From positions 3,036 through 67,035 of the forward strand of contig JBNLGJ010000066.1 in NCBI GenBank assembly GCA_050305995.1: a DNA stretch of 64,000 nucleotides, read 5' to 3'. The position numbers were made by a program, and so were the translations under genes. The DNA comes from Cellvibrio sp. Lineage in GTDB: Bacteria > Pseudomonadota > Gammaproteobacteria > Pseudomonadales > Cellvibrionaceae. The notes below the pieces were generated by a model. That model saw only the letters and a program-made list of their open reading frames with translations, ran no database searches and was not told where the DNA came from. How positions within the stretch are numbered: the first letter of the stretch is position 1; the number at the start of each line of letters is the position of its first letter. Shown here piece by piece: positions 1 through 64,000 of the stretch.

Positions 1-2
1 TC

Positions 3-1961
3 AGCAGCAAAACTCACCCGCTGTTGTCGCCACTGGTGCCGCAATTGCGCGACCTGATTAAAGAGTACCAGGTGGCCGGTAAGGGCAGGGTGCGGGTAGA
101 GTTTGTCGACCCAGTGACCTCGCCCGAGTTGGAGAAAGAAGCCAATCAAAAATACGCGATTAAACCTGTCCCCTTCCAGGTACAGGATCGCTACCAGGCG
201 TCATTGGTTAACTCCTATTTTAATGTGTTGGTGCAATATGGCGATGAGTTCCAGGTGCTCGGCTTTCGCGATCTGATTGAGGTGAAAAATCAGGGGGTGA
301 GCAATGTGGATGTGAAGCTGCGCAATCCCGAGCACGACCTTACAAGTGCCATCAAAAAAGTGCTGCACGCCTATCAAGCCGGCGGCAATTTATTTGACAC
401 CGTCAAGGGCGACCTCAGCTTTAATGCCTACATCAGCGATAGCCTGGTGTTGCCACATCAGCTGCAGGATTTCCGCAAAATTGTTGAGCAGCAAAGCAAA
501 GCCCTGCAGGAAAAATCCCACGGCCATCTAAGCGTTAATTTTGCTGATCCTGATGCTGAGGGTGGCAAGCTGGGCAAGCAGATTGGCAAAGAGTATGGCT
601 TCCAGCCTATGGCTACCAGTTTGCTCAGTAACGAACGCTTTTATTTTTACATGACCCTCTCCCAGGGCAAGCAGGTGGTGCAGATTCCTCTGGATGATAT
701 GACCCAGGCGAGCTTTGAGCGCAACCTCAATGCGGCGGTAAAACGCTTTGCCAGCGGCTTTACTAAAACGGTTGCGATGGTTACCCCGGAGCAGGGCTAC
801 AGCCCTTATGGCGGCGCTACTGGTCCGCAATTTGGTAATCTGCAGCAATTTTTGGGCTCCGATTTAAATCTGGTGCATGAAGATTTAAACAATGGTCGTG
901 TCTCTGGTCAGGCCGATATTTTATTGCTCGCCGCGCCCAATAACCTCAGCCAAAAGCAGCTGTTTGCTGTCGACCAATTTTTAATGCAGGGCGGCACTGT
1001 CGTGCTGGCTACTTCGCCCTATCAGGCGAGCTTGACGCAAACCAGTTTGAGTTTGCAAAAGCACAACTCGGGTTTAGCTGACTGGTTAAAACATAATGGC
1101 CTGAGGCTAGAGGACAAGGTGGTGATGGATCGTCAGAATGTGCCTTTCCCGGTGCCGGTGGAGCGCAATCTGGGGGGCTACAGTGTGCAGGAAATGCGCA
1201 TGCTGGATTACCCTTATTTTGTCGACGTGCGCAATCAGGGGTTAAACAGCAACAATCCCATCACCGCCAATTTGCCGCAATTGACTATGGCCTGGGCTTC
1301 ACCCATTGCATTGGATACAAAAGCTCAGGCTGGGCGCCAAATTACCGAGCTGCTGCACTCTTCGCCCAAGTCCTGGCTATCGAGCAGTTTAAACGTGATG
1401 CCCCAGGTGGACAGTCGTGGCGTGGCACCCTATCAAGCCGAGGGCGAACAACAGCCTTATCTGCTGGGGGTTATCAGCCAGGGTAAGTTTGATTCCTACT
1501 TTGCGGGTAAACCATCGCCACTGCTGGCTGCAGCCGAAGATGATAAAGCGGAAAAAACTGCTGGGGATAAATCAGCCGCTGCGGACAAGCAAACTGTTAG
1601 CGGCATCATCGAACACTCGCCTGCGAGTGCGCGCATTATTTTGTTCAGCTCCAACGATTTCCTTAGCGATCCGGTGATCAGTATGGCCGGTGCCGCCAGC
1701 GGCGGGCAAAATCTGGGTGGTTTGCAGTTGATGGCCAACACCCTGGATTGGGCGCTGGAAGACGCTGGTTTATTGAGCATTCGCTCGCGCAGCAACTTCA
1801 ACCGCACACTGCCCACCATGGAGCCCGGCAGACAAATGTTTTGGGAGTACCTCAACTACGGCCTGGCGCTGCTTGCACTCTTGTTAGTGGCATTTATTCA
1901 GCGCGGCTTTAAAGGCGCTCGCACGCGCCGCTATCAGGCCTGGATGGCGCAAGCCATTTAA
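3..1961 (+). CDS. GldG-like ABC-transporter auxiliary protein (5'-partial; frame open from the window edge)
   Basis: Motifs DLIKEY, VEFVDP, DQFLMQGG, LFSSNDF and LMANTLDWALED-GLLSIRSR plus one C-terminal TM helix; a DUF4340-type gene follows, as is typical. Confidence 0.8.
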   Translation, partial: SSKTHPLLSPLVPQLRDLIKEYQVAGKGRVRVEFVDPVTSPELEKEANQKYAIKPVPFQVQDRYQASLVNSYFNVLVQYGDEFQVLGFRDLIEVKNQGVSNVDVKLRNPEHDLTSAIKKVLHAYQAGGNLFDTVKGDLSFNAYISDSLVLPHQLQDFRKIVEQQSKALQEKSHGHLSVNFADPDAEGGKLGKQIGKEYGFQPMATSLLSNERFYFYMTLSQGKQVVQIPLDDMTQASFERNLNAAVKRFASGFTKTVAMVTPEQGYSPYGGATGPQFGNLQQFLGSDLNLVHEDLNNGRVSGQADILLLAAPNNLSQKQLFAVDQFLMQGGTVVLATSPYQASLTQTSLSLQKHNSGLADWLKHNGLRLEDKVVMDRQNVPFPVPVERNLGGYSVQEMRMLDYPYFVDVRNQGLNSNNPITANLPQLTMAWASPIALDTKAQAGRQITELLHSSPKSWLSSSLNVMPQVDSRGVAPYQAEGEQQPYLLGVISQGKFDSYFAGKPSPLLAAAEDDKAEKTAGDKSAAADKQTVSGIIEHSPASARIILFSSNDFLSDPVISMAGAASGGQNLGGLQLMANTLDWALEDAGLLSIRSRSNFNRTLPTMEPGRQMFWEYLNYGLALLALLLVAFIQRGFKGARTRRYQAWMAQAI

Positions 1962-1988
1962 TTGCGAGTTATTTGAGGAGCTTAAATT

Positions 1989-3056
1989 ATGAAAACCTGG
2001 CAACAAAAATTGAGCCTGTTACTGGCGCTACAGCTACTTCTGGTGGCTGGCGTATTTGTACTCAATAAAAATGCGCTGCCCAGTCGCGCAGCGCAACCAC
2101 TGATGGCGGAATCCAGCAGCGCCTTAGATAAGTTGGTGTTCAGCGATGCTAATAGCAGCGTCACACTTAACAAAAAAGCTGGCAGCTGGCAGTTGGCGGA
2201 TTTGTACCAACTGCCTGCCGAGCAGAGTAAAGTGGCGCAGGTGCTGGCGGAGCTTGGTGATACCAAGCTCACCTGGCCAGTGGCCACCACCGCCAACAGT
2301 CACTCGCGTTTTGAGGTCGACAACAAAAAATTTCAGCGACACATTCAAGCCTATAAGGGCGATAAGTTGGTTGCTGATATTTATTTGGGATCTTCACCCG
2401 GTTTCAAAAAAATTCATTTGCGCCGCGCCAGCGATGAGGATGTCTATGTGGCAGAGCTGAGCCAATATGACTTTGCCGTTAAAGCTAGCGACTGGCTGTC
2501 TAAAGATCTGCTTAAGGCCTCAGATATTACTCAGGTGAGTGGTGCCGACTTCACTCTTGAGCGTAGCAGTGCTAACAAGGAGGCAGGACAAAAGGCGGGA
2601 CAAAAGGCAGGTGATAGCTGGAGTTTTACCAAGCTTGATTTGGCGGAGGGGCAAGTCGCCCCCCAGGTGGATGCGAGCAAGGCGCAAGCACTGCTGGGTG
2701 ATTTTGCCGCGATTAATGTGCTGGATGCGGTAAAAAAACCACCTCAAGGGCAAAGCCTGAGTTTTAGTGTGATTTCACCCCAGGGCAATTGGCAGTACGA
2801 ATTTGTCAAAGCGGATAAGAATTACTACCTAAAGCGCAGCGATCGCGACATCTACTTTAAAATTAATCAGTCCGATTACGATAAATTCGCCCGACAAAAC
2901 CTGGCGGAGTTGAGTGCTCGGGCGGCAGAGGTCTCAACCAGTGAGGCTGATGCAAAGGATAAAGGTCAGGCGGTGCCAAATGCCAAGTTGGCCCCGGTTG
3001 CCAAGCCCTCGGTGGCTAAACTCACCAGTCAGTCAGCAACGCCTGGAGCGAATTAG
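1989..3056 (+). CDS. DUF4340 domain-containing protein
   Basis: N-terminal membrane anchor, YLGSSPGFKK-HLR and DW..K.LL motifs, position downstream of the GldG-like gene, RBS GAGGAG. Confidence 0.7.
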   Translation: MKTWQQKLSLLLALQLLLVAGVFVLNKNALPSRAAQPLMAESSSALDKLVFSDANSSVTLNKKAGSWQLADLYQLPAEQSKVAQVLAELGDTKLTWPVATTANSHSRFEVDNKKFQRHIQAYKGDKLVADIYLGSSPGFKKIHLRRASDEDVYVAELSQYDFAVKASDWLSKDLLKASDITQVSGADFTLERSSANKEAGQKAGQKAGDSWSFTKLDLAEGQVAPQVDASKAQALLGDFAAINVLDAVKKPPQGQSLSFSVISPQGNWQYEFVKADKNYYLKRSDRDIYFKINQSDYDKFARQNLAELSARAAEVSTSEADAKDKGQAVPNAKLAPVAKPSVAKLTSQSATPGAN

Positions 3057-3090
3057 TCGGCCCTGAGTCTTTTTCATTCATCAACATTAC

Positions 3091-3112
3091 GCCTGGCTGT
3101 AGCTGGGCTTTT
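3091..3112 (+). terminator. Possible intrinsic terminator
   Basis: GCCTGGC-tgta-GCTGGGC stem (two G-U pairs) followed by TTTT, 35 nt after the stop. Confidence 0.4.
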
Positions 3113-3306
3113 GGGGCGCCTCTGCTGACCAAAACCTCGGCCGATTGCCGTTTAAATCACCCAAATAGCGCGCCCTTACTGGGTGCGCTTCCCCCATTTT
3201 GTGCAATAGCTAACCCCCTGCAAGTGACTGGATAGCAAATAAGCAGGTTGGTAACCGCCAGTGTTTATGCCCACTGGAGTCCCTTACCAAGTAGTCATGC
3301 ACAGAG

Positions 3307-3329
3307 TTATTCACAGCTTCTGTGGATAA
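3307..3329. promoter_or_regulatory. Pair of DnaA-box-like 9-mers
   Basis: TTATTCACA (3307-3315; one mismatch to TTATCCACA) and TGTGGATAA (3321-3329; perfect on the minus strand), 5 bp apart and inverted. Confidence 0.45.
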
Positions 3330-3865
3330 CGAATTAGGGCACAGTTTTCCGGGCCGTGAATTGCGTGTTTTATTTCGGCGGCTGCAGGGCTTGATGGTTG
3401 AATGTCATCATGCCGAAATTGCCTGGGTGCTTGCGACTGCTGATCCACACTGCTGATCCAATAAGAGAATATCTACGAAAAGATAGGCCGATGGACCGAA
3501 TGTGGCGGCGAGCCAGCAAAGGCACAGTATTTGCTCCAGCCTAGGTAGGCGCAGGTTTGACGAGGCTGTGGCGACGGGGTTGCCATGGGCTTTGGCGCTT
3601 GTACCTTAGGGAGGAAACCTGCGCAGCCGTTTTTGCGCGAAAACGGCAGTGTATATGTGCATTTTTTGAGGGCGAGCGCTCTGATTTTGGGCGATTTCCG
3701 CCTGGGATAAGCCTGGGTATTTTGTCGCCAAATGAGAATTCTTACCCATTATTGGGCGCAATGACGTAAAATGCCGCGATTTTTTTGTGAGCCTTTTGGC
3801 TATTGGCCCCAATATGGGCTAGCCAAAGCGCTCGGAGTGTACCTCGACTTGTTTGGAGAGACCTG

Positions 3866-6481
3866 ATGCTAATGTTGCCTGATACCCTGCGCGATAACGT
3901 CCGCCTGTTGGGAGAGCTGCTGGGTGAGACAATTCACGCTCACGAAGGCGCCGACCTGTTTGATAAAGTCGAATCGATTCGCCGGGTTGGCAAGGCCATT
4001 AATAAGGCAGAAAACGGTGATTCCGCGCCTTTGGTGGCTATGCTGAGCAGCCTGGAAGACAAAGATATCCTCCCCATAGTGCGCGCCTTTAACCAGTTTT
4101 TGAACCTGGCCAATATTGCCGATCAAGAATACTTTTCCAGCGCCGAAGCGGAAACTGAAGACAGCCTGCAGCAGCTGTTACAGCAGTTGTCAGAAGACAA
4201 GGGTAAAGAGGCCCTGGCTGAAGTTATTGGCAAGCTGCGCATTGAACTGGTGCTTACCGCCCACCCAACTGAAGTTACTCGCCGCACCCTGATCCGCAAG
4301 TACGATCAAATTGTCGACACTCTGGAAGATCGCCAGAATCCGCGTTTGCTCAGTTTTGAAAAAGACAAAACCCGCGGCCGCTTGCACCGTTTGGTGGAAG
4401 AGATCTGGAGTACCGACGAAATTCGCTCGGTGCGCCCAACGGCAGTGGATGAAGCCAAATGGGGTTTTGCGGTTATTGAAAACAGCCTCTGGCAGGCCGT
4501 GCCAGACTTTATTCGCCATTTGGATCGCATGTGCTCACGCTACCTCGGGCAGCACCTGCCCAACGATCTGCGTCCCTTCAAGTTTTACTCCTGGATGGGC
4601 GGCGACCGCGACGGCAACCCCAATGTAACTCACAAAATTACCCGTGAAGTGCTGTTGCTGGGCCGCTGGATGGCTGCAGAGCTCTACTCGCGCGATGTTT
4701 ACAGCCTGGGTGGTGACCTGAGTATGAGTGAGGCCAACGAGGAGTTGCTTGCGCTCTATCCAGAGTCGGTAACCCCTTACCGCGATGCCATGTACGACTT
4801 GCGCAAGCGCATCCAGTCCACTCTGGAGTGGGCCGAGGCTCGCTTGCAAGGCCGCAATATGGAAGCGCCGGCGGATTTGATTGTCAGCCGTGAAGATCTA
4901 TTGGCGCCACTCAATCTCTGCTTTAAATCGCTGCAGGATGTGGATTTGCCCCATATTGCCAACGGCCCGCTGTTAGACACTATTCGCCGTATTCACTGCT
5001 TTGGTATTAACCTGGTGCCGCTGGATGTGCGTCAGGATGGCGATCGCCATGTGCAGGCCATTGACGAGCTGGTGCAGTATTTGGGTTTGGGTAACTACCG
5101 CGACTGGACCGAAGAGCAGCGCCAGGAGTTCCTGATTGAACAACTGGACAGCAAACGCCCGCTGCTGCCCGCCTGTTGGCCGATGAGCGATGACACCGCC
5201 GAGGTGCTTGCTACCTGTAAAGTGATTGCGCAAGAACCACGCGAAATCCTCTCGCACTACATTATTTCCATGGCACAGCAGCCATCTGATGTATTGGCGG
5301 TGGCGCTGCTGCTGAAAGAGTGCGGCATGACTTGGAACATGCCTATTGTTCCACTGTTTGAAACTCTGGATGATCTGGATCGCGCGCCTATAGTGATGGA
5401 TCGCCTCTGGAGCTTGAACTGGTATCAAAAATACTCTAGCCACCAGCAAACCATCATGATCGGCTATTCCGACTCGGCTAAAGATGCCGGCAAGCTGTCG
5501 GCAACCTGGGCGCAGTACAAGGCGCAGGAGAAACTGGTAGCTCTGTCTGATAAGTACGGCGTATCTATGGTGCTTTTCCATGGTCGCGGCGGCACTGTTG
5601 GTCGTGGCGGTGGCCCGGTAGAAAAAGCCATGGCTTCTCAGCCTCCCGGTTCAGTAAAAGGTCGGATTCGTGTAACTGAACAGGGCGAGATGATTCGCTA
5701 CAAGTTTGGTCTGCCGCGTGTGGCTTTCAAAAATCTTTCTTCTTATTTAGTGGCGACGCTGCGCGCAACTGTAGCACCTAACGAAAGTGCGAAGCCTGAG
5801 TGGCGCGACCTGATTGAGCGCATGGGTAAGGCAAGCCTGGAGGGCTACCGCAGTGTGGTTCGCGGTCATCCAGACTTCGTCCCTTATTTCCGCAATCTGA
5901 CGCCTGAGCAGGAGTTAAGCCTGCTGGCTTTGGGTAGCCGCCCCGCCAAGCGCAAGTCGACCGGTGGTGTAGAGAGCCTTCGGGCAATTCCCTGGGTTTT
6001 TGCTTGGACCCAGGTGCGTCTTAACCTTCCTGCTTGGTTGGGTACTCGTCAAGCGCTGGAGTATGCGCTTAACAATGATCCCGAAACCCTGGCCGATATG
6101 ATGGCCAATTGGCCCTTCTTCTCCAGCTATATCGACCTGTTGGAAATGGTAATCGGAAAGGCCGATGGTCCCATTTGTACCTATTACGAGCAGCAGTTGG
6201 TGCCAGCGGAATATCGCGGCCTGGGTGAGCAGCTTAGGGGCGATTTGGCGGCGTTGGAGCAGCTGCTGAATCAAGTTAAAAATCAGGATGCGCTGCTGAC
6301 GGATGATCCTGTGTTGCGCCAATCTCTGGAGGTGCGCAAGCCTTATGTAGATCCGCTTAACTACCTCCAGGCGGAGCTGCTCAAACGCTATCGCAGTAGC
6401 GAGGAAATCAGCCCGGATTTGGAGCGAGCGCTCAAAGTTACTATGGCGGGTATAGCGGCTGGTATGCGCAATACGGGTTAA
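3866..6481 (+). CDS. ppc: Phosphoenolpyruvate carboxylase
   Basis: Signatures VLTAHPTE, SWMGGDRDGNP, IMIGYSDSAKDAG, FHGRGGTVGRGG, LRAIPWVFAWTQ and the GIAAGMRNTG C-terminus; GGAGAG RBS before ATG 3866. Confidence 0.98.
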   Translation: MLMLPDTLRDNVRLLGELLGETIHAHEGADLFDKVESIRRVGKAINKAENGDSAPLVAMLSSLEDKDILPIVRAFNQFLNLANIADQEYFSSAEAETEDSLQQLLQQLSEDKGKEALAEVIGKLRIELVLTAHPTEVTRRTLIRKYDQIVDTLEDRQNPRLLSFEKDKTRGRLHRLVEEIWSTDEIRSVRPTAVDEAKWGFAVIENSLWQAVPDFIRHLDRMCSRYLGQHLPNDLRPFKFYSWMGGDRDGNPNVTHKITREVLLLGRWMAAELYSRDVYSLGGDLSMSEANEELLALYPESVTPYRDAMYDLRKRIQSTLEWAEARLQGRNMEAPADLIVSREDLLAPLNLCFKSLQDVDLPHIANGPLLDTIRRIHCFGINLVPLDVRQDGDRHVQAIDELVQYLGLGNYRDWTEEQRQEFLIEQLDSKRPLLPACWPMSDDTAEVLATCKVIAQEPREILSHYIISMAQQPSDVLAVALLLKECGMTWNMPIVPLFETLDDLDRAPIVMDRLWSLNWYQKYSSHQQTIMIGYSDSAKDAGKLSATWAQYKAQEKLVALSDKYGVSMVLFHGRGGTVGRGGGPVEKAMASQPPGSVKGRIRVTEQGEMIRYKFGLPRVAFKNLSSYLVATLRATVAPNESAKPEWRDLIERMGKASLEGYRSVVRGHPDFVPYFRNLTPEQELSLLALGSRPAKRKSTGGVESLRAIPWVFAWTQVRLNLPAWLGTRQALEYALNNDPETLADMMANWPFFSSYIDLLEMVIGKADGPICTYYEQQLVPAEYRGLGEQLRGDLAALEQLLNQVKNQDALLTDDPVLRQSLEVRKPYVDPLNYLQAELLKRYRSSEEISPDLERALKVTMAGIAAGMRNTG

Positions 6482-6516
6482 TCCCGAGTGAATCCAGTCA
6501 TACACTGAGTTCCTGT

Positions 6517-6547
6517 AAAAAATCCGGCCTAGCGCCGGATTTTTTTT
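6517..6547 (+). terminator. Intrinsic (bidirectional-looking) terminator after ppc
   Basis: AAAAAATCCGGC-ctagc-GCCGGATTTTTTTT. Confidence 0.85.
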
Positions 6548-6720
6548 GCTTGCAATTCCTCAACCCCTGGCGCGGGCAGCAGCTGGCGGGTGAGTGTGTG
6601 GAAGTTCGCATTTATGTTGGGCTTTTGAGTGGTGATTCGCACTACTGTTGTAATCGTATACATGATGCCATGGCAAGTGTTTATGATTAGAAGTTCTACT
6701 TGATCATAAGAGATAGAACC

Positions 6721-8901
6721 ATGTTGTACATCAACCGTAGCTGTTTATTCGTTCTGTGCTTGGCTCTTCTGTCTGCTTGCGGCGGCGGAGCCGGGAACTC
6801 TGGTTCGCAGGTAAAGGCTAGCGATCACAAGATCGGGGCCTTCACCTTGAAAGCCTGGGTCGGTGAAGCGGATACCTCTGTGAAAACGATCACCAGCAGC
6901 GATGGGGTTGAACTTTATCGAACCACGGACGCCAACTGCGATCTGGCCAAGTACGCGACTTGTACCAACGGCCAGATGGATATCCTCAAAGGAGTCGATC
7001 TGACCGACACCGCCTTCCTGCTCAACCAGCCCGCGCACTACACCCTGAAAGCCGGTAAGGATCAAGTGTTGTTTCCGGTCAGTGCACAGCATTTTCAACC
7101 CCGGGCCGATCATGAGGTTATCGCCTTCAAGGGCAAGCTGTGGGTATTCGGCGGCGTCAATGGTAGCGGTCGCAACATGGAAATCTGGTCGTCGATTGAC
7201 GGCAAGGCCTGGGTGCTGGAAAACCCCTATGGCTCTTTCGAGCGGCGCCAGAACCAGAAGGTCGTCGAATACAAGGGCAAGCTGTGGATGTTCGGCGGTG
7301 CATTGGGGACGGGTTTCTCTGCAACGATTTATTCATCCGAGGACGGTATCAACTGGGATTACGAAGGGTTCAATAGCGTCGTGGCGAGAGTCGGTCACGA
7401 GGTGGTCGTCTATCACGACAAGCTTTGGTTGATCGGTGGGCATACCCGGTGGGTTTGGCGTGGGCAGCCAGATCTTAATTTTTTTGAAAACGATGTCTGG
7501 ACCTCGGTGGACGGCGTTACTTGGGACAAAGTTGCAGTTTCCCAGTCGTTCACTGCCCGAAGCCAATTCGGCCTTGCCGTGTTCAACGACAAAATGTGGG
7601 TTGTCGGCGGCCTGACCAGTGAGGGCGAAGTCGCTGATGTCTGGTCCTCCAGCGATGGCGCTAACTGGACCCAATCCGCCGCTACCGGATTCGCGGGACG
7701 GATGGAGCACCAGCTGACGGTTTTTGACAACAAACTCTGGATAACCGGTGGTCGCAGCCGTGATTCCAACTCCAGCGTCAGCGCGCCTGTCTATTTTTCG
7801 GCCGATGGCGAGACCTGGACCCAGGCCCCCGTCTCCAACGCGACCAAACGCTATGCCCATGAGGCGGTAGCCTGGAACAACGAGCTATGGATAATCGGCG
7901 GTTACGCTGCCATTGACGCTAATGACAACGTCACCGAACCCCTTGACGATGTCTGGCACTCGAAAAATGGCAGCGATTGGGCGCGCGCGGATTCCAGCAT
8001 CGATGTCATAGAGCCGATGAACGAACATCAAATGGTCGAGTTCAACGGAAAACTGTGGATCATTGGCGAGGGCAGCGATTTAGGCAACAAGGCATCTGGC
8101 ATCTGGTATTCGGAAGACGGAATTGAGTGGACCGCCGCCCAATCCGATACCAATTTCTCCGAGCTTCACGGCCATCAGGCGGTCGTCTTCAACAATAAGC
8201 TTTGGGTGATCGCTGGCGAGGATAGCGACTACCAAAGCACCATCTGGTCATCGTCCGACGGTATCACCTGGACAATGGAGACAATCAACCCCGGTTTCTC
8301 CCCGCGCAAAGATCATCAGGTCACTGAGTTCAAAGGAGCGCTATGGCTGACCGGTGGCCAAAAAGACTCTACCCCCTATGACGACATTTGGACATCCACG
8401 GATGGTATTAGCTGGTCCGAAGTTACCACAGGCACTCACTTTGGCGGGCGCTATCTCCATCAGGTATTTGCGGATGACGGCAAGCTGTGGGTGATGGGGG
8501 GCGATTCGGGCGAGGGGCTGTGGGATGACGTCTGGTTTTCCGAAGATGGAATGGAATGGACTAAGTTGGGCGGTCGCTGGCCTTATTTCAAACGTAAGGG
8601 GCACCAAATGGTTGTTTTCAACGGCAAGGTTTGGATGGTGGGCGGTTACGACGAGTTTGGCAATTACCTCAATGACGTATGGTCGGTCACGCCTGGCTCG
8701 GATTGGACCCAGGTTACCAGCGCTGCCCCCTTCAGCGGTCGTCAAGGCCATCAACTGGTCGCCTTTGGCAACCACCTGGTACTCAGCGGTGGCCGCACCG
8801 CCAACCAGCGTGGTCTGACCGATGTCTGGCGGACATCCAATGGTTTGGATTGGCAAAGAGCTTACCTTAGAACGGTGAATGTGGACTGCTGTGGTAAGTA
8901 A
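6721..8901 (+). CDS. Lipoprotein with 12 Kelch-like/Asp-box repeats (probable double beta-propeller)
   Basis: Lipobox LSAC; 12 repeats of about 48 aa of the form R..H.....NGKLW..GG.....DVW.S.DG..W. Confidence 0.8.
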   Translation: MLYINRSCLFVLCLALLSACGGGAGNSGSQVKASDHKIGAFTLKAWVGEADTSVKTITSSDGVELYRTTDANCDLAKYATCTNGQMDILKGVDLTDTAFLLNQPAHYTLKAGKDQVLFPVSAQHFQPRADHEVIAFKGKLWVFGGVNGSGRNMEIWSSIDGKAWVLENPYGSFERRQNQKVVEYKGKLWMFGGALGTGFSATIYSSEDGINWDYEGFNSVVARVGHEVVVYHDKLWLIGGHTRWVWRGQPDLNFFENDVWTSVDGVTWDKVAVSQSFTARSQFGLAVFNDKMWVVGGLTSEGEVADVWSSSDGANWTQSAATGFAGRMEHQLTVFDNKLWITGGRSRDSNSSVSAPVYFSADGETWTQAPVSNATKRYAHEAVAWNNELWIIGGYAAIDANDNVTEPLDDVWHSKNGSDWARADSSIDVIEPMNEHQMVEFNGKLWIIGEGSDLGNKASGIWYSEDGIEWTAAQSDTNFSELHGHQAVVFNNKLWVIAGEDSDYQSTIWSSSDGITWTMETINPGFSPRKDHQVTEFKGALWLTGGQKDSTPYDDIWTSTDGISWSEVTTGTHFGGRYLHQVFADDGKLWVMGGDSGEGLWDDVWFSEDGMEWTKLGGRWPYFKRKGHQMVVFNGKVWMVGGYDEFGNYLNDVWSVTPGSDWTQVTSAAPFSGRQGHQLVAFGNHLVLSGGRTANQRGLTDVWRTSNGLDWQRAYLRTVNVDCCGK

Positions 8902-8921
8902 CTACTTTTGAGGATTTTATA

Positions 8922-11105
8922 ATGATTCCAGCGATAACTATGCCCTCTGCCGGATTCCGCCGCTCCTTTGTGCTCCTGTCGTCATGGGTTTTGGCAGCTG
9001 CGCTGCTTAATGGCTGTAACGATGCCGCGATCAATCCGGGGTCAAGCAGCTCGCAGAGTTCCCAGTCATCGCTAGCCAGCATCTCCAGCGCAGGCGGGAG
9101 AGCAAGTTCCGAGGCCAGTAGCACCCCAACGTCGGTGAACCCGGAACCACCGGTCGCCAAAAAAGTGTTCAATCATCCCGGTGTAATAACCTCCCAGGCC
9201 GATCTGGATCGTATGCGGACCAAAGTGGCCCAGAAAGCAGAGCCCTGGTATACCGCCTGGCAGAAGATGTCCGGCGACAGCTTTACCAATTTGGGGCGTT
9301 GGCCGCGTCCATTGGAGACGCTGGACCGGGATGGCGCCTATTCAAACTTTTCACGAATCTATGGCGAAATATGGGCCACCCATCAAGCGGCCCTGGCGTG
9401 GTATGTCACTGGTGACAAAGCCTATGCCGAACAGGCGATTCGCTACCTGAACACTTGGTCTTCAGTCATGACCGGTGTGAATGGCAATACCAATGTTAGC
9501 CTGTTGGCACTTTATGCCTACCAGCTGGCCGAATCCGCCGAGATCATGCGCAGCTACGAGGGTTGGTCCGCAGCAGACCAGCAGCGCGTTAAAAACTGGT
9601 TTGTTAATGTGTGGTATCCCATTAACGACAGTTTCCTCAGCAGAGGTGGCAGATGCGTCTCCCATTATTGGGCCAACTGGGGCCTGGCCAATGTCGCTTC
9701 GGCCATGGCGATTGGCATCTTCACCGATAATGAAAAAATCTATAACAAAGGTCTGGATATTTTATACAACGGCTTGGGTGCTGAGGCATTGGACCAATTG
9801 TTGTACCGCCGCCACCCCGGCAATATGGGGCAGTATCAGGAGAGCGGGCGCGACCAGGGGCATGCGTCCTTGGGTTACGCCTTGTATGGTGCAATCGCCA
9901 AGATGGCGTTAAACCAGGGCGATGATATCTTCGCTTATAACAACTACGAATTGCTGGCGACAACTGAGTACATCGCCAAATACAATTCGGGGGAAGAGGT
10001 GCCTTACGCCACTTACGATAATTGCGATAACGTCAACCAGACGGAAGTTGCCGCCGGTGCGCGGGGCATTTATCGAAACGGTTGGAACCTGCTCGCCAAC
10101 CAATACGAGAACCGCCTGGGTATAGCCGCGCCCTGGACCAGGAAAAAGGCCGACGAAATCTTCCCCGAATATCGCGGAGGGGCGGATGAGCTGGCCTGGG
10201 GCGGCCTAACGGAAACGCTGGAGCCCTTTCCGTTAGGCGGCGCACCGCGAGGTCTGACGCCGACCATCCGCAACGGTGAGATTTCCTTGTCCTGGTGGGG
10301 AGCGACCGGCTCGGAAAGTTACCGGCTGCAACGCGCCGAATCGGCGGCAGGCCCCTATAGCGTGATCGCCACCCGAGGCGCCGAGGAACTACTGACCTAC
10401 ACCGACCTCGATGTAAAGCTCGGGAAACAATATTTCTACCAAGTCACCGCTCTCTCACCCAAGGGTGAAAGCGAGCCTTCGAACAGGGTTGCCGTAACGG
10501 CGGGACATGATTTGCGCTACCGTCTGACCTTTGATGATCTGAAAGAAGGTGTCACGGACGGTGTTTTAGGCAAGGCCTTGGTCTTGGATGGCGTTAAAGA
10601 TTACTACACCATCGATAAACCCGATTTGGTCTCCGGTCTGGGTGATTTCACCTTGTCGGGCTGGGTCAAAGCGGATACCAACAAGGGCTGGCAACGGTTG
10701 ATCGACATAGGTGCGGATGACCAGCGATTCATGACTCTGATCCCCTTCGGTGTGGATAGAAAGGCCTGTTTTATCATCGCCAAGGTCGGAACCTTCGGAA
10801 CCTACTATGTGCCCAAGGCCACTCAATTGTGTGGCGGCCAACCGGTTACCGGGAAGTGGATGCACCTGGCAGTTACCCTGAAGGGGAAAACCGCCGTGTT
10901 GTATCTCAATGGCGAGGAAGTCGCGCGCGACGAGGCGACGAGGTTCATCCCGGACCAATTGGGCAGGCTCGATCAAATCTGGGTAGGGCGCTCACAGTTT
11001 GGCAATGATCCGTTACTGGCCGGGCAAGTGGACGACATACGGCTGTACAGCGGGGCGCTTGGCGCCGATGAGGTGAAAGCATTGTACTCGGCTGGAACCC
11101 TGTAA
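8922..11105 (+). CDS. Lipoprotein: alginate-lyase-family (alpha/alpha) domain + FN3 + LamG/ConA-like domain
   Basis: Lipobox LNGC then a Ser-rich linker; HPG...DLDRMR.KV...EPW, HYWANW and QESGRDQGH motifs; FN3 (ISLSW..A.G..SY, YQVTA....GES); LamG (FTLSGWVK, W.HLAVT, LYLNG, G.VDDIRLY). Confidence 0.75.
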   Translation: MIPAITMPSAGFRRSFVLLSSWVLAAALLNGCNDAAINPGSSSSQSSQSSLASISSAGGRASSEASSTPTSVNPEPPVAKKVFNHPGVITSQADLDRMRTKVAQKAEPWYTAWQKMSGDSFTNLGRWPRPLETLDRDGAYSNFSRIYGEIWATHQAALAWYVTGDKAYAEQAIRYLNTWSSVMTGVNGNTNVSLLALYAYQLAESAEIMRSYEGWSAADQQRVKNWFVNVWYPINDSFLSRGGRCVSHYWANWGLANVASAMAIGIFTDNEKIYNKGLDILYNGLGAEALDQLLYRRHPGNMGQYQESGRDQGHASLGYALYGAIAKMALNQGDDIFAYNNYELLATTEYIAKYNSGEEVPYATYDNCDNVNQTEVAAGARGIYRNGWNLLANQYENRLGIAAPWTRKKADEIFPEYRGGADELAWGGLTETLEPFPLGGAPRGLTPTIRNGEISLSWWGATGSESYRLQRAESAAGPYSVIATRGAEELLTYTDLDVKLGKQYFYQVTALSPKGESEPSNRVAVTAGHDLRYRLTFDDLKEGVTDGVLGKALVLDGVKDYYTIDKPDLVSGLGDFTLSGWVKADTNKGWQRLIDIGADDQRFMTLIPFGVDRKACFIIAKVGTFGTYYVPKATQLCGGQPVTGKWMHLAVTLKGKTAVLYLNGEEVARDEATRFIPDQLGRLDQIWVGRSQFGNDPLLAGQVDDIRLYSGALGADEVKALYSAGTL

Positions 11106-11217
11106 TCCGGCTATCCCCGCAACCCCCACGCTTAATGCGCAGTTGCTGGGGTAAGTCGGCGCTAAGGCAGTGGCGCCGCCAGCACAAACAAAACGGATTG
11201 ATAGATTTGCCCATGTT

Positions 11218-11247
11218 AAAAAGCCGCATTTCGTTGCGGCTTTTTTT
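11218..11247 (+). terminator. Intrinsic terminator
   Basis: AAAAAGCCGCA-tttcgt-TGCGGCTTTTTTT. Confidence 0.85.
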
Positions 11248-11311
11248 GTTCAGCAGTTTCTTGTTGGGATAGGTTAGTTGCTGGGATAGCTGTTCCCCAT
11301 TACCTTGTGTT

Positions 11312-11675
11312 TTAAACCCCGGTTGTTGCCGGTAGCCAAGTAATTCCGCTGGGATATTTTTGCTGATAGGCCCGGTTGGCGGCTTGGCTGTAATCGCGCA
11401 GATCGGGCAAGATACCGATTTCGTTTTCCACCTGAATCATTATGGTGATCGGTATTGCGCAGTCGTTTGAGCAGGGTGCTGTAGGCGGTTAGGTCAGCAT
11501 TCAGGTTGGCGCTGTTAAAAGGGCTCAAAATTTTCTGGTGCGGCCCAGTTAGACAGACGTGAGCAGGGTTTTTAGGTGTATCACCTTAGGTTTTGGGCCA
11601 GGCAGACTCCATATAGGCCATACTCGAGGTGTCGGAGCTGCCCAGCTCACTGCCGCGAATGAAAAAGAGCGGGTT
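11312..11675 (-). pseudogene. Fragmented GH35/DUF5597-type beta-galactosidase pseudogene
   Basis: Minus-strand pieces in shifting frames: NPLFFIRGSELGSSDTSSMAYMESAWPK / KVIHLKTLLTSV* / ILSPFNSANLNADLTAYSTLLKRLR / IMIQVENEIGILPDLRDYSQAAN. These match the order GGELGNS..YM..WPKL, .HLNTVL.PV.W, ILSPF..NL.AD..AF, IM.QVENEIG of that family. Confidence 0.75.
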
Positions 11676-11781
11676 GACTCCCCGCCGTTGATGCTGATCC
11701 GGGGGCCAGTTTGGTGGGGTTGGTAGTCAGGCGGTGATGGCTCAACAGGCTGAGCAGAAAAGAAAATCAGGAGTGAAGGCG

Positions 11782-12180
11782 ATGAATCAACTTAAACTCC
11801 AGGGTATTCACCATGTGGCCATAATTAGCAGCGATTATGAGCGCAGCAAAGATTTTTACACCCGTATTCTGGGGTTGCGCCAAATCGCTGAAAATTTCCG
11901 CGCGGCGCGCGACTCCTACAAGCTGGATTTGGCACTGCCGGACGGCAGCCAGGTGGAGCTGTTTTCCTTCCCCAATCCTCCCGCTCGCGCCACTAGCCCT
12001 GAGTCTTGCGGCCTGCGCCATTTGGCCTTTGCGGTGGCGGATATGGATGCCAGCGTAAACTGGTTGCAATCTCAGGGGGTCGAGGTGGAAGCCATTCGCA
12101 TAGACGAATACACTGGCAGGCGTTTTACCTTTTTTAAAGATCCGGATGGCTTGCCGCTGGAGCTCTATGAAGTGCAATAA
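11782..12180 (+). CDS. yaeR: VOC/glyoxalase-like metalloprotein, YaeR type
   Basis: IHHVAII.SDYERSKDFY, ELFSFPNPP.R...PE.CGLRHLAF, FF.DPDGLPLELYE; GGAG RBS before ATG 11782. Confidence 0.85.
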   Translation: MNQLKLQGIHHVAIISSDYERSKDFYTRILGLRQIAENFRAARDSYKLDLALPDGSQVELFSFPNPPARATSPESCGLRHLAFAVADMDASVNWLQSQGVEVEAIRIDEYTGRRFTFFKDPDGLPLELYEVQ

Positions 12181-12213
12181 CCGCCGGCCTCTGGGCGACT
12201 GAGGAGTGAGACT

Positions 12214-13134
12214 GTGTTAAAGCGATTAATTTTGGCCCTGAGCTTTATGGCCCTCGCTGCGGCGGCCAGCGCGCGTGAACTGGTGTTAGCCTTTGACGAC
12301 TGTTTGCAGCCTTCTTCTGGTCTGGATGGATTGGCCCGCTCGCAAATGCTGGTGCGCAACCTGGCTACCGCCGGTGTGCCTCAGGCGATGTTTTTAATTC
12401 AAACTCGCGGCCTGGATAGAAAAGGCCGTCAGGCGTTGGGGCTCTATTCGCGAACCGGCCAGCTGCTGGTTAATGCGGGCTATTTCCACAATTTGGTTAC
12501 CAAAGCTGACCTCTACGCTTATGAAATAGGTGTCTTGAAGGCGGACAGATTTTTACGCCGTTATTCTGGCTACCAAAAACACATTCACTTTTCCTATTTA
12601 AATGAATCTGGCGATGCGCTTTTGCAATCGGGGTTAAAAACCTTTTTGCGTGAACGTCACTTTAAGCCGACTTACCTTGGCGTTAACCCACTGCGCGGCG
12701 TTGATGCTTATTTGAATGATTTGTATCAGCAAAAGCTGAGCAACAATCGGCCAGTAAACATGGAGGTACTACAAAATACCTATGTAGATCTGGTGGTGGA
12801 AATGCTTAACCGTCAAAGCCAGCGTGCTTACATGATGCTTGGCTATAGCCCGCCACAGGTATTGGTATTACAGGAAAATGATCTGGCGGCTTATTTTATT
12901 TTGGCGGTTGCGGATCGCCTGCAAGAGCAGGGCTGGACTTTTGCATCGCCCCAGCAGGTTTTTACCAGCCCTTTGGCTAACCCCATTCGCGCCAACGGTT
13001 ATGGTGGCAATGATTTTATTAATGCGATTACTTGGATGCCGGATGCGCGTGTGGCCTATCCGCGACTGTTGGGTGAGCGCAAGGCATTTATGGATGCGTT
13101 TATCCGGGCGCGTGCGCCGGGTTTGGTTGAATAA
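12214..13134 (+). CDS. Secreted polysaccharide-deacetylase (NodB)-like protein with degenerate motifs
   Basis: Signal peptide; LAFDD (motif 1), NAGYFH in place of NH(T/S)xxH, HFSYL in place of RFPYL; F.SP..V..-P..N tail. Confidence 0.6.
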   Translation: MLKRLILALSFMALAAAASARELVLAFDDCLQPSSGLDGLARSQMLVRNLATAGVPQAMFLIQTRGLDRKGRQALGLYSRTGQLLVNAGYFHNLVTKADLYAYEIGVLKADRFLRRYSGYQKHIHFSYLNESGDALLQSGLKTFLRERHFKPTYLGVNPLRGVDAYLNDLYQQKLSNNRPVNMEVLQNTYVDLVVEMLNRQSQRAYMMLGYSPPQVLVLQENDLAAYFILAVADRLQEQGWTFASPQQVFTSPLANPIRANGYGGNDFINAITWMPDARVAYPRLLGERKAFMDAFIRARAPGLVE

Positions 13135-13152
13135 CGTTTAACTTGAGGTTTT

Positions 13153-14667
13153 ATGCGTAAACTTTTATTGCTGGGTCTCTGCTGTGCATCTCTCGGTATT
13201 TCCAGCGCAAGCCTGGCCCAAGAAAAATCCAGCCTGTTCCAAACCAGTTTTGAAACCGACAAGGACACACGCAAGTGGGCGCTGGTGTACGGTGCAGAAA
13301 TTGCCAAGGGCGAGGCGCGCACTGGCGAATCAGCGTTGCTGTTTCACGAGGGTGAGGCTTCGGTGCGCTCCACCTTTAGCTTAACTGAGCAGGGCACCCT
13401 GGAGTTTTGGATTAAAACCTCAACGCCAGCCACGCAATACAAAATAAATGTGATGGTGGCCTCCAGCCTTAATAACGACTCCGCCTGGACCGTAGCTGGG
13501 CAAATCTCTGGCAGCCAGGACGCCGGCGAATACCGCGCCCAGCGCATCTCGGTGGACGACCCGGGGCGCAAGTATCTGCGCCTGGATGTTGAAGTGAGCA
13601 ACGGCGAACTCTGGCTGGATGATTTGCGTGTGGAAAAAATCCTGCTGGACACAGCGCTGCAAAAAAACCAGCAAAAAGTGATCGCCCAGGTACTGGATAA
13701 ACTGCGCGAAGATAAGGACTACGAAGTTCAGGCCGATGCTTTGCGCGCGCTGGGTGTCAACTACGCGGCGCAAATTGATATGCAGCGTCAGTATTTGGAA
13801 TACGCCAACGGCATCTACTCCAGTATTACTTTGGTGCTGGCAACTTCCGAGCGCGGCAAAATGGCTAATCCCCTGGGCTATAACACCTTTAAAGGCGTAG
13901 TCGAGAATGTCAACAAAGTAGCCACGCCCATGCAGAAGGCGCGGATGAATTCACTGCTAAAGCCCCTGGGCGATATTGCCACTGCTGGGCTCAATCTGAT
14001 GACTAACGGTGCCTACCAGGCCTTCTCCGAGCCCTTTAAAAGCATTGTTGCAACTACCTTCGATAAGGCCTATTACAACAATGCCGGGCTGGATCGCTCG
14101 CAGCGCAAGTTCGCTGAAAAAAATGGTATGGAAACCTATCAAAAAACCGAAAAGTTTTTAGGCGAAATCGAAAAGGAATTAAATACAGTAACCGCCTTGG
14201 ATAAAGACCTGTTGGATATTCAGCGCGAATTAAATAAATACCGCCAGGAGTTGGATAAGCATTTGCGCGAGACATTAATTGATGGTGGCCTGGGGCGTGG
14301 CCAGGACAATTACAACCGCATCATGAGCAAGGATGAAACCACTCGCACCGCGGCGCTGCAGGAGGTGACCAACTACTTTATGGTGCAGGCGGAGAGCTAT
14401 CAAAACCACACCAGCTCCAACACCCAGTTTTTGCAATTTATGATGAGGGCCACCGGCAAGATCGAAGAGTCGCAGGTGCTCAAGGAGCGCTTTAACCAAA
14501 TCGCGGCCTCGGTGATTTCCTTCTACGATAAATTTAACCGCTCCATAGCGGCGGATCAAAACCCCTTTAGCGAGGAGAGCGACCGCAGTATTTGGGAGGC
14601 GCACGCGAAAAAGGTGCGCGCTTATATCAAGGAATCCAAAGAGGCCTTTAGCAAAGCCTATATGTAA
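13153..14667 (+). CDS. Secreted hypothetical protein: N-terminal beta-rich CBM-like module plus long alpha-helical/coiled-coil region
   Basis: 504-aa ORF, Sec signal, GAGG RBS, host-like codon use; FQTSFE...LEFWIK...LWLDDLRV N-domain. Confidence 0.75.
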   Translation: MRKLLLLGLCCASLGISSASLAQEKSSLFQTSFETDKDTRKWALVYGAEIAKGEARTGESALLFHEGEASVRSTFSLTEQGTLEFWIKTSTPATQYKINVMVASSLNNDSAWTVAGQISGSQDAGEYRAQRISVDDPGRKYLRLDVEVSNGELWLDDLRVEKILLDTALQKNQQKVIAQVLDKLREDKDYEVQADALRALGVNYAAQIDMQRQYLEYANGIYSSITLVLATSERGKMANPLGYNTFKGVVENVNKVATPMQKARMNSLLKPLGDIATAGLNLMTNGAYQAFSEPFKSIVATTFDKAYYNNAGLDRSQRKFAEKNGMETYQKTEKFLGEIEKELNTVTALDKDLLDIQRELNKYRQELDKHLRETLIDGGLGRGQDNYNRIMSKDETTRTAALQEVTNYFMVQAESYQNHTSSNTQFLQFMMRATGKIEESQVLKERFNQIAASVISFYDKFNRSIAADQNPFSEESDRSIWEAHAKKVRAYIKESKEAFSKAYM

Positions 14668-14775
14668 TTTGATCGGCGCCCTGGAAAATCCGGCGCAGAT
14701 GCGTAAATCCGCTTGATTTTCCAGGACTAGCGCCAGCCTTCAGCTGACGGCGGCACATCCCTGTGCCGCACTATT
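14667..14775 (+). repeat. 109-bp palindromic dispersed repeat (REP/MITE-like), copy 1
   Basis: Reverse complement of 23528-23636 with 3 mismatches; internal hairpins CCTGGAAAATC..GATTTTCCAGG and GCGGCACA..TGTGCCGC. Confidence 0.9.
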
Positions 14776-14880
14776 AATCCGACAATATTCATCGCCGGAT
14801 TAATAAAACCCCGGTTAAAACGTTTTTTATTGGATTTCTGGCTAATCCGCACTGTGCACTAATTGTGCAAAGTGCGCGGG

Positions 14881-14909
14881 TTGCAATCACCGGCTGTGGC
14901 TGCTAAGGT
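14881..14909 (+). promoter_or_regulatory. Putative sigma70 promoter of sulP
   Basis: TTGCAA-17 bp-TAAGGT. Confidence 0.5.
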
Positions 14910-14929
14910 GCGCGCCCTTCACCCCTTCC

Positions 14930-14980
14930 GGGCCGGCCCCTAATTGCGTCGAGTTGAGCGAGTCACTGGCGCGCTGGTCC
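14930..14980 (+). ncRNA. Structured 5' leader of sulP, candidate sul1-type cis-regulatory RNA
   Basis: Nested stems GGGCCGG/CTGGTCC, GCGTC/GGCGC and AG(T)TGA/TCACT in a leader of about 150 nt upstream of a SulP gene. Confidence 0.45.
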
Positions 14981-15064
14981 TTCACTCTGTGCGAGCACTC
15001 CTGACCCCAGGCGCAAAGTCCTAAGGCTTTGGCTCGCGCTGCTGTTTTGGTTAGTAGTTAGTTT

Positions 15065-16549
15065 ATGTTTGAATCGATAAAGCAATCCTGGTTTTCCAAT
15101 CTGCGCGGCGATTTTCTCTCGGGGTTAGTGGTAGCCCTGGCGCTTATCCCCGAGGCCATCGCCTTCTCCATTATCGCCGGGGTAGACCCCAAAATCGGCC
15201 TCTACGCCTCCTTCTCCATGGCGGTGGTAATCGCCTTTGCCGGCGGTCGCCCGGCTATGATCTCCGCTGCCACCGGCTCCATGGCGCTGCTGATGGTCAC
15301 CCTGGTCAAAGAACACGGCCTGCAATATCTGCTCGCCGCCACCCTGCTGACCGGTATGCTGCAAATTATCGCCGGGTTTTTGCGCCTGGGGGATTTAATG
15401 GGCTTTGTCTCGCGCTCGGTGGTCACCGGCTTTGTCAACGCCCTGGCAATTTTGATTTTCCTCGCGCAGTTGCCCGAACTCACCCATGTCTCCTGGCATG
15501 TCTACGCCATGACCGCCGCTGGCCTGGGCATTATTTATCTCTTCCCCTATGTGCCGGCGATCGGCAAGGCGCTGCCATCGCCGCTGGTGTGCATTTTGTT
15601 GCTCACCCTGGTGGCGGTGGTATTTGGTATTGATGTGCGCAACGTGGGCGATATGGGCCAGCTGCCGGACACGCTGCCGGTATTCCTCTGGCCGGAGGTA
15701 CCGCTGAATTGGGAAACGCTAAAAATTATTCTGCCCTATGCCATTCCCATGGCCCTGGTCGGCCTGCTCGAATCCATGATGACCGCGACTATTGTCGATG
15801 ATATGACCGACACCAACAGCGATAAAAACCGCGAGTGCAAAGGTCAGGGCCTGGCCAATCTTGTTACTGGCCTGCTCGGCGGTATGGCCGGTTGCGCCAT
15901 GATTGGCCAGTCGGTGATCAACGTAAAATCCGGCGGCCGCACCCGCTTTTCCACCTTTATTGCCGGTGCGCTCTTGCTGGTGATGGTGGTTTTCCTCAGT
16001 GACTGGATTCGTGTGATTCCCATGGCGGCGCTGGTGGCGGTGATGATTATGGTGTCCATAGGCACCTTCAACTGGGCCTCCATTAGCAACTTCCGCAAAT
16101 ACCCCCTGTCATCCAATGTGGTGATGCTCGCCACGGTTGTCGTAGTGGTGGCCACCCACAATCTGGCCCTGGGGGTGTTTGTCGGTGTACTTTTGGCCGC
16201 GCTGTTTTTCGCCAACAAAATCAGCCATTTTATGGAAATCCAAACGGAGCTGGATAGCGATAACCAGGTGCGCTATTACCGGGTGCTGGGCCAGGTATTT
16301 TTCCGCTCTTCAGGCAAGTTTGTTGAAAGTTTTGCTATGGATGAAGCGGTCAAGCAGGTGGTGATTGACATATCCCAGGCACACTTCTGGGATATCACCG
16401 CAGTGGCGGCACTGGATAAAGTCGTGCTCAAACTGCGCAAGCGCGGCATCCAGGTGGATGTGCTCGGCTTAAACGCCGCCAGCGCCACTATTGTGGATGA
16501 CTTTGGCGTGCAGAATAAACCTGGTGCGCAGTTGCTGTTGGATCATTAA
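15065..16549 (+). CDS. SulP-family inorganic anion transporter with STAS domain
   Basis: [39 protein letters not shown], and C-terminal STAS-like [13 protein letters not shown]. Confidence 0.92.
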
Positions 16550-16566
16550 AGCGCGCATAAAAAGCC

Positions 16567-16590
16567 AAAAAAAAGCCCCCTTGCGGGGGC
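16567..16590 (-). terminator. Intrinsic terminator of the nitrate-type ABC operon (between convergent genes)
   Basis: GCCCCC-ttgc-GGGGGC with an A8 run on the left, giving a U-tract on the minus strand. Confidence 0.75.
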
Positions 16591-16631
16591 AACAGAGGTT
16601 GATCAGCGGGTTGCCTTAATCGGTGTTTAAC

Positions 16632-17480
16632 TCAAGCAACCTGCTTGTTCTTTTCCGCTGCAGGTGTGTCTGCTTTTTTGCTGGAAATGGGTTCAACTTT
16701 TTTTTGCTTCTCGTAAAGGAAGCGCAGCACTGCCGAGCGGTAGTGGTTGTATTCCACATCGTCGGCCAGTTCCAGGCGATTGCGCGGGCGCTCCAGTTTC
16801 ACATCGAGAATTTCACCCACAGTGGCAGCAGGGCCATTGGTCATCATCACAATCCGATCCGACAAGAGCACCGCCTCGTCCACATCGTGGGTAATCATAA
16901 TTACGGTGTTGCCCAATTCATTTTGAATTTCCATTAATGAATCCTGCAGATGGGCGCGGGTTAACGCATCCAGTGCACCAAAGGGTTCGTCCATCAATAG
17001 TACCTGGGGCTCCATCGCCAGGGCGCGAGCGATACCCACGCGCTGCTTCATACCGCCGGAAATTTCGTCGGGGCGCTTGTGCATGGCGTGGGTCATATGC
17101 ACCAGCGCCAGGTTGTGTTCAATCCAGTCGCGCATTTCGCCGCGGGATTTTTTGCCTTTAAACACCTGCTTAACCGCCAGCTCCACATTTTGGTAAGTGG
17201 TGAGCCAGGGCAGCAGCGAGTGGTTTTGGAAGACTACGGCGCGCTCTGGGCCCGGCTCGTTTACCTCTTTGCCATTAAGCACCACGCCGCCGGTAGTGGC
17301 TTGATAAAGTCCGGCAACAATATTGAGCACGGTGGATTTGCCGCAGCCGGAGTGGCCGATCAGCGACACAAATTCGCCTTTGCTGATTTTTAAGTCAACG
17401 CCTTGCAGCGCGCAAAATGGGCCTTTGGGCGTAGGGAATTCAATACCAACCTGGGTGAGTTCAAGGTGAGCGATACTCAT
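16632..17480 (-). CDS. Nitrate/nitrite/cyanate-type ABC transporter ATP-binding protein
   Basis: GHSGCGKST, VVFQNHSLLPWLT, ISGGMKQRVGIARAL, MDEPFGALDALTRAHLQD. Confidence 0.92.
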   Translation of the reverse strand: MSIAHLELTQVGIEFPTPKGPFCALQGVDLKISKGEFVSLIGHSGCGKSTVLNIVAGLYQATTGGVVLNGKEVNEPGPERAVVFQNHSLLPWLTTYQNVELAVKQVFKGKKSRGEMRDWIEHNLALVHMTHAMHKRPDEISGGMKQRVGIARALAMEPQVLLMDEPFGALDALTRAHLQDSLMEIQNELGNTVIMITHDVDEAVLLSDRIVMMTNGPAATVGEILDVKLERPRNRLELADDVEYNHYRSAVLRFLYEKQKKVEPISSKKADTPAAEKNKQVA

Positions 17481-17551
17481 AATTCTTTCCTCTGCTGTGG
17501 CGCTGCTGCGGCAGCGCCAAATAATTTTTTAAACAGAATCTTGCTGCTGGC

Positions 17552-18538
17552 CTAGCGCACTACCGCGCTCTTATCCCAGTTAACCCAGCTTTGGATTAAC
17601 AATATGGCGCGGTCCAGTAAAAAGCCGATCAGGCCGATGGTGAGTACCGCCACGCAAATACGGCTGAGGGATTCGGAGGAGCCGTTTTGGAATTCATCCC
17701 ACACAAATTTACCCAGCCCGGGGTTTTGCGCCAGCATTTCAGCGGCGATCAATACCATCCAGGCGATACCCAGGGAGATGCGCAAGCCGGTAAACATCAT
17801 GGGGATAGAGGAGGGCAGTACAATTTTGATCACATGGGTCATCCAGCCCAGGCGCAGTACGCGGCTGACGTTCTGTAAATCTTTGCTCACCCCGGCAACA
17901 CCTACGGCGGTGTTAATCATGGTCGGCCACAGGGAGCAGAGGGTGACGGTAAACATGGAGATGACAAAAGATTTGGAAAACATCGGCGAGTCAGTCACAT
18001 AGACCGCACTCACCACCAGGGTCACCAGCGGCAGCCAGGCCAGCGGTGACACAGGTTTAAAAATCTGGATCAGCGGATTAAACGCTTGATACAGCCGCTG
18101 GCTCAAACCTATCACTATACCGATAGGTATGGCGATCAGTGTGGCTGCCAAAAAGCCGCAGAGCACGGTAATCAAACTGGTTTCAATTTTGTCAAAGTAG
18201 GTTGGGCGACCGGAAAAATCGCGCACCTTTACTTGGGCATTGGGGTCTGCGGCCAAAATAGCGGCGTTACGTTTATCCTGGCGTACATAAAAATCCGCTT
18301 CGCGTTTTTTTTCGCTTTTGTATTCGTCGATCAGGTTGTTCCACTGCTCATAAACCTGCGCCGGGCCGGGGAACTGGCCCAGCGAGGTTTTGACATGAGG
18401 CGCGCCGACATGCCAAAAAAACAGAAAGGCGAGCAATCCGGCCATGGGCACCAAAATATTCAGCACCAAGCTGCGTATTTTACTGGGCGACATTTTTTCC
18501 AGATTGATTTTTTTTAGGGAGGTCATTGCGATACTCAT
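17552..18538 (-). CDS. Nitrate-type ABC transporter permease (NrtB-like)
   Basis: FKPVSPLAWLP, WPTMINTAVGV, AEMLAQNPGLGKFVWDEFQNGS. Confidence 0.92.
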   Translation of the reverse strand: MSIAMTSLKKINLEKMSPSKIRSLVLNILVPMAGLLAFLFFWHVGAPHVKTSLGQFPGPAQVYEQWNNLIDEYKSEKKREADFYVRQDKRNAAILAADPNAQVKVRDFSGRPTYFDKIETSLITVLCGFLAATLIAIPIGIVIGLSQRLYQAFNPLIQIFKPVSPLAWLPLVTLVVSAVYVTDSPMFSKSFVISMFTVTLCSLWPTMINTAVGVAGVSKDLQNVSRVLRLGWMTHVIKIVLPSSIPMMFTGLRISLGIAWMVLIAAEMLAQNPGLGKFVWDEFQNGSSESLSRICVAVLTIGLIGFLLDRAILLIQSWVNWDKSAVVR

Positions 18539-18601
18539 GAACTTTTCCTCTGCAATAGGTGCAGCTGAGCTGCACCTTATAATTGTCTAACGGGGTAAGG
18601 C

Positions 18602-20053
18602 TTAAAGCTTCTGATCGCCTTTAAGGCCAATAGCAAATTTGGTCAGATACTCGTTGGGCTTGGTCGCGTCAAAAGTCACACCGTCGATAAACTTGGTTTC
18701 ATCGGGCGCGCGCATGCCGGTCACCTTATCCAGATCGGGGAAGTCAGACGCTTTCATTTTTCCCTCTTCAATCAAGTCTTTAACCGCCTGGCGATACACC
18801 TCGGGCAGAAACACACTTTTAGCGGTTTCCATGTACCAGCTGTCGGGTTTGGCTTCGCCAATTTGGCCCCAGCGGCGCATTTGCGTCAGGTACCAAATGG
18901 CATCCGAGTAGTAGGGGTAGTTGGCGTTGTAGCGGAAGAACACGTTGTAGTCTGGCTCGTCGCGCAGGTCGCCGCGGTCGTACTCAAATTTACCGGTCAT
19001 GGAGTTGGCAATAACTTTGTAGTCGGCGCCTACATAGTGAGAAGCGGAAATCATTTTGGCACCGGCAGAGCGATTGGCGTTGTTGTTGGCATCCAGCCAA
19101 TAGGCGGCGCGGATCAGCGCTTTAACCACGTGGATGTGGGTTTTGGGGTATTTGTCGGCCCACTCTTTGGTTACGCCAAACACTTTTTCGGTGAGGTTGG
19201 AGTGAATGTCGCGGTTAGTTACTACAGGCACACCAATTCCGCGGAAAACTGCCTGCTGGTTCCAGGGTTCACCCACCATGTAACCTTTAATAGTGCCAGC
19301 TTCCAGGGTAGCGGGCATTTGCGGTGGTGGGGTTACCGAGAGCAAAACATCGGCATTTAGTTGGCCGGTAATATCACCTTTTGCCGGTGCATAAAAACCT
19401 GGGTTAATACCCGCGGCAGCGAGCCAGTAGCGAATTTCGTAGTTGTGGGTAGACACTGGGAACACCATACCCATGGGGAAGGTTTGGCCGGCATCTTTGG
19501 CCTTTTGAATAATGGGTTTAAGCGCATCAGCTTTGATTGGGTGGATAGGTTTGCCGCTGCCATCAACCGGCACATTCTTTTTCATTTGTTTCCAAACATC
19601 GTTGGCAACGGTTAAGCCATTGCCATTGAGATCCATGGTGAAAGCCGTAACCAAATGGGCGCTGGTACCAAAGCCGATAGTGGCGCCTATGGGCTGGCCG
19701 GCAAGCATATGGGAGCCATCCAGCTCGCCGGTAATAACGCGGTCGAGCACCACTTTCCAGTTGGCTTGCGCCTCCAGTTCCACACTCAGGCCTTCATCAT
19801 CAAAGTAGCCATTTTCGTAGGCAACGGCTAAGGGCGCCATATCAGTCAATTTGATAAAGCCGAATTTCAGTGTGTCTTTTTCGGCGGCGCCGGTGGCCGC
19901 CTGAACGCTACTCAGGCTGCAAGCACTGACCACAATGCCCATGCACAATGCCAGCAGTTGGCGACGAGTTTTGGGGGCGTTTGTAGCTTTAGTTTGCGAA
20001 AACATTTTTTTAAATTTTTTAAGTGAAACCAATCTAGTCATGGTGAAACTCAT
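18602..20053 (-). CDS. CmpA/NrtA-family substrate-binding protein
   Basis: [62 protein letters not shown]. Confidence 0.93.
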
Positions 20054-20215
20054 AGCGTTGCTCCTGGCTGTGGGTAAGCGATCAAATAGTTGTAGGTAAC
20101 TCGCTAAATCAACATCAAAAAACTCAAGTCGTTAAAAGCTGGGAGAGGACGGTTAAGGCGCCTTAGGCCTGCCTTGGTGTTGGCCTTCCCAGCCAAGTGC
20201 GCACAAGGGGTAATA

Positions 20216-20231
20216 TTCAAACACTGTGCCA
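20216..20231 (-). promoter_or_regulatory. Sigma54 (-24/-12) promoter of the nitrate-type ABC operon
   Basis: Minus strand reads TGGCACAGTGTTTGAA versus consensus TGGCACGNNNNTTGCW; spacing is correct and -12 is GA instead of GC. Confidence 0.6.
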
Positions 20232-20410
20232 AAAGCAAAAATCACCTCAATGGGGCAAAAATGATCCGGTTAATCTGATTTTGTAACTTGGATAGGAGCG
20301 ACTTCTGCGCCCAGTGCACTGGTAGTAAACATCAAAAATTGGCGAGTGCTTTTTTGGGGCAAATTTGCTGGCGACTTTTTTGAAAATGCTAAATTGTTTG
20401 GTGCGCAGCC

Positions 20411-20427
20411 TGCACTTAATTTGCGCA
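20411..20427. promoter_or_regulatory. NtrC-like binding site
   Basis: TGCACTTAATTTGCGCA (TGCAC-N7-GYGCA), about 180 bp upstream of the sigma54 element. Confidence 0.4.
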
Positions 20428-20584
20428 GTCGTGCATTTGCGGCGGTTTTCTTTGCGCTAGGTGGCAAGTTTTTGTGTTCAAATTCTTCTTGCTGTAGTTA
20501 AAAAATTCTTTGTAATTCCTTTAGTTATCTAAAAATTTAAGGTCTGAGCAGCGGGGCTATACTGAAAGGGGAAAATCAACCTGA

Positions 20585-21751
20585 GTGAGTTGGCTGACAA
20601 TGAAAATAGGGCGCACATTAGGCTTTTTTGCGGTTTTGTCGCTTTGGGGCTGTTCGTCTCTGGTGCAAAAACCTGACTTTGCCCTGGATTCCCGGCTATT
20701 GGCCGAGGCGCTATCGGGTCAGGCGATACTTGGCCAGCCCTATAGTGCGGAGCAACTGCCTGAGGATGACCTGTTTGGGCTTACCCCAGAGATGATGAGC
20801 TTTGCCGAGCGCGCTGTTGCTCAGGCGTCTTCCTCCAGCAGCAAGACAGAGGCGCTGCACCACGCACTTATGGAGCAGACCGGCCGAGGAATTACCTACT
20901 CCGCCCTAAACACAACTACGGGTATAGAGGCGTTTGCACAGCGCCAGGCCAACTGCCTGAGTTATACCCTGTTGTTTGTCGCCATGGCGCGTCACCTGGG
21001 GGTCAACGCTCGCTATAATGAGGTATTGCTGCCCCCCACCTGGGATATGCGCGAGGACAATACCTATTTATTCATGCGTCATGTGAATGCCAAGGTGGCA
21101 TCCCGCCGCATGAACTTTGGCTGGGTGAGGCTGATGGATTCGTTCGAGGTGGCAGATATAGTCATCGATTTGGAGATGCGCCTCTACCGCCCCCATTACC
21201 CACAACACTTTATCGACAACAACGAGATAGCCGCTCAGTACTATTCCAACAGGGGTATGGAGTTGGCTGCATCGGGCGAAAGGGACAGGGCTTTTTTGTA
21301 TTTGCGCCGGGCGCTGCTGCTCAATAAAACGGCCAGTTATATCTGGAACAACCTGGGCAGTTTTTACCGCCGCCAGGGCATGCTGCCATTGGCAGAGGTT
21401 AGCTACTTGCAAGGGCTGACGGTTAATGCTCGCGACCCGAGTATTTTATATAATCTCGTGGGCCTCTATGAGCTGCTGGGTAATCGCGAGCGCAGCGAGT
21501 ACTTTTCTTCTCGCGTAAAGTTACACCGCGAAGCCAACCCCTATTATCAATATCAGCAGGCGCAACAACAATTTACTGATGGCAATTACCCAGCGGCGCG
21601 TATTGCTATAGAGCGATCGCTTAAGGCGGAAAAAAAGGAGCCGCGCTTTTATTATCTGGCCGCCGATATCTATCAAAAACTCGGTGAGACAAGGTTGGTT
21701 GAAAAAATGCGCACTAAGGCTGAGGCGGCAGCCAAGCTTGACGGCTTATAG
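20585..21751 (+). CDS. Lipoprotein with transglutaminase-like domain and TPR repeats (start may be ATG 20600)
   Basis: Lipobox LWGC; ANCLSYTLLFVAMARHLG Cys motif, RHVN; TPR helices (IWNNLGSFYRRQG, LYNLVGLY). Confidence 0.7.
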   Translation: MSWLTMKIGRTLGFFAVLSLWGCSSLVQKPDFALDSRLLAEALSGQAILGQPYSAEQLPEDDLFGLTPEMMSFAERAVAQASSSSSKTEALHHALMEQTGRGITYSALNTTTGIEAFAQRQANCLSYTLLFVAMARHLGVNARYNEVLLPPTWDMREDNTYLFMRHVNAKVASRRMNFGWVRLMDSFEVADIVIDLEMRLYRPHYPQHFIDNNEIAAQYYSNRGMELAASGERDRAFLYLRRALLLNKTASYIWNNLGSFYRRQGMLPLAEVSYLQGLTVNARDPSILYNLVGLYELLGNRERSEYFSSRVKLHREANPYYQYQQAQQQFTDGNYPAARIAIERSLKAEKKEPRFYYLAADIYQKLGETRLVEKMRTKAEAAAKLDGL

Positions 21752-22280
21752 CCAGTTGAATACTGCCCAGGGTGAAGCCCCATTTGCTCAGCTTGGATTC
21801 GTTGATGATGGTATTAGCATCAACTTGCCACATCCAATCATCCACATTAAGTATTAACGGCTTGTCGTTGTAGCTTATTTGCAGCTGGTAATTTAAATGC
21901 ATGGCGTTGCCCGCCACTTCGGCCTTGCCATCACCTATTACATCGCCTGCGCGCGCCACATAGGTTTTGCTTTTGCCAGATATACTGCTGGGCACCAGGC
22001 TCCACACGCGAGTTTGCACTTCGCCATCGTTAAATAGAAACTTTTCCTCCAGAGTGCCCTGGCCGTTTTGCCAGTGGGCTTTGATGCTAGCACTAAAGTA
22101 GCGAATGACTTTGCCCGAGCGATTTTTGACAACGCCTTGGGCGCTGAGGTCGCCGCTAAAAAACTCCTCAGGTGTAAACGCCGGGCGATTCTGGGCGTAA
22201 TCATCCAGGGATTGAGTGGCGCAGGAGGCTAGCATAAGTGTTAGACCGACAAGTGATACCAAGGTAATAAATAATTTCAT
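21714..22280 (-). CDS. DUF3833-family lipoprotein
   Basis: Lipobox LASC after ATG 22280; F.PEEFF.G.L.A.G, A.DVIG, DDWMW..D..T.IN...K.G; overlaps the convergent gene by 38 nt. Confidence 0.8.
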   Translation of the reverse strand: MKLFITLVSLVGLTLMLASCATQSLDDYAQNRPAFTPEEFFSGDLSAQGVVKNRSGKVIRYFSASIKAHWQNGQGTLEEKFLFNDGEVQTRVWSLVPSSISGKSKTYVARAGDVIGDGKAEVAGNAMHLNYQLQISYNDKPLILNVDDWMWQVDANTIINESKLSKWGFTLGSIQLAISRQAWLPPQP

Positions 22281-22425
22281 TGGGCTTAACCCGATCAGCA
22301 TTGGTGGAAGCGCAATCTTGATAATTGATACGTGAGCCACTAGCAGCCAGATCAATCAGTGCAAATAAATACAAGCTAGGGGCGGGCTGTTAAACTTGAT
22401 GACAATTAAACGGTGGATTAATCCT

Positions 22426-23043
22426 ATGAATTTTGATGTGGCGCAGCTGGACCCCCAGCGTATATATCAACTATTGGCAGGCGGTGTAGTGCCCAGGCCT
22501 ATTGCCTGGATCAGCAGCCTGAGTGACAAGGGGGTGCACAATATCGCACCCTATTCATTTTTTACGGTGGCCAGTTGCAACCCGCCAGTGCTGGCGGTGA
22601 CCCAGGTGAACCCACGCGATAGAGCTTTCAAGGATACGCTACAAAACCTGCAGGCAACTGGCGATGCGGTGGTGAATATTGTCAGTGCTGCCCAGGCTGA
22701 ACTTATGAACCAAAGTTGTGGCGACTATGCGGCGGATATTTCTGAATTCGATATAGTGGCTATTGCCAGCGTGGCCAGCGAAAAGGTGCGGGCGCTGGGG
22801 GTGGCTGATGCTCAGGTGCGCTACGAGTGCCGTCTGCGCGAAGTGATTGAAGTATCCAGCTTGCCCCTCGGCGGGCGCATGATGCTGCTCGATGTACTGC
22901 ATATCTATGTAGCGGAACAAACTATGCGGGAAGGGAAAATTTCTGCTGAGGCACTGGATGCTATTGGCAAGCTGGGTGGCGATGGCTATTGCCGCACGCG
23001 CGACAGCTTTGAATTGGCGCGCCCGCAAATTATTCGAGGATAA
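22426..23043 (+). CDS. Flavin reductase-like protein
   Basis: GGVVPRPIAWISS, NIAPYSFF, KDTLQN, VVNIVS, KLGGDGY. Confidence 0.85.
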   Translation: MNFDVAQLDPQRIYQLLAGGVVPRPIAWISSLSDKGVHNIAPYSFFTVASCNPPVLAVTQVNPRDRAFKDTLQNLQATGDAVVNIVSAAQAELMNQSCGDYAADISEFDIVAIASVASEKVRALGVADAQVRYECRLREVIEVSSLPLGGRMMLLDVLHIYVAEQTMREGKISAEALDAIGKLGGDGYCRTRDSFELARPQIIRG

Positions 23044-23046
23044 ACC

Positions 23047-23529
23047 ATGAGCCAGTTTTACCACTTTAACGCACCCTCTCTCAGCGGCGAAGCCAAATCC
23101 ATGAGCGAATACGCTGGCAAGCTGGTGTTGGTGGTGAATACCGCCAGCCGCTGTGGCTTCACCCCACAATACGCCGGGCTGGAAAAACTCTACCGCGAAT
23201 TTAACCATCAGGGCCTGGTCATTCTGGGCTTTCCCTGCAACCAGTTTGGCAAGCAGGAGCCGGGTGATGCGGCGCAAATAGAACAGACCTGCTATATCAA
23301 TTATGGCGTTAGCTTTCCGATGTTTGCCAAGCTGGAAGTGAATGGCGCCAATGCTCATCCAATGTTTGATTGGCTTAAGCAAGAGTTGCCTGGATTTCCC
23401 GGGCGCGCCATCAAATGGAACTTCACCAAATTTTTGATTAATAAAAAGGGACAAGCGCTTAAGCGCTTTGCCCCTTTTACCGCGCCGGAAAAACTGCGCG
23501 ATATTATTCAGCGCGAACTGAATAAATAA
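23047..23529 (+). CDS. Glutathione peroxidase-family protein
   Basis: VVNTASRCGFTPQY, LGFPCNQFG.QEPG, IKWNFTKFL. Confidence 0.95.
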   Translation: MSQFYHFNAPSLSGEAKSMSEYAGKLVLVVNTASRCGFTPQYAGLEKLYREFNHQGLVILGFPCNQFGKQEPGDAAQIEQTCYINYGVSFPMFAKLEVNGANAHPMFDWLKQELPGFPGRAIKWNFTKFLINKKGQALKRFAPFTAPEKLRDIIQRELNK

Positions 23530-23636
23530 TAGTGCGGCACAGGGATGTGCCGCCGTCAGCTGAAGGCTGGCGCTAGCCCTGGAAAGTCAAGCAGATTTAC
23601 GCATCTGCGCCGGATTTTCCAGGGCGCCGATCAAAT
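23528..23636 (-). repeat. 109-bp palindromic dispersed repeat, copy 2
   Basis: Inverted copy of 14667-14775 (3 mismatches); overlaps the TAA of the peroxidase gene. Confidence 0.9.
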
Positions 23637-23665
23637 ATGTCAGGACGATATATTTGATCGCCGGG

Positions 23666-24571
23666 TTAATAGTGGAAAAAAATTAAATAGAGCAGACCTA
23701 TATATAGCCCGTATTGCAGGATATTGTAAAGCGGGCGATTAAATGCCTTGATTTTTTTACCAAGCAGCCCCACCCGGTAAACTGCACCAAAAATATAATT
23801 GAGAAAGCCAACCTTGTCGCCCTTGATATTTTTGGTGGCGGCACCGGCAACCACCAGGCGTGAAAAGGCGCGATTAATCCAATCCACCAAAAAGAAATTA
23901 ATCGGACGTTTGATGTCCAGGAATAAAATAATGCGATTTTTATCGCTTTTATTTTCCGCGCTGTGAATATAAGTTTCATCAAACATCACCACTTCGCCAT
24001 CGCGCCAGGAGTAGCGCTGGCCATCGACATCAATAAAGCAATCGTCCGAGTTGGGCGTTACCAATCCCAGGTGATAGCGCAGTGAACCGGCGTAGGGATC
24101 GCGGTGGGCCCCCAGGCGTGCGCCCGGTGGCAGCATGGTAAACATGGCGCCTTTAACCTGAGGTAACTGATTGAGCAGTGCCAGGGTTTTGGGGCAAAGC
24201 TGTTCGGCTGATCGGAGGTTGGCGCCATACCACTTGAGGTAAAAACGCTTCCAGCCCGTGCGGAAAAATGAGTTAAAACCCAGGTCATCGAGATCGGCCG
24301 ATGCTTTAATATGCGCTGCTTCGTTTAGTTGCAAAGCTTCGTCGCGAATCAACTCCCAGTTATCTTGCAATACTTTTAATTCGGGAAATTTAGCGGGGTC
24401 AATAAAGGGGGTATTTTTCTCGCTGGAAAACAGATAGAACAAGCAGTTAATAGGGGCGAGAAAATTAGCGTGATCGGTCAGGCGGCGGGCAAAACGAACA
24501 TGCTGCACTTGACCGCGATTTTGCACATAAATACTACAAAGAACAAAGACAATAAAGATGGTTATTCCCAT
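23666..24571 (-). CDS. lpxO: Lipid A hydroxylase LpxO (Asp/Asn beta-hydroxylase family)
   Basis: LTDHANFLAPIN, FNSFFRTGWKRFYLKWY, HRDPYAGSLRYHLGL, FDETYIH, RIILFLDI. Confidence 0.88.
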   Translation of the reverse strand: MGITIFIVFVLCSIYVQNRGQVQHVRFARRLTDHANFLAPINCLFYLFSSEKNTPFIDPAKFPELKVLQDNWELIRDEALQLNEAAHIKASADLDDLGFNSFFRTGWKRFYLKWYGANLRSAEQLCPKTLALLNQLPQVKGAMFTMLPPGARLGAHRDPYAGSLRYHLGLVTPNSDDCFIDVDGQRYSWRDGEVVMFDETYIHSAENKSDKNRIILFLDIKRPINFFLVDWINRAFSRLVVAGAATKNIKGDKVGFLNYIFGAVYRVGLLGKKIKAFNRPLYNILQYGLYIGLLYLIFFHY

Positions 24572-24982
24572 AGCTATCTCTTCCTTTAGGGGGTGCGGCG
24601 ATTGGCGGGCGTTAAGTTAATGCCCCAGGCCAGGCTAATCAAGCCCAATCAACTATTAATGACAAGTGTAAGGACGCATTGTAGTAAAGATTAAATACCT
24701 GCCAACAGCCATAGGTTTTTAGGTGCCAGAATTTTCGCTTATCTATTGAGTAGAGGGGGGGGGAGGCAGTGGTGACGCGGGCGGGGTAGCAGGCAGGTTC
24801 CAGGTATCCCGGCCAGTTTTGGGTTAGGGCTCTATTGGTTTCACTCTGGGGTGTTGCTGGTGGTGAGTGTCCGCTTCCGAGGGAGCTTCAGGTCAGGCCC
24901 TCAAGTGTTAACTCCTTTGGGGACGTGATACGGTACCTCCTATTCCTTCATACGATTAGCTGATGCTGGCGAATATTATCTG

Positions 24983-25113
24983 GGCGAAGCCGAGACGGCA
25001 CTTATCGCGCTGGGTCACAAACCTACCGAAGCCAGCAAGATGGTCGCCGCTGCCGTTAAGCAAAAAGCGAATATTTAATCTGCATGGTGCTGCGCAGCAT
25101 GGTTAGCGCCTAG
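24983..25113 (+). pseudogene. ruvA: Isolated 3' fragment of ruvA (domain III) with a frameshift
   Basis: GEAETALIALGHKPTEASKMVAAAVKQK, then a frameshift, then EYLICMVLRSMVSA*; resembles the RuvA C-terminus EA..AL.ALGYKP.EA..MV.....E.LIR.ALR. Confidence 0.7.
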
Positions 25114-25276
25114 ATCAAGCCATGATTATTAAGCCGTCATTCATACACGAAGAAGCAAGATGCGCACTGCTCATCAAAGGGGCAAAAAGTTCGAATTTGC
25201 CGAAGATTTTGTTTAGTTTTGTCCGGGTTATTAGCCTGTTGTGCTAAGGCGAAAATACCTCTGCTTGGGCAGCTAG

Positions 25277-25915
25277 CAGACTGCTGAAAAACCCAAAAAA
25301 TACAATAATTGCACAGCAATATAATTTGGAACAAAAAAATGCGCGGCGAAACCTCCACATAAAGCGAACTGTTTAGCTACGTGAGTCTCGAATCACGTAT
25401 TCCGGCGGGTCATCCCATCAGAATAATTCGCAGCGTTGTTGATAAAGCGCTGGCGGATATGAATTCTGCATTCGATGAGATGTATTCCATTATCGGGCGC
25501 CCTCTATTCCGCCCGAGCAACTTATTCGCGCGTTGCTGTTACAAATTTTATTTACGATTCGCTCTGAGCACCAGCTCATGAAACGTCTGGATTACACCTG
25601 ATGTTTCGCTGGTTTGTCGGCCTAGGCATGGATGCCAATGTCTGGCATCCCACCGTATTCACCAAAAATCGAGACCGGGTAATGAAGGACAATGTCGATG
25701 AACTTTTCTTCGGCGCGATTAAGAAACAAGCCTATGCCAAAAAAATGATGTCACGCGATCATTTCAGTGTTAATGGCACTCTGCTGAACGCCTGTGCTCG
25801 ATGAAATCATTCAAACCCAAGGACGGCACTGATGATAATGAAAGTTTTCATGGTCTAAAGTGCAGTAACGAAACGCACGAATCGACAACAGATGCCGATG
25901 CGCGTCTATTTCGCG
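25277..25915 (+). mobile_element. Degenerate, 3'-truncated IS5/IS1182-like insertion sequence
   Basis: Left-end-like CTAG|CAGACTGCTGAAAAA at 25273-25291; MRGETST*SELFSYVSLESRIP..HPIR (ATG 25339, premature TAA); three frameshifts give GRPSIPPEQLIRA, LMFRWFVGL..D..VW.PTVFTKNRDR and HESTTDADARLFR; no right end seen. Confidence 0.85.
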
Positions 25916-26277
25916 CTATCGCCTTAATAGAGAGGCTTCCATATTGAACTGTATCGTTTTTATATGATTATCAGTTGGCGACTGCATTCAATCATAATGC
26001 CGCCAAGGTAAATCCCGAATAGTCCTGTACCCAGACGTTTTCAGGGAGGGAATGGATCATTCTATGGTGAATGAAAACATCGAAAAAATTGCGAATTACA
26101 GCAATTTAGGAAAATAGTAGCCAACATATCGACTTCCCCACAGATAACATCTAATCTGCGCGAATTAGAAATGATTATGTTAAAGAGGTTTGGTGTAAAT
26201 TTGACCAAACAATCGTTGTTAAAATTGGCTGTGGATAAGCATTTTCTGAAAGGTGATTGTTAGCACACTAGAGGCAC

Positions 26278-26697
26278 ATGGACATATACAAGAAAATTCA
26301 GAAAGTTCGTGGTGGTTGTATCGCGGGGATCAAAGAGGCAAAGGTGGAGTCTGTAGAGTCAGCCGCCGAGCTATTTGGCCTTTCGAATGAAAGCGACATC
26401 TATAAAAACATCGAGCGCGCTGAAGCTATAGAGGTTTTAAGGAACGTCCTCCATAAAGACATGGCCTATAGCATAAAAATCATGTCTTCCGAAAAGGCTA
26501 AAAACCTGGCAGTGGAATTCGTAGATAATTTTGGAAAAGAGGCCAAATTCTATACCAATGGTGAATATGGCAAACCACGGAAAAAGCCAAATTTTGGTCC
26601 ATCATGGTCACCAGCTACCGATGCAACTTTCGATACTGGTGTAATTGTAATAATTAAAGAGATGGTTGGTTGTGTTTGGTTTACAGATGAAGACTAG
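26278..26697 (+). CDS. Hypothetical protein in cassette-like context (possible immunity-type protein)
   Basis: AT-rich 139-aa ORF with GAGG RBS; C-terminal ATDATFDTGVIV....GCVWFTDED; preceded by GTTAGCA (26259-26265). Confidence 0.75.
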   Translation: MDIYKKIQKVRGGCIAGIKEAKVESVESAAELFGLSNESDIYKNIERAEAIEVLRNVLHKDMAYSIKIMSSEKAKNLAVEFVDNFGKEAKFYTNGEYGKPRKKPNFGPSWSPATDATFDTGVIVIIKEMVGCVWFTDED

Positions 26698-26787
26698 TAC
26701 TAACAATTCAAAGTGGCTGGCGTGGTAAAGTTGCCACCTCTTTTTATTCCAAAAAACCGCCATCTTCATCCGTTTGATGCGTTAGGC
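26698..26787 (+). other. Degenerate attC-like integron recombination site
   Basis: R''-like TACTAAC right after the stop, CAAA/TTTG inner arms, AAGTTG/CATCTT, terminal TTTTT-ATTCC-AAAAA hairpin, and R' GTTAGGC (26781-26787). Confidence 0.6.
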
Positions 26788-26866
26788 TTTGATTCCCGCT
26801 CCCGTGGATATTCAAATACTTGAGCTTCTTTTGCATCCTCATAACAATCATAGGTAGGTTACACGG

Positions 26867-27199
26867 ATGAATTGGCGCCCACTTGCAACCTGCAAGCAAG
26901 AGTCATTTGCAAGAGGCGTAGTTTTTCGCTTCCCAGCAAAAGCTCCATTTGAGCAAACTGTTGACTTCATGATTATTGAAGATCATGACTCGCCAACCTT
27001 TTATAAACTTATATGTTCTTCTGGATATCACGCTGGCCAAACAGAGTTAGTCTTTCCAATAGAAGCAAAGCATGAAGCCGGCGGAGTCTCAGTGGCTTGG
27101 TTAAAGAAAAATTGGCAAACCTGGGTTTACCCGGAGTGTGAAGCTGAAAACGTTAATTACGCCAATTGCTATCCCGCTGGCCATGTCGAAAAAACCTAA
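26867..27199 (+). CDS. Imm45-like immunity protein
   Basis: RG..FRFPA..PFEQTVDFM...SSGYHAG....FP.EA.....S..WL..NW..WVYPEC pattern; stop overlaps the R''-like ACCTAAC (27194-27200). Confidence 0.7.
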   Translation: MNWRPLATCKQESFARGVVFRFPAKAPFEQTVDFMIIEDHDSPTFYKLICSSGYHAGQTELVFPIEAKHEAGGVSVAWLKKNWQTWVYPECEAENVNYANCYPAGHVEKT

Positions 27200-27349
27200 C
27201 GTCTATTTTTTGCGAGGCTCATAGCATGTGCAATACATGTAATTGATGAAAAAGCTATCAGCAACTGAGCTGCGTTTAATGGCTGGCAAATCGAGTATTC
27301 GAGCCAAACTGGCTTCTTGACTTGGTATCCATTTGGATATGAGAAACTT

Positions 27350-27643
27350 ATGCATGAGTTATTTGCTTTGTCACTATCGCCACTACTTGTATTTGCATGG
27401 CAGCCACTGCGTATTTTATGCGTGCTAATTCTTATGCTCTTGCCCTGTTTGTTTAATTGGCATAAAAAATCTGCGAAATTGATTATGGCGATAAGTGCAT
27501 TGCCTTGGATGTTATTTTTGTATACAGAGGCTAGCATCCCTGTGTCATCCAATATTCGTGTAGATTTAGCTATTTTGGGGCCCATTTATTTGCTTAGTGC
27601 CATAATATGGGTTGTCATATTTGTTGCGGGAAAGTTTCGATGA
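27350..27643 (+). CDS. Small membrane protein with NIRVDL motif (start 27317 or 27350)
   Basis: Three or four hydrophobic segments, SNIRVDLAIL; ATGA overlap with the next gene. Confidence 0.6.
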   Translation: MHELFALSLSPLLVFAWQPLRILCVLILMLLPCLFNWHKKSAKLIMAISALPWMLFLYTEASIPVSSNIRVDLAILGPIYLLSAIIWVVIFVAGKFR

Positions 27644-28452
27644 AAACTGTTTTTGGATTATTAGGTTTGGTTGGTGTTGTGTTTTTGATGGCTTTTGGGG
27701 GGAGTGGAAATAATGGGGTGTCTAGCTTACAGGTGATTAATGCTGCAAATGCTGCAGCACCGGAGAATAATTCAACAGCATCTCAAGGCGTCAATGTGTT
27801 GGTGTGCCATAAGGATAAAAATAAAAAGTTGCAACAAAACTACAGTGTTGATGCCTCAAGAACCTTTCCCTTGATCCAAAGTTCAGCGCTAGCCATGAAG
27901 GGGATAAGTACTGCTGTGAAAAGTCAGCCTCAAGCATCACAAACAGCTTTTGGTATCACGGTGGCGACAGTGTTGGCGACTCCGGCACTTGCCTCAACAC
28001 AGCTGATGTACGCAACCTGTTCGGTGCTTGATAAGAACAATAAAGCCGTGTGTGGATATGATACATCTTCGTCGGTTTTTGGCTTCAAGCAAGAAACAAA
28101 AGCTGAAGAAAGCATGAAATACACTCGTAAAATAACGCTTAATAATGGCGATAAAATTACAGTAAGGGGGAAAGAAGGCAATCCAAATGATGTAGAAATA
28201 GTTACAAAAGAAACTACAACGGCTTGGCATCGTGATCAGAGTGGACAAGAAATGATGGATATTTACTCATCAAACAGCCTACATGTCGTGGCTGTAGAAA
28301 ATCCAGACTGCTCAGGAACGCTAACGGCAGAGTGGATTGATGGAACAAAAGTAAACGCCAAGTGGCAGTATATAGGCGAAAATAAAACATCAGGAACCTT
28401 TGTGTCAGCGTCGCCAAAGCAAGCAGCACTGAATTTTACGCTGAGTTGGTAG
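27640..28452 (+). CDS. Hypothetical exported protein
   Basis: 270-aa AT-rich ORF, hydrophobic N-terminus MKTVFGLLGLVGVVFLMAFGGSG, coupled to the upstream stop. Confidence 0.65.
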   Translation: MKTVFGLLGLVGVVFLMAFGGSGNNGVSSLQVINAANAAAPENNSTASQGVNVLVCHKDKNKKLQQNYSVDASRTFPLIQSSALAMKGISTAVKSQPQASQTAFGITVATVLATPALASTQLMYATCSVLDKNNKAVCGYDTSSSVFGFKQETKAEESMKYTRKITLNNGDKITVRGKEGNPNDVEIVTKETTTAWHRDQSGQEMMDIYSSNSLHVVAVENPDCSGTLTAEWIDGTKVNAKWQYIGENKTSGTFVSASPKQAALNFTLSW

Positions 28453-28459
28453 CATCGTT

Positions 28460-28954
28460 ATGTCATTACATTACACGGTGACGCTCAACTTAAGGCTTAA
28501 GCACGATTTGACCGTCATTGAAATTAGCGCATTAGACTACATCCTTAATGGAAATGGCGGGCCGCCTACTGCACTGCCGAAGCACGAATTTTTCAAAAAT
28601 GGCATTCCTAAATATCTACATTGGCAATCTTACATGCGTTTCCCAACTGGAAGCTGGCGCTCTGAATTTTGGCGGGGGGTAAATGCTCCAGGCAGCTCTG
28701 ATGCAGATGAAGTCAATTACGGCGTAAATTTATTGTTGCCTGGCCAAAAACTGGAAGGGGCTTTGAGTGAGCTCCCCTTTTTTTGCTGGCTTGCAACCAT
28801 CAGTAGCTCGGTAGGCTATGTTGGCGCGGCTACTTGCGAAGATGATTCTATTGGAATGCCAATATTTATTTTATTCATCCACGACCAAGCATTAAAAATA
28901 AGTAGCCTGTCTAACGATATTATTATGGAATCTGCTGAAGGAATATCGGGTTAA
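28460..28954 (+). CDS. Hypothetical protein
   Basis: 164-aa ORF starting 7 nt after the previous stop; no family recognised. Confidence 0.6.
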   Translation: MSLHYTVTLNLRLKHDLTVIEISALDYILNGNGGPPTALPKHEFFKNGIPKYLHWQSYMRFPTGSWRSEFWRGVNAPGSSDADEVNYGVNLLLPGQKLEGALSELPFFCWLATISSSVGYVGAATCEDDSIGMPIFILFIHDQALKISSLSNDIIMESAEGISG

Positions 28955-28979
28955 GTTACTGGCTTAACATAAAATATTT

Positions 28980-29897
28980 TTAAATTCGGCTTAAGCTTTT
29001 AATCGCTAGCGCTGCTGCCGATGTCCTGTTCTCCACCCCAAGCTTTTTAAATATCTGCTCCAGGTGTTTATTCACTGTACGCGGGCTCATCTCCAGAATC
29101 TGGCCGATTTCGCGGTTGGTTTTGCCCTTGGCAATCCACAGCAGCACATCGGCTTCGCGCTGGGTTAGCGGAAAATCCTGGCGCAGCGAATCGGCGGCAG
29201 CCTCGGCTTGCTGTATGGGTTTTAGGCGTAAGAGATATTCGCGCTGATCAATTAAATTCAATAATTCCAGCTGTAAACCCTGTGCCTGGGCATCCAGATT
29301 CAGCTGGTGTCCGGTTTCCGGCTTGTGTGCCAGCCAGTGCGCAATTTGCGCCTGCAATGCAGTTGGCAGTTGCTGTTCGCTGTCAAGCGCACCTTTCAGG
29401 TTAAGGTGCTGGTAGACCTGCGGCGTTGCCCAGCGCAAACGCCCGGTGGCATCCAGGGTGAGTAAAAACTGGCCGGCGGAGTCCAGGGCCGCGCGCGCCT
29501 GTTGGTTAATTCGCGCATTGGTCAGGTGTACACGCATGCGTGCAATTAACTCTTCGGCGCGAATCGGTTTGGTTACATAATCCACGCCACCGGCATTTAA
29601 TCCCATTAACACATGCTCGGTATCGCTGAGGCCGGTCATAAAAATAATCGGCGTGTCAGCCAGTTGGGGTTTGCGTTTTAAATGGCGGCAGGTATCAAAG
29701 CCATTCATATTGGGCATAAGGGCATCGAGCAAAATAATATCCGGGCGAATATTTTCACTGATGGTCAGCGCCTGGGTGCCCTCCAGCGCTACCAGCACGG
29801 TAAAGTCTTCCTCTTCCAGCAGGTCGTTAAGCATGTGAATACTGTCGAGTGAATCGTCCACCACCATAACTATGGGCTTGCTGCTTTTGGATTTCAC
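28980..29897 (-). CDS. Response regulator (REC + LuxR-type HTH)
   Basis: VMVVDD, ILLDALMP, IIFMTG, DYVTKP; C-terminal LTQREADVLLWIAKGKTNREIGQILEMSPRTVNKHLEQIFKKLGV. Confidence 0.92.
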   Translation of the reverse strand: MKSKSSKPIVMVVDDSLDSIHMLNDLLEEEDFTVLVALEGTQALTISENIRPDIILLDALMPNMNGFDTCRHLKRKPQLADTPIIFMTGLSDTEHVLMGLNAGGVDYVTKPIRAEELIARMRVHLTNARINQQARAALDSAGQFLLTLDATGRLRWATPQVYQHLNLKGALDSEQQLPTALQAQIAHWLAHKPETGHQLNLDAQAQGLQLELLNLIDQREYLLRLKPIQQAEAAADSLRQDFPLTQREADVLLWIAKGKTNREIGQILEMSPRTVNKHLEQIFKKLGVENRTSAAALAIKSLSRI

Positions 29898-29902
29898 TCT
29901 AT

Positions 29903-32900
29903 TTACTCCAGTTGGTCCGAAGATTCGAAATGGTTAACGCCTTCGAGTAGATTAATTATTTTTTCAAATTGATATTGCTTGGTCAGTTGCTGGATTTGTG
30001 TGAGCAGTTGGCCGTTGTTTTGCGGCGGCAGTTTTTGTAAAAAATCCAGTAAACCTTTGCGGTGACCAATGCGCGCTAATTGCAACAGGGTTTCTTTTAT
30101 CTCCGGCGATACAGCATTGGCTGTTGATACGTCCGCGTCCTCTGCGGGTGACAGCGGCGATTGAGGTTCGTCCTGCTGATAATTCCACGCCAGCCCCAAT
30201 TGTTGCTGCAGATGTTCCAGCAGCAGCGGCAGTCGCAATGGCTTAATGATGTAAGCCTGGTGCAGGGGTGGGGCGTCGGGCGAATTGCCATATTGCTCGC
30301 GGCCTTCACTGGCATCGGCGGATACCATAATTACCGGCAGCTTAAATTGCTGCGCGCGCAGCGCTTGGAGTAGCTCCCAACCGCTCTGGCCAGGCATGTT
30401 GACATCCAGCATCAGCAGCGAGGGTAAATTATTAGCGGCTCGCGCTGTCTCCAGCAGCGGCAGCAGCTCCTGGGCATTGGCCAGGTCGAGAATGTCAAAG
30501 CCGAGTGGCTCCAGCAGCGCGCGCATTAACTGGCGGTGGGAGTCTTCATCATCGACTAGCCATAAAGTTTTACGCGCACCTTGGTAGCCGTAAATTTGCT
30601 GGCTGTGCTGAACTATAGGGTCGCGCCTGGGGTGATCGATACGCGCCAGCATTAAGCTGGCTTTAAAACAGCTACCCTGGCCGGGGTTGCTGGTAACGGC
30701 AATATCGCCGCCCATAATTTCACTGAGCAAGCGGGTGATAGTGAGGCCAAGGCCGGTGCCGGCAATGGTGGAGCCGGGTTTGCGCACCCGCTCAAAGGGG
30801 CGGAAGATGCGCTCGAGGTTTTCGCCGCTGATACCCTCGCCAGTATCGGTCACCGAAAATTCTGCCACTTGACTGCGGTAGCGCACTTTAAAGCATACGC
30901 TGCCGCGCTCGGTGTATTTGATGGCATTGGAGAGCAGGTTAATTAAAATTTGGCGCAGGCGCTTTTCATCGGTTTTAACCAGCTCTGGCAAGCGGTCGTC
31001 GCACTGGTAAATAAAGCTCAGGCCTTTGGCCTCGGCTTGCAGGCGGAACATCTGCACCAATTGTTCTAGCAATAGCGCTATAGCTACCTGGTCCTGGTGT
31101 AAGTCCAAACGTCCCGCTTCAATTTTAGAAATATCCAGCAGGCCTTCAATTAAATCGGCCAGGTGCTCGCCGCTGCGGCGAATCACCGCCAGGGCATCGC
31201 GCCTGTGCTCGGGCATGCGCGGATCTTTTTCCAATAGTTGCGCATAGCCGAGTATGGCGTTAAGTGGTGAGCGCAACTCGTGGCTGATGCCGGTGAGGTA
31301 GCGGCTTTTGGCCAGGTTGGCCGCTTCGGCTTTTTCTTTGGCCAATTGCAGCTCGCGGTCGGTGCGCTCGTGGGCTTCAATTTCCTCCATTAACAGGCGC
31401 GTCTGCCGCTGCGACTCCTCCTGGGCAAAATGTCGGCTCTCCTGCGCCAACACAAACAGCCAGCTCACCACGCCGGTGATAATAACCAGCAGAAAAAACA
31501 CCTTCCACAGGGTGGCTTCCAATAAGGCGGCGGTTTCCAGCGTTGCAAAGGGGGTTTGAAAATAAATGAGCGAGAGCAAAATAGCGGAGAGACCGTTAAT
31601 CACCACAATCAAAATAAAAAACTGGCCCAGGCGTGGGTTGATGCGCGCAATTAAGGATTGGGGTAAAAAATGCTTAAAAAAATCGCGCATTTGCGAACTG
31701 TAGTCCGCCCCGGGTTTGCAGTAATCCTGGCAGCGGGCGTCTAGCGAGCAGCAGAGTGAGCAGATATGTCCGGCATAGGCCGGACAGTAAGTCATATCCT
31801 CGGCTTCAAACCTGTGCTCGCAAATACAACAGGTATTGAGTGCATCAACAGTTTCATGTGCGGCATGCAGCGGTGGGCGGGCTAAGTAGTAACGTCCTTG
31901 GGTGCGCCAGGCGATGAGTGGTGCCAGCAAGAGGGCAGTGGCCAGTGCAATAAAGTGGGAGAGGGCGCGCGCCACCTCGCCCAATAGGCCTGTGTGACAG
32001 AGGATGCCCAGCAGTGAGGCGCCGAGCATAGCGCCAAAGCCGACTGGGTTTATATCGTAGAGGTGCGCGCGTTTAAATTCTATGTGCGGCGGGCTCAGGC
32101 CCAGGGGTTTATTAATAATTAAATCGGCCACCAATGCACCCAGCCAGGCCACCGCGACTATGCCGTAATAGCCCAGGGTTTGTTCCAGGGCGCGGTAGAC
32201 CCCCAGCTCCATTAACAGTAGCGCAATGGCGACGTTAAATACCAACCAGACGACGCGCCCTGGGTGACTGTGGGTGAGGCGCGAAAAAAAATTGGACCAG
32301 GCGATAGAGCCAGCATAGGCGTTAGTGACATTAATTTTGAGCTGGCTGAGGATGACAAATATCCCCGCCATGGACAGCGCCGCCTGAGGTGAATTGGCAA
32401 TATAGCTAAAGGCAACCATATACATGCGCGTTGGGTCTGCAGCGAAATGTGCATCTATGCCGTGGCCAATTGCGAGCACGGCGAGGAAAGAACCGGCGAG
32501 GATTTTAATTGCACCTATCACAATCCAGCCGGGGCCACCGGCGATAAGCGCCGCCCACCAGTGGAGTTTTTTACCGGGTTTGGCCGGGGGCAAAAAGCGC
32601 AAAAAATCTACCTGCTCGCCAATTTGCGCAATCAGCGAAAATACCACCGCCGAGGCGGCGCCAAATAGCAGCAGGCTTGCGCTGTTATCGCCAGGGTTTG
32701 CCGGAGCTAATTGCGCGCTGCCTTGATACTGGGTCCAGCTTTCCACCGCGCTGGCATCGGCGTAAAGGATAAACACGAAGGGCGCCAGCTGCAGCAGTAC
32801 CCACAGCGGCTGGCTCCACAATTGAAAGCGGCTGATAAAGGTGATGCCGTGGGTTACCAGCGGAATTATCACGATGGAACTCAGTAAATAGCCCCAGGCA

Positions 32901-33346
32901 AGGGGCAACTGCCAGAGCAGTTCCATGGCCATGGCCAGTATGGCCGCCTCCAGCGCGAAAAAAATAAAGGTGAAGGAGGCGTAAATCAGCGAGGTAATGG
33001 TGGAGCCTATATAGCCAAAACCTGCGCCGCGGGTGAGCAAATCAATGTCTACACCATACTTGGCGGCGTAGTAACTAATGGGGATAGCCGAGAAAAAAAT
33101 AATCAAACTAACGGCGGCGATGGCCAGGGTTGCGTTATTAAAACCATAGTGCAGGGTAATGGCCCCACCAATGGCCTCCAGCGCTAAAAACGAAATAGCC
33201 CCCAGCGCCGTAGTGGCCACCCGCCCATAGGACCAGCGGCGCGCACTTTTGGCGGTAAAGCGCAGTGCGTAATCCTCCAGGGTTTGGTTGGCCACCCACT
33301 GGTTGTAATTGCGGCGCACGCGAAAAATATGTTGTTTGGCAGTCAT
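29903..33346 (-). CDS. Hybrid sensor histidine kinase with N-terminal permease-like (NCS1-type) multi-TM domain
   Basis: Start MTAKQHIFRVRRNYNQWVANQTLEDYALRF; 12 or more TM segments; Cys-rich linker; H-box SHELRSPLNAILG, N-box NLLSNAIKYT, DTGEGI, GTGLGL; REC LMLDVNMPG. Confidence 0.9.
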   Translation of the reverse strand: MTAKQHIFRVRRNYNQWVANQTLEDYALRFTAKSARRWSYGRVATTALGAISFLALEAIGGAITLHYGFNNATLAIAAVSLIIFFSAIPISYYAAKYGVDIDLLTRGAGFGYIGSTITSLIYASFTFIFFALEAAILAMAMELLWQLPLAWGYLLSSIVIIPLVTHGITFISRFQLWSQPLWVLLQLAPFVFILYADASAVESWTQYQGSAQLAPANPGDNSASLLLFGAASAVVFSLIAQIGEQVDFLRFLPPAKPGKKLHWWAALIAGGPGWIVIGAIKILAGSFLAVLAIGHGIDAHFAADPTRMYMVAFSYIANSPQAALSMAGIFVILSQLKINVTNAYAGSIAWSNFFSRLTHSHPGRVVWLVFNVAIALLLMELGVYRALEQTLGYYGIVAVAWLGALVADLIINKPLGLSPPHIEFKRAHLYDINPVGFGAMLGASLLGILCHTGLLGEVARALSHFIALATALLLAPLIAWRTQGRYYLARPPLHAAHETVDALNTCCICEHRFEAEDMTYCPAYAGHICSLCCSLDARCQDYCKPGADYSSQMRDFFKHFLPQSLIARINPRLGQFFILIVVINGLSAILLSLIYFQTPFATLETAALLEATLWKVFFLLVIITGVVSWLFVLAQESRHFAQEESQRQTRLLMEEIEAHERTDRELQLAKEKAEAANLAKSRYLTGISHELRSPLNAILGYAQLLEKDPRMPEHRRDALAVIRRSGEHLADLIEGLLDISKIEAGRLDLHQDQVAIALLLEQLVQMFRLQAEAKGLSFIYQCDDRLPELVKTDEKRLRQILINLLSNAIKYTERGSVCFKVRYRSQVAEFSVTDTGEGISGENLERIFRPFERVRKPGSTIAGTGLGLTITRLLSEIMGGDIAVTSNPGQGSCFKASLMLARIDHPRRDPIVQHSQQIYGYQGARKTLWLVDDEDSHRQLMRALLEPLGFDILDLANAQELLPLLETARAANNLPSLLMLDVNMPGQSGWELLQALRAQQFKLPVIMVSADASEGREQYGNSPDAPPLHQAYIIKPLRLPLLLEHLQQQLGLAWNYQQDEPQSPLSPAEDADVSTANAVSPEIKETLLQLARIGHRKGLLDFLQKLPPQNNGQLLTQIQQLTKQYQFEKIINLLEGVNHFESSDQLE

Positions 33347-33860
33347 AGCAGTGATCGCAATTGTCAGGCGCTGGATACATTTCGCGCGGCTAATCCCCGG
33401 ATATCCGAGATTTTTGTTTGGCCTCTTGCCTTGTAATTGTGCGTATGTTTGCGGTGACGATTGGCTTTGGTGCAACGCCAATTAGGTGGGATTGCGCCTC
33501 AGGCGCCTGTTGTGCGGTAAAAACTCCTTGCTGGTTTCCCCTGCTCTTTCTCCACTCAAAAGCTGTACCAAGTTTGGCTATTGGTGCGCACCCGCTTTTT
33601 CCCCCACGTTCGCCGCTTTTTTAAGCGCCTCTCTATTCAAAAAGAAAATACCCGGCCTTAAGCCGGCTGCCTATGGGGTAAATGACGTAGGTCACTGGGG
33701 TATTTATCGAATGGTTGTAAACCCTCGTCCCCACTAGATTGGGCAGCGTGGAAGAGGCGAGGGCTAAAGCCGCAAAGGCAGCACCGAGGTTTTTCCAGGA
33801 TTCACCACCAGCACTTTACGGGTAACCACTTTTTGGCTGGCAACTTTTTTTAGCAGAGCC

Positions 33861-33907
33861 TTTTTTGAGCAGCAATTTTTTTGAGCAGCAATTTTTTTGA
33901 ATAGCAA
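33861..33907 (+). repeat. 16-bp tandem repeat (x3) in the urtA leader
   Basis: T6-GAGCAGCAA, T7-GAGCAGCAA, T7-GAATAGCAA; a degenerate fourth copy at 33845-33860. Confidence 0.85.
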
Positions 33908-33954
33908 TTTGGGAAATTTCAACACTCGTTAATCAACGCCAATAGAACTGAGGA

Positions 33955-35181
33955 TTGACCATGAAACTAAAACCCCTGAAAACCTTTAAGGCCGGACTGT
34001 TCGCGCTAGCGACCAGCTGCGCGCTAATGACCGCCCAGGCGGCCGAGGTAAATACCACCGGCCTGGCTGTGACTGACACCACGGTTAAAGTGGGCATTCT
34101 CCACTCGGTGACCGGCACCATGGCCATCAGCGAAACCGGCTCAGTGCAGGCGGAAAAACTGGCCATCGATCAGATTAATGCCATGGGCGGTGTGCTCGGG
34201 CGCAAAATTGAATATATCCAGGAGGACGGCGCCTCCGACTGGCCGACCTTTGCCGAAAAATCCAAAAAACTTTTAGTCAACGATAAGGCTGCTGCGGTGT
34301 TCGGCTGCTGGACGTCCGCCTCGCGCAAAGCGGTGTTGCCAATTTTTGAGCAGTACAACGGCATGCTCTACTACCCCACCTTTTACGAGGGCCTGGAGCA
34401 GTCACCTAACGTGATTTACACCGGCCAGGAAGCGACCCAGCAAATTATTGCCGGTATCGACTGGGTGGTAAAAACCAAGGGTGCTAAATCCTTTTACTTG
34501 CTGGGTTCGGATTACATCTGGCCGCGCACCTCCAACAAGATCGCGCGCAAGCACATTGAAAAACTGGGTTTGAAAGTAGTGGGCGAAGAGTACTACCCCC
34601 TGGGTCACACCCAGTTCAACTCGGTGATCAACAAAATCAAACTGAAAAAGCCCGATGTGATTTACGCGATTGTGGTGGGCGGTTCCAACGTAGCCTTCTA
34701 CAAGCAGCTTAAAGCGGCGGGCATTGATATGACCAAAGAGAAGCCTCTGGTGCTGACCATTTCAGTAACCGAAGATGAGGTGCTGGGTATTGGTGGTGAA
34801 AACATGGTGGGCGCCTACGCCGCAATGAAATACTTCCAAAGCCTGCCTAACGACAACAACAAAAAATTTGTTGAAGCCTTTAAAGCCAAATACGGCAAAG
34901 ACATAGTGATCGGCGACGTGACCCAAGCGGCTTACCTTGGCCCCTGGTTGTGGAAGGCTGCGGTGGAAAAAGCCGGCTCCTTTGACATCGATAAGGTGCG
35001 CGAAGCCTCGCCTGGTATTGAACTGACCACCGCGCCGGAAGGCTATGTGAAAGTTCACCCCAATCATCACCTCTGGTCCAAAACCCGTATCGGCCACGCC
35101 CGCGCTGACGGCCAATACGATGTGGTTTACGAGACCAAAGATCTGATCGAACCCAACCCATTCCCCGAAGGTTATCAATAA
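33955..35181 (+). CDS. urtA: Urea/short-chain amide ABC transporter substrate-binding protein
   Basis: VGILHSVTGTMAISE, EDGASDWPTFAEK, FGCWTSASRKAVLP, YPTFYEGLEQS, DYIWPRTSN. Confidence 0.93.
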   Translation: MTMKLKPLKTFKAGLFALATSCALMTAQAAEVNTTGLAVTDTTVKVGILHSVTGTMAISETGSVQAEKLAIDQINAMGGVLGRKIEYIQEDGASDWPTFAEKSKKLLVNDKAAAVFGCWTSASRKAVLPIFEQYNGMLYYPTFYEGLEQSPNVIYTGQEATQQIIAGIDWVVKTKGAKSFYLLGSDYIWPRTSNKIARKHIEKLGLKVVGEEYYPLGHTQFNSVINKIKLKKPDVIYAIVVGGSNVAFYKQLKAAGIDMTKEKPLVLTISVTEDEVLGIGGENMVGAYAAMKYFQSLPNDNNKKFVEAFKAKYGKDIVIGDVTQAAYLGPWLWKAAVEKAGSFDIDKVREASPGIELTTAPEGYVKVHPNHHLWSKTRIGHARADGQYDVVYETKDLIEPNPFPEGYQ

Positions 35182-35189
35182 CCTGGAGT

Positions 35190-35211
35190 GCAGCCCGCGC
35201 GAGCGGGCTGC
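35190..35211 (+). other. Intercistronic hairpin after urtA
   Basis: GCAGCCCGC-gcga-GCGGGCTGC with no U-tract. Confidence 0.6.
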
Positions 35212-35330
35212 CATGTTTGTAGCTGTGCCATGTGTGTAGTTGTGACAAGATTGTAGCTCTGTAATGCGCTTGCGCTAACGGATTTTTAAAGATTTTTTTG
35301 TCGACAGTATTTGACTGAGAGGGCCGAGTC

Positions 35331-36257
35331 ATGTTTGCGGAATACAGTACCTCGGAATTGCTATCCATTTTTGCCATGCAGGGCGTAGCCGGATTAATTC
35401 TATTTTCGGTGTTTGTACTTATGGCCCTGGGATTGGCCATTATTTTTGGGCAGATGGGTGTGATCAATATGGCCCACGGCGAATTTATGATTCTCGGTGC
35501 CTATGTCACTTATCTCACCTCCCATGTGTTTTCTACCTATCTCCCCGATTACTTCAGTTTCTATTTTATTTTGGCGATGGTGCTCGCGTTTTTAGCCTCG
35601 GGCGCACTGGGGGCTTTTGTCGAATGGGCGATGATCCGGCATTTGTATAACCGACCGCTGGACACCCTTTTGGCAACCTGGGGTTTGAGCCTGATTTTGC
35701 AGCAGCTGTATCGCACGGTATTTGGCGCGCGTGAAGTGGGCGTAACCCTGCCCGATTGGCTGATGGGTTCCTACCAGTTGACTGACTCTATTGAATTGCC
35801 CATTAACGGTTTATTTGTGATGTGCCTGGCACTGGGTATTTCGCTCACAGTGGCGGTGTTGATGTATCGCTCGCGCTGGGGTGTGCAGGTGCGCGCGGTG
35901 GTGCAAAACCGCGCTATGGCCGGCGCTGTGGGCATTAACACCGCCAAGGTGGATCGCATTACTTTTGCCCTGGGTTGCGGTATCGCCGGTGTCGCTGGCA
36001 GCGCCTTTACCATGATTGGCTCCACTGGCCCCACCTCTGGCCAGCTGTACATAGTGGATACTTTTTTGGTGGTGGTATTTGGCGGCGCCTCGAGTTTGCT
36101 CGGCACTATTGCCTCGGCCTTTGGTATTTCCCAGGCGCAATCCACTATGGAATTTTTTATCAGCGGCTCCATGGCCAAGGTGCTTACCCTGTTGTTTGTT
36201 GTGTTTGTGCTGATGCTGCGCCCCCAGGGCTTGTTCACCCTGAAAGTGCGCCGCTAA
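35331..36257 (+). CDS. urtB: Urea ABC transporter permease
   Basis: ALGLAIIFGQMGVINMAHGEF, RPLDTLLATWG, YIVDTFLVVVFGG, RPQGLF. Confidence 0.92.
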   Translation: MFAEYSTSELLSIFAMQGVAGLILFSVFVLMALGLAIIFGQMGVINMAHGEFMILGAYVTYLTSHVFSTYLPDYFSFYFILAMVLAFLASGALGAFVEWAMIRHLYNRPLDTLLATWGLSLILQQLYRTVFGAREVGVTLPDWLMGSYQLTDSIELPINGLFVMCLALGISLTVAVLMYRSRWGVQVRAVVQNRAMAGAVGINTAKVDRITFALGCGIAGVAGSAFTMIGSTGPTSGQLYIVDTFLVVVFGGASSLLGTIASAFGISQAQSTMEFFISGSMAKVLTLLFVVFVLMLRPQGLFTLKVRR

Positions 36258-36273
36258 GAGGAGTGCCGAGATT

Positions 36274-37524
36274 ATGTCCTATCAAAATTTTGCTGCGTTG
36301 TTTTCCAAACAGGACCGCTGGGCCTATTTAATTCTGGGTGTGCTGCTGGTTGTTGTTTTGCCCCTGTCCATGGATATTTTTCGCCTCAACCTGGTGGGTA
36401 AATATTTGTGTTACGCCTTTGTTGCTGTGGGCCTGGTGCTCTGCTGGGGTTACGGCGGTATTTTAAGCCTGGGCCAGGGGGTGTTTTTTGGTTTGGGCGG
36501 CTACGCCATGGCGATGTTTTTAAAACTGGAAGCCTCTGACCCAGTGAGCACCAAAATCCAATCCACCCCCGGTATTCCCGATTTTATGGATTGGAATCAG
36601 ATCACTGAATTGCCGCTATTCTGGGAACCCTTCCACAGTCTCGGATTTACCATATTGGCGATTTTTGTGGTGCCGGCAATTTTCGGTTATATCCTCGGCG
36701 TGGCCATGTTCAAGCGCCGTGTAGGTGGGGTTTACTTTGCCATTATCACCCAGGCGATTGCCGCCATTCTCACCATTCTGATTATCGGTCAGCAGGGCTA
36801 CAGCGGCGGCGTTAACGGCATCACCGATTTGCGCACACTGCACGGCTGGGATATTCGCACTGACAATGCCAAATATGTATTTTACTTCCTCGCGGTGGCG
36901 CTGCTGTTTGCCTGCCTGGTGTGCGCGCAATTTATTCGCAAAAGCAAACTGGGCCGCCTGCTGGTGGCTATGCGCGATAAAGAGGATAGGGTGCGCTTCT
37001 CCGGTTACGATGTGGCTAACTTTAAAATCTTTGTCTTCTGTGTTGGCGCTATCTTTGCGGCCATTGGCGGTGCCATGTTTACCCTGCAGGTGGGGTTTAT
37101 GTCACCCACCCTGGTGGGCATAGTGCCCTCCATTGAAATGGTAATTTTCTGCGCGGTGGGCGGCCGCCTGTCAATTATAGGCGCAGTCTACGGCACCCTG
37201 ATTGTCTGCGCGGCTAAAACCAGTTTTTCCGAGAGCTTTCCCGAACTCTGGCTGTTTGCCATGGGCGGTTTGTTTATCGCCGTGGTTATGGCCTTCCCCA
37301 ATGGGTTGGCAGGGCTTTACGTCAGCCATATAGCACCGCAATTGCAAAAACTCTGGAGCAAAATCAGCAGCCGCACCGAGCTTGCTAATACGGCGCCGCT
37401 GGCATCGCCCAGTGCCATTGAGGAGCCGGCTGCTGCAGATCCTGTCGTTGTAGCGCCAGCCAAAACCAAAGTAGAAACACTACAGGTTTCATCACATCAA
37501 GGAGTTGTCCATGAGCCCCAGTAA
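36274..37524 (+). CDS. urtC: Urea ABC transporter permease
   Basis: WGYGGILSLGQGVFFGLGGYAMAMFLKL, YFAIITQA, VPSIEMVI.CAVGGR. Confidence 0.92.
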   Translation: MSYQNFAALFSKQDRWAYLILGVLLVVVLPLSMDIFRLNLVGKYLCYAFVAVGLVLCWGYGGILSLGQGVFFGLGGYAMAMFLKLEASDPVSTKIQSTPGIPDFMDWNQITELPLFWEPFHSLGFTILAIFVVPAIFGYILGVAMFKRRVGGVYFAIITQAIAAILTILIIGQQGYSGGVNGITDLRTLHGWDIRTDNAKYVFYFLAVALLFACLVCAQFIRKSKLGRLLVAMRDKEDRVRFSGYDVANFKIFVFCVGAIFAAIGGAMFTLQVGFMSPTLVGIVPSIEMVIFCAVGGRLSIIGAVYGTLIVCAAKTSFSESFPELWLFAMGGLFIAVVMAFPNGLAGLYVSHIAPQLQKLWSKISSRTELANTAPLASPSAIEEPAAADPVVVAPAKTKVETLQVSSHQGVVHEPQ

Positions 37525-38260
37525 TACAGATTTTGTGTTAGCGGTTGAAGGCCTGACTGTCTCCTTCGATGGCTTTAAAGCAGTTAACGATTTGAGTTTT
37601 TATGTGGATGAAAATGAAATCCGCGTAATTATCGGCCCCAACGGCGCAGGCAAAACCACAGTGCTGGATTTGATTTGCGGTCGCACCAAGGCCACCGAGG
37701 GCTCGATTAAATTCCGCAGCCGCGAACTGACCAAATTAAAAGAGCACGACATAGTGAAAGCGGGCGTAGGGCGCAAGTTCCAAAACCCGTCGATTTATGG
37801 CGACCTGACGGTGTTTGAAAACCTGGAGATTTCCTTCCCGCGCGGGCGCTCGGTTTTTGGTGCGCTTATGTTCAAGCGCGACGCTGAGGTAATCAACAAA
37901 GTGCACGAAGTGGCCAAGATGATTTTCCTTGAGGAGTTGTTGGAGATGCAGGCGGAGCTGCTCAGTCACGGGCAAAAACAGTGGCTGGAAATTGGCATGC
38001 TGCTGATTCAGGACCCGGACCTGTTAATGCTCGATGAACCTGTGGCGGGCATGTCGGTGGGCGAGCGCCAGCAGACCGCGGAGCTGTTGCGCCGCATCAC
38101 CAAAGACCGCTCGGTCATTGTGATCGAACACGATATGCAGTTTGTGGCGCAGATCGCCGACAAGGTGACGGTGCTGCACCAGGGCAAGATTCTTGCCGAA
38201 GGTTCGGTGGACAAGGTTAAAAATGATCCCAAGGTGATCGAGGTTTACTTAGGACATTAA
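37511..38260 (+). CDS. urtD: Urea ABC transporter ATP-binding protein
   Basis: GPNGAGKTT, GRKFQNPS, LSHGQKQWLEIGMLL, LDEPVAGMS. Confidence 0.93.
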   Translation: MSPSNTDFVLAVEGLTVSFDGFKAVNDLSFYVDENEIRVIIGPNGAGKTTVLDLICGRTKATEGSIKFRSRELTKLKEHDIVKAGVGRKFQNPSIYGDLTVFENLEISFPRGRSVFGALMFKRDAEVINKVHEVAKMIFLEELLEMQAELLSHGQKQWLEIGMLLIQDPDLLMLDEPVAGMSVGERQQTAELLRRITKDRSVIVIEHDMQFVAQIADKVTVLHQGKILAEGSVDKVKNDPKVIEVYLGH

Positions 38261-38295
38261 TTCTGAGTGTGCCAACCAGACTGAGAGGAATTTCT

Positions 38296-38985
38296 ATGTT
38301 AGCTGTATCAGATTACCGCGTAAGCTATGGCCAGAGTGAAGTGCTGCACGGGTTAAATTTTGAAATCAAACCGCGCGAAATTGTCGCGGTGATGGGCCGC
38401 AACGGCATGGGCAAAACTACCCTGATGAAATCGCTGATGGGGGTTATTCCCAGCAGCGGTGGCAGTGTCAAATTGCAAGGCGAGGAGGTCAGCCAGCTAA
38501 AAAGTTTTCAGCGCGTTGCCAGTGGTTTTGGTTTTGTGCCGCAAGGGCGAATGATTTTTTCCAGCATGACGGTTAAAGAAAATATCGAAACCGGCTTAAC
38601 CACCACCAACCGGCGAACCGTGCCCAGCGAGTTGTACGACCTGTTCCCGGTGCTGCTGGAAATGCGCAACAGGCGCGGCGGCAACCTCTCCGGCGGCCAG
38701 CAACAGCAGCTGGCTATTGCCCGCGCACTGGCCAGCAACCCCAAAATGCTGCTGCTGGACGAACCCACCGAAGGTATTCAGCCATCCATTATTCGCGAGA
38801 TGGGCCGCACCTTAAAAACCATTCGCGACCAGCGCGGCCTGTCGATTGTGGTGAGTGAGCAGGTGTTAAGTTTTGCCCTGGATATTGCCGACCGGATTCT
38901 GGTGATTGAGAAGGGCGAGATAGTGCACGAGGAGCTGCGCGCAAATGTCAACGAGGCAAAAGTCGCCGCTTATTTGTCTGTGTAA
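38296..38985 (+). CDS. urtE: Urea ABC transporter ATP-binding protein
   Basis: GRNGMGKTT, VPQGRMIF, LSGGQQQQLAIARAL, DEPTEGIQPSII; GAGAGG RBS before ATG 38296. Confidence 0.93.
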   Translation: MLAVSDYRVSYGQSEVLHGLNFEIKPREIVAVMGRNGMGKTTLMKSLMGVIPSSGGSVKLQGEEVSQLKSFQRVASGFGFVPQGRMIFSSMTVKENIETGLTTTNRRTVPSELYDLFPVLLEMRNRRGGNLSGGQQQQLAIARALASNPKMLLLDEPTEGIQPSIIREMGRTLKTIRDQRGLSIVVSEQVLSFALDIADRILVIEKGEIVHEELRANVNEAKVAAYLSV

Positions 38986-39214
38986 TCTACATTTTTTTTA
39001 ATTTCTTTACGGCTGGTGCTAGCCCAAGGCATCAGCCGTTTTTTTATTGTGCAATCTGAATGGTGTAGTGGAAATTTGAGTGGGCTTTTGGTGGCTTGCG
39101 TCTATACGTCAAATAACGCAGCCGGGCGGGACATTTGTCGTATTGTTGCACTGCCGGCGCGCGCTGATACTGCAGGGGAGATGAACTTGTGCCCACAGAC
39201 TCAGGAGTCGCACC

Positions 39215-40447
39215 ATGGCTGAAACCATTATTAAAATTGACTTGAACAAAACCCCCTACGAAAACGAGATGATTCACAACCGCTGGCATCCCGATATCCC
39301 CATGGTGGCTACGGTAAAGCCAGGTGCTGATTTTATTATCGAGTGCTACGACTGGACCGGCGGCCAGATTAAAAATGACGACTGCGCCGATGACGTGCGC
39401 GATGTGGATTTAAGCCAGGTGCACTTCCTCTCCGGCCCAGTGGGTGTGGAGGGTGCAGAGCCAGGTGATTTGCTGGTGGTGGATATTCTCGATATTGGCG
39501 CTTTCCAGGAGAGCCTTTGGGGTTTTAACGGTTTCTTCTCCAAAAACAACGGCGGCGGTTTTTTAACGGAGCATTTCCCCGAAGCGCAAAAATCCATTTG
39601 GGATATCAACGGCATGTTTACCAAATCGCGCCATGTACCCAATGTGGAATTCGCCGGCCTTATTCACCCCGGCCTGATTGGCTGCCTGCCCTCCAAAGAG
39701 ATGCTGCTGGAGTGGAACACGCGCGAAAAAGAACTTTACGACACCGAGCCGGAGCGCGTGCCTGCACTTGCCACCTTGCCCTACGCCGACACCGCGCACA
39801 TGGGCAAAATGACTGGCGATGCGGCCAAGGCGGCAGCGGCTGAAGGGGCGCGCACTGTGCCACCGCGCGAGCACGGCGGTAACTGCGACATTAAGGATTT
39901 ATCGCGCGGCTCCAAAATTTATTTTCCGGTTTACGTTAAAGGCGGCGGCCTGTCAGTGGGCGACCTGCACTTCAGTCAGGGCGATGGCGAAATTACTTTC
40001 TGCGGCGCTATCGAAATGGCTGGCTGGATTCACCTGCGCGTCAATCTGATTAAAGATGGTATGGCCAAGTACGGTATTAAAAACCCCATCTTCAAACCCA
40101 GCCCCATTGCGCCCAAGTACGATGACTACTTGATCTTCGAAGGTATTTCGGTGGATGAATACGGCGAGCAGCATTACCTGGATGTGCATGTCGCCTATCG
40201 CCAGGCCTGCTTGAATGCGATTGAGTATTTGACCAAGTTTGGATACTCCAAAGCGCAGTCCTACGCAATTCTCGGCTGCGCCCCTGTGCAGGGGCATATC
40301 TCCGGCGTGGTGGATATCCCCAACGCTTGCGCCACTCTGTGGCTGCCCACGGATATCTTTGATTTTGATATCAACCCCAGCGCCGAGGGGCCGAGCAAAA
40401 AGGTAACGCCGGGTATGGATATTCCCCTGTCACCTGACAAGGAGTAG
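39215..40447 (+). CDS. fmdA: Formamidase (acetamidase/formamidase family)
   Basis: HNRWHPDIP, ECYDWTGGQI, PPREHGGNCDIK, GDLHFSQGDGEITFCGAIEM, GVVDIPNAC. Confidence 0.95.
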   Translation: MAETIIKIDLNKTPYENEMIHNRWHPDIPMVATVKPGADFIIECYDWTGGQIKNDDCADDVRDVDLSQVHFLSGPVGVEGAEPGDLLVVDILDIGAFQESLWGFNGFFSKNNGGGFLTEHFPEAQKSIWDINGMFTKSRHVPNVEFAGLIHPGLIGCLPSKEMLLEWNTREKELYDTEPERVPALATLPYADTAHMGKMTGDAAKAAAAEGARTVPPREHGGNCDIKDLSRGSKIYFPVYVKGGGLSVGDLHFSQGDGEITFCGAIEMAGWIHLRVNLIKDGMAKYGIKNPIFKPSPIAPKYDDYLIFEGISVDEYGEQHYLDVHVAYRQACLNAIEYLTKFGYSKAQSYAILGCAPVQGHISGVVDIPNACATLWLPTDIFDFDINPSAEGPSKKVTPGMDIPLSPDKE

Positions 40448-40481
40448 CGCGGTAATTTAGCTAAAGATGTAAACCTGGTTC

Positions 40482-40523
40482 GCCAGGGCTGAAAAATCTA
40501 TCTCCTTCGGCTCTGGCTTTTTT
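40482..40523 (+). terminator. Terminator-like hairpin between fmdA and fmdB
   Basis: GCCAGGGCTGAA / TTCGGCTCTGGC 12-bp stem (two G-U pairs) followed by T6. Confidence 0.55.
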
Positions 40524-40550
40524 ATCAAGTTTTTTGTGCGAGACAGTTTT

Positions 40551-40919
40551 ATGCCTGTGTACGATTACAAATGCGCTGAGCACGGTTTGTTTTACGAATT
40601 GGCAAGTATGGATGATGCAGCTAAACCCTGCGCCTGCCCGACCTGTGGGGCACTCTCTGGCCGGGTGATTATGCTAGCACCGGAGTTTTTGGGAATGAAG
40701 GCGGAAAACCGCCAGGCTCATAGCCGCAATGAAGAGGCGCGGCATCAGCCGAAATTTTCTACGGTGGAATCGCGTTTAGAGGATAAAGCGCGGCGGGAGC
40801 ATAAACATGGCAAGGGCTGTGGCTGCGGCGATAAGCCGATTCGCCAATCCAAATTATTTTTTACCGCCGACGGTAAAAAAATGTTTCCGTCTATGCGCCC
40901 CTGGATGATCAGCCACTAA
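40551..40919 (+). CDS. fmdB: FmdB-family zinc-ribbon protein
   Basis: MPVYDYKCAEHG.F......CPTCG; C-terminal K.FP..RPWMISH. Confidence 0.88.
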   Translation: MPVYDYKCAEHGLFYELASMDDAAKPCACPTCGALSGRVIMLAPEFLGMKAENRQAHSRNEEARHQPKFSTVESRLEDKARREHKHGKGCGCGDKPIRQSKLFFTADGKKMFPSMRPWMISH

Positions 40920-40948
40920 GGGTGGTTGATGATGTAAATCGGGTGGGT

Positions 40949-41563
40949 TTAGTGGCAGGTGTGTTGGCGCAGGCTTTCGAGGTATTCCATCAAACTGCCA
41001 AACATTTCTTCCAGCAATTGCGGCGCCTGCATGCACTTGGCAGTGCCCATAATGCCCTGATAGCAGCAATGTAAAAAGAGTGCGGTTTTACGTGGGTTGA
41101 TATCCTGGCGCACGGAACCTTCGCCCTGGCCCTTTTCCAGCGCCGCGCTTATAGTGCCGATAATGGTATTCATTACATTGAGCAGGCGCTGGTGAAATCC
41201 CTCATCCAGCGCTGACATTTCCTGGCTTAAATTGTTTAGCGGGCAACCGTTAAAACACTCTTCACTTTTCATGCACTCGCTTTTCCAGGCAAAAAGTTTT
41301 TGCATGGCGGTGAGTGGGTCGGTGCTCTCCAATAAAAAGCTATCCCAGGTTTCTTGAAAGTGGGTGAGGATAATTTCTTCTACCACCGCATAGCCCAGGC
41401 TGAGCTTGTTGGGAAAGTGGTGATAGAGCGCCCCTTTGGCTAGCTGGGCTTTTTGCAGAATGGCCTCTATACGCATGCCCTGATAGCCATTTTGGTAAAT
41501 CTCATCAAAAGCGGCTTCCAAAATACGGTTGCGGGTGTGTTCTGCGTTGCGTTCAATAGCCAT
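40949..41563 (-). CDS. TetR/AcrR-family transcriptional regulator
   Basis: TRNRILEAAF..GY....I..I......KGALYHHF.NK HTH; GCPLNNLSQEMS. Confidence 0.93.
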   Translation of the reverse strand: MAIERNAEHTRNRILEAAFDEIYQNGYQGMRIEAILQKAQLAKGALYHHFPNKLSLGYAVVEEIILTHFQETWDSFLLESTDPLTAMQKLFAWKSECMKSEECFNGCPLNNLSQEMSALDEGFHQRLLNVMNTIIGTISAALEKGQGEGSVRQDINPRKTALFLHCCYQGIMGTAKCMQAPQLLEEMFGSLMEYLESLRQHTCH

Positions 41564-41595
41564 AATCGAGTGTCTGAGCGAGTCGTTGGGAATTT

Positions 41596-41850
41596 TTAAA
41601 TAGCGAACAATGGCAGTGCCTGCCAGAGCATTACACCCAGTGCGCCCGCCAGGGCAGCCATTCCCAGGCTAAAAAAGAATTTGGCGATGGCGCGAATACT
41701 GCGGTTGTGTTGCAGGCGCAGCTCCAGTTCCCACTCCAGACTGGGCAGGTGAGGAAGCCTGTAGCTATGGTTGTGTTTGGGGGATGCCTGAAACAGCTGT
41801 AGCAGGGGTTTTAACCCTGACGTGAGTGCTTTAAGTATCAGAAATTTCAT
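41596..41850 (-). CDS. Small hypothetical membrane protein
   Basis: 84 aa, AGGA RBS, C-terminal TM helix; lies between the operator-containing promoter and tetR. Confidence 0.55.
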   Translation of the reverse strand: MKFLILKALTSGLKPLLQLFQASPKHNHSYRLPHLPSLEWELELRLQHNRSIRAIAKFFFSLGMAALAGALGVMLWQALPLFAI

Positions 41851-41945
41851 GGCTCGATCCTGCGATTGTGAGTTTTACACTGCGAGGAGGTAATGCGTAA
41901 ACGGTTTTAGGTAAATGCAAGTTGCCCATGTGCTGAAGCGGGCGA

Positions 41946-41997
41946 CAGACCAGTTGGTCTGGAGACGCATTTAATAACAGACCAACTGGTCTGTCAA
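41946..41997 (-). promoter_or_regulatory. Sigma70 promoter overlapped by two palindromic TetR-type operators
   Basis: CAGACC-AGTT-GGTCTG (41946-41961) and CAGACC-AACT-GGTCTG (41978-41993); minus strand TTGACA (41997-41992), 17 bp, then TTAAAT. Confidence 0.75.
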
Positions 41998-42230
41998 CGA
42001 AATTTACCCTAGCTGAATAAGCTTTTGTTAAGTTGAGGCCGTTATCCTAAATTGCTTTGCCACCGGGTTTACCCTGGGCTGCTGGAAATTGGCGCAGGAA
42101 GGTCTGGAAATTTTATGCCCCAGGCTTATGCTTAGATCGCCCAATCTCCATTGCTGGTCGCTGACAGCCTTCCATTTTCGACCGCCCGGGTAAGAAATGA
42201 TCAAAAATTTGTTGTTTATGCGAGGACACT

Positions 42231-42782
42231 ATGTCGAAAGAGATAAATCCCCAACGTTTTTCCCCGGTGTTGATTGCTCTGCACTGGTTAATGTTTCTGC
42301 TGATTATTGGCGTCTACTGTGCCATGGAGTTTCGCGGGATTTTCCCCAAGGGCAGCGATGCGCGCGATTTTATGAAGCTTGCTCACTTTATGCTGGGGAT
42401 CAGTATTTTGCTTCTGGTACTGGTGCGCATCGGGGTGCGCCTGACCAGTCAGGTTCCCGCTATTTTGCCCGCGCCTAAGCCCAGGGAAGAACTCCTGTCC
42501 AAGGTTATGCATCTGGCGCTTTACGGCTTTATGATTGCCATGCCGTTACTGGGCTGGTTGATGATTAACGCCCATGGCAATGCTGTTCCTTTTTTGGGGT
42601 TTGAGCTGCCGCGACTGGTCGGTGCAGACAAGGCGCTGGGGCATCAGCTGGAGGAAATTCACGAATCCCTGGCGACCATCGGTTATTTTTTAATTGGTGC
42701 CCACGCTGCGGCGGGCCTGTTTCATCACTATGTCAAACGCGATAACACGCTGCTGCGTATGTCGCTGCTGAAGCGCTCCTGA
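42231..42782 (+). CDS. cybB: Cytochrome b561
   Basis: IALHWLM, HFMLG, MHLALY.FM..MPLLG, HAAAGLFHHYVKRDNTLLRM. Confidence 0.88.
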   Translation: MSKEINPQRFSPVLIALHWLMFLLIIGVYCAMEFRGIFPKGSDARDFMKLAHFMLGISILLLVLVRIGVRLTSQVPAILPAPKPREELLSKVMHLALYGFMIAMPLLGWLMINAHGNAVPFLGFELPRLVGADKALGHQLEEIHESLATIGYFLIGAHAAAGLFHHYVKRDNTLLRMSLLKRS

Positions 42783-42795
42783 GTGGGAGGCTGAG

Positions 42796-43485
42796 ATGCG
42801 TCATCGCGAAGGGCACGCCTTACATCATGTCGGCTGGTTGCGCGCAGCGGTGCTGGGTGCTAACGATGGCATTATCTCCACTGCCAGCCTGATGATGGGC
42901 ATAGAGGCCGCCGAAGGGACGGGGGCGACAGTGCTGTTAACTGGGGTTGCCGGCTTGGTCGCGGGTGCCATGAGTATGGCTGCCGGCGAATATGTGTCGG
43001 TAAGTTCCCAGGCAGATCTGGAGGCCGCCGACTTGGCGCGCGAGCGCCATGAGCTGGCCACTGATGAGGCTGGTGAGCTGCGCGAACTGGAAGAAATTTA
43101 TGTGGCGCGTGGCTTGGAGCGCAGCCTGGCCAAAGAGGTGGCGCTGCAGATGACCGCCCATGATGCCCTTGCTGCCCACGCCCGCGATGAGCTGGGCATC
43201 ACCCATTTTAATCAGGCGCGCCCACTGCAGGCGGCGCTGAGTTCAGCTGGCTCCTTTGCGTTGGGGGCGTTGATTCCGCTGCTGGCGGTATTTATCTGCC
43301 CTGCCAATTATTTGCAGGGTTCCATTGCCTTAGTGGCGCTGGCGTCACTGGCGCTGCTTGGCGCCTTGGCGGCCAGAGTGGGCGGGGCTAGCCAAGTTGT
43401 CGGCGCGCTGCGCGTATGTGCTTGGGGCGCGGTGGCTATGGCGCTTACCAGCCTGGCTGGCCACTGGTTTGGCGCTCTGTTTTAA
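42796..43485 (+). CDS. VIT1/CCC1 transporter family protein
   Basis: WLRAAVLGANDGIIS, MSMAAGEYVSVSSQAD, AHARDELGI, PLQAA. Confidence 0.92.
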   Translation: MRHREGHALHHVGWLRAAVLGANDGIISTASLMMGIEAAEGTGATVLLTGVAGLVAGAMSMAAGEYVSVSSQADLEAADLARERHELATDEAGELRELEEIYVARGLERSLAKEVALQMTAHDALAAHARDELGITHFNQARPLQAALSSAGSFALGALIPLLAVFICPANYLQGSIALVALASLALLGALAARVGGASQVVGALRVCAWGAVAMALTSLAGHWFGALF

Positions 43486-44174
43486 GCTGCAAAAATATGT
43501 GCTAACACCTGGCTCATTGTCTGGTTAATTCGGGTAAATGCGCTGCTGTTGGCCAATATCTCTTCACCCGTTTGCGTGTGGCTGCTGCCGTCTATATCGC
43601 TGCCGCAGTGCTCCAGCAGTGCCCTGGCCGAGGCCGGGGTAGTCTCCAGATGAAATTGAAAGCCCCAGAGTTTGTCGCCAACACAAAAGGCTTGGTGCGC
43701 ACAGGCCTGGCTGCTGGCCAGCAGCTGTGCAGCTGGCGGCAGTGCGAAAGTGTCACCGTGCCAGTGAAAAACCTGAGGGGAGCTGGCTAAAAGTTGCGCT
43801 ACCGGATTGGCCTCGGCCGATTCGGGGACTTCAAGCGCAAACCAGCCGATTTCGCGCTGGCCATTTGCGTGCACTTTTGCGCCGAGAACTTCTGCTAGCA
43901 ATTGCGCACCCAGGCAGATGCCAAGCACTTTTTTGCCCTGGGCTATGGCTTGCTTAATAGCGAGCTTCTCAGCCGCTAACCAAGGGTAAATGGCTTCATC
44001 GTAAACTCCCATGGGGCCGCCCATCACTATCAGTAGGTCATAGCTGTTGGTCGCTGGCGCTGTGTCGCCCAGATACCAGTGGGTGCTGTTGTGGCTGTAA
44101 CCGCGCGCGGCAATATCCTGTGCCATGCTGCCTATATCCTCAAAGGGCACATGTTGAAAGGAGTGAACTCGCAT
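43482..44174 (-). CDS. Class I glutamine amidotransferase-like protein
   Basis: FQHVPFE, MGGPMGVYD, LGICLGAQL, FHWHGDTF, FQFHLE. Confidence 0.9.
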   Translation of the reverse strand: MRVHSFQHVPFEDIGSMAQDIAARGYSHNSTHWYLGDTAPATNSYDLLIVMGGPMGVYDEAIYPWLAAEKLAIKQAIAQGKKVLGICLGAQLLAEVLGAKVHANGQREIGWFALEVPESAEANPVAQLLASSPQVFHWHGDTFALPPAAQLLASSQACAHQAFCVGDKLWGFQFHLETTPASARALLEHCGSDIDGSSHTQTGEEILANSSAFTRINQTMSQVLAHIFAA

Positions 44175-44297
44175 AATAAGGTCCTTAATAGGCTAAAAAC
44201 TTGCGGAGTTTGGCTGGAATAGGCGGGCAAAGGCAATGATTGCCTGACGATTCGTGTATACTCGCGCAAAGTTTAGGCACCCGGGGCAGGGTGCCTG

Positions 44298-45956
44298 TTG
44301 TGTAAGCCCGCGGTAAATTACCTGGTGACCAGATTGATTGGAAAATTTTTTAAAAAACTGATTGGAAGTGGCGATACCCCCTCAGCGCACCCCCCCTCGC
44401 AGGATGTCAACGCAAAATCTGCTCGGCCTAATGGCCAGCGCAAAGCCCCCCGTGGCGACCAGGCTAAGGGTGAAAACTCGCGCGCTGATCAGCAGGAGCA
44501 AAAAAATCGCCGCAAGCGTGGTGGCAAAGGGCGCGGCCAGCAAAATGCCAGCCAGCCGTCGGGCAGCGATCAGGTGGAAAGTAATCAGGTGGAAAGTAAA
44601 GAGCGCCCCTCACAGCGCCGCGCTGCTGCCGCCAAAACGCCTGTGGAGCCTTGGGATATCGGCATGTTTGCGGTTGAGGAGGAGGAGGGCAAAAGCCGCT
44701 TCCACGATTTTGATCTTCAGCCAGAATTGATGCATGCCATCGCTGATCTGGGCTTTAAATACTGCTCGCCTATCCAGGCTCAGTCGCTGCCCTATGCCCT
44801 TCAGGGCAAGGATGTAGTGGGCAAGGCTCAGACGGGTACCGGTAAAACCGCCGCCTTCCTCACGGCCATCATTGATGACCTGCTGAAAAACCCGATTGAA
44901 GAAAAGCGCTACGCCGGCGAAGCGCGGGCGCTAATCATTGCCCCCACCCGCGAACTGGTTATTCAAATTGCTGAAGATGCCAAGGGCCTGTGCAAATACA
45001 CCGATTTGAAAATTCATACCCTGGTTGGCGGTATGGACTACAGCAAGCAGCAGCGTCGCTTGCACGACTCCTACGTCGATATCCTGGTGGCCACGCCAGG
45101 CCGCCTGCTGGATTTCTGCGGCAACAAAGATGTGTACCTGGATCAGTTGGAAGTGCTGGTAATTGACGAAGCCGACCGCATGCTGGACATGGGCTTTATT
45201 CCCCAGGTGCGTCAAATCGTGCGCCAGGCGCCGCGCCGCGAAGACCGCCAGACGCTGTTTTTCTCCGCCACCTTTACCGATGATGTACACAACCTGGTCA
45301 GCCAGTGGACCTACCGCCCCATAACTGTGGATATTGAGCCGGAATCAGTGGCCAACGAGCGGGTGGATCAGCATGTGTATCTGGTGTCTACCGAGGAAAA
45401 ATACACCCTGCTGTATAACCTGATTCAGCAGGAACATGCGGAGAGCATGATTGTGTTTGCCAACCGTCGCGATGAATGCCGCGATCTGCAGGAAAAACTG
45501 CAGCGCCACGGCATAGAGGCGGGACTGCTATCGGGTGAGATCACCCAGACCAAGCGCGTCTCCACTCTGGATGCTTTCAAGCGCGGCGATATCAAAGTGC
45601 TGGTGGCCACCGATGTGGCCGGTCGCGGTATTCATATTAGCGGCATCAGCCATGTGGTTAACTTTACTCTGCCGGAGGAGCCGGAGGACTATGTACACCG
45701 CATTGGCCGCACCGGTCGTGCAGGTAAGTCAGGTACTTCTATCAGTTTTGCCTGTGAAGATGATGCCCTGCGCCTGGAGCCTATCGAAAAGCTGCTGGGC
45801 AAACCGATTAAGTGTGAGCAGCCGCCCGAGACTTTAATGTTGATGCCTCCGGAGTTGCCTCCTGCACCCCATAGATCGCGCCACCAGGATAGACACAGCA
45901 ATCGCTCGGTGGGCAACCGCCCCGGCGGCGGTCGCGGTCGCAGGCCGCGCAACTAG
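44298..45956 (+). CDS. rhlB: DEAD-box RNA helicase RhlB-like with low-complexity N-terminal extension (start uncertain)
   Basis: [40 protein letters not shown]-type motif [22 protein letters not shown]. Confidence 0.85.
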
Positions 45957-45965
45957 GCATAATCA

Positions 45966-45996
45966 GGCCCGGCAAATCGCCGGGCCATTTGTTTTT
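45966..45996 (+). terminator. Intrinsic terminator after rhlB
   Basis: GGCCCGGC-aaatc-GCCGGGCC followed by ATTTGTTTTT. Confidence 0.65.
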
Positions 45997-46007
45997 GGAA
46001 CTGTAAA

Positions 46008-46868
46008 TTGTCTTCTGCAAAATCAGCCTGGCTCAGTTTGCACCTCACCACCTTTTTAATGGGTGCTACCGGGCTTTTCTCCAAACTTATTGAGCTACCC
46101 GCCTGGGACATTACCGGCTATCGCACTTGGATTGCCGCCGGAGTGCTGTTTGCCTGGCTCTACTGGCGCGATCGTCATTTGCGCCTTGAGTCCCGCCGCG
46201 ACTATGGCCGCATGCTGGTGTTGGGGGCGCTGCTCACACTCCATTGGATTACTTTTTTTTATTCCATGCAGGTGGCTAATATTGCCGTGGGCATGCTGTC
46301 CCTCTATGCCTACCCGGTAATGACTGTGTTTTTGGAGCCCTGGATTAAGGGCACCAAGCTGGATTGGCGCGACCTTATCAGTGGCTGCCTGGTGTTATTT
46401 GGCGTTTACTGTTTGGTGCCTGAGTTCAGTTTTGACAACTCCATGACCCAGGGGGTGATTTGGGGGGTGGTATCGGCGCTCACTTTTGCCTTGCGTAATT
46501 TGCTGCTTGGCCTTTGGTTTTCCGGGCAGTCGGCGGTGCGCTCGATGAGTTATCAAGTATTGGTGGTAGCCCTACTGATGACGCCGGTAATTGCCCTTTC
46601 AGCGCATCAGCCAACGTCTCATGACTGGTGGCTATTGCTATTGCTGGGGCTGTTTTTTACCGCCGTTACCCATACCATGTTGGGCCACTCGCTACGCTAC
46701 CTCAAGGCCAAAACCGTGGGCCTGGTGGCCTGCTTGCAGCCGGTGTACGCAGTTATTTACGAAATTCTGCTACTGCGCGAATATCCGGATAAGTCCACCT
46801 TGATTGGCGGCGCTATTATTATGATGGCCGCCATTTATGAGTCGGTCCACGAACACAAACGCACCTAG
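46008..46868 (+). CDS. EamA/DMT-family transporter
   Basis: About 10 TM segments; LHWITFF.S, YPV.TVFLEP, LQPVYA. Confidence 0.88.
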   Translation: MSSAKSAWLSLHLTTFLMGATGLFSKLIELPAWDITGYRTWIAAGVLFAWLYWRDRHLRLESRRDYGRMLVLGALLTLHWITFFYSMQVANIAVGMLSLYAYPVMTVFLEPWIKGTKLDWRDLISGCLVLFGVYCLVPEFSFDNSMTQGVIWGVVSALTFALRNLLLGLWFSGQSAVRSMSYQVLVVALLMTPVIALSAHQPTSHDWWLLLLLGLFFTAVTHTMLGHSLRYLKAKTVGLVACLQPVYAVIYEILLLREYPDKSTLIGGAIIMMAAIYESVHEHKRT

Positions 46869-46915
46869 GTCAATCACCTCTCGCTTGATTGGCATATCAC
46901 GCCAGGGTCTGCGCT

Positions 46916-47710
46916 ATGACTATTCTCTATGTTCCTCACGGCGGCGGGCCATTGCCACTGTTGGGCGATTCCAAGCACCGTGAACTCACTCGGTTTTTAC
47001 AGCAACTGTCTGAGGCGCTATCGCCGCCAGATGCCATAGTGGTAGTCAGTGCCCACTGGGAGGCTGATCCTATTCGGATTTCCAGCGCTGCCGCGCCGGA
47101 GATGCTCTACGACTACTATGGCTTTCCCGACGAGAGCTACCAATTCCAATACCCGGCTCCGGGAAATCCCCGGTTGGCCCAGAGTCTGGCTGAGCATTTG
47201 CGCCGTTTGGGGCTCAAGGTAGAGCTGGATGAAGCGCAGGGCTATGATCACGGCACTTTTGTGCCGCTGATGCTGCTCTATCCGGCAGCCAATATCCCGG
47301 TGGTGCAGGTGTCACTGCACCCCGGCCTGGATGCGCAATTTCATATCAACCTGGGTAAGGCTTTGGCTAGTGCCCTGGGTGATAACTACCTGCTGTTGGG
47401 GTCGGGTATGTCGTTTCACAATATGCGCGCCTTCTTTTCTGCCGACCCTGCTATTTGGCCGCGCAGCCAGGTGTTTGACTCTTGGCTCAATCAAACCCTG
47501 ACCGCCGCCGAGCTGTCGCCAGATGCGCGAGAGCAGCAGTTAGCCAATTGGCTGCAGGCACCCGAGGCGCGTTTTTGCCATCCGCGCGAAGAGCATCTGC
47601 TGCCGCTGATGGTCTGCGCGGGTGCCGCCTGGGCTAAAGGCCTGGAAGCCAGGCGCAATTACAATCACCAGCTACTTGGTACTCAGGTATCGGGCTTTAT
47701 CTGGCGCTAG
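46916..47710 (+). CDS. DODA-type class III extradiol dioxygenase
   Basis: PHGGGPLPL, VSAHWE, YDYYGFP, DHGTFVPL, GSGMSFHN, CHPREEHLLPL. Confidence 0.9.
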   Translation: MTILYVPHGGGPLPLLGDSKHRELTRFLQQLSEALSPPDAIVVVSAHWEADPIRISSAAAPEMLYDYYGFPDESYQFQYPAPGNPRLAQSLAEHLRRLGLKVELDEAQGYDHGTFVPLMLLYPAANIPVVQVSLHPGLDAQFHINLGKALASALGDNYLLLGSGMSFHNMRAFFSADPAIWPRSQVFDSWLNQTLTAAELSPDAREQQLANWLQAPEARFCHPREEHLLPLMVCAGAAWAKGLEARRNYNHQLLGTQVSGFIWR

Positions 47711-47785
47711 ATCTGGCATCAAAAGCATCACATGGAAGTTTGAGCTAGACTCAACGGATTCTCTAATGCAATTGAGTTTGGCCAG

Positions 47786-49054
47786 ATGAAAAAAATACTC
47801 ATAGTTGAAGACAGCGAGATGGTCACCAAGGTGCTGCGCCACCTGCTACAGGCGCAACTGCTGGACTACGACGCTGTCTTTGCCAGCAGCCTGGCGCAAG
47901 CCCAGGCCGCCTTCGAGCAGCATCCCGAGGGCTTTTTTGTCGCCCTGGTGGATTTGAATCTGCCCGATGCACCCAATGGCGAAGTGGTGGATTTCACCCT
48001 GAGCAAAAAAATCCCCAGCATAGTGCTTACCGGCAGCTACGATGAGCAGCGCCGCGAGCAATTGTTTAACAAGGGTATAGTGGATTACGTGACCAAGGAG
48101 GGCCGCTATGCCTACAGTAAAGCCATAGGCATGATTCAGCGCTTGGAAAAAAATCAGCAGATCAAAGTGCTGGTGGTGGACGACTCGGATATGTCGCGCA
48201 AGCATATGGCCAATTTATTTCGCCGTCATTTGTTTCAAGTATTGGAGGCAGTGGACGGAGTAGATGCCATTAAAGTGCTGCTCGACAACCCCGACATTAA
48301 ACTGCTGATCACCGATTACAATATGCCGCGCATGGATGGTTTTGAATTGGTGCGCAACCTGCGCTACAAATACGACAAAACCGATTTGATCATGATTGGT
48401 GTGTCCGGTGACAGTAACGAGGCGCTCTCGGCTAAATTTATTAAGCACGGCGCCAATGACTTTTTGCGCAAACCCTTCCATCCCGAAGAGTTCTATTGCC
48501 GCATTATCCACAACCTGGAATCGCTTGAGCTAATTGAGCAAATCAAATATCAGGCGCAGCGCGATCATCTCACCGGCCTCTATCATCGCTCCTACTTTTT
48601 TAATACGGCGCGCGAGCCCTACCAGCAGGCTAAAGCTAATCAAACTCCGCTAGCCTTGGCAGTAATTAATATTGACCACTTTGCCGCTATTAATGAGCAG
48701 CAGGGCAACGCCTGGGGTGACTATGTGTTGCGCGAGCTTGGCCAGCGCTTGGAGCAGATGCTGGGGCGGTTTTTACTAGCGCGCGCCGACAGTGACGATT
48801 TTTATGTGCTGCTGCCAGGGCTGGATAATGAAAAGGCCGCAGCCTTGTTGAGCAGGGTGAAACACCTATTGGCGAGTGAAGCGCTACAAGTGAATGACCA
48901 GCCGCTTTATCTATCAGTGAGCATTGGCTTAACCAACCAGCAGGGCGACAGCCTGGATATGCAACTGGCTCGTGCAATCAATTACTTGCAGCGAGCCAAA
49001 GAGGCTGGTGGCAGTATGTTGGTGGATGATGGCGACGAAGAGGATACCCATTAA
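47786..49054 (+). CDS. REC-REC-GGDEF protein with degenerate cyclase motif
   Basis: Two receiver domains (VDLNLPD, TDYNMPRMDG); D.LTGLY.R; active site RADSDDF instead of R.GG(D/E)EF. Confidence 0.88.
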   Translation: MKKILIVEDSEMVTKVLRHLLQAQLLDYDAVFASSLAQAQAAFEQHPEGFFVALVDLNLPDAPNGEVVDFTLSKKIPSIVLTGSYDEQRREQLFNKGIVDYVTKEGRYAYSKAIGMIQRLEKNQQIKVLVVDDSDMSRKHMANLFRRHLFQVLEAVDGVDAIKVLLDNPDIKLLITDYNMPRMDGFELVRNLRYKYDKTDLIMIGVSGDSNEALSAKFIKHGANDFLRKPFHPEEFYCRIIHNLESLELIEQIKYQAQRDHLTGLYHRSYFFNTAREPYQQAKANQTPLALAVINIDHFAAINEQQGNAWGDYVLRELGQRLEQMLGRFLLARADSDDFYVLLPGLDNEKAAALLSRVKHLLASEALQVNDQPLYLSVSIGLTNQQGDSLDMQLARAINYLQRAKEAGGSMLVDDGDEEDTH

Positions 49055-49785
49055 AAATTTTTAACTTCGCGTGTCCAGTAAGCTGTAGCGCCCGCCACAG
49101 CGACGGGTGTTACAAAAATATTTAACAAGGGCACCATGCTGCCGAGCAGAATAATCCCGCCAAAGCTATAGCTGGTGAGCGGTTGTTTGTTGAGGCGGCG
49201 ACGCATTTCACGAAAGCTAAGTTTGTGGTTGTCTGCGGGGTAGTCCATATACTGGGCTGCCATACACCAACAGCTCCATATCACGCCTATGCCCGCGCCA
49301 AGCAAGTTGGCGCCGGGGATAAAAAACAGCAGCATAAATAATAAAAACACTAAAAAGCCACGGCTAACAAAATACCAAAGCTTTACCAGTTCGCGCTTAA
49401 GTGTGCGTGGAATCAATTCACTTAAAGGCTCGCTGTTGGGTGCCTGGCCGCATAAATGCTCTTCCACTTTTTCTGCGAGTATGCCGTAAAAAGGCCCGCC
49501 AATAATGTTGGTGATTACATTAAAGCTGTAGCCGTAAACCACAAAAAATAAAAAATACATGACTGGCCAGAGTATCCAACTGAGAAAATTCAGCCAGCTG
49601 GGCAGCCAGGATTGCACTTCGACAATCGCATCGCCAAACAGCGAAAACAGAGCCGCAGTAAGCACAATAAAAATAATCACATTGACCAAAATTGGCACCA
49701 GCACAAAGCGGCGCAGCCCGGGGCGGGTAACCAGGCGCGCACCAGTGACAAAATAGTCAACGGCAAGTTGTGGAGAACCCTGCAT
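49051..49785 (-). CDS. cysZ: Sulfate transporter CysZ (EI24 family)
   Basis: PGLRRFVLVPILVN, PFYGILAEKVE, L.REL.KL.Y, QYMDYPADNHK. Confidence 0.88.
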   Translation of the reverse strand: MQGSPQLAVDYFVTGARLVTRPGLRRFVLVPILVNVIIFIVLTAALFSLFGDAIVEVQSWLPSWLNFLSWILWPVMYFLFFVVYGYSFNVITNIIGGPFYGILAEKVEEHLCGQAPNSEPLSELIPRTLKRELVKLWYFVSRGFLVFLLFMLLFFIPGANLLGAGIGVIWSCWCMAAQYMDYPADNHKLSFREMRRRLNKQPLTSYSFGGIILLGSMVPLLNIFVTPVAVAGATAYWTREVKNF

Positions 49786-50387
49786 TATTGTTTGCTCCTG
49801 AGTTTTAACATCAACAGATCCATAGCGACAAAACTGGCTCCGGCAATTGCGCCGTATAAGTGGGCATCTACCGCCACGGGAACCGGGATTAACGCCTGAA
49901 GTTCATTGGCTTGGTAATTGGCGCTATGCTCCTGCACGATTTTACCTAGCACAATCGCCAGTGCCAGTATCCGCAGCCAGAGTGGGTGGCGCTTAGTGTA
50001 CCAAAGCCCGGCAACTATCAAACCGTGAATAACACCCGAAAGGCCGGCGTAGTTAGCAAGCTCAGGATTGAGACTATAGATGCCTATACCTACTGCCAGG
50101 CAGCAGCAAACAAATAAAGCGGTAAAACGTTTAATACTTAGATCGGTTAAGAGCGCGAAGCTACACAGTAAAAAAGCCGCCAAATTCATCAGTGTATGAG
50201 CCCAGCCAAAATGCACCAGGTTGCCGCTAACCAGTCGCCAGACCTGGCCCTGGGTGACCTGGGTATGGCGCAGTGAAAAAAGATCAAAGCTGGCGTCGCT
50301 GCTAAATCCGCCGGCCAACACCAGGAGTGCAATGAATCCAATCAGACCGTATAGCGCCTGAAATCGGGGAAGTTTAAGGGCTTGCAT
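49785..50387 (-). CDS. Rhombosortase (rhomboid-family protease)
   Basis: QVWRLVSGNLVHFGWAHTLMN, YAGLSGVIHG, VAVDAHLYGA. Confidence 0.85.
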   Translation of the reverse strand: MQALKLPRFQALYGLIGFIALLVLAGGFSSDASFDLFSLRHTQVTQGQVWRLVSGNLVHFGWAHTLMNLAAFLLCSFALLTDLSIKRFTALFVCCCLAVGIGIYSLNPELANYAGLSGVIHGLIVAGLWYTKRHPLWLRILALAIVLGKIVQEHSANYQANELQALIPVPVAVDAHLYGAIAGASFVAMDLLMLKLRSKQ

Positions 50388-51075
50388 AGTTCGTCTTACC
50401 TGGATTTTGCAAAGCGCCAATATCGCCAAATTCCATGTGAATCACCCGCCGTGGGCCTGGCAGAGTGGCTTTGGCTGATGCGTGCAATACCAGGGGCTTC
50501 ATCAGCAACAAGTCGCCCGCATCTGCCGCGCAGTTAATCGCGGGCATGGTTTTGCTAAGGGCGCTAATTTCCCCTTCCGGGATTATTCCCAGTCGATGAG
50601 TTCCGGGGAGGATTTTTAAGCTGCCATTGGTGGGGCTGGCCTTGTCCAGGTGCAGCCTGAGCGTCAGTAGTTGCTGCAAAATTTCAGCGGGTGGCTGTAT
50701 ATGGGCCAGGCCTTCTTTGTAGTGGATTTTGCCCCAGCTGCTTGGATAACGCTCGGTATTATCACATCTGCCAACATTATCGAGTGCCAGGCTGCGATCC
50801 TCGTGCCAGCTGACCTGCCAATTGTTGTCGATGGATTTATTAAAAAAAATCACTCTGAGTAATTGAGCTTGAGCACTCAGGTGTTGCTGCACAACTTGGG
50901 TGATGGCGGCCGATTGGGCGAGCGCAGCGATGGCGGGTATTTGCTGGTCGGCATTGCGTAGATTGGCGCCTGTGCGGCTTGTTGTATGGGCTTCAATTGC
51001 GCGTAGCAGCAGGTCGATTTGCATAGGCGAGGCAAAGGCTCTTAGGAATTCGTAACCCTGGGTTGCCAAAGACAC
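50374..51075 (-). CDS. Phytanoyl-CoA dioxygenase-family (2OG-Fe) protein
   Basis: IFFNKS..NNWQVSWHED, LRLHLD, NGSLKILPGTH, PLVLHAS.K....RRVIHMEF. Confidence 0.82.
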   Translation of the reverse strand: MSLATQGYEFLRAFASPMQIDLLLRAIEAHTTSRTGANLRNADQQIPAIAALAQSAAITQVVQQHLSAQAQLLRVIFFNKSIDNNWQVSWHEDRSLALDNVGRCDNTERYPSSWGKIHYKEGLAHIQPPAEILQQLLTLRLHLDKASPTNGSLKILPGTHRLGIIPEGEISALSKTMPAINCAADAGDLLLMKPLVLHASAKATLPGPRRVIHMEFGDIGALQNPGKTNYASP

Positions 51076-51104
51076 TGAAGAGCCTCCGCTACAGTAACGC
51101 TAAC

Positions 51105-51401
51105 TTATTTTGCGCCCGCGGCTTCCAGCGCCTGGACGTACTCTTCACCGTTGCGGTGGGTTTTTACCATTTGCAAAAAAGTTTTACCCTCTGGGCCAAT
51201 GGCATTCAAGTCGCGGCCGGCTTCGACAAACAATTTAACAAAGGTGGCGAAGTTTTCACCGCGCATACCTCGGTAGGCTTTTTCCATCAGGTGGAAGTCG
51301 GCGTTGACGCCGCTGGGGGCGGTGAAATCCAAAAAGGTTTTGATGCGCGCCTCATCGAAGCTTTCGCCGAGGACTTTTTCTTTGTCTTTGCGTTGACTCA
51401 T
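51105..51401 (-). CDS. PA4642-family protein
   Basis: RKDKEKVLGE.FD..RIK.FL, DFH.MEKAYRGM, F...GRDLNA. Confidence 0.8.
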   Translation of the reverse strand: MSQRKDKEKVLGESFDEARIKTFLDFTAPSGVNADFHLMEKAYRGMRGENFATFVKLFVEAGRDLNAIGPEGKTFLQMVKTHRNGEEYVQALEAAGAK

Positions 51402-51432
51402 TGTAAAAATCTCACCATAAATTGTTAAATCA

Positions 51433-51476
51433 CCCTTTTACAAAAGGGGACGGCTCCTCCCTTTGTAAAAGGGAGG
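51433..51476. repeat. Double palindrome (REP-like) downstream of gatB
   Basis: CCCTTTT-AC-AAAAGGG and CCTCCCTTT-GTA-AAAGGGAGG; the two units are near reverse complements of each other. Confidence 0.7.
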
Positions 51477-51488
51477 CGGGGGGAGGGG

Positions 51489-52934
51489 TTAGCTGTTAAG
51501 TTTTTTCACCAGCAGCTCGTTAAGCGCTTGCGGGTTGGCCTGGCCTTTGGAGGCTTTCATCGCCTGGCCGACAAAGAAGCCGAGCATTTTGCCGCGCTTG
51601 GCTTCGTCGGCGGCGCGGTAACCCTCCACTTGTGCGGCGTTGTTGGCGATTATCTCGTCGATAATTTTTTCCAGGGCGCCAGTATCGGAAACCTGCTTGA
51701 GGCCTTTGGTCTCGATGATGGTGTCGGCATCGCCTTCGCCGTTGCAAATAGCTTCAAACACCTGCTTGGCGATTTTACTGGAGAGGGTGCCATCTTTAAT
51801 GCGTACCACCAGGCCGGCGAGCAGCGCCGGGGTTACCGGCGATTGATCGATGCGCTGTTCGCTGCGGTTCAGGTAGGCGCCCAGGTCGGCCATAATCCAG
51901 TTGGCGGTGAGCTTGGCTTCGCCAGAAATTTTTACCGAGGCTTCAAAGAAGGCGGCGGTAAATTTATCCAGGGTCAGCTGGCCGGCGTCATAGTCGCCCA
52001 GGCCGTATTGCTCGATAAAGCGCGCGCGCTTGGCATCGGGCAGTTCGGGCATCTGCTGGCGCACGCTCTCGATATAGTCATCATCGAGAATCACTGGCAG
52101 CAGGTCGGGGCAGGGGAAGTAGCGGTAGTCGTTGCTGTCTTCTTTGCTGCGCATGCTGCGCGCTTTTTTGGTGTCGCCATTGTACAGGCGGGTTTCCTGG
52201 GTGATCTTGCCGCCGTCTTCGAGCACGTCGATTTGACGCTCCACTTCCAGCGCAATCGCCTCTTCCATAAATTTAAAGGAGTTGAGGTTTTTGGTTTCGG
52301 TGCGGGTGCCGAGCTTGTCCGAGCCTTTGGGGCGGATGGAAATATTCACGTCAAAGCGCATGGAACCCTGGCTCATGTCGCCATCGCAAATTTCCAGCGA
52401 GGTGACAATCGAGTGCAGCTTTTTGGCGAAGGCTACCGCCTCTTCGGCGGAGCGCATATCCGGCTCGGTGACCACTTCGATCAGCGGCGTGCCAGCGCGG
52501 TTTAAATCTATGCCGCTCATGCCGGCAAAGTCTTCGTGCAGGGATTTACCCGCGTCTTCTTCCAGGTGAGCGTGGTGAATGCGCACGCGCTTGCTGCGGC
52601 CGCCTTCCAGCTCCAGGTCCACATAGCCCGCGCCCACAATCGGCTCGGCTAGCTGCGTGGTTTGATAGCCTTTGGGCAGGTCTGGGTAGAAATAGTTTTT
52701 GCGTTCAAACACCGAGCGTTTGCCGATCTCGGCATTCACTGCCAGCCCAAACATAGTGGCGAAGCGGAAGGCCTCGGCGTTGGGCGTGGGCAAGGTGCCG
52801 GGCAGCGCCAGGTCTATGGCACAGGCCTGGGTATTGGGCTCAGCGCCAAAGGCGGTGCTGGCGCCGGAGAAAATTTTGGTTTTGGTGGCGAGCTGAACGT
52901 GCACTTCCAGCCCGATTACGGTTTCCCATTGCAT
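51489..52934 (-). CDS. gatB: Asp/Glu-tRNA amidotransferase subunit B
   Basis: [53 protein letters not shown]. Confidence 0.98.
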
Positions 52935-52947
52935 GAGTTTTATCCTC

Positions 52948-54402
52948 TTAGGCGATACCTGGGGCGGTTTGCTGGTGGAAGTCGGTGGCTTGCTGGAATT
53001 GGTGCGCGGCGTTAAGTAGCTGCGCCTCGGCAAAGTAGTTGCCAATTAATTGCAGGCCAACGGGTTTGCCATCGACAAAACCGCAGGGCAGGGACAGGCC
53101 GGGCAGGCCCGCGAGGTTGGTGGACAGGGTGTAAATGTCCTCCAGGTACATGGCCACTGGGTCGGTAGTTTTTTCGCCAAACTTGAACGCCGGTGAGGGC
53201 GCGGTGGGGCCGAGCACCAGATCGACACCTTGGAAGGCATCGACAAAATCCTGCTTGATCAGCCGGCGCACTTTTTGCGCCTTGCTGTAGTAGGCGTCGT
53301 AGTAACCAGCCGACAGAGCATAGGTGCCCACCAGAATACGACGCTTCACCTCATCGCCAAAACCTTCACTGCGCGAGCGCAGATACAGGTCCATCAGGTC
53401 TTTGGGGTTCTCACAGCGATGGCCGTAGCGTACGCCGTCAAAGCGCGACAGGTTGGCCGAGGCTTCGGCGGGCGCGATCACATAGTAGGAGGGCACCGCC
53501 AAATGGGTGTGTGGCAGGCTGATACTGTGAATGCTGGCACCCAGGCTCTCGTAGGTTTTGATCGCCGCTTGCACGCAGGCGGCCACGCCCGCATTCAGGC
53601 CTTCGCCAAAGTATTCTTTGGGTACGCCAATGCGCAGGCCTGCGAGTGGCTTGTTGAGCTCGGCGCTGTAGTCGGGTACCTCGCGCTCGACACAGGTGGA
53701 ATCCTTAGCGTCGTAGCTGGCCAGGGTGTTGAGCAGCAGCGCCGCATCTTCAGCGGTGCGCGCAATCACCCCCGCCTGATCCAGGCTGGAGGCATAGGCG
53801 ATCATGCCCCAGCGGGACACGCGACCATAGGTGGGTTTGATGCCCGTCAGGCCGCAAAAGGCCGCTGGCTGGCGAATCGAACCGCCGGTGTCTGATGCCG
53901 TGGAGGCTGGAGCCAATTGGGCGGCTACAGCTGCTGCCGATCCACCCGAAGAGCCTCCGGGTACCGAGTCGGTTGCCCAGGGGTTTTTCACCGGGCCATA
54001 CCAGCTTGTCTCGTTGGAGGAGCCCATGGCGAACTCGTCCATATTGGTTTTGCCCAGCATTACCACACCGGCATTCAGGTAGTTTTCTACTATGGTGGCG
54101 TTGTAGGGGGCGATAAATTTGTCGAGCATTTTGGAGCCGCAGGAGGTGCGCACGCCGGTAGTACAAAAAATATCCTTGTGAGCGATGGGCACGCCACAAA
54201 GAGTAGGGGCATTGCCCGCAGCTAAGCGCTGATCGGCGGCGGCGGCCTGCTGTAGGGCTATATCGCCGGTAACAGTGATATAGGAGTTATAGGCGCCATC
54301 GAGGCGAGCAATGCGATCCAGATAGTGCTGGGTCAGCTCCTGGCTGGAAAAGTCCTTGTTTTGCAGGCCTTTTACCAACTGGGCGATAGTGTAGTTATGC
54401 AT
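52948..54402 (-). CDS. gatA: Asp/Glu-tRNA amidotransferase subunit A
   Basis: [64 protein letters not shown]. Confidence 0.98.
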
Positions 54403-54454
54403 TCGGCAGTTTCCTGATCCGGCATTCACAAAGGGAATGTGTCTTCAAAAGGGG

Positions 54455-54742
54455 TTAGTCAATAACCTGGGGAACCAGGTAGAGGCCGCTCTCGGTGGCT
54501 GGCGCTATGGCTTGGAACTGCTCGCGCTGATTGCTTTCAGTCACGGCATCCGGGCGCAGGCGTTGGGTTGCATCCAGCGGGTGGGCCATGGGTAAAACAT
54601 CTTTTGTATCAACGGCTTGTAGTTGATCGACCAGTGATAGCACCTCGGAAATACTGGTGGCTACCTGGGTTGCTGCTTCATCGCTAATGGCGATGCGCGC
54701 CAAGTGGGCAAGCTTGGCAATATCTGCTGAGTTAACGGCCAT
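54455..54742 (-). CDS. gatC: Asp/Glu-tRNA amidotransferase subunit C
   Basis: IAKLAHLARI, PMAHPL, RLRPD.V, GLYLVPQVID. Confidence 0.95.
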   Translation of the reverse strand: MAVNSADIAKLAHLARIAISDEAATQVATSISEVLSLVDQLQAVDTKDVLPMAHPLDATQRLRPDAVTESNQREQFQAIAPATESGLYLVPQVID

Positions 54743-55128
54743 GGGGAGTGACTCCAGAAATGCAGTGCCAGCGCGTCAAGCGGTGGCGATTGAGTGTTAA
54801 TCCGCACAAAAATGGGCGCTAAAGTTACCATAGTTTGCAGCGCTTGTGGCCTGACACTTGGCAGTGTCAATAAAATCTCAGCCAAGTTAAGAAAAAATCG
54901 TAGAAATTTGCACTAAGCTCGTGATTTAGCTCAGATAAAATGAAATTTTTCACTTATACTGCTGGCCTTAAAACTCGCGCAGGAACTTTTTACTCGCTGC
55001 GCGGTACAAGTCTCGCACAGCTATAAAAATAGCCTGCGCACTAAGCCAGGGAACGGTGAATGCGCGCGTAATTTACTACGCAGATTTGCCATCTAAAGGG
55101 GACATTGGTTTTGGGAAGCACTGAATAA

Positions 55129-56226
<1,098 letters not shown>

Positions 56227-56291
56227 TATTGTTCAGGCGGTGATTGGTAATTTGGCACCAGTCGCCGCCGGGATCGACGGGAGACCTCATT

Positions 56292-57191
56292 ATTAAACCG
56301 CTATTTTCCAAAGGCCCTTCTGCCACTGGTCGCGCCTTTGTGCTCATCTTTATCATGATGGGCCTGGTGGTTGCCAGCCTTTATACCAACAAGCTTGAGC
56401 CCATCCGGCAAAAGCTGTCCTTTTTGATTACCCCCTTTTATCAGCTCACCGATGTGCCGACTCGGATCAACGATTGGCGCAAAGAGACCTTTGTCTCGCG
56501 CAGTGATCTTATCTCCGAGAATGAAACCCTTAAAACCGAGCTGTTGATTCACCAGCGCAAACTCCAGCAAATGGCGGCACTGGCGGCGGAAAACCTGCGT
56601 CTGCGTCAGTTGCTCAATGCCAGTGAGATGCTACAGGATTCGGTATTGATTGCCGAGTTGATCGGTATTTCGCCCAACCCTCTGAGCCACAAGGTGATTA
56701 TCAATCGCGGCAGCAAGGCAGGCGTATTTCTCGGCCAGCCAGTGCTGGATGCCTTTGGTCTTATGGGGCAGGTGGTGGAAGTAAGTGATCAAAGCAGCAC
56801 AGTGCTGCTGATTTCTGATTCGACCCATGCGATTCCTGTACAGGTGAACCGCAATGGTGTGCGCGCCATTGCTGAAGGTACTGGCGATCTTAACCGCTTG
56901 AGCTTGCGCCATGTCTCTGCCAATACCGATATTCGCGAGGGTGATCTACTGGTGAGCTCTGGCTTGGGCGAGCGTTTCCCGGTGGGTTACCCGGTAGCCG
57001 AAGTCGATAAGGTGGTGCGCGACCCAGGTAAAGCCTTTTTAACGGTGACCGCCAAGCCTATGGCGCGCCTGGATCGCAGTCGCCATGTACTTTTGGTATT
57101 TGAAAATCGCGAGCGCAATCTGATCCCCGGCACATTAACTCCCGGAGATGCCAGCCGTGCAGGTGCGCAAAAGGCAGGGGTCAAACCTTGA
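56292..57191 (+). CDS. mreC: Rod shape-determining protein MreC (probable ATT start)
   Basis: KPLFSKGPS N-terminus, LAAENLRLRQLL, GLMGQV, IPVQVNRNG, TSG-like VSSGLGERFP.GYPVA; GGGAG RBS 8 nt before ATT 56292. Confidence 0.93.
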   Translation: MKPLFSKGPSATGRAFVLIFIMMGLVVASLYTNKLEPIRQKLSFLITPFYQLTDVPTRINDWRKETFVSRSDLISENETLKTELLIHQRKLQQMAALAAENLRLRQLLNASEMLQDSVLIAELIGISPNPLSHKVIINRGSKAGVFLGQPVLDAFGLMGQVVEVSDQSSTVLLISDSTHAIPVQVNRNGVRAIAEGTGDLNRLSLRHVSANTDIREGDLLVSSGLGERFPVGYPVAEVDKVVRDPGKAFLTVTAKPMARLDRSRHVLLVFENRERNLIPGTLTPGDASRAGAQKAGVKP

Positions 57192-57682
57192 TGTTTGCCT
57201 CGCGCTTCAGTCTCTGGCTGCTAATGGGCACCAGTTTCCTGGTGGCCCAGGTGCTCTCGGTCTACCCGCTGCCCTTTGAATGGCGCTGGTGGCGGCCTGA
57301 GTTTGTGGTGATGGTGGCTATTTTTTGGATGATGCTCAACCCGCTAACGACCAGTTTGATTTTTATCGCACTGGTGGGGCTGTTTCAGGATCTCCTTGAA
57401 AGCGTGCCCTTCGGTGAGCATGGCTTGGGCTTATTAATTGTTTCCTACCTTTGCGTTCTTTCCTATCAGCGAGTGCGCAATTTCCCCTTGTGGAAACAGG
57501 CCGGTTGGGTTTTTGTGCTGGTGGGAATTGCCCAGCTCACTGATAACTGGGTGCATGGAATGGCCGGTCAGCAACTGTCCGGGCTCTCCTTTCTCTACCC
57601 TGCAATCACTAGTGCACTGCTTTGGCCGCTAGTGCAATTAAGCATGGATTCACTCTGTCGTCGCTATCATGTGCACAACTGA
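57191..57682 (+). CDS. mreD: Rod shape-determining protein MreD
   Basis: WRPEFV.MV.IFW, GL.QDLLE..P.GEH.L, QRVRNFPLWKQA. Confidence 0.93.
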   Translation: MFASRFSLWLLMGTSFLVAQVLSVYPLPFEWRWWRPEFVVMVAIFWMMLNPLTTSLIFIALVGLFQDLLESVPFGEHGLGLLIVSYLCVLSYQRVRNFPLWKQAGWVFVLVGIAQLTDNWVHGMAGQQLSGLSFLYPAITSALLWPLVQLSMDSLCRRYHVHN

Positions 57683-58274
57683 TTTCCCGCTTTATCTAGC
57701 TTCCCAGTCACCGCGGCGACGCGAATTGCTGGCGCAAATCGGCGTGCCCCATCGAGTGGTAAGAGTGGATGTGCCCGAATACCCCGAGGATGGCGAAGCC
57801 GCTATTGATTATGTCCAGCGTCTGGCGCGCACCAAGGCTGAGGCTGGTTTTGTGGAGTTGGGCGGTAAGGTGGCGGTGCTGGGTGCTGACACCCTGGGTG
57901 TGCTTGACGGCAAAATCCTGGAAAAGCCGAAAGATCTGGATGATGCCATTACCATGCTGGGGGCGATGTCCGCTCGTACTCATCAGGTTATCACGGCTGT
58001 AGCGATTCATACTCCCGGCTTGCAAAAGTGCCTGTATAGCGTCACTGAGGTGAGCTTCCGAGCTATTACAGAAACGGAAATTAGGGCCTATTGGCATACT
58101 GGAGAGCCCTGTGATAAGGCTGGCAGCTATGGAATTCAAGGCTTGGGCGCGGTATTTGTGCGCGAGCTTAAGGGCAGTTATTCCGGTGTGGTTGGGCTGC
58201 CCTTGGAAGTGACTTGCGAATTATTAGCTGCCGCCAATCTGCGCTGGTGGCAAACGCCGGAGACGGACTTGTGA
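57669..58274 (+). CDS. maf: Maf-family nucleotide pyrophosphatase (YhdE type)
   Basis: LASQSPRRRELL, VLGADT, EPCDKAGSYGIQG, GSYSGVVGLP. Confidence 0.93.
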   Translation: MCTTDFPLYLASQSPRRRELLAQIGVPHRVVRVDVPEYPEDGEAAIDYVQRLARTKAEAGFVELGGKVAVLGADTLGVLDGKILEKPKDLDDAITMLGAMSARTHQVITAVAIHTPGLQKCLYSVTEVSFRAITETEIRAYWHTGEPCDKAGSYGIQGLGAVFVRELKGSYSGVVGLPLEVTCELLAAANLRWWQTPETDL

Positions 58275-59740
58275 GCGAAGAGATTTTAATTAACGTCTCC
58301 CCGGTGGAGACTCGTGTGGCCCTGGTGGAAAACGGTGCGGTACAGGAGTTTTACCTGGAGCGCAGCCAGGGTATCACCTATGTCGGCAATATCTACCGCG
58401 GCCGGGTGGTGCGAGTACTGCCGGGTATGCAAGCGGCTTTTGTTGATATAGGCCTGGAGCGCACCGGCTTTATTCATGCTGTGGACATGATGCCCGAGTA
58501 TATCGAGGGCGAGCAGCGCCGTGGCGAGGCGCCGGATATACGCACCCTGGTACGCGAAGGTGAAACCCTGTTGGTGCAAGTGGCGAAAGACCCAATCGGC
58601 ACCAAGGGCGCGCGCCTCACTACCCATTTGACGCTGTCATCGCGCTATCTGGTGTATATGCCCAATAGCAATCACATTGGGGTATCCACGCGCATTGATG
58701 ATGAGCAGGAGCGGGAGCGACTGCGCCAGATTATTGAAAAGATCGTGGCCGACCAGCAGATTCCCGGCGGCTTTATTGTGCGCACAGTGGCTGAGGGGAC
58801 CGAGGAGGAAGCTATAGTGGCCGACGTTCCCTTCCTGCAAAAACTGTGGGCCGACCTGAGTGCCAAGTTACCAACATTAGGCGTGCCAGCGGAACTTCAC
58901 CGCGATATGCCGCTCTATTTGCGCGCGCTGCGCGATATGGCGCGTGCTCCTATAGATCGGGTGCGCGTGGATTCGCGCCTCACCTGGCAGCAGATGCAGG
59001 ATTTTGCGCGCAAGTATGCGCCGCAACTGGTGGAGCTGATCGAGCTATACAGCGGCGATCGCCCACTGCTGGATTTGTACGGTGTCGAAGAGGAAATTCG
59101 CCGCGCGCTCGAGCCGCGAGTGCCGCTTAAGTCCAATGGCTACCTGATTATCGAGCAGACAGAGGCAATGACCACGGTGGATGTGAATACCGGTGCCTTT
59201 GTCGGTCATCGCAACCTGGAAGAGACCATTTTTAAAACCAATCTTGAGGCGGCCACGGCTATAGCGCGGCAGCTGCGCCTGCGCAATCTGGGCGGGATTA
59301 TCATTCTCGATTTTATCGATATGAAAGACCCGGAGCACCAGCGCCAAGTGTTGCGCACGCTGGAGAAGGCACTGGAAAAAGATCACGCGAAAACGCGCAT
59401 TACCGGTGTCTCAGAGTTGGGCTTGGTGGAAATGGCGCGCAAGCGAACCCGCGAATCGCTAGGCCAGCTGCTCTGTGAGCCCTGCCCTGTGTGCCAGGGA
59501 CGCGGCCAGCTGAAATCTGCCGAGACAGTCTGCCATGAAATTTTTCGCGAAATTCTGCGTATGGCGCGCACCTACGATAACGACAAGTTTTTGGTGCTAG
59601 CCTCGCAGTTGGTGGTGGATCGGCTGCTTGACGAGGAGGCCAGCTACGTGGCGGATTTGGAGGCATTTATTCGGCGCACCATAGAGTTCAGGGTTGAGTC
59701 GCTTTTCCACCAGGAGCAATACGACATAGTGCTGGTGTGA
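58271..59740 (+). CDS. rng: Ribonuclease G
   Basis: SEEILINVSPVETRVA, GNIY.G.V.RVLPGMQAAFVDIG, DVNTGAFVG, RLRNLGGIIILDFIDM, CPVCQGRG; GTG start. Confidence 0.96.
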   Translation: MSEEILINVSPVETRVALVENGAVQEFYLERSQGITYVGNIYRGRVVRVLPGMQAAFVDIGLERTGFIHAVDMMPEYIEGEQRRGEAPDIRTLVREGETLLVQVAKDPIGTKGARLTTHLTLSSRYLVYMPNSNHIGVSTRIDDEQERERLRQIIEKIVADQQIPGGFIVRTVAEGTEEEAIVADVPFLQKLWADLSAKLPTLGVPAELHRDMPLYLRALRDMARAPIDRVRVDSRLTWQQMQDFARKYAPQLVELIELYSGDRPLLDLYGVEEEIRRALEPRVPLKSNGYLIIEQTEAMTTVDVNTGAFVGHRNLEETIFKTNLEAATAIARQLRLRNLGGIIILDFIDMKDPEHQRQVLRTLEKALEKDHAKTRITGVSELGLVEMARKRTRESLGQLLCEPCPVCQGRGQLKSAETVCHEIFREILRMARTYDNDKFLVLASQLVVDRLLDEEASYVADLEAFIRRTIEFRVESLFHQEQYDIVLV

Positions 59741-59785
59741 TGATCACATCACAGGCTTTTTAGAGAAGTTGGAATACTGAACTAC

Positions 59786-62700
59786 ATGGCTCGTACCCTA
59801 CGCAATTTGGTTAAATGGTTTTATCTGCTGCTGGCAGCACTGCTGATCGCCCTCGCGGTCGCGGTTCAGTCCGGGCGCAGCTTTTCCCATTTGCTGGGGG
59901 ACTACAATCAGGACATAGCTGACTATCTCTCGGAAAAACTCAATGCCCAGGTGGCCATTGGCCAGATAGATGCTAGCTGGGATGGCTTAAAACCTAGCCT
60001 GGATGTGCGTGATCTCAGTATTAGCAATCAGGCTGGGGTATCGATTATTGCTTTGGAACGGGCGCGCATCCGCCTGGATATACTCGAGTCGCTGCTCAAT
60101 CGCCGCTGGGTGTGGAGCAGCCTGGTGTTAAATGATGTCGGTCTGGATTTCGTGCAGAGCGAACAGGGCAAGTGGCGGGTTAGTGGTTTGCCGCAGACGC
60201 GCGCCCAGGCAACAGCGGCGGGTGATGCCGCCGTGCGTATTGGTGCCTTGGCGGATATGCTGCTACTTTCCAATCGCATTGAATTTCAATCCACTCGGTT
60301 GAACTTTACCTTTAATAACGGCCAGCAACTGGCCTTAAACGCGCCACAGCTGCTCTTCGAAAATACCCCCCAATTCCACCGTCTGACGCTGCAAGTAGAT
60401 ATTGCTCAGCAGGCGCGCAGTGTTTATCTGGTTCTGGAAGGTGAGGGCGACCCTCACGACAAAGAGAAATTTCGCTCCAAGGGCTATTTGCAGCTCAATC
60501 ACTTCCCCACCAGTGAACCTTTCGCTGCGGTTAGCTCCTTTTTACTGCAGGGTATAAATCCGGAGCAGTTCACCAGTAAAGGGCAGGTCAACGCCAATAT
60601 TTGGTTTGCCTCCAGTGCCGATGGCAAATCGGTGGATTTGTCCGGCGACTTAGGCCTGGAGCATTTGTATTTGCCCGTGGCCAGTCATCAATTGCGTCTG
60701 GATGGTTTTACGTCTCAGTTGACTGGCAGCTGGCATTACGACGGCAGCTGGATGCTCGGCTTGCAGCAAATGAGCGCGCAAATGGGCGAGCACAGCCTGG
60801 CCGATCTCAATCTTGCCATTAGTTCTCCAGTGAACAGTGTCGCTAGCGATACTGCCAGTGCGCCCTTGCCACCACTCAGTATTCGTATGGATAGCCTGGA
60901 TTTGGCGCGCTTGACCGCCCTGCTGGAGGATTCCGGTGCGCTCGGTCAAGGCAAACTGCAGGAGGTGCTAGCTACGCTCGCGCCGCGTGGCAAACTGAGC
61001 CATTTGCTTTTTAATCTGCCGCTGCAATCACCTAAAGATTGGCAATTAAAAGCCAATATTGAACAGCTTGCCGTTGATGCCTGGCACGGGGTTCCGCGCT
61101 TGCGCCAGGTTAGCGGCTATGTAGAAGCCAGTATGTATAAAGGTTTTGCCAATTTGGATGCGGGCCAGGGCTTTAGTATGCAATTTCAGCCAAGCTATGC
61201 CCAGCCAATAGCCTTTGATAGCGCTCGCGGCCAGGTCGCCTGGCACCTGGATCCAGAGCACAATCAGGTTTACATCAATAGCGGCGCCCTGGAGTTTGCT
61301 CAGGGTGCAGAGCGAGTAAAAGGCTATATGTGGGTCTCCATGCCCTGGAAACCTCACACAGGTGATGTGGAACTTAATCTACTCCTGGGCGGTACCCAGC
61401 TAGATGTCAGCCTCTACCAAAAATATTTGCCCGCGCTGGTGCCGGATTCGCTGCGCAATTGGCTAGATCAGAGTGTGGGTGCAGATAACCCTGGCATAGC
61501 GCGCCAAGCGGCTTTTGTGTATCGCGCGTCGCTGATTAACAAGGATCCGCACTCACGCAGTTTCGATCTTTATTTGGACCTGGCCCACAGCGAGCTTAAC
61601 TATGCCGAGGGTTGGCCAGGATTAAAGGAGATGCAGGGTAAATTGCTGGTTAGCAATACCGATGTGCGCGCCAGTGTCAGCAGCGCCAAGCTGCTGGATG
61701 CTCGGGTACAAACCTTGGAAGTAGGATTGCAGCCAAGGGAAAAAGGGCCTGGCTCTCTGCTCAGGATCAATGGCTCTCTGGTAGGACCAGCCGAAGACGG
61801 CCTGGATATTTTACGCAAAGGTGCGCTGCGCCCGCAGTTGGGTGAAGGCATGGACTCCTGGAAACTCAATGGCAGTATCCAGGCGCAAGTTGCCCTGGAT
61901 ATCCCCTTGGGCTCCGGTGAGGCAAGGCCAGCTGATGCGTGTCAGCAGGTGGACGTTGATCTCCTGGCCCCCGGATTTGCTATGCAAAACCTCAAGCTGG
62001 AGGGGCAAAATCTGGTTGGCCACATTAGCTACAACAATCGCACCGGCCTAAGCGCGGAGCATTTGGAGGCGAGCCTTTGGGGCGAGCCGGTGACTGCAGA
62101 TATCGCCACCCTAAGCGAAAAGGCGGGAAGCCAAACGCGCGTTAAGCTCCGGGGCAAGGTGGATGCTGCCGAGCTTGCCCGCTGGAGTCAGCGCCCGGAG
62201 TTGAAGTTCTTCAGCGGTAAAATTCCCTATGAAACCCAGGTCAGTCTTTTCCATGGCCGCAAGCTGCCAGACGATGGTTCGTTGAGCTTTGCTCAGGGTG
62301 CCTTTGCCCATATTGAGGTTAATTCGGATTTGCAAGGTGTTAGCCTTGACCTGCCCGCACCCTTTACTAAAGCGGCCGCTACCCAGCGGCCTTTCCACTT
62401 TGACTACTGGCTGCAGGAAAAACAGGCTGAGATCAAACTCAATTATGGCGATTTAGCTCAGGTACTACTGCGTCTCGACCGCACTCAGGCAAATGACCAA
62501 ACGCTTACCAATATTAATATTGCGCTGGGTGATCAGGCGCAACTAAGTGATAGCCCAGAATTCTTGGTTTCCGGTTACCTCGGCGATTTTGATCTGGATA
62601 CCTGGAATAAGGTGCTCAGCCGTTATCAGGCTTATCAGGCTGAGCTTGATCCAACTGGGGATAATACTGATTCTACCGCGCCAGAAGTTGACCCCAGTCT

Positions 62701-63949
62701 GCTGGCTGGGCTCAAGTTTCGCGCAAATCTGACCTTGGGCCGCTATGAACTGGGCAGTGTCCATTTTCAGAATTTGGCTGTCGCTGCCCGCCGAGCGGGT
62801 GATGGCTGGCACTTGACTGTTAACAATCCGCGCATTGCTGGCGAATTGCTAGTCCCTGAATCAAGCCATATGCCCTTGCAAGTCGACTTGGAGCATTTGT
62901 ATTTGATGCCGCAGGAGCTGGGTGACGGGGATCGGGAGTCGCCAGTGGATGCGGAGCCGCGGCCACTGATTAACCCGCGCGAGCTGCCGCTGGCTAATAT
63001 CGCTATCAAGGAGCTCTATGTCGACAAGGATAATTACGGCAGCTGGTCGCTGCAGTTGCACCCCAATCGCAACGGTGTGGTCATCGACAACATTCACGGC
63101 AGTATTCGCGGCCTCACTATCAGTGGCGCTAAAAGTTCCCTCGATGGCGCCACGTTGATTTGGCAAGACGATGAAAAAGGTGCCCAGAGCCGCTTTATCG
63201 GCGGAATTACCGCAGGAGATATTGCGCAAGTAATGCGCCTGTGGGGCAAGCCGGATACGCTGGAGAGCAAGTCCGCCCGCTTTGTTGCAGATGTTCACTG
63301 GCCGGGAACCCCTGAGGACTTCCAGTTAGTGGATATCAGCGGCGATATGAATCTTTGGTTTGAAAAGGGCCGCTTTAAGCGTGATGCTGGAGCCGGTGAA
63401 GGTATTTTGCGCCTGATGTCGGTACTCAACTTCGACTCTATTGCCAGACGTATGCGGCTGGATTTCTCCGACCTTTATCAGGGTGGCCTCGCCTATGATG
63501 AAATTAGCGGTGATGTGAGTTTTGATCGCGGTTTGATGAAGTTTGAATCCCCACTGGTGGTGCGCGGCCCTTCAAGTCGCCTGCAAATGGTGGGTAGCGT
63601 GGATCTGCGCCAGGAAAAGCTCAAAACACGTTTGGTCGCGACACTACCCGTGGCGGGTAACCTGACATTTTTTGCCGCACTGGCTACAGGTTTGCCCGCT
63701 GCCGCCGGTATCTATGTAGTTAGTAAGCTGTTTAAGAAACAGGTTGATCAGGTAACCAGTATCAGCTACACCATTTCGGGGGATTGGGACGATCCCCAAA
63801 TGGCCTTTGATCGATTGTTTGAAAGTGAAGATCAACTGCGCAGCAGCGGCCAGGGCACAGACGCTGGCGCGCGCAAAAAATCGCCGACCGAATTACCCAC
63901 CGACAATTCGCCTGCCATTCCTCCCTCCAATGCAACGACAACAGAATAA
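59786..63949 (+). CDS. yhdP: YhdP/AsmA-family (TIGR02099-type) envelope protein
   Basis: 1387 aa, N-terminal anchor, conserved position after rng; C-terminal NFDSIARR..LDFSDL...G.AYD and Y.ISG.WDDP. Confidence 0.92.
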   Translation: MARTLRNLVKWFYLLLAALLIALAVAVQSGRSFSHLLGDYNQDIADYLSEKLNAQVAIGQIDASWDGLKPSLDVRDLSISNQAGVSIIALERARIRLDILESLLNRRWVWSSLVLNDVGLDFVQSEQGKWRVSGLPQTRAQATAAGDAAVRIGALADMLLLSNRIEFQSTRLNFTFNNGQQLALNAPQLLFENTPQFHRLTLQVDIAQQARSVYLVLEGEGDPHDKEKFRSKGYLQLNHFPTSEPFAAVSSFLLQGINPEQFTSKGQVNANIWFASSADGKSVDLSGDLGLEHLYLPVASHQLRLDGFTSQLTGSWHYDGSWMLGLQQMSAQMGEHSLADLNLAISSPVNSVASDTASAPLPPLSIRMDSLDLARLTALLEDSGALGQGKLQEVLATLAPRGKLSHLLFNLPLQSPKDWQLKANIEQLAVDAWHGVPRLRQVSGYVEASMYKGFANLDAGQGFSMQFQPSYAQPIAFDSARGQVAWHLDPEHNQVYINSGALEFAQGAERVKGYMWVSMPWKPHTGDVELNLLLGGTQLDVSLYQKYLPALVPDSLRNWLDQSVGADNPGIARQAAFVYRASLINKDPHSRSFDLYLDLAHSELNYAEGWPGLKEMQGKLLVSNTDVRASVSSAKLLDARVQTLEVGLQPREKGPGSLLRINGSLVGPAEDGLDILRKGALRPQLGEGMDSWKLNGSIQAQVALDIPLGSGEARPADACQQVDVDLLAPGFAMQNLKLEGQNLVGHISYNNRTGLSAEHLEASLWGEPVTADIATLSEKAGSQTRVKLRGKVDAAELARWSQRPELKFFSGKIPYETQVSLFHGRKLPDDGSLSFAQGAFAHIEVNSDLQGVSLDLPAPFTKAAATQRPFHFDYWLQEKQAEIKLNYGDLAQVLLRLDRTQANDQTLTNINIALGDQAQLSDSPEFLVSGYLGDFDLDTWNKVLSRYQAYQAELDPTGDNTDSTAPEVDPSLLAGLKFRANLTLGRYELGSVHFQNLAVAARRAGDGWHLTVNNPRIAGELLVPESSHMPLQVDLEHLYLMPQELGDGDRESPVDAEPRPLINPRELPLANIAIKELYVDKDNYGSWSLQLHPNRNGVVIDNIHGSIRGLTISGAKSSLDGATLIWQDDEKGAQSRFIGGITAGDIAQVMRLWGKPDTLESKSARFVADVHWPGTPEDFQLVDISGDMNLWFEKGRFKRDAGAGEGILRLMSVLNFDSIARRMRLDFSDLYQGGLAYDEISGDVSFDRGLMKFESPLVVRGPSSRLQMVGSVDLRQEKLKTRLVATLPVAGNLTFFAALATGLPAAAGIYVVSKLFKKQVDQVTSISYTISGDWDDPQMAFDRLFESEDQLRSSGQGTDAGARKKSPTELPTDNSPAIPPSNATTTE

Positions 63950-64000
63950 ATCTCACTCCTAAGGCAGATAAAAATCAGGCGCTGCAGTAATGGATATATA

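What the first reader, a model, noticed from the sequence alone, without database searches (positions are those of the whole stretch)
26259..28968. Integrase-less integron-like cassette array stocking immunity-type genes
Seen: five co-oriented AT-rich ORFs. Cassette 1 begins G|TTAGCA and ends TACTAAC (complementary but for 1 nt). A 90-bp imperfect palindrome ends in GTTAGGC, and cassette 2 ends ACCTAAC over its stop (again 1 nt from complementary). A lone GCTTAAC follows the last ORF. One ORF looks like Imm45 and no cognate toxin is present. Established: CALINs are attC clusters lacking intI. Inference: a decaying array that collects orphan polymorphic-toxin immunity genes, i.e. an acquired interbacterial-defence locus built on integron cassettes.
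Basis: partly seen in the sequence, partly recalled or inferred. Interest (0 to 1): 0.7.

Follow-up and report, generated by a model that had tools for sequence, protein, structure and literature searches.

The report
Fossil integron cassette fragment, no integrase
This low-GC island is a decayed piece of an integron gene-cassette array: two of its five genes, one an Imm45 toxin-immunity gene, are proven integron cassettes in other bacteria, but only one weakened recombination site survives, so it is an ordinary relic and not an active immunity-collecting system.

Summary
Five co-oriented ORFs lie in a 41-45% GC island (about 25050-28979) inside a 52-57% GC chromosome. ORF2 is Imm45 (E 5.9e-18). 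No integron integrase occurs anywhere in the 64 kb.

Comparative data show a real integron origin. ORF1 homologues in five other genomes start at the same G|TTAGCAC boundary, and in four of them the gene lies in an attC array. One array has IntI and 17 cassettes. Window 26698-26787 is 85-86% identical to the attC of that same cassette. It is also the single best hit in the whole window for two attC covariance models (18.5 bits, E about 0.03). Its hairpin has decayed: -11 kcal/mol against -27 and -30.

Imm45 homologues are integron cassettes too, once as the first cassette beside IntI. Here the Imm45 core site is mutated (GGTAGGT at 26853), not at 26781 as claimed. Its attC is gone except for the in-frame ACCTAAC.

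ORF3-ORF4 and ORF5 show no attC. The lone GCTTAAC is at chance level.

With one attC, the locus is SALIN-grade, not a formal CALIN. Only one of five genes is an immunity family.

Verdict: a fossil array fragment, a new member of a known kind. The immunity-collecting idea is not supported.

The parts
25363..25947 (+). Remnant of an IS5-family transposase gene: N-terminal part only, frameshifted, and truncated before the DDE domain. It sits at the left side of the island.
   Evidence: DUF772 hit, E 1.2e-6. About 66-70% nucleotide identity to annotated IS5 family transposases in plasmids over 25363-25678. Broken into three short ORFs.
26259..26266 (+). 5' boundary of cassette 1: G|TTAGCAC, the core-site remnant of R'.
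   Evidence: The same G(T/C)TAGCAC lies 19 nt before the ATG in all six loci. The sequence to its left differs in every locus.
26278..26697 (+). ORF1, 139 aa, function unknown. It is a recurrent integron cassette gene.
   Evidence: Homologues at 73-86% identity in Marinobacter daepoensis, an Alcanivoracaceae MAG, a Pseudomonadota MAG (integron with IntI), a Cellvibrionaceae MAG and Agarilytica. dN/dS 0.11-0.25. AlphaFold2 pLDDT 87.8 with no PDB fold match. No Pfam, NCBIfam or PADLOC hit.
26698..26787 (+). Degenerate attC of cassette 1. R'' TACTAAC 26698-26704; spacer AAT; L'' TCAAA 26708-26712; L' TTTGA 26773-26777; spacer TGC; R' GTTAGGC 26781-26787. The stem beyond the L box is disrupted by about 10 nt of indels.
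   Evidence: Best hit in the whole 64-kb window for model R1, which was trained without any ORF1-cassette attC: 18.5 bits, E 0.026; E 0.0018 when only the island is searched. Model R2 gives 18.6 bits. 85-86% identical to the attC of the same cassette in L011 and L012. Folds at -11.4 kcal/mol (z -1.5) against -27 and -30 (z -5.8 and -7.6) for those homologues.
26788..26839 (+). Orphan spacer between the attC1 R' site and the next vestige. Possibly the remains of a lost cassette.
   Evidence: No ORF, and no homology to any fetched locus. Inference only.
26840..26866 (+). Collapsed attC vestige (CATAAC AAT CATAG) fused to the mutated 5' boundary of the Imm45 cassette, GGTAGGTTACACGG (26853-26866). 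The GTT has become GGT at 26854.
   Evidence: Imm45 homologue cassettes begin G|TTAGGT(T/C)ACACG-ATG in L027 and L032 and G|TTAGGT in L030, and homology with the window begins exactly here. Only a weak R1 match at 26839-26864: 6.4 bits, E 1.7.
26867..27199 (+). ORF2, 110 aa, Imm45 family. This is the predicted immunity protein for ColE3-type rRNase toxin domains. It is orphan here (no toxin gene).
   Evidence: PF15572, E 5.9e-18. Imm45 is paired with Tox-ColE3 in PMC3482391. Homologues are integron cassettes, in one case the first cassette beside IntI. dN/dS 0.07-0.10.
27194..27200 (+). ACCTAAC: the retained R'' of the former Imm45-cassette attC. It overlaps the last codons and the stop. The rest of that attC is absent.
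   Evidence: AACCTAAC is conserved at the same position in L027, L030 and L032, where a 60-76 nt attC follows. In the window the following sequence is unrelated, and neither R1 nor R2 finds an attC there.
27350..27643 (+). ORF3, 97 aa, a small hydrophobic (membrane) protein. Its stop overlaps the ORF4 start (ATGA).
   Evidence: Gene call and ATG at 27350. The ORF3-ORF4 pair, with the same overlap, is conserved in metagenome contig L038. dN/dS 0.16.
27640..28452 (+). ORF4, 270 aa, with an N-terminal signal or anchor sequence. Function unknown; a very rare family.
   Evidence: 71% identity to L038. Only 9 representative clusters among 1.84 billion proteins. No family or PDB sequence hit.
28460..28954 (+). 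ORF5, 164 aa, function unknown. It occurs as a single gene elsewhere.
   Evidence: Six homologues. In Marinobacter sp. ANT_B65 it lies 2.4 kb beyond a four-attC array. In Neptuniibacter it follows a 33-nt attC-like vestige ending GCGTTAGAC. dN/dS 0.12. The structure model was poor, pLDDT 47.

Best explanation
The island (about 25050-28979) is a fossil fragment of an integron cassette array, now fixed in the chromosome of a marine gammaproteobacterium.

At least two units were once mobile cassettes. These are ORF1 with its attC, and the Imm45 gene. They were moved by an integron integrase through recombination at G|TT core sites.

The integrase and attI are no longer nearby, and an IS5-family element has inserted and decayed at the left edge.

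Without integrase-driven selection the recombination sites have eroded:
- attC1 keeps its R and L boxes but has lost its stem.
- The site upstream of Imm45 has collapsed to about 20 nt, and its GTT is mutated.
- The site downstream of Imm45 is gone apart from the part that is coding sequence.

The five protein-coding genes are intact and their families are under purifying selection, so the genes are probably still used. The array itself no longer works as a capture-and-shuffle device.

Shown: cassette homology, the attC model hit, absence of IntI in the window, intact ORFs.

Inferred: the order of events, loss of recombination activity, and that ORF3-ORF5 arrived with the same fragment.
For: 1. 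The G|TTAGCAC boundary is identical in six loci, with unrelated sequence to its left in each.
2. ORF1 homologues are followed by canonical attC sites scoring 27-59 bits with a model not trained on them, and four lie in attC arrays. L013 has IntI plus 17 one-ORF cassettes.
3. Window 26698-26787 is the only attC-model hit below E = 1 in 64 kb on both strands, for two models. It is 85-86% identical to the L011 and L012 attC.
4. The L011 and L012 attCs are 93% identical to each other, against 83% for their coding sequences, and they show an A/T to T/A double substitution at apparently opposed stem positions. The window copy carries indels that lower folding from about -27/-30 to -11 kcal/mol.
5. 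Imm45 homologues at 68-82% identity are cassettes. In Stutzerimonas nitrititolerans one is the first cassette beside a TIGR02249 integron integrase (472 bits).
6. There is no IntI in the window, and an IS5 remnant is adjacent.
7. dN/dS is 0.07-0.25 for all five ORFs.
8. Pieces of the island are present at 97-99.5% identity in a related population in 2015 marine-sediment metagenomes.
Against: - Only one attC-like site is detectable, and it scores well below real sites (18.5 against 25-60 bits), with a rough E-value near 0.03.
- No attC, core-site conservation or array context was found for the ORF3-ORF4 pair. Evidence for ORF5 is indirect.
- The sequence left of G|TTAGCAC is not attC-like or attI-like.
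- No closely related genome lacking the island was found, so the insertion boundaries are inferred from GC content only.
- IntegronFinder's own model was not available. My models come from nine loci, mostly marine Gammaproteobacteria.
- The rest of the source genome could not be searched for intI.
Confidence: 0.8

Rival explanations
1. A still-active CALIN. The attC sites remain recombinogenic, and an integron integrase encoded elsewhere in the genome can excise and reshuffle these cassettes in trans.
For: R and L boxes, 3-nt spacers and the extrahelical G of attC1 are intact, with every modelled pair standard. CALINs mobilised in trans are an accepted idea. The rest of the genome could not be checked for intI.
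Against: Only one site is detectable with two models. Its stem is disrupted, and the L box is not even paired in the minimum-energy fold. The next core site is GGT instead of GTT. ORF3, ORF4 and ORF5 are packed with no intergenic room.
Confidence: 0.08
2. Off-target cassette insertion (the SALIN route). The ORF1 cassette was inserted by an integrase directly at a genomic GTT site inside a pre-existing low-GC island, so the locus was never part of an integron.
For: The sequence left of G|TTAGCAC is not an attC. A broken small ORF runs right into it. Isolated cassettes inserted outside att sites are documented (bioRxiv 10.1101/2022.09.11.507474). The Alcanivoracaceae locus L012 likewise has no attC or IntI upstream of the same cassette.
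Against: A second, independent cassette (Imm45) with its own core-site vestige and retained R'' lies 66 nt downstream of attC1's R' (26787 to 26853), preceded by a collapsed attC. Two adjacent former cassettes are more simply explained by an array fragment.
Confidence: 0.12
3. A polyimmunity or orphan-immunity locus of a polymorphic-toxin system (Rhs, CDI or T6SS type), built by displacement and homologous recombination. It would be unrelated to integrons, with all five genes being immunity genes.
For: Imm45 is a polymorphic-toxin immunity family, and heterogeneous polyimmunity loci exist (PMC3482391). The genes are small, co-oriented and low in GC.
Against: No toxin, Rhs, CdiA or T6SS gene was found in the island or among ten large ORFs of the window. 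The other four ORFs match no immunity family. The homology breakpoints of ORF1 and Imm45 fall at integron core sites, and their homologues lie in attC arrays.
Confidence: 0.05
4. The attC-like motifs are coincidence, and the island is an ordinary horizontally acquired gene cluster.
For: RYYYAAC is at chance frequency. The fold z-scores are not significant. No internal repeats exist.
Against: The window element is 85-86% identical to a bona fide attC of the same cassette. It is the top hit of an independent covariance model across 128 kb of searched strand. The boundary is conserved in six loci.
Confidence: 0.02

Closest known systems
CALIN / SALIN elements (clusters of attC sites, or single attC sites, lacking an integron integrase; Cury et al. 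2016; PMC9024848; bioRxiv 10.1101/2022.09.11.507474)
   Same: Cassette-derived genes with attC remnants, no intI nearby, and a transposable-element remnant alongside. These elements are thought to be degraded integrons or displaced pieces of arrays.
   Different: Only one site reaches significance, and it is weaker than normal attCs. The locus therefore meets the SALIN definition but not the 2-attC CALIN default. The remaining boundaries survive only as vestiges visible by comparison with other genomes.
Sedentary chromosomal integrons of marine and soil Gammaproteobacteria. Examples here: L013 (Pseudomonadota MAG) and L030 (Stutzerimonas nitrititolerans).
   Same: The same two cassettes (ORF1 family and Imm45), the same core-site boundaries, and cassette lengths of about 520 bp.
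   Different: Those have IntI, attI and regular attC sites after every ORF, scoring 25-60 bits. The window has none of the platform and one eroded site.
Recombinase-associated acquired interbacterial defence (rAID) clusters of Bacteroidales (Ross et al. 2019, Nature; cited from my own knowledge, not checked here)
   Same: The concept of arrays of orphan immunity genes acquired horizontally and kept without the toxins.
   Different: rAID clusters have their own tyrosine recombinase and repeats and many immunity genes. Here there is no recombinase, the sites are integron attC remnants, and only one gene is a recognised immunity family.
Heterogeneous polyimmunity loci of polymorphic toxin systems (Zhang et al. 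2012, PMC3482391)
   Same: Contains an Imm-family gene (Imm45) without its toxin.
   Different: No other Imm families, and no adjacent toxin or secretion genes. The boundaries are integron core sites.

Membership tests
Integron gene cassette (ORF1 unit, 26260-26787) | Starts at a conserved core-site remnant (TTRRRY-like) that is the homology breakpoint between arrays | tested here: met
   G|TTAGCAC (GCTAGCAC in one) lies 19 nt before the ATG in six loci, with unrelated upstream sequence in each. TTAGCA deviates from the strict RRRY consensus.
Integron gene cassette (ORF1 unit, 26260-26787) | Ends in an attC with R''-L''...L'-R' boxes that an attC covariance model recognises | tested here: met
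   R1 18.5 bits (E 0.026 for the whole window, 0.0018 for the island) and R2 18.6 bits. All 10 modelled pairs are standard. The score is low next to 27-59 bits for the homologous cassettes. IntegronFinder's own model was not run.
Integron gene cassette (ORF1 unit, 26260-26787) | The attC bottom strand folds into a stable imperfect hairpin | tested here: not met
   -11.4 kcal/mol, z -1.5, and the L box is not paired in the minimum-energy fold. The direct homologues give -27 and -30 kcal/mol, z -5.8 and -7.6. Caveat: two other attCs that the covariance models score as real (L013, L014) also had weak z-scores.
Integron gene cassette (ORF1 unit, 26260-26787) | The same gene is found as a cassette in integrons that have IntI | tested here: met
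   L013 has an IntI homologue at 583-1482 plus 17 cassettes, one of which carries the ORF1 homologue.
Integron gene cassette (Imm45 unit, 26853-27200) | G|TT core site at the 5' boundary | tested here: not met
   The homologous position reads GGTAGGT, against GTTAGGT in L027, L030 and L032.
Integron gene cassette (Imm45 unit, 26853-27200) | attC at the 3' end | tested here: not met
   Only R'' ACCTAAC remains. There is no model hit, and the downstream sequence is unrelated to the homologues' attC.
Integron gene cassette (Imm45 unit, 26853-27200) | Homologues are cassettes in integrons | tested here: met
   L030: first cassette beside IntI (TIGR02249, 472 bits against a cut-off of 265). L027 and L028: flanked by attCs on both sides. 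L030: an attC directly follows the gene. In L032 a short attC follows by eye, but only a more distal site (2194-2253) reached the model threshold.
CALIN (IntegronFinder 2 default) | At least two attC sites clustered | tested here: not met
   There is one hit only. The next best in the island are E 0.45 and 1.7. Definition from PMC9024848.
CALIN / SALIN | No integron integrase nearby | tested here: met
   tblastn of a verified IntI against the 64-kb window gives a best E of 1.1.
SALIN | A CDS associated with a single attC, without integrase or other att sites | tested here: met
   ORF1 plus the 26698-26787 element. Definition in bioRxiv 10.1101/2022.09.11.507474.
Complete integron | intI, attI and the Pc promoter upstream of the array | tested here: not met
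   No IntI. The region left of the cassettes holds an IS5 remnant and unassigned low-GC DNA. The promoter scan is at chance level.
Imm45 (PF15572) | Profile match above the gathering score over the full domain | tested here: met
   65.8 bits against 25; residues 10-96 cover profile positions 5-98 of 100.
Imm45 (PF15572) | Neutralises a cognate (ColE3-type) toxin | not testable with these tools
   The association with Tox-ColE3 is from comparative genomics (PMC3482391). There is no toxin gene in the island.

The most novel reading that the evidence does not exclude
Integrons of marine and soil Gammaproteobacteria circulate orphan polymorphic-toxin immunity genes as ordinary single-gene cassettes. 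Imm45 is seen here in three independent arrays, once in the promoter-proximal first position beside IntI. Barstar sits in the same array as one of them. On this reading the integron cassette pool would double as an acquired interbacterial-defence bank, comparable to Bacteroidales rAID clusters. This genome would have kept one such immunity gene, under purifying selection, long after the integron machinery decayed. Perhaps the unknown neighbours ORF1 and ORF5 are also immunity-type proteins.
Probability: 0.25. Interest if true: 0.55.

Novelty: new member of a known kind. Interest (0 to 1): 0.3.

Why it matters
The locus itself is an ordinary degraded integron fragment. Thousands of CALIN and SALIN elements are already catalogued.

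It has two modest uses:
- It is a clear worked case of how attC sites erode once the integrase is gone. The stem is lost by indels, one site has collapsed to about 20 nt, a GTT is mutated, and an R'' survives only because it is coding. Meanwhile the cargo genes stay under purifying selection. Motif-based or single-model scans would miss most of this.
- It gives concrete examples of a polymorphic-toxin immunity gene (Imm45) travelling as an integron cassette, including in first position in a Stutzerimonas integron. My full-text searches found no paper that describes this. It would be cheap to test.

Tried and rejected
- Rfam scan of the region: only noise, and no attC family appeared among the matches.
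- Repeat search in the island: no attC-like repeat family.
- Minimum-energy fold z-scores as an attC test: rejected as a sole criterion, because attCs that the covariance models score highly (L013 and L014, 41-59 bits) also gave z of -1.3 and +0.3.
- A home-made energy scan for AAC...GTT pairs: too noisy in high-GC loci, so it was used only to harvest training sites.
- Pfam, NCBIfam, PADLOC and PDB sequence searches for ORF1, ORF3, ORF4 and ORF5: nothing.
- Foldseek of the confident ORF1 model against PDB: best E 0.38.
- ORF5 structure model: too poor to search.
- The upstream broken ORF (26040-26262) looked ribbon-helix-helix-like by eye, but Pfam gave nothing.
- Search for an empty site or a close relative: the flanking proteins are singletons at 90% identity, and exact look-ups returned only island-bearing contigs.
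- No synteny between the window flanks and any array locus.
- Candidate second attC at 27194-27281 and third at 28909-28968: rejected.
- RNA-seq evidence for expression: only DNA metagenome runs hold the sequence.
Full report
**What is in the window**

Between a gene for an Asp/Arg beta-hydroxylase-like protein (23666-24571, minus strand) and a LuxR-type response regulator (28980-29897, minus strand) lies a stretch of about 4 kb at 37-47% GC. The surrounding chromosome is 52-57% GC. From left to right it contains:
- the N-terminal remnant of an IS5-family transposase gene, frameshifted and truncated (25363-25947);
- about 300 nt of unassigned low-GC DNA;
- five co-oriented intact ORFs: ORF1 26278-26697 (139 aa), ORF2 26867-27199 (110 aa), ORF3 27350-27643 (97 aa), ORF4 27640-28452 (270 aa) and ORF5 28460-28954 (164 aa).

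ORF2 is a full-length Imm45 domain (PF15572, E 5.9e-18). Imm45 is the family that comparative genomics pairs with ColE3-type rRNase toxin domains (PMC3482391). The other four ORFs match nothing in Pfam, NCBIfam, PADLOC or PDB sequences.

**Are the motifs more than chance?**

Taken alone, no.
- RYYYAAC occurs 106 times in the window against 110 +/- 11 in shuffles.
- The 26695-26792 stretch folds no better than shuffled sequence on either strand (z -0.97 and -1.37).
- The island has no internal repeat family.

The case rests entirely on comparison with other genomes.

**Cassette 1 is real**

A scan of species-representative genomes with the ORF1 family returned 16 loci. Adding the Agarilytica locus gives five gammaproteobacterial loci plus the window. 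In all six, the motif G(T/C)TAGCAC lies exactly 19 nt upstream of the ATG, and the sequence to its left is different in every locus. That is the signature of a cassette boundary.

In four of them the stop codon is followed at once by GTGCTAAC and an 81-98 nt element ending GGCGTTAnnn. These four are Marinobacter daepoensis L011, the Alcanivoracaceae MAG L012, the Pseudomonadota MAG L013 and the Cellvibrionaceae MAG L014. A fifth locus, L025, also has an attC-like element after the gene. L013 is a textbook integron: an IntI homologue at 583-1482, followed by 17 units of one ORF plus one attC.

I built covariance model R1 from 20 attC sites of these arrays, deliberately leaving out every attC that follows an ORF1 homologue. 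The L-box helix covaries strongly. The left-out ORF1-cassette attCs then scored 27-59 bits, so the model generalises.

I searched the whole 64-kb window with filters off on both strands. The single hit below E = 1 was 26698-26787 on the plus strand (18.5 bits, E 0.026). All R-box and L-box pairs were standard. A second model built from 53 sites in nine loci gave the same single hit (18.6 bits).

Independently of any model, the window element is 85-86% identical over aligned positions to the attC of the same cassette in L011 and L012. The adjacent coding sequences are 87% identical.

**The site is eroded**

- L011 and L012 attCs are 93% identical to each other, although their coding sequences are only 83% identical.
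- They carry an A/T to T/A double substitution at positions that appear to lie opposite each other in the stem.
- They fold as near-perfect hairpins with extrahelical bases: -27 and -30 kcal/mol, z -5.8 and -7.6.
- The window copy has about 10 nt of indels, mainly in the 3' arm, and unpaired substitutions in the 5' arm. It folds at -11.4 kcal/mol (z -1.5), and its L box is not paired in the minimum-energy structure.
- It scores 18.5 bits where its closest homologues score 34-36.

The R boxes, 3-nt spacers, L boxes and the extrahelical G survive.

**Cassette 2 (Imm45) is real but its sites are gone**

Homologues at 68-82% identity sit in attC arrays:
- In Stutzerimonas nitrititolerans (L030, L031) the gene is the first cassette, next to a divergent recombinase. 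That recombinase is an integron integrase by TIGR02249: 472 bits against a cut-off of 265.
- In L027 and L028 it is one of many small cassettes, alongside Barstar, ParE and a Cys-rich protein, each followed by an attC.
- In L032-L034 it precedes a RelE/HTH cassette.

In these loci the cassette begins G|TTAGGT, followed in L027 and L032 by (T/C)ACACG-ATG, and ends AACCTAAC at the stop, followed by a 60-76 nt attC.

In the window, homology starts at 26853 with GGTAGGTTACACGG. Just before it, CATAACAATCATAG looks like an attC collapsed to its outer boxes (26840-26853; a weak model match of 6.4 bits).

At the 3' end ACCTAAC (27194-27200) is conserved, but it is part of the reading frame. What follows is unrelated to the homologues' attC and gives no model hit. 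The proposed second attC therefore does not exist.

**ORF3, ORF4 and ORF5**

- ORF3 and ORF4 overlap by ATGA. They are conserved as a pair, with the same overlap, in one metagenome contig (L038, 71-78% identity). That contig has no attC.
- The ORF4 family is tiny: 9 representative clusters among 1.84 billion proteins.
- ORF5 starts 7 nt after ORF4, so no attC can lie between them.
- ORF5 homologues occur as single genes elsewhere. In Marinobacter sp. ANT_B65 one lies 2.4 kb beyond a four-attC array.
- In Neptuniibacter one is preceded by a 33-nt attC-like vestige ending GCGTTAGAC.

That evidence is suggestive but indirect. The GCTTAAC after ORF5 has no comparative support and is at chance frequency. 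A weak match inside the ORF5 3' end (28909-28956, E 0.45 in the island search) rests on a GGTTAA (GGTTGA in Neptuniibacter) that encodes the Gly-stop found in the homologues checked.

**Platform and state**

No integron integrase is encoded anywhere in the window (tblastn with the verified IntI, best E 1.1). Ten large window ORFs are housekeeping or polysaccharide-use genes, with no toxin or secretion system among them.

All five island ORFs are intact and the same length as their homologues. Pairwise dN/dS against the nearest homologues is 0.07-0.25.

Contigs from 2015 marine-sediment metagenomes carry pieces of the island at 97-99.5% identity. The adjacent response-regulator gene is at 93%. 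The island is therefore a stable feature of a natural lineage, not an assembly artefact.

**Interpretation**

The best reading is a fossil fragment of an integron cassette array. It was either left behind when the platform was lost or moved here with help from the neighbouring IS. Its recombination sites have since decayed while its genes were kept.

By the published definitions it is a SALIN, meaning one attC and no integrase (bioRxiv 10.1101/2022.09.11.507474). It is not a CALIN under the IntegronFinder 2 default of two sites (PMC9024848).

The alternative that the ORF1 cassette was inserted off-target at a genomic GTT cannot be excluded, because the sequence to its left is not attC-like. 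The adjacent Imm45 cassette vestiges make an array fragment the simpler account.

**The immunity-bank idea**

Only one of the five genes is a recognised immunity family.
- ORF1 has a confident predicted structure (pLDDT 87.8) with no match in the PDB.
- The ORF5 model was too poor to use.
- The integron carrying the ORF1 cassette holds the usual mix of unknown and GNAT genes.

The locus therefore does not look like a device that selectively collects immunity genes.

What is worth noting is that Imm45, and Barstar beside it in L027, do circulate as integron cassettes. Full-text searches found no paper that describes polymorphic-toxin immunity genes as integron cassettes. This is a testable lead, not a finding about this locus.

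Noticed in passing
L030 6852-8399 (Stutzerimonas nitrititolerans, GCA_032115515.1): An Imm45 homologue (68% identity) is the first cassette, directly beside a divergent integron integrase (TIGR02249, 472 bits). This is the promoter-proximal position in a complete chromosomal integron. The next cassette encodes an Mrr-like restriction endonuclease.
   Followed up: partly
L027 104-4973 (metagenome assembly GCA_002049665.1): A cassette array holds Barstar (immunity to barnase-type RNases), Imm45, a ParE toxin and a Cys-rich CPCC protein, with attC hits after seven of the ORFs (368 to 2885). Two immunity-type cassettes sit in one array.
   Followed up: partly
window 26278-26697 and loci L015-L026: The ORF1 family (invariant ATDATFDTG...W..DED C-terminus) is scattered across Gamma-, Alpha- and Betaproteobacteria, Verrucomicrobiota, Planctomycetota, Cyanobacteria, Bdellovibrionota and Myxococcota. 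Its AlphaFold2 model is confident (pLDDT 87.8, pTM 0.84), but Foldseek finds no PDB match better than E 0.38. It may be an undescribed fold.
   Followed up: partly
L008 7980-8430 (Agarilytica rhodophyticola CP020038): The ORF1 homologue keeps a perfect GTTAGCAC ... GTGCTAAC boundary pair but has no detectable attC after it. It lies about 5 kb from a type I-F CRISPR-Cas locus. This is another fossil cassette outside an array.
   Followed up: partly
L038 1545-2210: In the only other locus with ORF3-ORF4, a 620-bp segment carrying an unrelated 197-aa ORF sits between the ORF4 stop and a remnant of the ORF5 start (MSSHYTVT, about 30 nt). That remnant is fused in frame to a different gene. Both junctions share TGGTA(G/A). 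The contig also carries fragments that looked by eye like type I restriction hsdR and a DUF45-type hydrolase gene; these were not checked with any family search.
   Followed up: partly
L005 7955-7987 (Neptuniibacter pectenicola) and window 26840-26859: Two very short attC-like vestiges (20-33 nt) keep only the outer R''/spacer and spacer/R' parts, as if the whole hairpin interior had been deleted. This may be a recurrent way for attC sites to die.
   Followed up: no
L011 10421-10518 vs L012 10421-10518: The attCs of the same cassette in two genera are 93% identical, while the adjacent coding sequences are 83% identical (third positions 71%). An A/T to T/A double substitution appears to preserve a stem pair. 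This suggests selection on attC structure in the arrays of these two genomes.
   Followed up: partly
window 26722-26746: The central part of the degenerate attC forms a short GC-rich hairpin followed by a T-run (GTGGTAAAGTTGCCAC CTCTTTTTAT). It was picked up as terminator-like and may end ORF1 transcription.
   Followed up: no
window 26040-26262: A broken small ORF (start MDHSMVNENIEKIA, then a frameshift into ...LRELEMIMLKRFGVNLTKQSLLKLAVDKHFLKGDC*) has a stop codon that overlaps the G|TTAGCAC boundary. It looked ribbon-helix-helix-like by eye, but Pfam gave nothing.
   Followed up: partly
window 24000-30000, runs X5 and X6 (marine sediment metagenomes, 2015): A related population carries island pieces at 97-99.5% identity, while the adjacent response-regulator gene is only about 93% identical. 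In that population the ORF1 R'' reads TGTTAAC instead of TACTAAC.
   Followed up: no
window 6700-11105: A Kelch-repeat protein and an alginate lyase with a laminin-G domain lie upstream. The flanking housekeeping proteins are singletons at 90% identity in a 15-billion-protein collection. The host appears to be a poorly sampled marine polysaccharide-degrading gammaproteobacterium.
   Followed up: no

Follow-up and report, generated by a model that had tools for sequence, protein, structure and literature searches.

A hybrid histidine kinase with an NCS1-like membrane domain facing an amide import and cleavage operon in Cellvibrio

The kinase gene and the operon it faces

The window analysed here, a 64,000-nucleotide stretch of DNA from Cellvibrio sp., carries a hybrid sensor histidine kinase gene, a response regulator gene directly behind it and, on the opposite strand, an operon for the uptake and cleavage of amides. 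A sequence-only reading of this DNA had described the kinase as a permease-like N-terminal part fused to HisKA, HATPase and REC domains, and this architecture is borne out by the open reading frame, by Pfam and by a fold model. The reading frame is real and begins at the ATG at 33346; the same frame is open upstream to a TTG at 33481, but the alignments of homologues begin at residue 1 as counted from the ATG. From its N-terminus the protein consists of a 12-helix domain of the NCS1/LeuT fold, an eight-cysteine domain, two TM helices, the HisKA-HATPase-REC core and a helical tail. Pfam places HisKA at residues 679-745, HATPase_c at 792-900 and Response_reg at 930-1016, all above cut-off, and these three domains, together with H689 and D981, define the protein as a hybrid histidine kinase. 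The fused REC domain retains the acidic pocket, the acceptor Asp and the conserved Lys. The features on this strand are the following.

29903..33346, (-) strand: hybrid sensor histidine kinase gene, 1147 amino acids, stop codon included (open reading frame and translation, Pfam)
31892..33274, (-) strand: NCS1-like LeuT-fold membrane domain, presumed ligand-sensing, residues ~25-485, 12 TM (AlphaFold2, Foldseek, hhalign)
31712..31840, (-) strand: Cys-rich beta domain, residues ~503-545 (conservation, AlphaFold2 strands)
31430..31636, (-) strand: two further TM helices, TM13 ~571-597 and TM14 ~603-639, running into the DHp helix (AlphaFold2 secondary structure)
31112..31312, (-) strand: HisKA (DHp) domain (PF00512, E 2.3e-18), HELR motif with predicted phospho-acceptor His689
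30647..30973, (-) strand: HATPase_c catalytic domain (PF02518, E 2.8e-25)
30227..30559, (-) strand: fused REC domain (PF00072, E 5.7e-14), DVNMPG motif with acceptor Asp981
29927..30109, (-) strand: conserved C-terminal helical tail, residues ~1080-1140, motif L..LA.IG[H/Y/F].[R/K]G
28980..29897, (-) strand: response regulator gene, REC + PAS-like + LuxR/GerE HTH (Pfam, AlphaFold2)

The pairing of the kinase gene with a REC-LuxR regulator, also claimed earlier, holds: the regulator gene begins 5 nt past the kinase stop codon. With 91.6 bits to PF00072 and 69.3 bits to PF00196 its product is of the NarL/FixJ type (LuxR HTH), and the AlphaFold2 model (pLDDT 91.8) places between REC and GerE an extra middle domain of ~100 amino acids (145-227) with the order strand-strand-helix-helix-strand-strand-strand. 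No third conserved gene was found downstream of the regulator.

The kinase gene diverges from a urtA-like gene, as had been proposed, and a 614-bp intergenic region separates it from the urtA-like ATG at 33961. The facing operon is an amide-type urtABCDE-fmdA-fmdB operon.

33961..35181, (+) strand: UrtA/FmdD-type substrate-binding protein gene, urtA-like (PF13433 445 bits, TIGR03407 559 bits)
35331..38985, (+) strand: urtB, urtC, urtD and urtE, two permease and two ATPase genes (Pfam BPD_transp_2 twice, ABC_tran twice)
39009..39039, (+) strand: terminator-like hairpin and T run after urtE, 12-pair stem
39215..40447, (+) strand: formamidase gene fmdA (PF03069 622 bits; NCBIfam NF045496 788 bits, cut-off 500)
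40536..40919, (+) strand: FmdB-family zinc-ribbon protein gene (TIGR02605, NF053663, PF09723)

The binding protein is 73-90% identical to those that co-occur with FmdA and ~40% identical to urea-type ones. Four elements go beyond the sequence-only reading: the eight-cysteine domain with TM13 and TM14, the kinase tail, the extra domain of the regulator and the fmdA-fmdB end of the operon.

Fold and conservation of the membrane domain

The AlphaFold2 model of kinase residues 1-640 (pLDDT 92.4) contains 12 TM helices, and the top five solved structures matched by Foldseek are all CodB and Mhp1 entries (target TM 0.66-0.79). CodB (7qoa) is matched with E values of 5.5e-10 to 3.1e-9, 20% identity and target TM 0.73-0.79, and Mhp1 (2jln/4d1a) with target TM 0.66-0.73; other LeuT-fold carriers rank behind NCS1, the SSS members SiaT, NIS and SGLT2 lower. 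The suggestion that the N-terminal domain is LeuT/NCS1-like, which the sequence-only reading had offered up to this kind of comparison, thus withstands it. At the level of sequence, a Pfam search of residues 1-640 at a threshold as loose as E=10 gave no match to any family, including the NCS1 model PF02133, and a search of PDB sequences at E=1 gave none either. The kinase has no PF00474 (SLC5/SSF) match, and no Pfam match to a STAC linker; the linker is instead formed by the Cys-rich beta domain and the two TM helices that follow it.

Alignment of the kinase with E. coli CodB by hhalign has a probability of 56% and covers TM1-TM6 only, which makes it a weak basis for placing the pocket. It pairs CodB G29 with G49, F33 with F53, Q105 with T126, W108 with F129 and F204 with L238, and lays the D213-F-x-R-F motif that follows TM6 of CodB on D247-F-L-R-F of the kinase. 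CodB sandwiches its substrate between the aromatic pair Trp108 (TM3) and Phe204 (TM6) (PMC9379551). This pair is not kept in the kinase, where the TM3 residue is Phe129 (Leu in some urea-type members) and the TM6 residue is Leu238 (Met or Val in a few family members); because the TM6 aromatic is replaced by Leu238, the pocket chemistry would differ from that of the characterised carriers. At the Na2 site, which in CodB comprises TM1-break carbonyls and Thr278/Thr279 of TM8, Gly49 of kinase TM1 is conserved and the TM8 register is ambiguous, the motif K337-I-N-V-T341-N342 being alignable to CodB in two registers. With the NCS1 carriers CodB (7QOA) and Mhp1 (2JLN) the kinase domain shares the 12-TM LeuT fold, the TM1 break Gly, the TM1 Phe, a TM3 aromatic and the D-F-x-R-F motif after TM6 (PMC9379551), whereas it differs from them in Leu238, in Thr126 at the position of CodB Gln105, in the added invariant polar residues E57, E133, Q241, E244, Q245 and K337, in the C-terminal Cys-rich domain and kinase, and in its lack of a PF02133 sequence match.

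No other part of the kinase is as strongly conserved as the membrane domain (74-82% identity between genera), in which 131 positions, the D-F-x-R-F motif included, are nearly invariant over 80 kinase-fused members. The predicted pocket residues F53, E57, T126, E133, Q241, E244, Q245, K337, N339 and N342 are invariant in the family. The Cys-rich domain carries eight conserved cysteines (506, 509, 521, 529, 532, 533, 539 and 543; nearly invariant over the 80 loci), which probably form two Zn(Cys)4 sites, and short beta strands are modelled at 503-529.

Family distribution, operator and kinase-less relatives

A homologue search with the kinase returned more than 8000 homologue clusters, and the family is widespread. 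A synteny sample of 80 species genomes covered Alpha-, Beta- and Gammaproteobacteria; in 70 of them the kinase adjoins an Urt-like ABC operon, and in 74 it has the regulator beside it. The binding protein is of the amide type at 49 of the 80 loci, 41 of these with the formamidase FmdA, and of the urea type at 21, with ureDABC..E adjoining at locus L058; Bradyrhizobium, Alcanivorax and Zhongshania loci carry extra CN-hydrolase amidases. Klebsiella accounts for 342 of the 534 matching plasmid records, and the one Klebsiella plasmid examined has the same module with an AmiF-type formamidase that is non-homologous to FmdA. Kinase-less relatives show 34-47% identity over a match that takes in the Cys domain, and they are encoded immediately upstream of amidase-signature enzymes; on an Arthrobacter plasmid such a relative stands upstream of an aliphatic amidase, with an AAA ATPase and acs after it. 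The sequence-only reading had called the ligand and phosphorelay route of the kinase uncharacterised, and our literature search likewise found no functional study of any family member; the Sinorhizobium meliloti orthologue SMb20609 was described as functionally uncharacterised in a 2025 paper (PMC12542648).

In this family the palindrome TACGTCA-N2-TGACGTA is found at the promoters of urtA, fmdA and the kinase gene. With up to 2 mismatches allowed, 34 of the 60 intergenic regions between kinase and urtA (together 25 kb) contain it, whereas the 1.16 Mb of flanking DNA has 2 sites. Every further site in the loci is a short way upstream of one of three genes, namely urtA, fmdA and that of the kinase. 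The Klebsiella locus has one site in 23.9 kb, within the urtA-kinase spacer. The corresponding features of the window are these.

33674..33689, (+) strand: urtA-side operator-like site TGGGGTA-AA-TGACGTA, in register with the sites of the close relatives L008 and L002
33701..33714, (+) strand: conserved box TATTTATCGAATGG, candidate -10 region, 11 nt past the urtA-side operator and kept in gammaproteobacterial relatives
39105..39120, (+) strand: fmdA-side operator-like site TACGTCA-AA-TAACGCA, 2 mismatches to the palindrome
39132..39145, (+) strand: second copy of the box, CATTTGTCGTATTG, 11 nt past the fmdA-side operator

The urtA-side site lies 270 bp upstream of urtA; its right half matches the palindrome exactly and its left half is degenerate, with 4 mismatches. 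The fmdA-side site, 95 bp upstream of fmdA and behind the terminator-like hairpin, is the sole site at the locus with at most 2 mismatches; the whole 3.76-Mb genome has only four such sites. Two relatives (L002, L005) have perfect palindromes at this position. The spacing between box and operator is equal upstream of urtA and of fmdA. Neither region yielded a consensus sigma-70 promoter, in keeping with a need for an activator. The palindrome at the three promoters, the position of the kinase-less relatives upstream of amidases and the tail-docking model described below are new in this analysis.

Signal, phosphotransfer and related systems

Four comparative lines, namely synteny with Urt, the shared operator, the amidase-linked kinase-less relatives and the Klebsiella AmiF module, support a link between the kinase and urea or short amides. 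From them we infer that the kinase senses amides. The architecture, the fold, the synteny, the enrichment and position of the operator and the linkage of kinase-less relatives to amidases are what the analysis shows, while the ligand, the direction of regulation, any retained transport and the route of phosphotransfer are inferences. We put at about 70% the probability that kinase and regulator are a dedicated two-component system for scavenging nitrogen from formamide-type amides, with a complete NCS1-like transporter domain as the sensor. The pair most likely switches on the neighbouring genes for amide import and cleavage.

According to this model, a small amide (formamide most likely; acetamide or urea possible) would enter the central pocket of the 12-TM LeuT-fold domain, and the resulting conformational change would reach the DHp helix by way of the cytoplasmic eight-cysteine domain and the hairpin of TM13 and TM14, whereupon His689 would autophosphorylate. 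The phosphoryl group would then pass to the co-transcribed REC-PAS-like-LuxR regulator, held near by the C-terminal tail of the kinase, with the fused REC domain (Asp981) acting as a competing sink or gate, or feeding an unlinked Hpt protein. A regulator dimer would bind the 7-2-7 palindrome and activate the promoter of the urtABCDE importer and, separately, that of fmdA-fmdB.

Fusions of transporter and kinase are known, as the sequence-only reading had pointed out with the SLC5 domain of CbrA. In CbrA/CbrB of Pseudomonas a secondary-transporter domain and a histidine kinase are joined in one polypeptide, a textbook 'transceptor' (PMC13022988). An N-terminal transporter domain on HisKA-HATPase with a dedicated regulator is a feature in common with the SLC5-STAC kinases CbrA, CrbS and RpuS. 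However, CbrA has an SLC5-STAC-PAS sensor, no fused REC and a sigma-54 activator as partner, and its role is in global carbon and nitrogen control rather than in the control of one operon. In CrbS/CrbR (MxtR/ErdR) of Vibrio and Pseudomonas a LeuT-superfamily domain is carried on a HisKA-HATPase-REC kinase without Hpt and the regulator is of the LuxR type (PMC5715377). The combination of transporter domain, Hpt-less hybrid kinase and LuxR-type partner is the same, and CrbR binds an inverted repeat just upstream of promoters for the uptake and catabolism of one small nutrient (PMC5715377), much as is predicted for the regulator here. The differences are that the CrbS sensor is an SLC5/SSS domain joined through STAC and PAS, compared with an NCS1-like domain joined through eight cysteines and a TM hairpin here; that the signal is acetate and the regulon acs and actP, compared with amides here; and that the ACTU motif is unlike the present palindrome and CrbR is without the PAS-like middle domain. 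Ks-Amt5 of Kuenenia is reported likewise to use a nitrogen-compound transporter fold as the sensor of a fused histidine kinase (PMC5764959), but one that is of the Amt/Rh rather than the LeuT fold and senses ammonium.

It could be that the permease-like domain is itself a working amide importer and that the kinase reports flux or the intracellular amide pool, as a true transceptor and not a receptor confined to binding external ligand, with the PAS-like domain of the regulator perhaps reading a cytoplasmic ligand in a variant of the scheme. We take this for the strongest competitor, although the odds are somewhat against it. The kinase-less relatives resemble ordinary amide permeases in catabolic clusters, the 131 near-invariant positions are what a retained transport cycle would give, and the SLC5 domain of CbrA does transport histidine (PMC13022988). 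A lysine of that domain, K196, has been proposed to drive its cycle (PMC13022988), and by analogy the invariant K337 of TM8 may play a comparable part. However, the neighbouring operon already supplies a high-affinity ABC importer for these substrates, activation of the regulator by CrbS and CbrA is independent of transport through the SLC5 domain (PMC5715377), and no sequence feature separates transport from binding alone.

The C-terminal tail of the kinase matched no Pfam family above cut-off, and its nearest clusters in the ESM Atlas are unnamed proteins of 84-91 amino acids. An unorthodox kinase of the ArcB, TorS or BarA type, with the tail as Hpt, is rejected because the kinase has no PF01627 match and His1095 of the tail is Tyr or Phe in most relatives of the tail alignment, in agreement with the earlier statement that no Hpt is evident; NCBIfam matches to TorS, ArcB and BarA lie far below cut-off and end short of the Hpt regions of those models. 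When the tail was modelled in complex with the regulator, using co-varying alignments paired by genome, the score was 0.64 against 0.00 for the best of 3 controls, the runs sharing at least 81% of contacts with a partner pLDDT of at least 66. Among solved complexes 58 of 80 attain this mark, as do 2 of 110 mismatched pairs; both counts are approximate here, since our own alignments were used. In the model, tail residues 1089-1097 and 1124-1128, which hold the conserved motif, contact alpha1, beta2 and alpha2 of the regulator REC domain. The complex model thus supports, but does not prove, docking of the tail on the regulator; the controls were run without the kinase's own REC domain and the tail might instead fold back on the domain of Asp981.

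A competent fused REC domain without an Hpt leaves more than one possible route to the regulator. In a multistep phosphorelay, His689 would pass its phosphoryl group to Asp981, on to an unlinked Hpt protein and from there to the regulator, and the tail would serve the kinase's own REC. The intact acidic pocket, Asp and Lys of the fused REC are in keeping with such a relay, as are the ten Hpt matches in the genome, one of them a stand-alone frame of 124 amino acids (G000:C84:40299-40538), and the docking model had no REC-for-REC control. We nevertheless regard the relay as unlikely: the 74 loci compared share no Hpt gene within or next to the module, the tail cannot itself be the Hpt since its His is not conserved, the complex model has the tail bound to the partner regulator, and kinase and regulator are the sole annotated signalling genes in the Klebsiella plasmid module examined. 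A bolder form of our own reading, which we hold to be doubtful, is an amide transceptor in which the NCS1-like domain both carries and senses formamide-type amides, the tail is a new docking module on alpha1-beta2-alpha2 of REC, and the regulator is phosphorylated directly, without Hpt, with the kinase's own REC as a gate. If this were true, a hybrid kinase lacking Hpt could phosphorylate a tethered regulator directly.

As to the signal, the core pocket residues are identical between amide-type and urea-type loci, so that sequence is silent on which compound is sensed. The kinase might be a urea sensor, with the formamidase merely riding on a urea-responsive operon; at 21 of the 80 loci it faces a canonical urea-type Urt operon, in some cases with urease genes behind it, and the binding protein of the window passes the urea UrtA model TIGR03407 (559 bits; cut-off 493). 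Yet no urease was found in the Cellvibrio genome (98.8% complete), and a second, canonical urtA lies elsewhere beside urea carboxylase and its own GntR regulator, on a contig where no palindrome with up to 2 mismatches occurs. Moreover, the operon of the window ends in a formamidase with its own operator, the kinase-less relatives accompany amidases and not ureases, and the clade of the kinase (nine rows) is wholly amide-type. Urea as the true signal is thus quite improbable, and the missing urease, the separate urea system and the all-amide clade make formamide or another short amide the likely ligand in this genome. Still more remote is the proposal that the near-invariant cysteines, lying as they do between membrane domain and kinase, form the true redox or metal sensor, that the permease-like domain is a mere anchor and that the link to amide genes reflects stress or metal control, since the matches to kinase-less relatives (P0189, P0270) also cover the Cys region, making it probably a part of the permease family and not a signalling add-on, the conservation of the membrane domain is far above the need of an anchor, and both operator and synteny point to amide and urea genes in particular as the output.

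The same end, amidase and amide uptake turned on when short amides are present, is served by AmiC/AmiR of the Pseudomonas aeruginosa amidase operon and by Methylophilus FmdB. AmiC, which has the type I periplasmic-binding-protein fold in common with UrtA/FmdD, senses its ligand in the cytoplasm and acts by sequestering the antiterminator AmiR. Unlike the kinase system, AmiC/AmiR is without a membrane sensor, phosphorylation or a DNA operator. In S. meliloti the promoter of the orthologue is bound by PhaR (PMC12542648), indicating that other inputs exist in some species.

A transporter-like domain fused to a hybrid sensor kinase

Together, the kinase encoded in the window and the regulator beside it are a genuine two-component system that is widespread and seems not to have been studied; its sensor kinase is of the transceptor type. 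We put at roughly 0.7 the probability that the genes next to it, for amide/urea uptake and formamidase, are under its control and respond through it to compounds of this kind, and hold the exact ligand, transport by the membrane domain and the route of phosphotransfer with lower confidence.

Genes and domains of the kinase locus
29903-33346, reverse strand: hybrid sensor kinase, a single open frame of 1147 codons with its ATG at 33346
Kinase residues 679-745: HisKA (Pfam)
Kinase residues 792-900: HATPase_c (Pfam)
Kinase residues 930-1016: Response_reg (Pfam)
28980-29897, reverse strand: regulator with REC and GerE/LuxR domains, starting 5 nt past the kinase stop codon
Divergent operon: UrtA-type binding protein (TIGR03407, 559 bits)
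Divergent operon: two permeases and two ATPases
Divergent operon: formamidase FmdA (NF045496, 788 bits)
Divergent operon: FmdB zinc-ribbon protein

Further upstream the kinase frame is open as far as a TTG at 33481; alignments with homologues of many genera begin at residue 1 of the ATG form, so that the kinase coordinates in the sequence-only reading are right. Its description of a HisKA-HATPase-REC fusion lacking an evident Hpt domain agrees with Pfam, H689 and D981 are both present, and the REC-LuxR regulator and the divergence from urtA that it had reported are likewise borne out, the operon diverging across a spacer of 614 bp. Directly downstream of the regulator gene, at the end of the kinase-regulator operon, window positions 26000-29000 are low in GC (0.42-0.47 versus about 0.53 elsewhere).

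Kinase residues 1-640 (the N-domain) match no Pfam family up to E=10, no NCBIfam family and no PDB sequence, and they are the best conserved part of the protein, with 74-82% identity among members from Cellvibrio, Marinobacter, Halopseudomonas and Alcanivoracaceae. From a 61-row alignment of 50%-cluster representatives, AlphaFold2 gave a model of this domain with pLDDT 92.4 and pTM 0.92 that contains twelve TM helices, a small beta-rich domain (503-543) and two short helices, with two more TM helices (571-597 and 603-639) leading into the kinase. A Foldseek search against the PDB ranked the NCS1 transporter CodB first (7qoa, 20% identity, target TM 0.73-0.79) and Mhp1 second (target TM 0.66-0.73), followed by the other LeuT-fold carriers SiaT, Nramp, CAT, NIS, SGLT2 and LeuT. 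With CodB and Mhp1 leading the ranking, the LeuT/NCS1-like character on which the earlier reading had staked its transceptor claim stands.

By profile, the kinase can be aligned to E. coli CodB only weakly, with a probability of 56% and over TM1-TM6 alone, and the pairwise alignment of TM8 is ambiguous. Through the profile alignment, CodB residues described previously (PMC9379551) can be placed on the kinase.

CodB residues and their kinase counterparts in the weak profile alignment
CodB G29: kinase G49
CodB F33: kinase F53
CodB Q105: kinase T126
CodB W108: kinase F129
CodB F204: kinase L238
CodB A207: kinase Q241
CodB D213-F-x-R-F: kinase D247-F-L-R-F

The N-domain thus has the fold and some landmarks in common with NCS1 proteins, whereas the nucleobase sandwich is absent. 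In its place the pocket is predicted to be lined by polar residues found without variation throughout the family (E57, E133, Q241, E244, Q245, K337, N339 and N342), and such a pocket would suit a very small polar ligand.

To our knowledge transporter-fused sensor kinases are rare and come almost only from the SLC5-STAC group (CbrA, CrbS). CrbS/CrbR and CbrA/CbrB are the closest described systems and have their logic in common with the present family; however, the family has neither the SLC5 nor the STAC domain that define those kinases, and would add a second, independent transporter-kinase fusion with an NCS1-type fold. A full-text literature search returned no study of the family, the matches on Yersinia and Acinetobacter being irrelevant to it, and a 2025 paper describes the Sinorhizobium meliloti pair SMb20609/SMb20610 as PhaR-controlled and 'functionally uncharacterized' (PMC12542648), in line with the earlier statement that ligand and phosphorelay are uncharacterised.

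Conserved neighbourhood and candidate operator

The family is very common and spans Alpha-, Beta- and Gammaproteobacteria, a first search having returned at least 8000 clusters at 90% identity. Among its carriers are Bradyrhizobium, Sinorhizobium (SMb20609/SMb20610) and Klebsiella, the last with hundreds of plasmids. Synteny was sampled at 80 loci from the three classes, one genome per species, with the window's proteins as tblastn queries. The regulator adjoins the kinase at 74 of the 80. At 49 loci the binding protein is of the amide type (73-90% identical to that of the window), and FmdA is present in 41 of these; another 21 carry a urea-type UrtA about 40% identical to the window's, and the remaining 10, several of them cut contigs, have no Urt-like binding protein inside the fetched flank. 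Additional CN-hydrolase amidases occur in the operons of Bradyrhizobium, Alcanivorax and Zhongshania, and at one locus (L058) ureD-A-B-C and ureE come after the urea-type operon. Proteobacterial sensing of formamide, short amides and urea, and the induction of Urt/Fmd importers, of formamidase and, for some lineages, of urease, can probably be explained by this family.

Matching plasmid records number 534, of which 342 are from Klebsiella. The one Klebsiella copy examined, on the K. pneumoniae plasmid pA1705-qnrS (MG764551.1), has the same divergent layout, with an operon that ends in an AmiF-type formamidase (NF009803, 602 bits) not homologous to FmdA. This plasmid is a conjugative IncF element on which the module of kinase, regulator, urtABCDE and AmiF-type formamidase lies between mobile-element genes and adjoins the clpK/hsp20 heat-resistance genes.

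Alignment of the kinase-urtA spacers of close relatives revealed ATGCGTCAAATGACGTAG, which generalises across three proteobacterial classes to a 7-2-7 palindrome, TACGTCA-N2-TGACGTA. Of 60 kinase-urtA spacers totalling 25 kb, 34 have the palindrome at up to 2 mismatches, compared with 2 occurrences in the remaining 1.16 Mb of the loci, where about 4 are expected by chance. Palindromes outside these spacers lie just upstream of fmdA (L002, L005), of a non-adjacent urtA (L050, L077, L047, L062, L076, L080) or of the kinase gene (L031, L041, L042, L044, L045, L064), the exceptions being two further palindromes in L042 that were not placed. The Klebsiella plasmid locus has a single palindrome in 23.9 kb, inside the urtA-kinase spacer.

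Candidate control elements in the window
33674-33689: operator-like site, right half perfect and left half degenerate
39009-39039: terminator-like hairpin after urtE, with a 12-pair stem
39105-39120: operator-like site with 2 mismatches, between the urtE hairpin and fmdA

Both operator-like sites share a box, YATTTRTCGWATKG, that follows 11 nt further on. A search of the window's two control regions for a consensus sigma-70 promoter was negative, and Rfam returned nothing on 33300-39300 at E up to 1, so that no known riboswitch, the guanidine classes included, is present there. The layout is as expected for an activator of the LuxR type acting on two promoters, whose binding sites these would be, and the ACTU repeat of CrbR offers a parallel to the two sites (PMC5715377). 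Together with the docking of kinase tail and regulator predicted below, the predicted operator and the two-promoter layout are directly testable handles.

At 33845-33907, about 50 bp before the urtA start codon, a T-rich 16-bp unit, TTTTTTTGAGCAGCAA, occurs three times in tandem. These repeats are absent from the closest relatives, L008 and L002, and therefore represent a strain-specific insertion in the long urtA leader, outside the conserved control region.

In alphaproteobacterial kinase-urtA spacers (L009, L012, L016, L037 and others) the palindrome is followed immediately by a TGC-N-GCA-rich element, for example TGCTGCAGCGCAAC, resembling the PhaR box mapped upstream of S. meliloti SMb20609 (PMC12542648). 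This likeness suggests that carbon-storage status feeds into the system in Alphaproteobacteria. In S. meliloti the orthologue has its start at pSymB 1622168, which is 95 nt past the PhaR box assigned to SMb20609 in that paper. Its neighbours, the transporter genes SMb20602-20605, fell in a tolC mutant along with nitrate and ammonium uptake genes (PMC2912261).

The phosphoryl route and the C-terminal tail

The fused REC of the kinase looks competent from its sequence. It is followed by a tail of about 100 residues with a conserved motif, L..LA.IG[H/Y/F].[R/K]G. A degenerate Hpt was considered for the window's version, ARIGHRKG; its histidine is Tyr or Phe in most relatives, Pfam is empty over the tail, and the ESM Atlas places an Hpt cluster at chance level only (0.77), the nearest clusters being unnamed proteins of 84-91 aa. 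With the histidine not conserved, the tail does not qualify as an Hpt. Downstream of the regulator a search for a further conserved gene, for instance one encoding an Hpt protein, gave none; the window's genome has Hpt domains elsewhere, including a 124-aa frame.

Complex prediction of regulator and tail, with alignments paired by genome, scored 0.64 versus 0.00 for the best of three controls. Among 80 solved complexes 58 attained this mark, as did 2 among 110 mismatched pairs; both counts are approximate, since the alignments were our own. At least 81% of contacts are common to the runs, with partner pLDDT of at least 66, and the predicted contacts join tail residues 1089-1097 and 1124-1128 to alpha1, beta2 and alpha2 of the regulator REC. 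The model supports, but does not prove, binding of the tail to the regulator; since the kinase's own REC was not among the controls, the tail may have an intramolecular role.

The regulator has an extra domain at residues 145-227, which on its strand-strand-helix-helix-strand-strand-strand pattern alone seems PAS-like. A profile search of this domain against the PDB gave designed repeat proteins only, and the ESM Atlas only weak PAS leads (0.83); in a wide structural search with the regulator the matches were all to REC, so that the middle domain was barely probed.

Ligand and kinase-less relatives

For the window's copy, formamide or another short amide is favoured over urea as ligand. No urease was found in its genome (98.8% complete), which has a second, canonical urtABCDE (G000:C82:14000-30000) downstream of a urea carboxylase and a GntR/FCD regulator, with a urtA 40% identical to that of the window. 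Urea is thus probably assimilated through the urea carboxylase under separate control; no palindrome with up to 2 mismatches occurs on that contig. This combination of absent urease, separate urt genes with urea carboxylase, and lack of the palindrome there argues for an amide, as do the kinase-less relatives described below.

Urea-type members do not differ in their pocket residues, so that sequence alone cannot decide between amide and urea. At positions 325 and 269, amide-type kinases have small residues where most urea-type kinases have bulky ones, and differences at 45, 341, 394 and 402/406/410 are confined to particular clades. Ligand tuning was not assigned to such residues, as no position is universal and the neighbour type switches only about four times on the N-domain tree, where the window's kinase falls in a nine-row clade that is entirely amide-type.

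Relatives that have no kinase point to amides. Such proteins of 519-558 aa (L087/L088, both metagenome contigs, as well as L091 and L094) have amidase genes directly downstream, match no Pfam family and are annotated 'hypothetical'. P0189 (558 aa, 47% identical) is followed after 33 nt by an amidase-signature enzyme, in a cluster that also has an FmdA_AmdA enzyme, a CN-hydrolase, a second amidase and a LysR regulator. An amidase of this kind likewise comes after P0270 (519 aa), which has a PucR regulator beside it. The copy on a plasmid of Arthrobacter sp. U41 (L094) is upstream of an aliphatic amidase (NF009802, 702 bits), an AAA ATPase and acs, a set that looks like an acetamide-to-acetyl-CoA route. 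The neighbours of P0203 and P0184 are uninformative, and P0204, on a short contig, is beside an ABC ATPase and a TetR gene. The amidase-linked relatives look like an undescribed family of short-amide permeases. Eight cysteines of the kinase (506, 509, 521, 529, 532, 533, 539 and 543) are nearly invariant, and profile matches to the kinase-less relatives include this region, so that the cysteine domain is probably part of the permease family rather than a kinase-specific linker.
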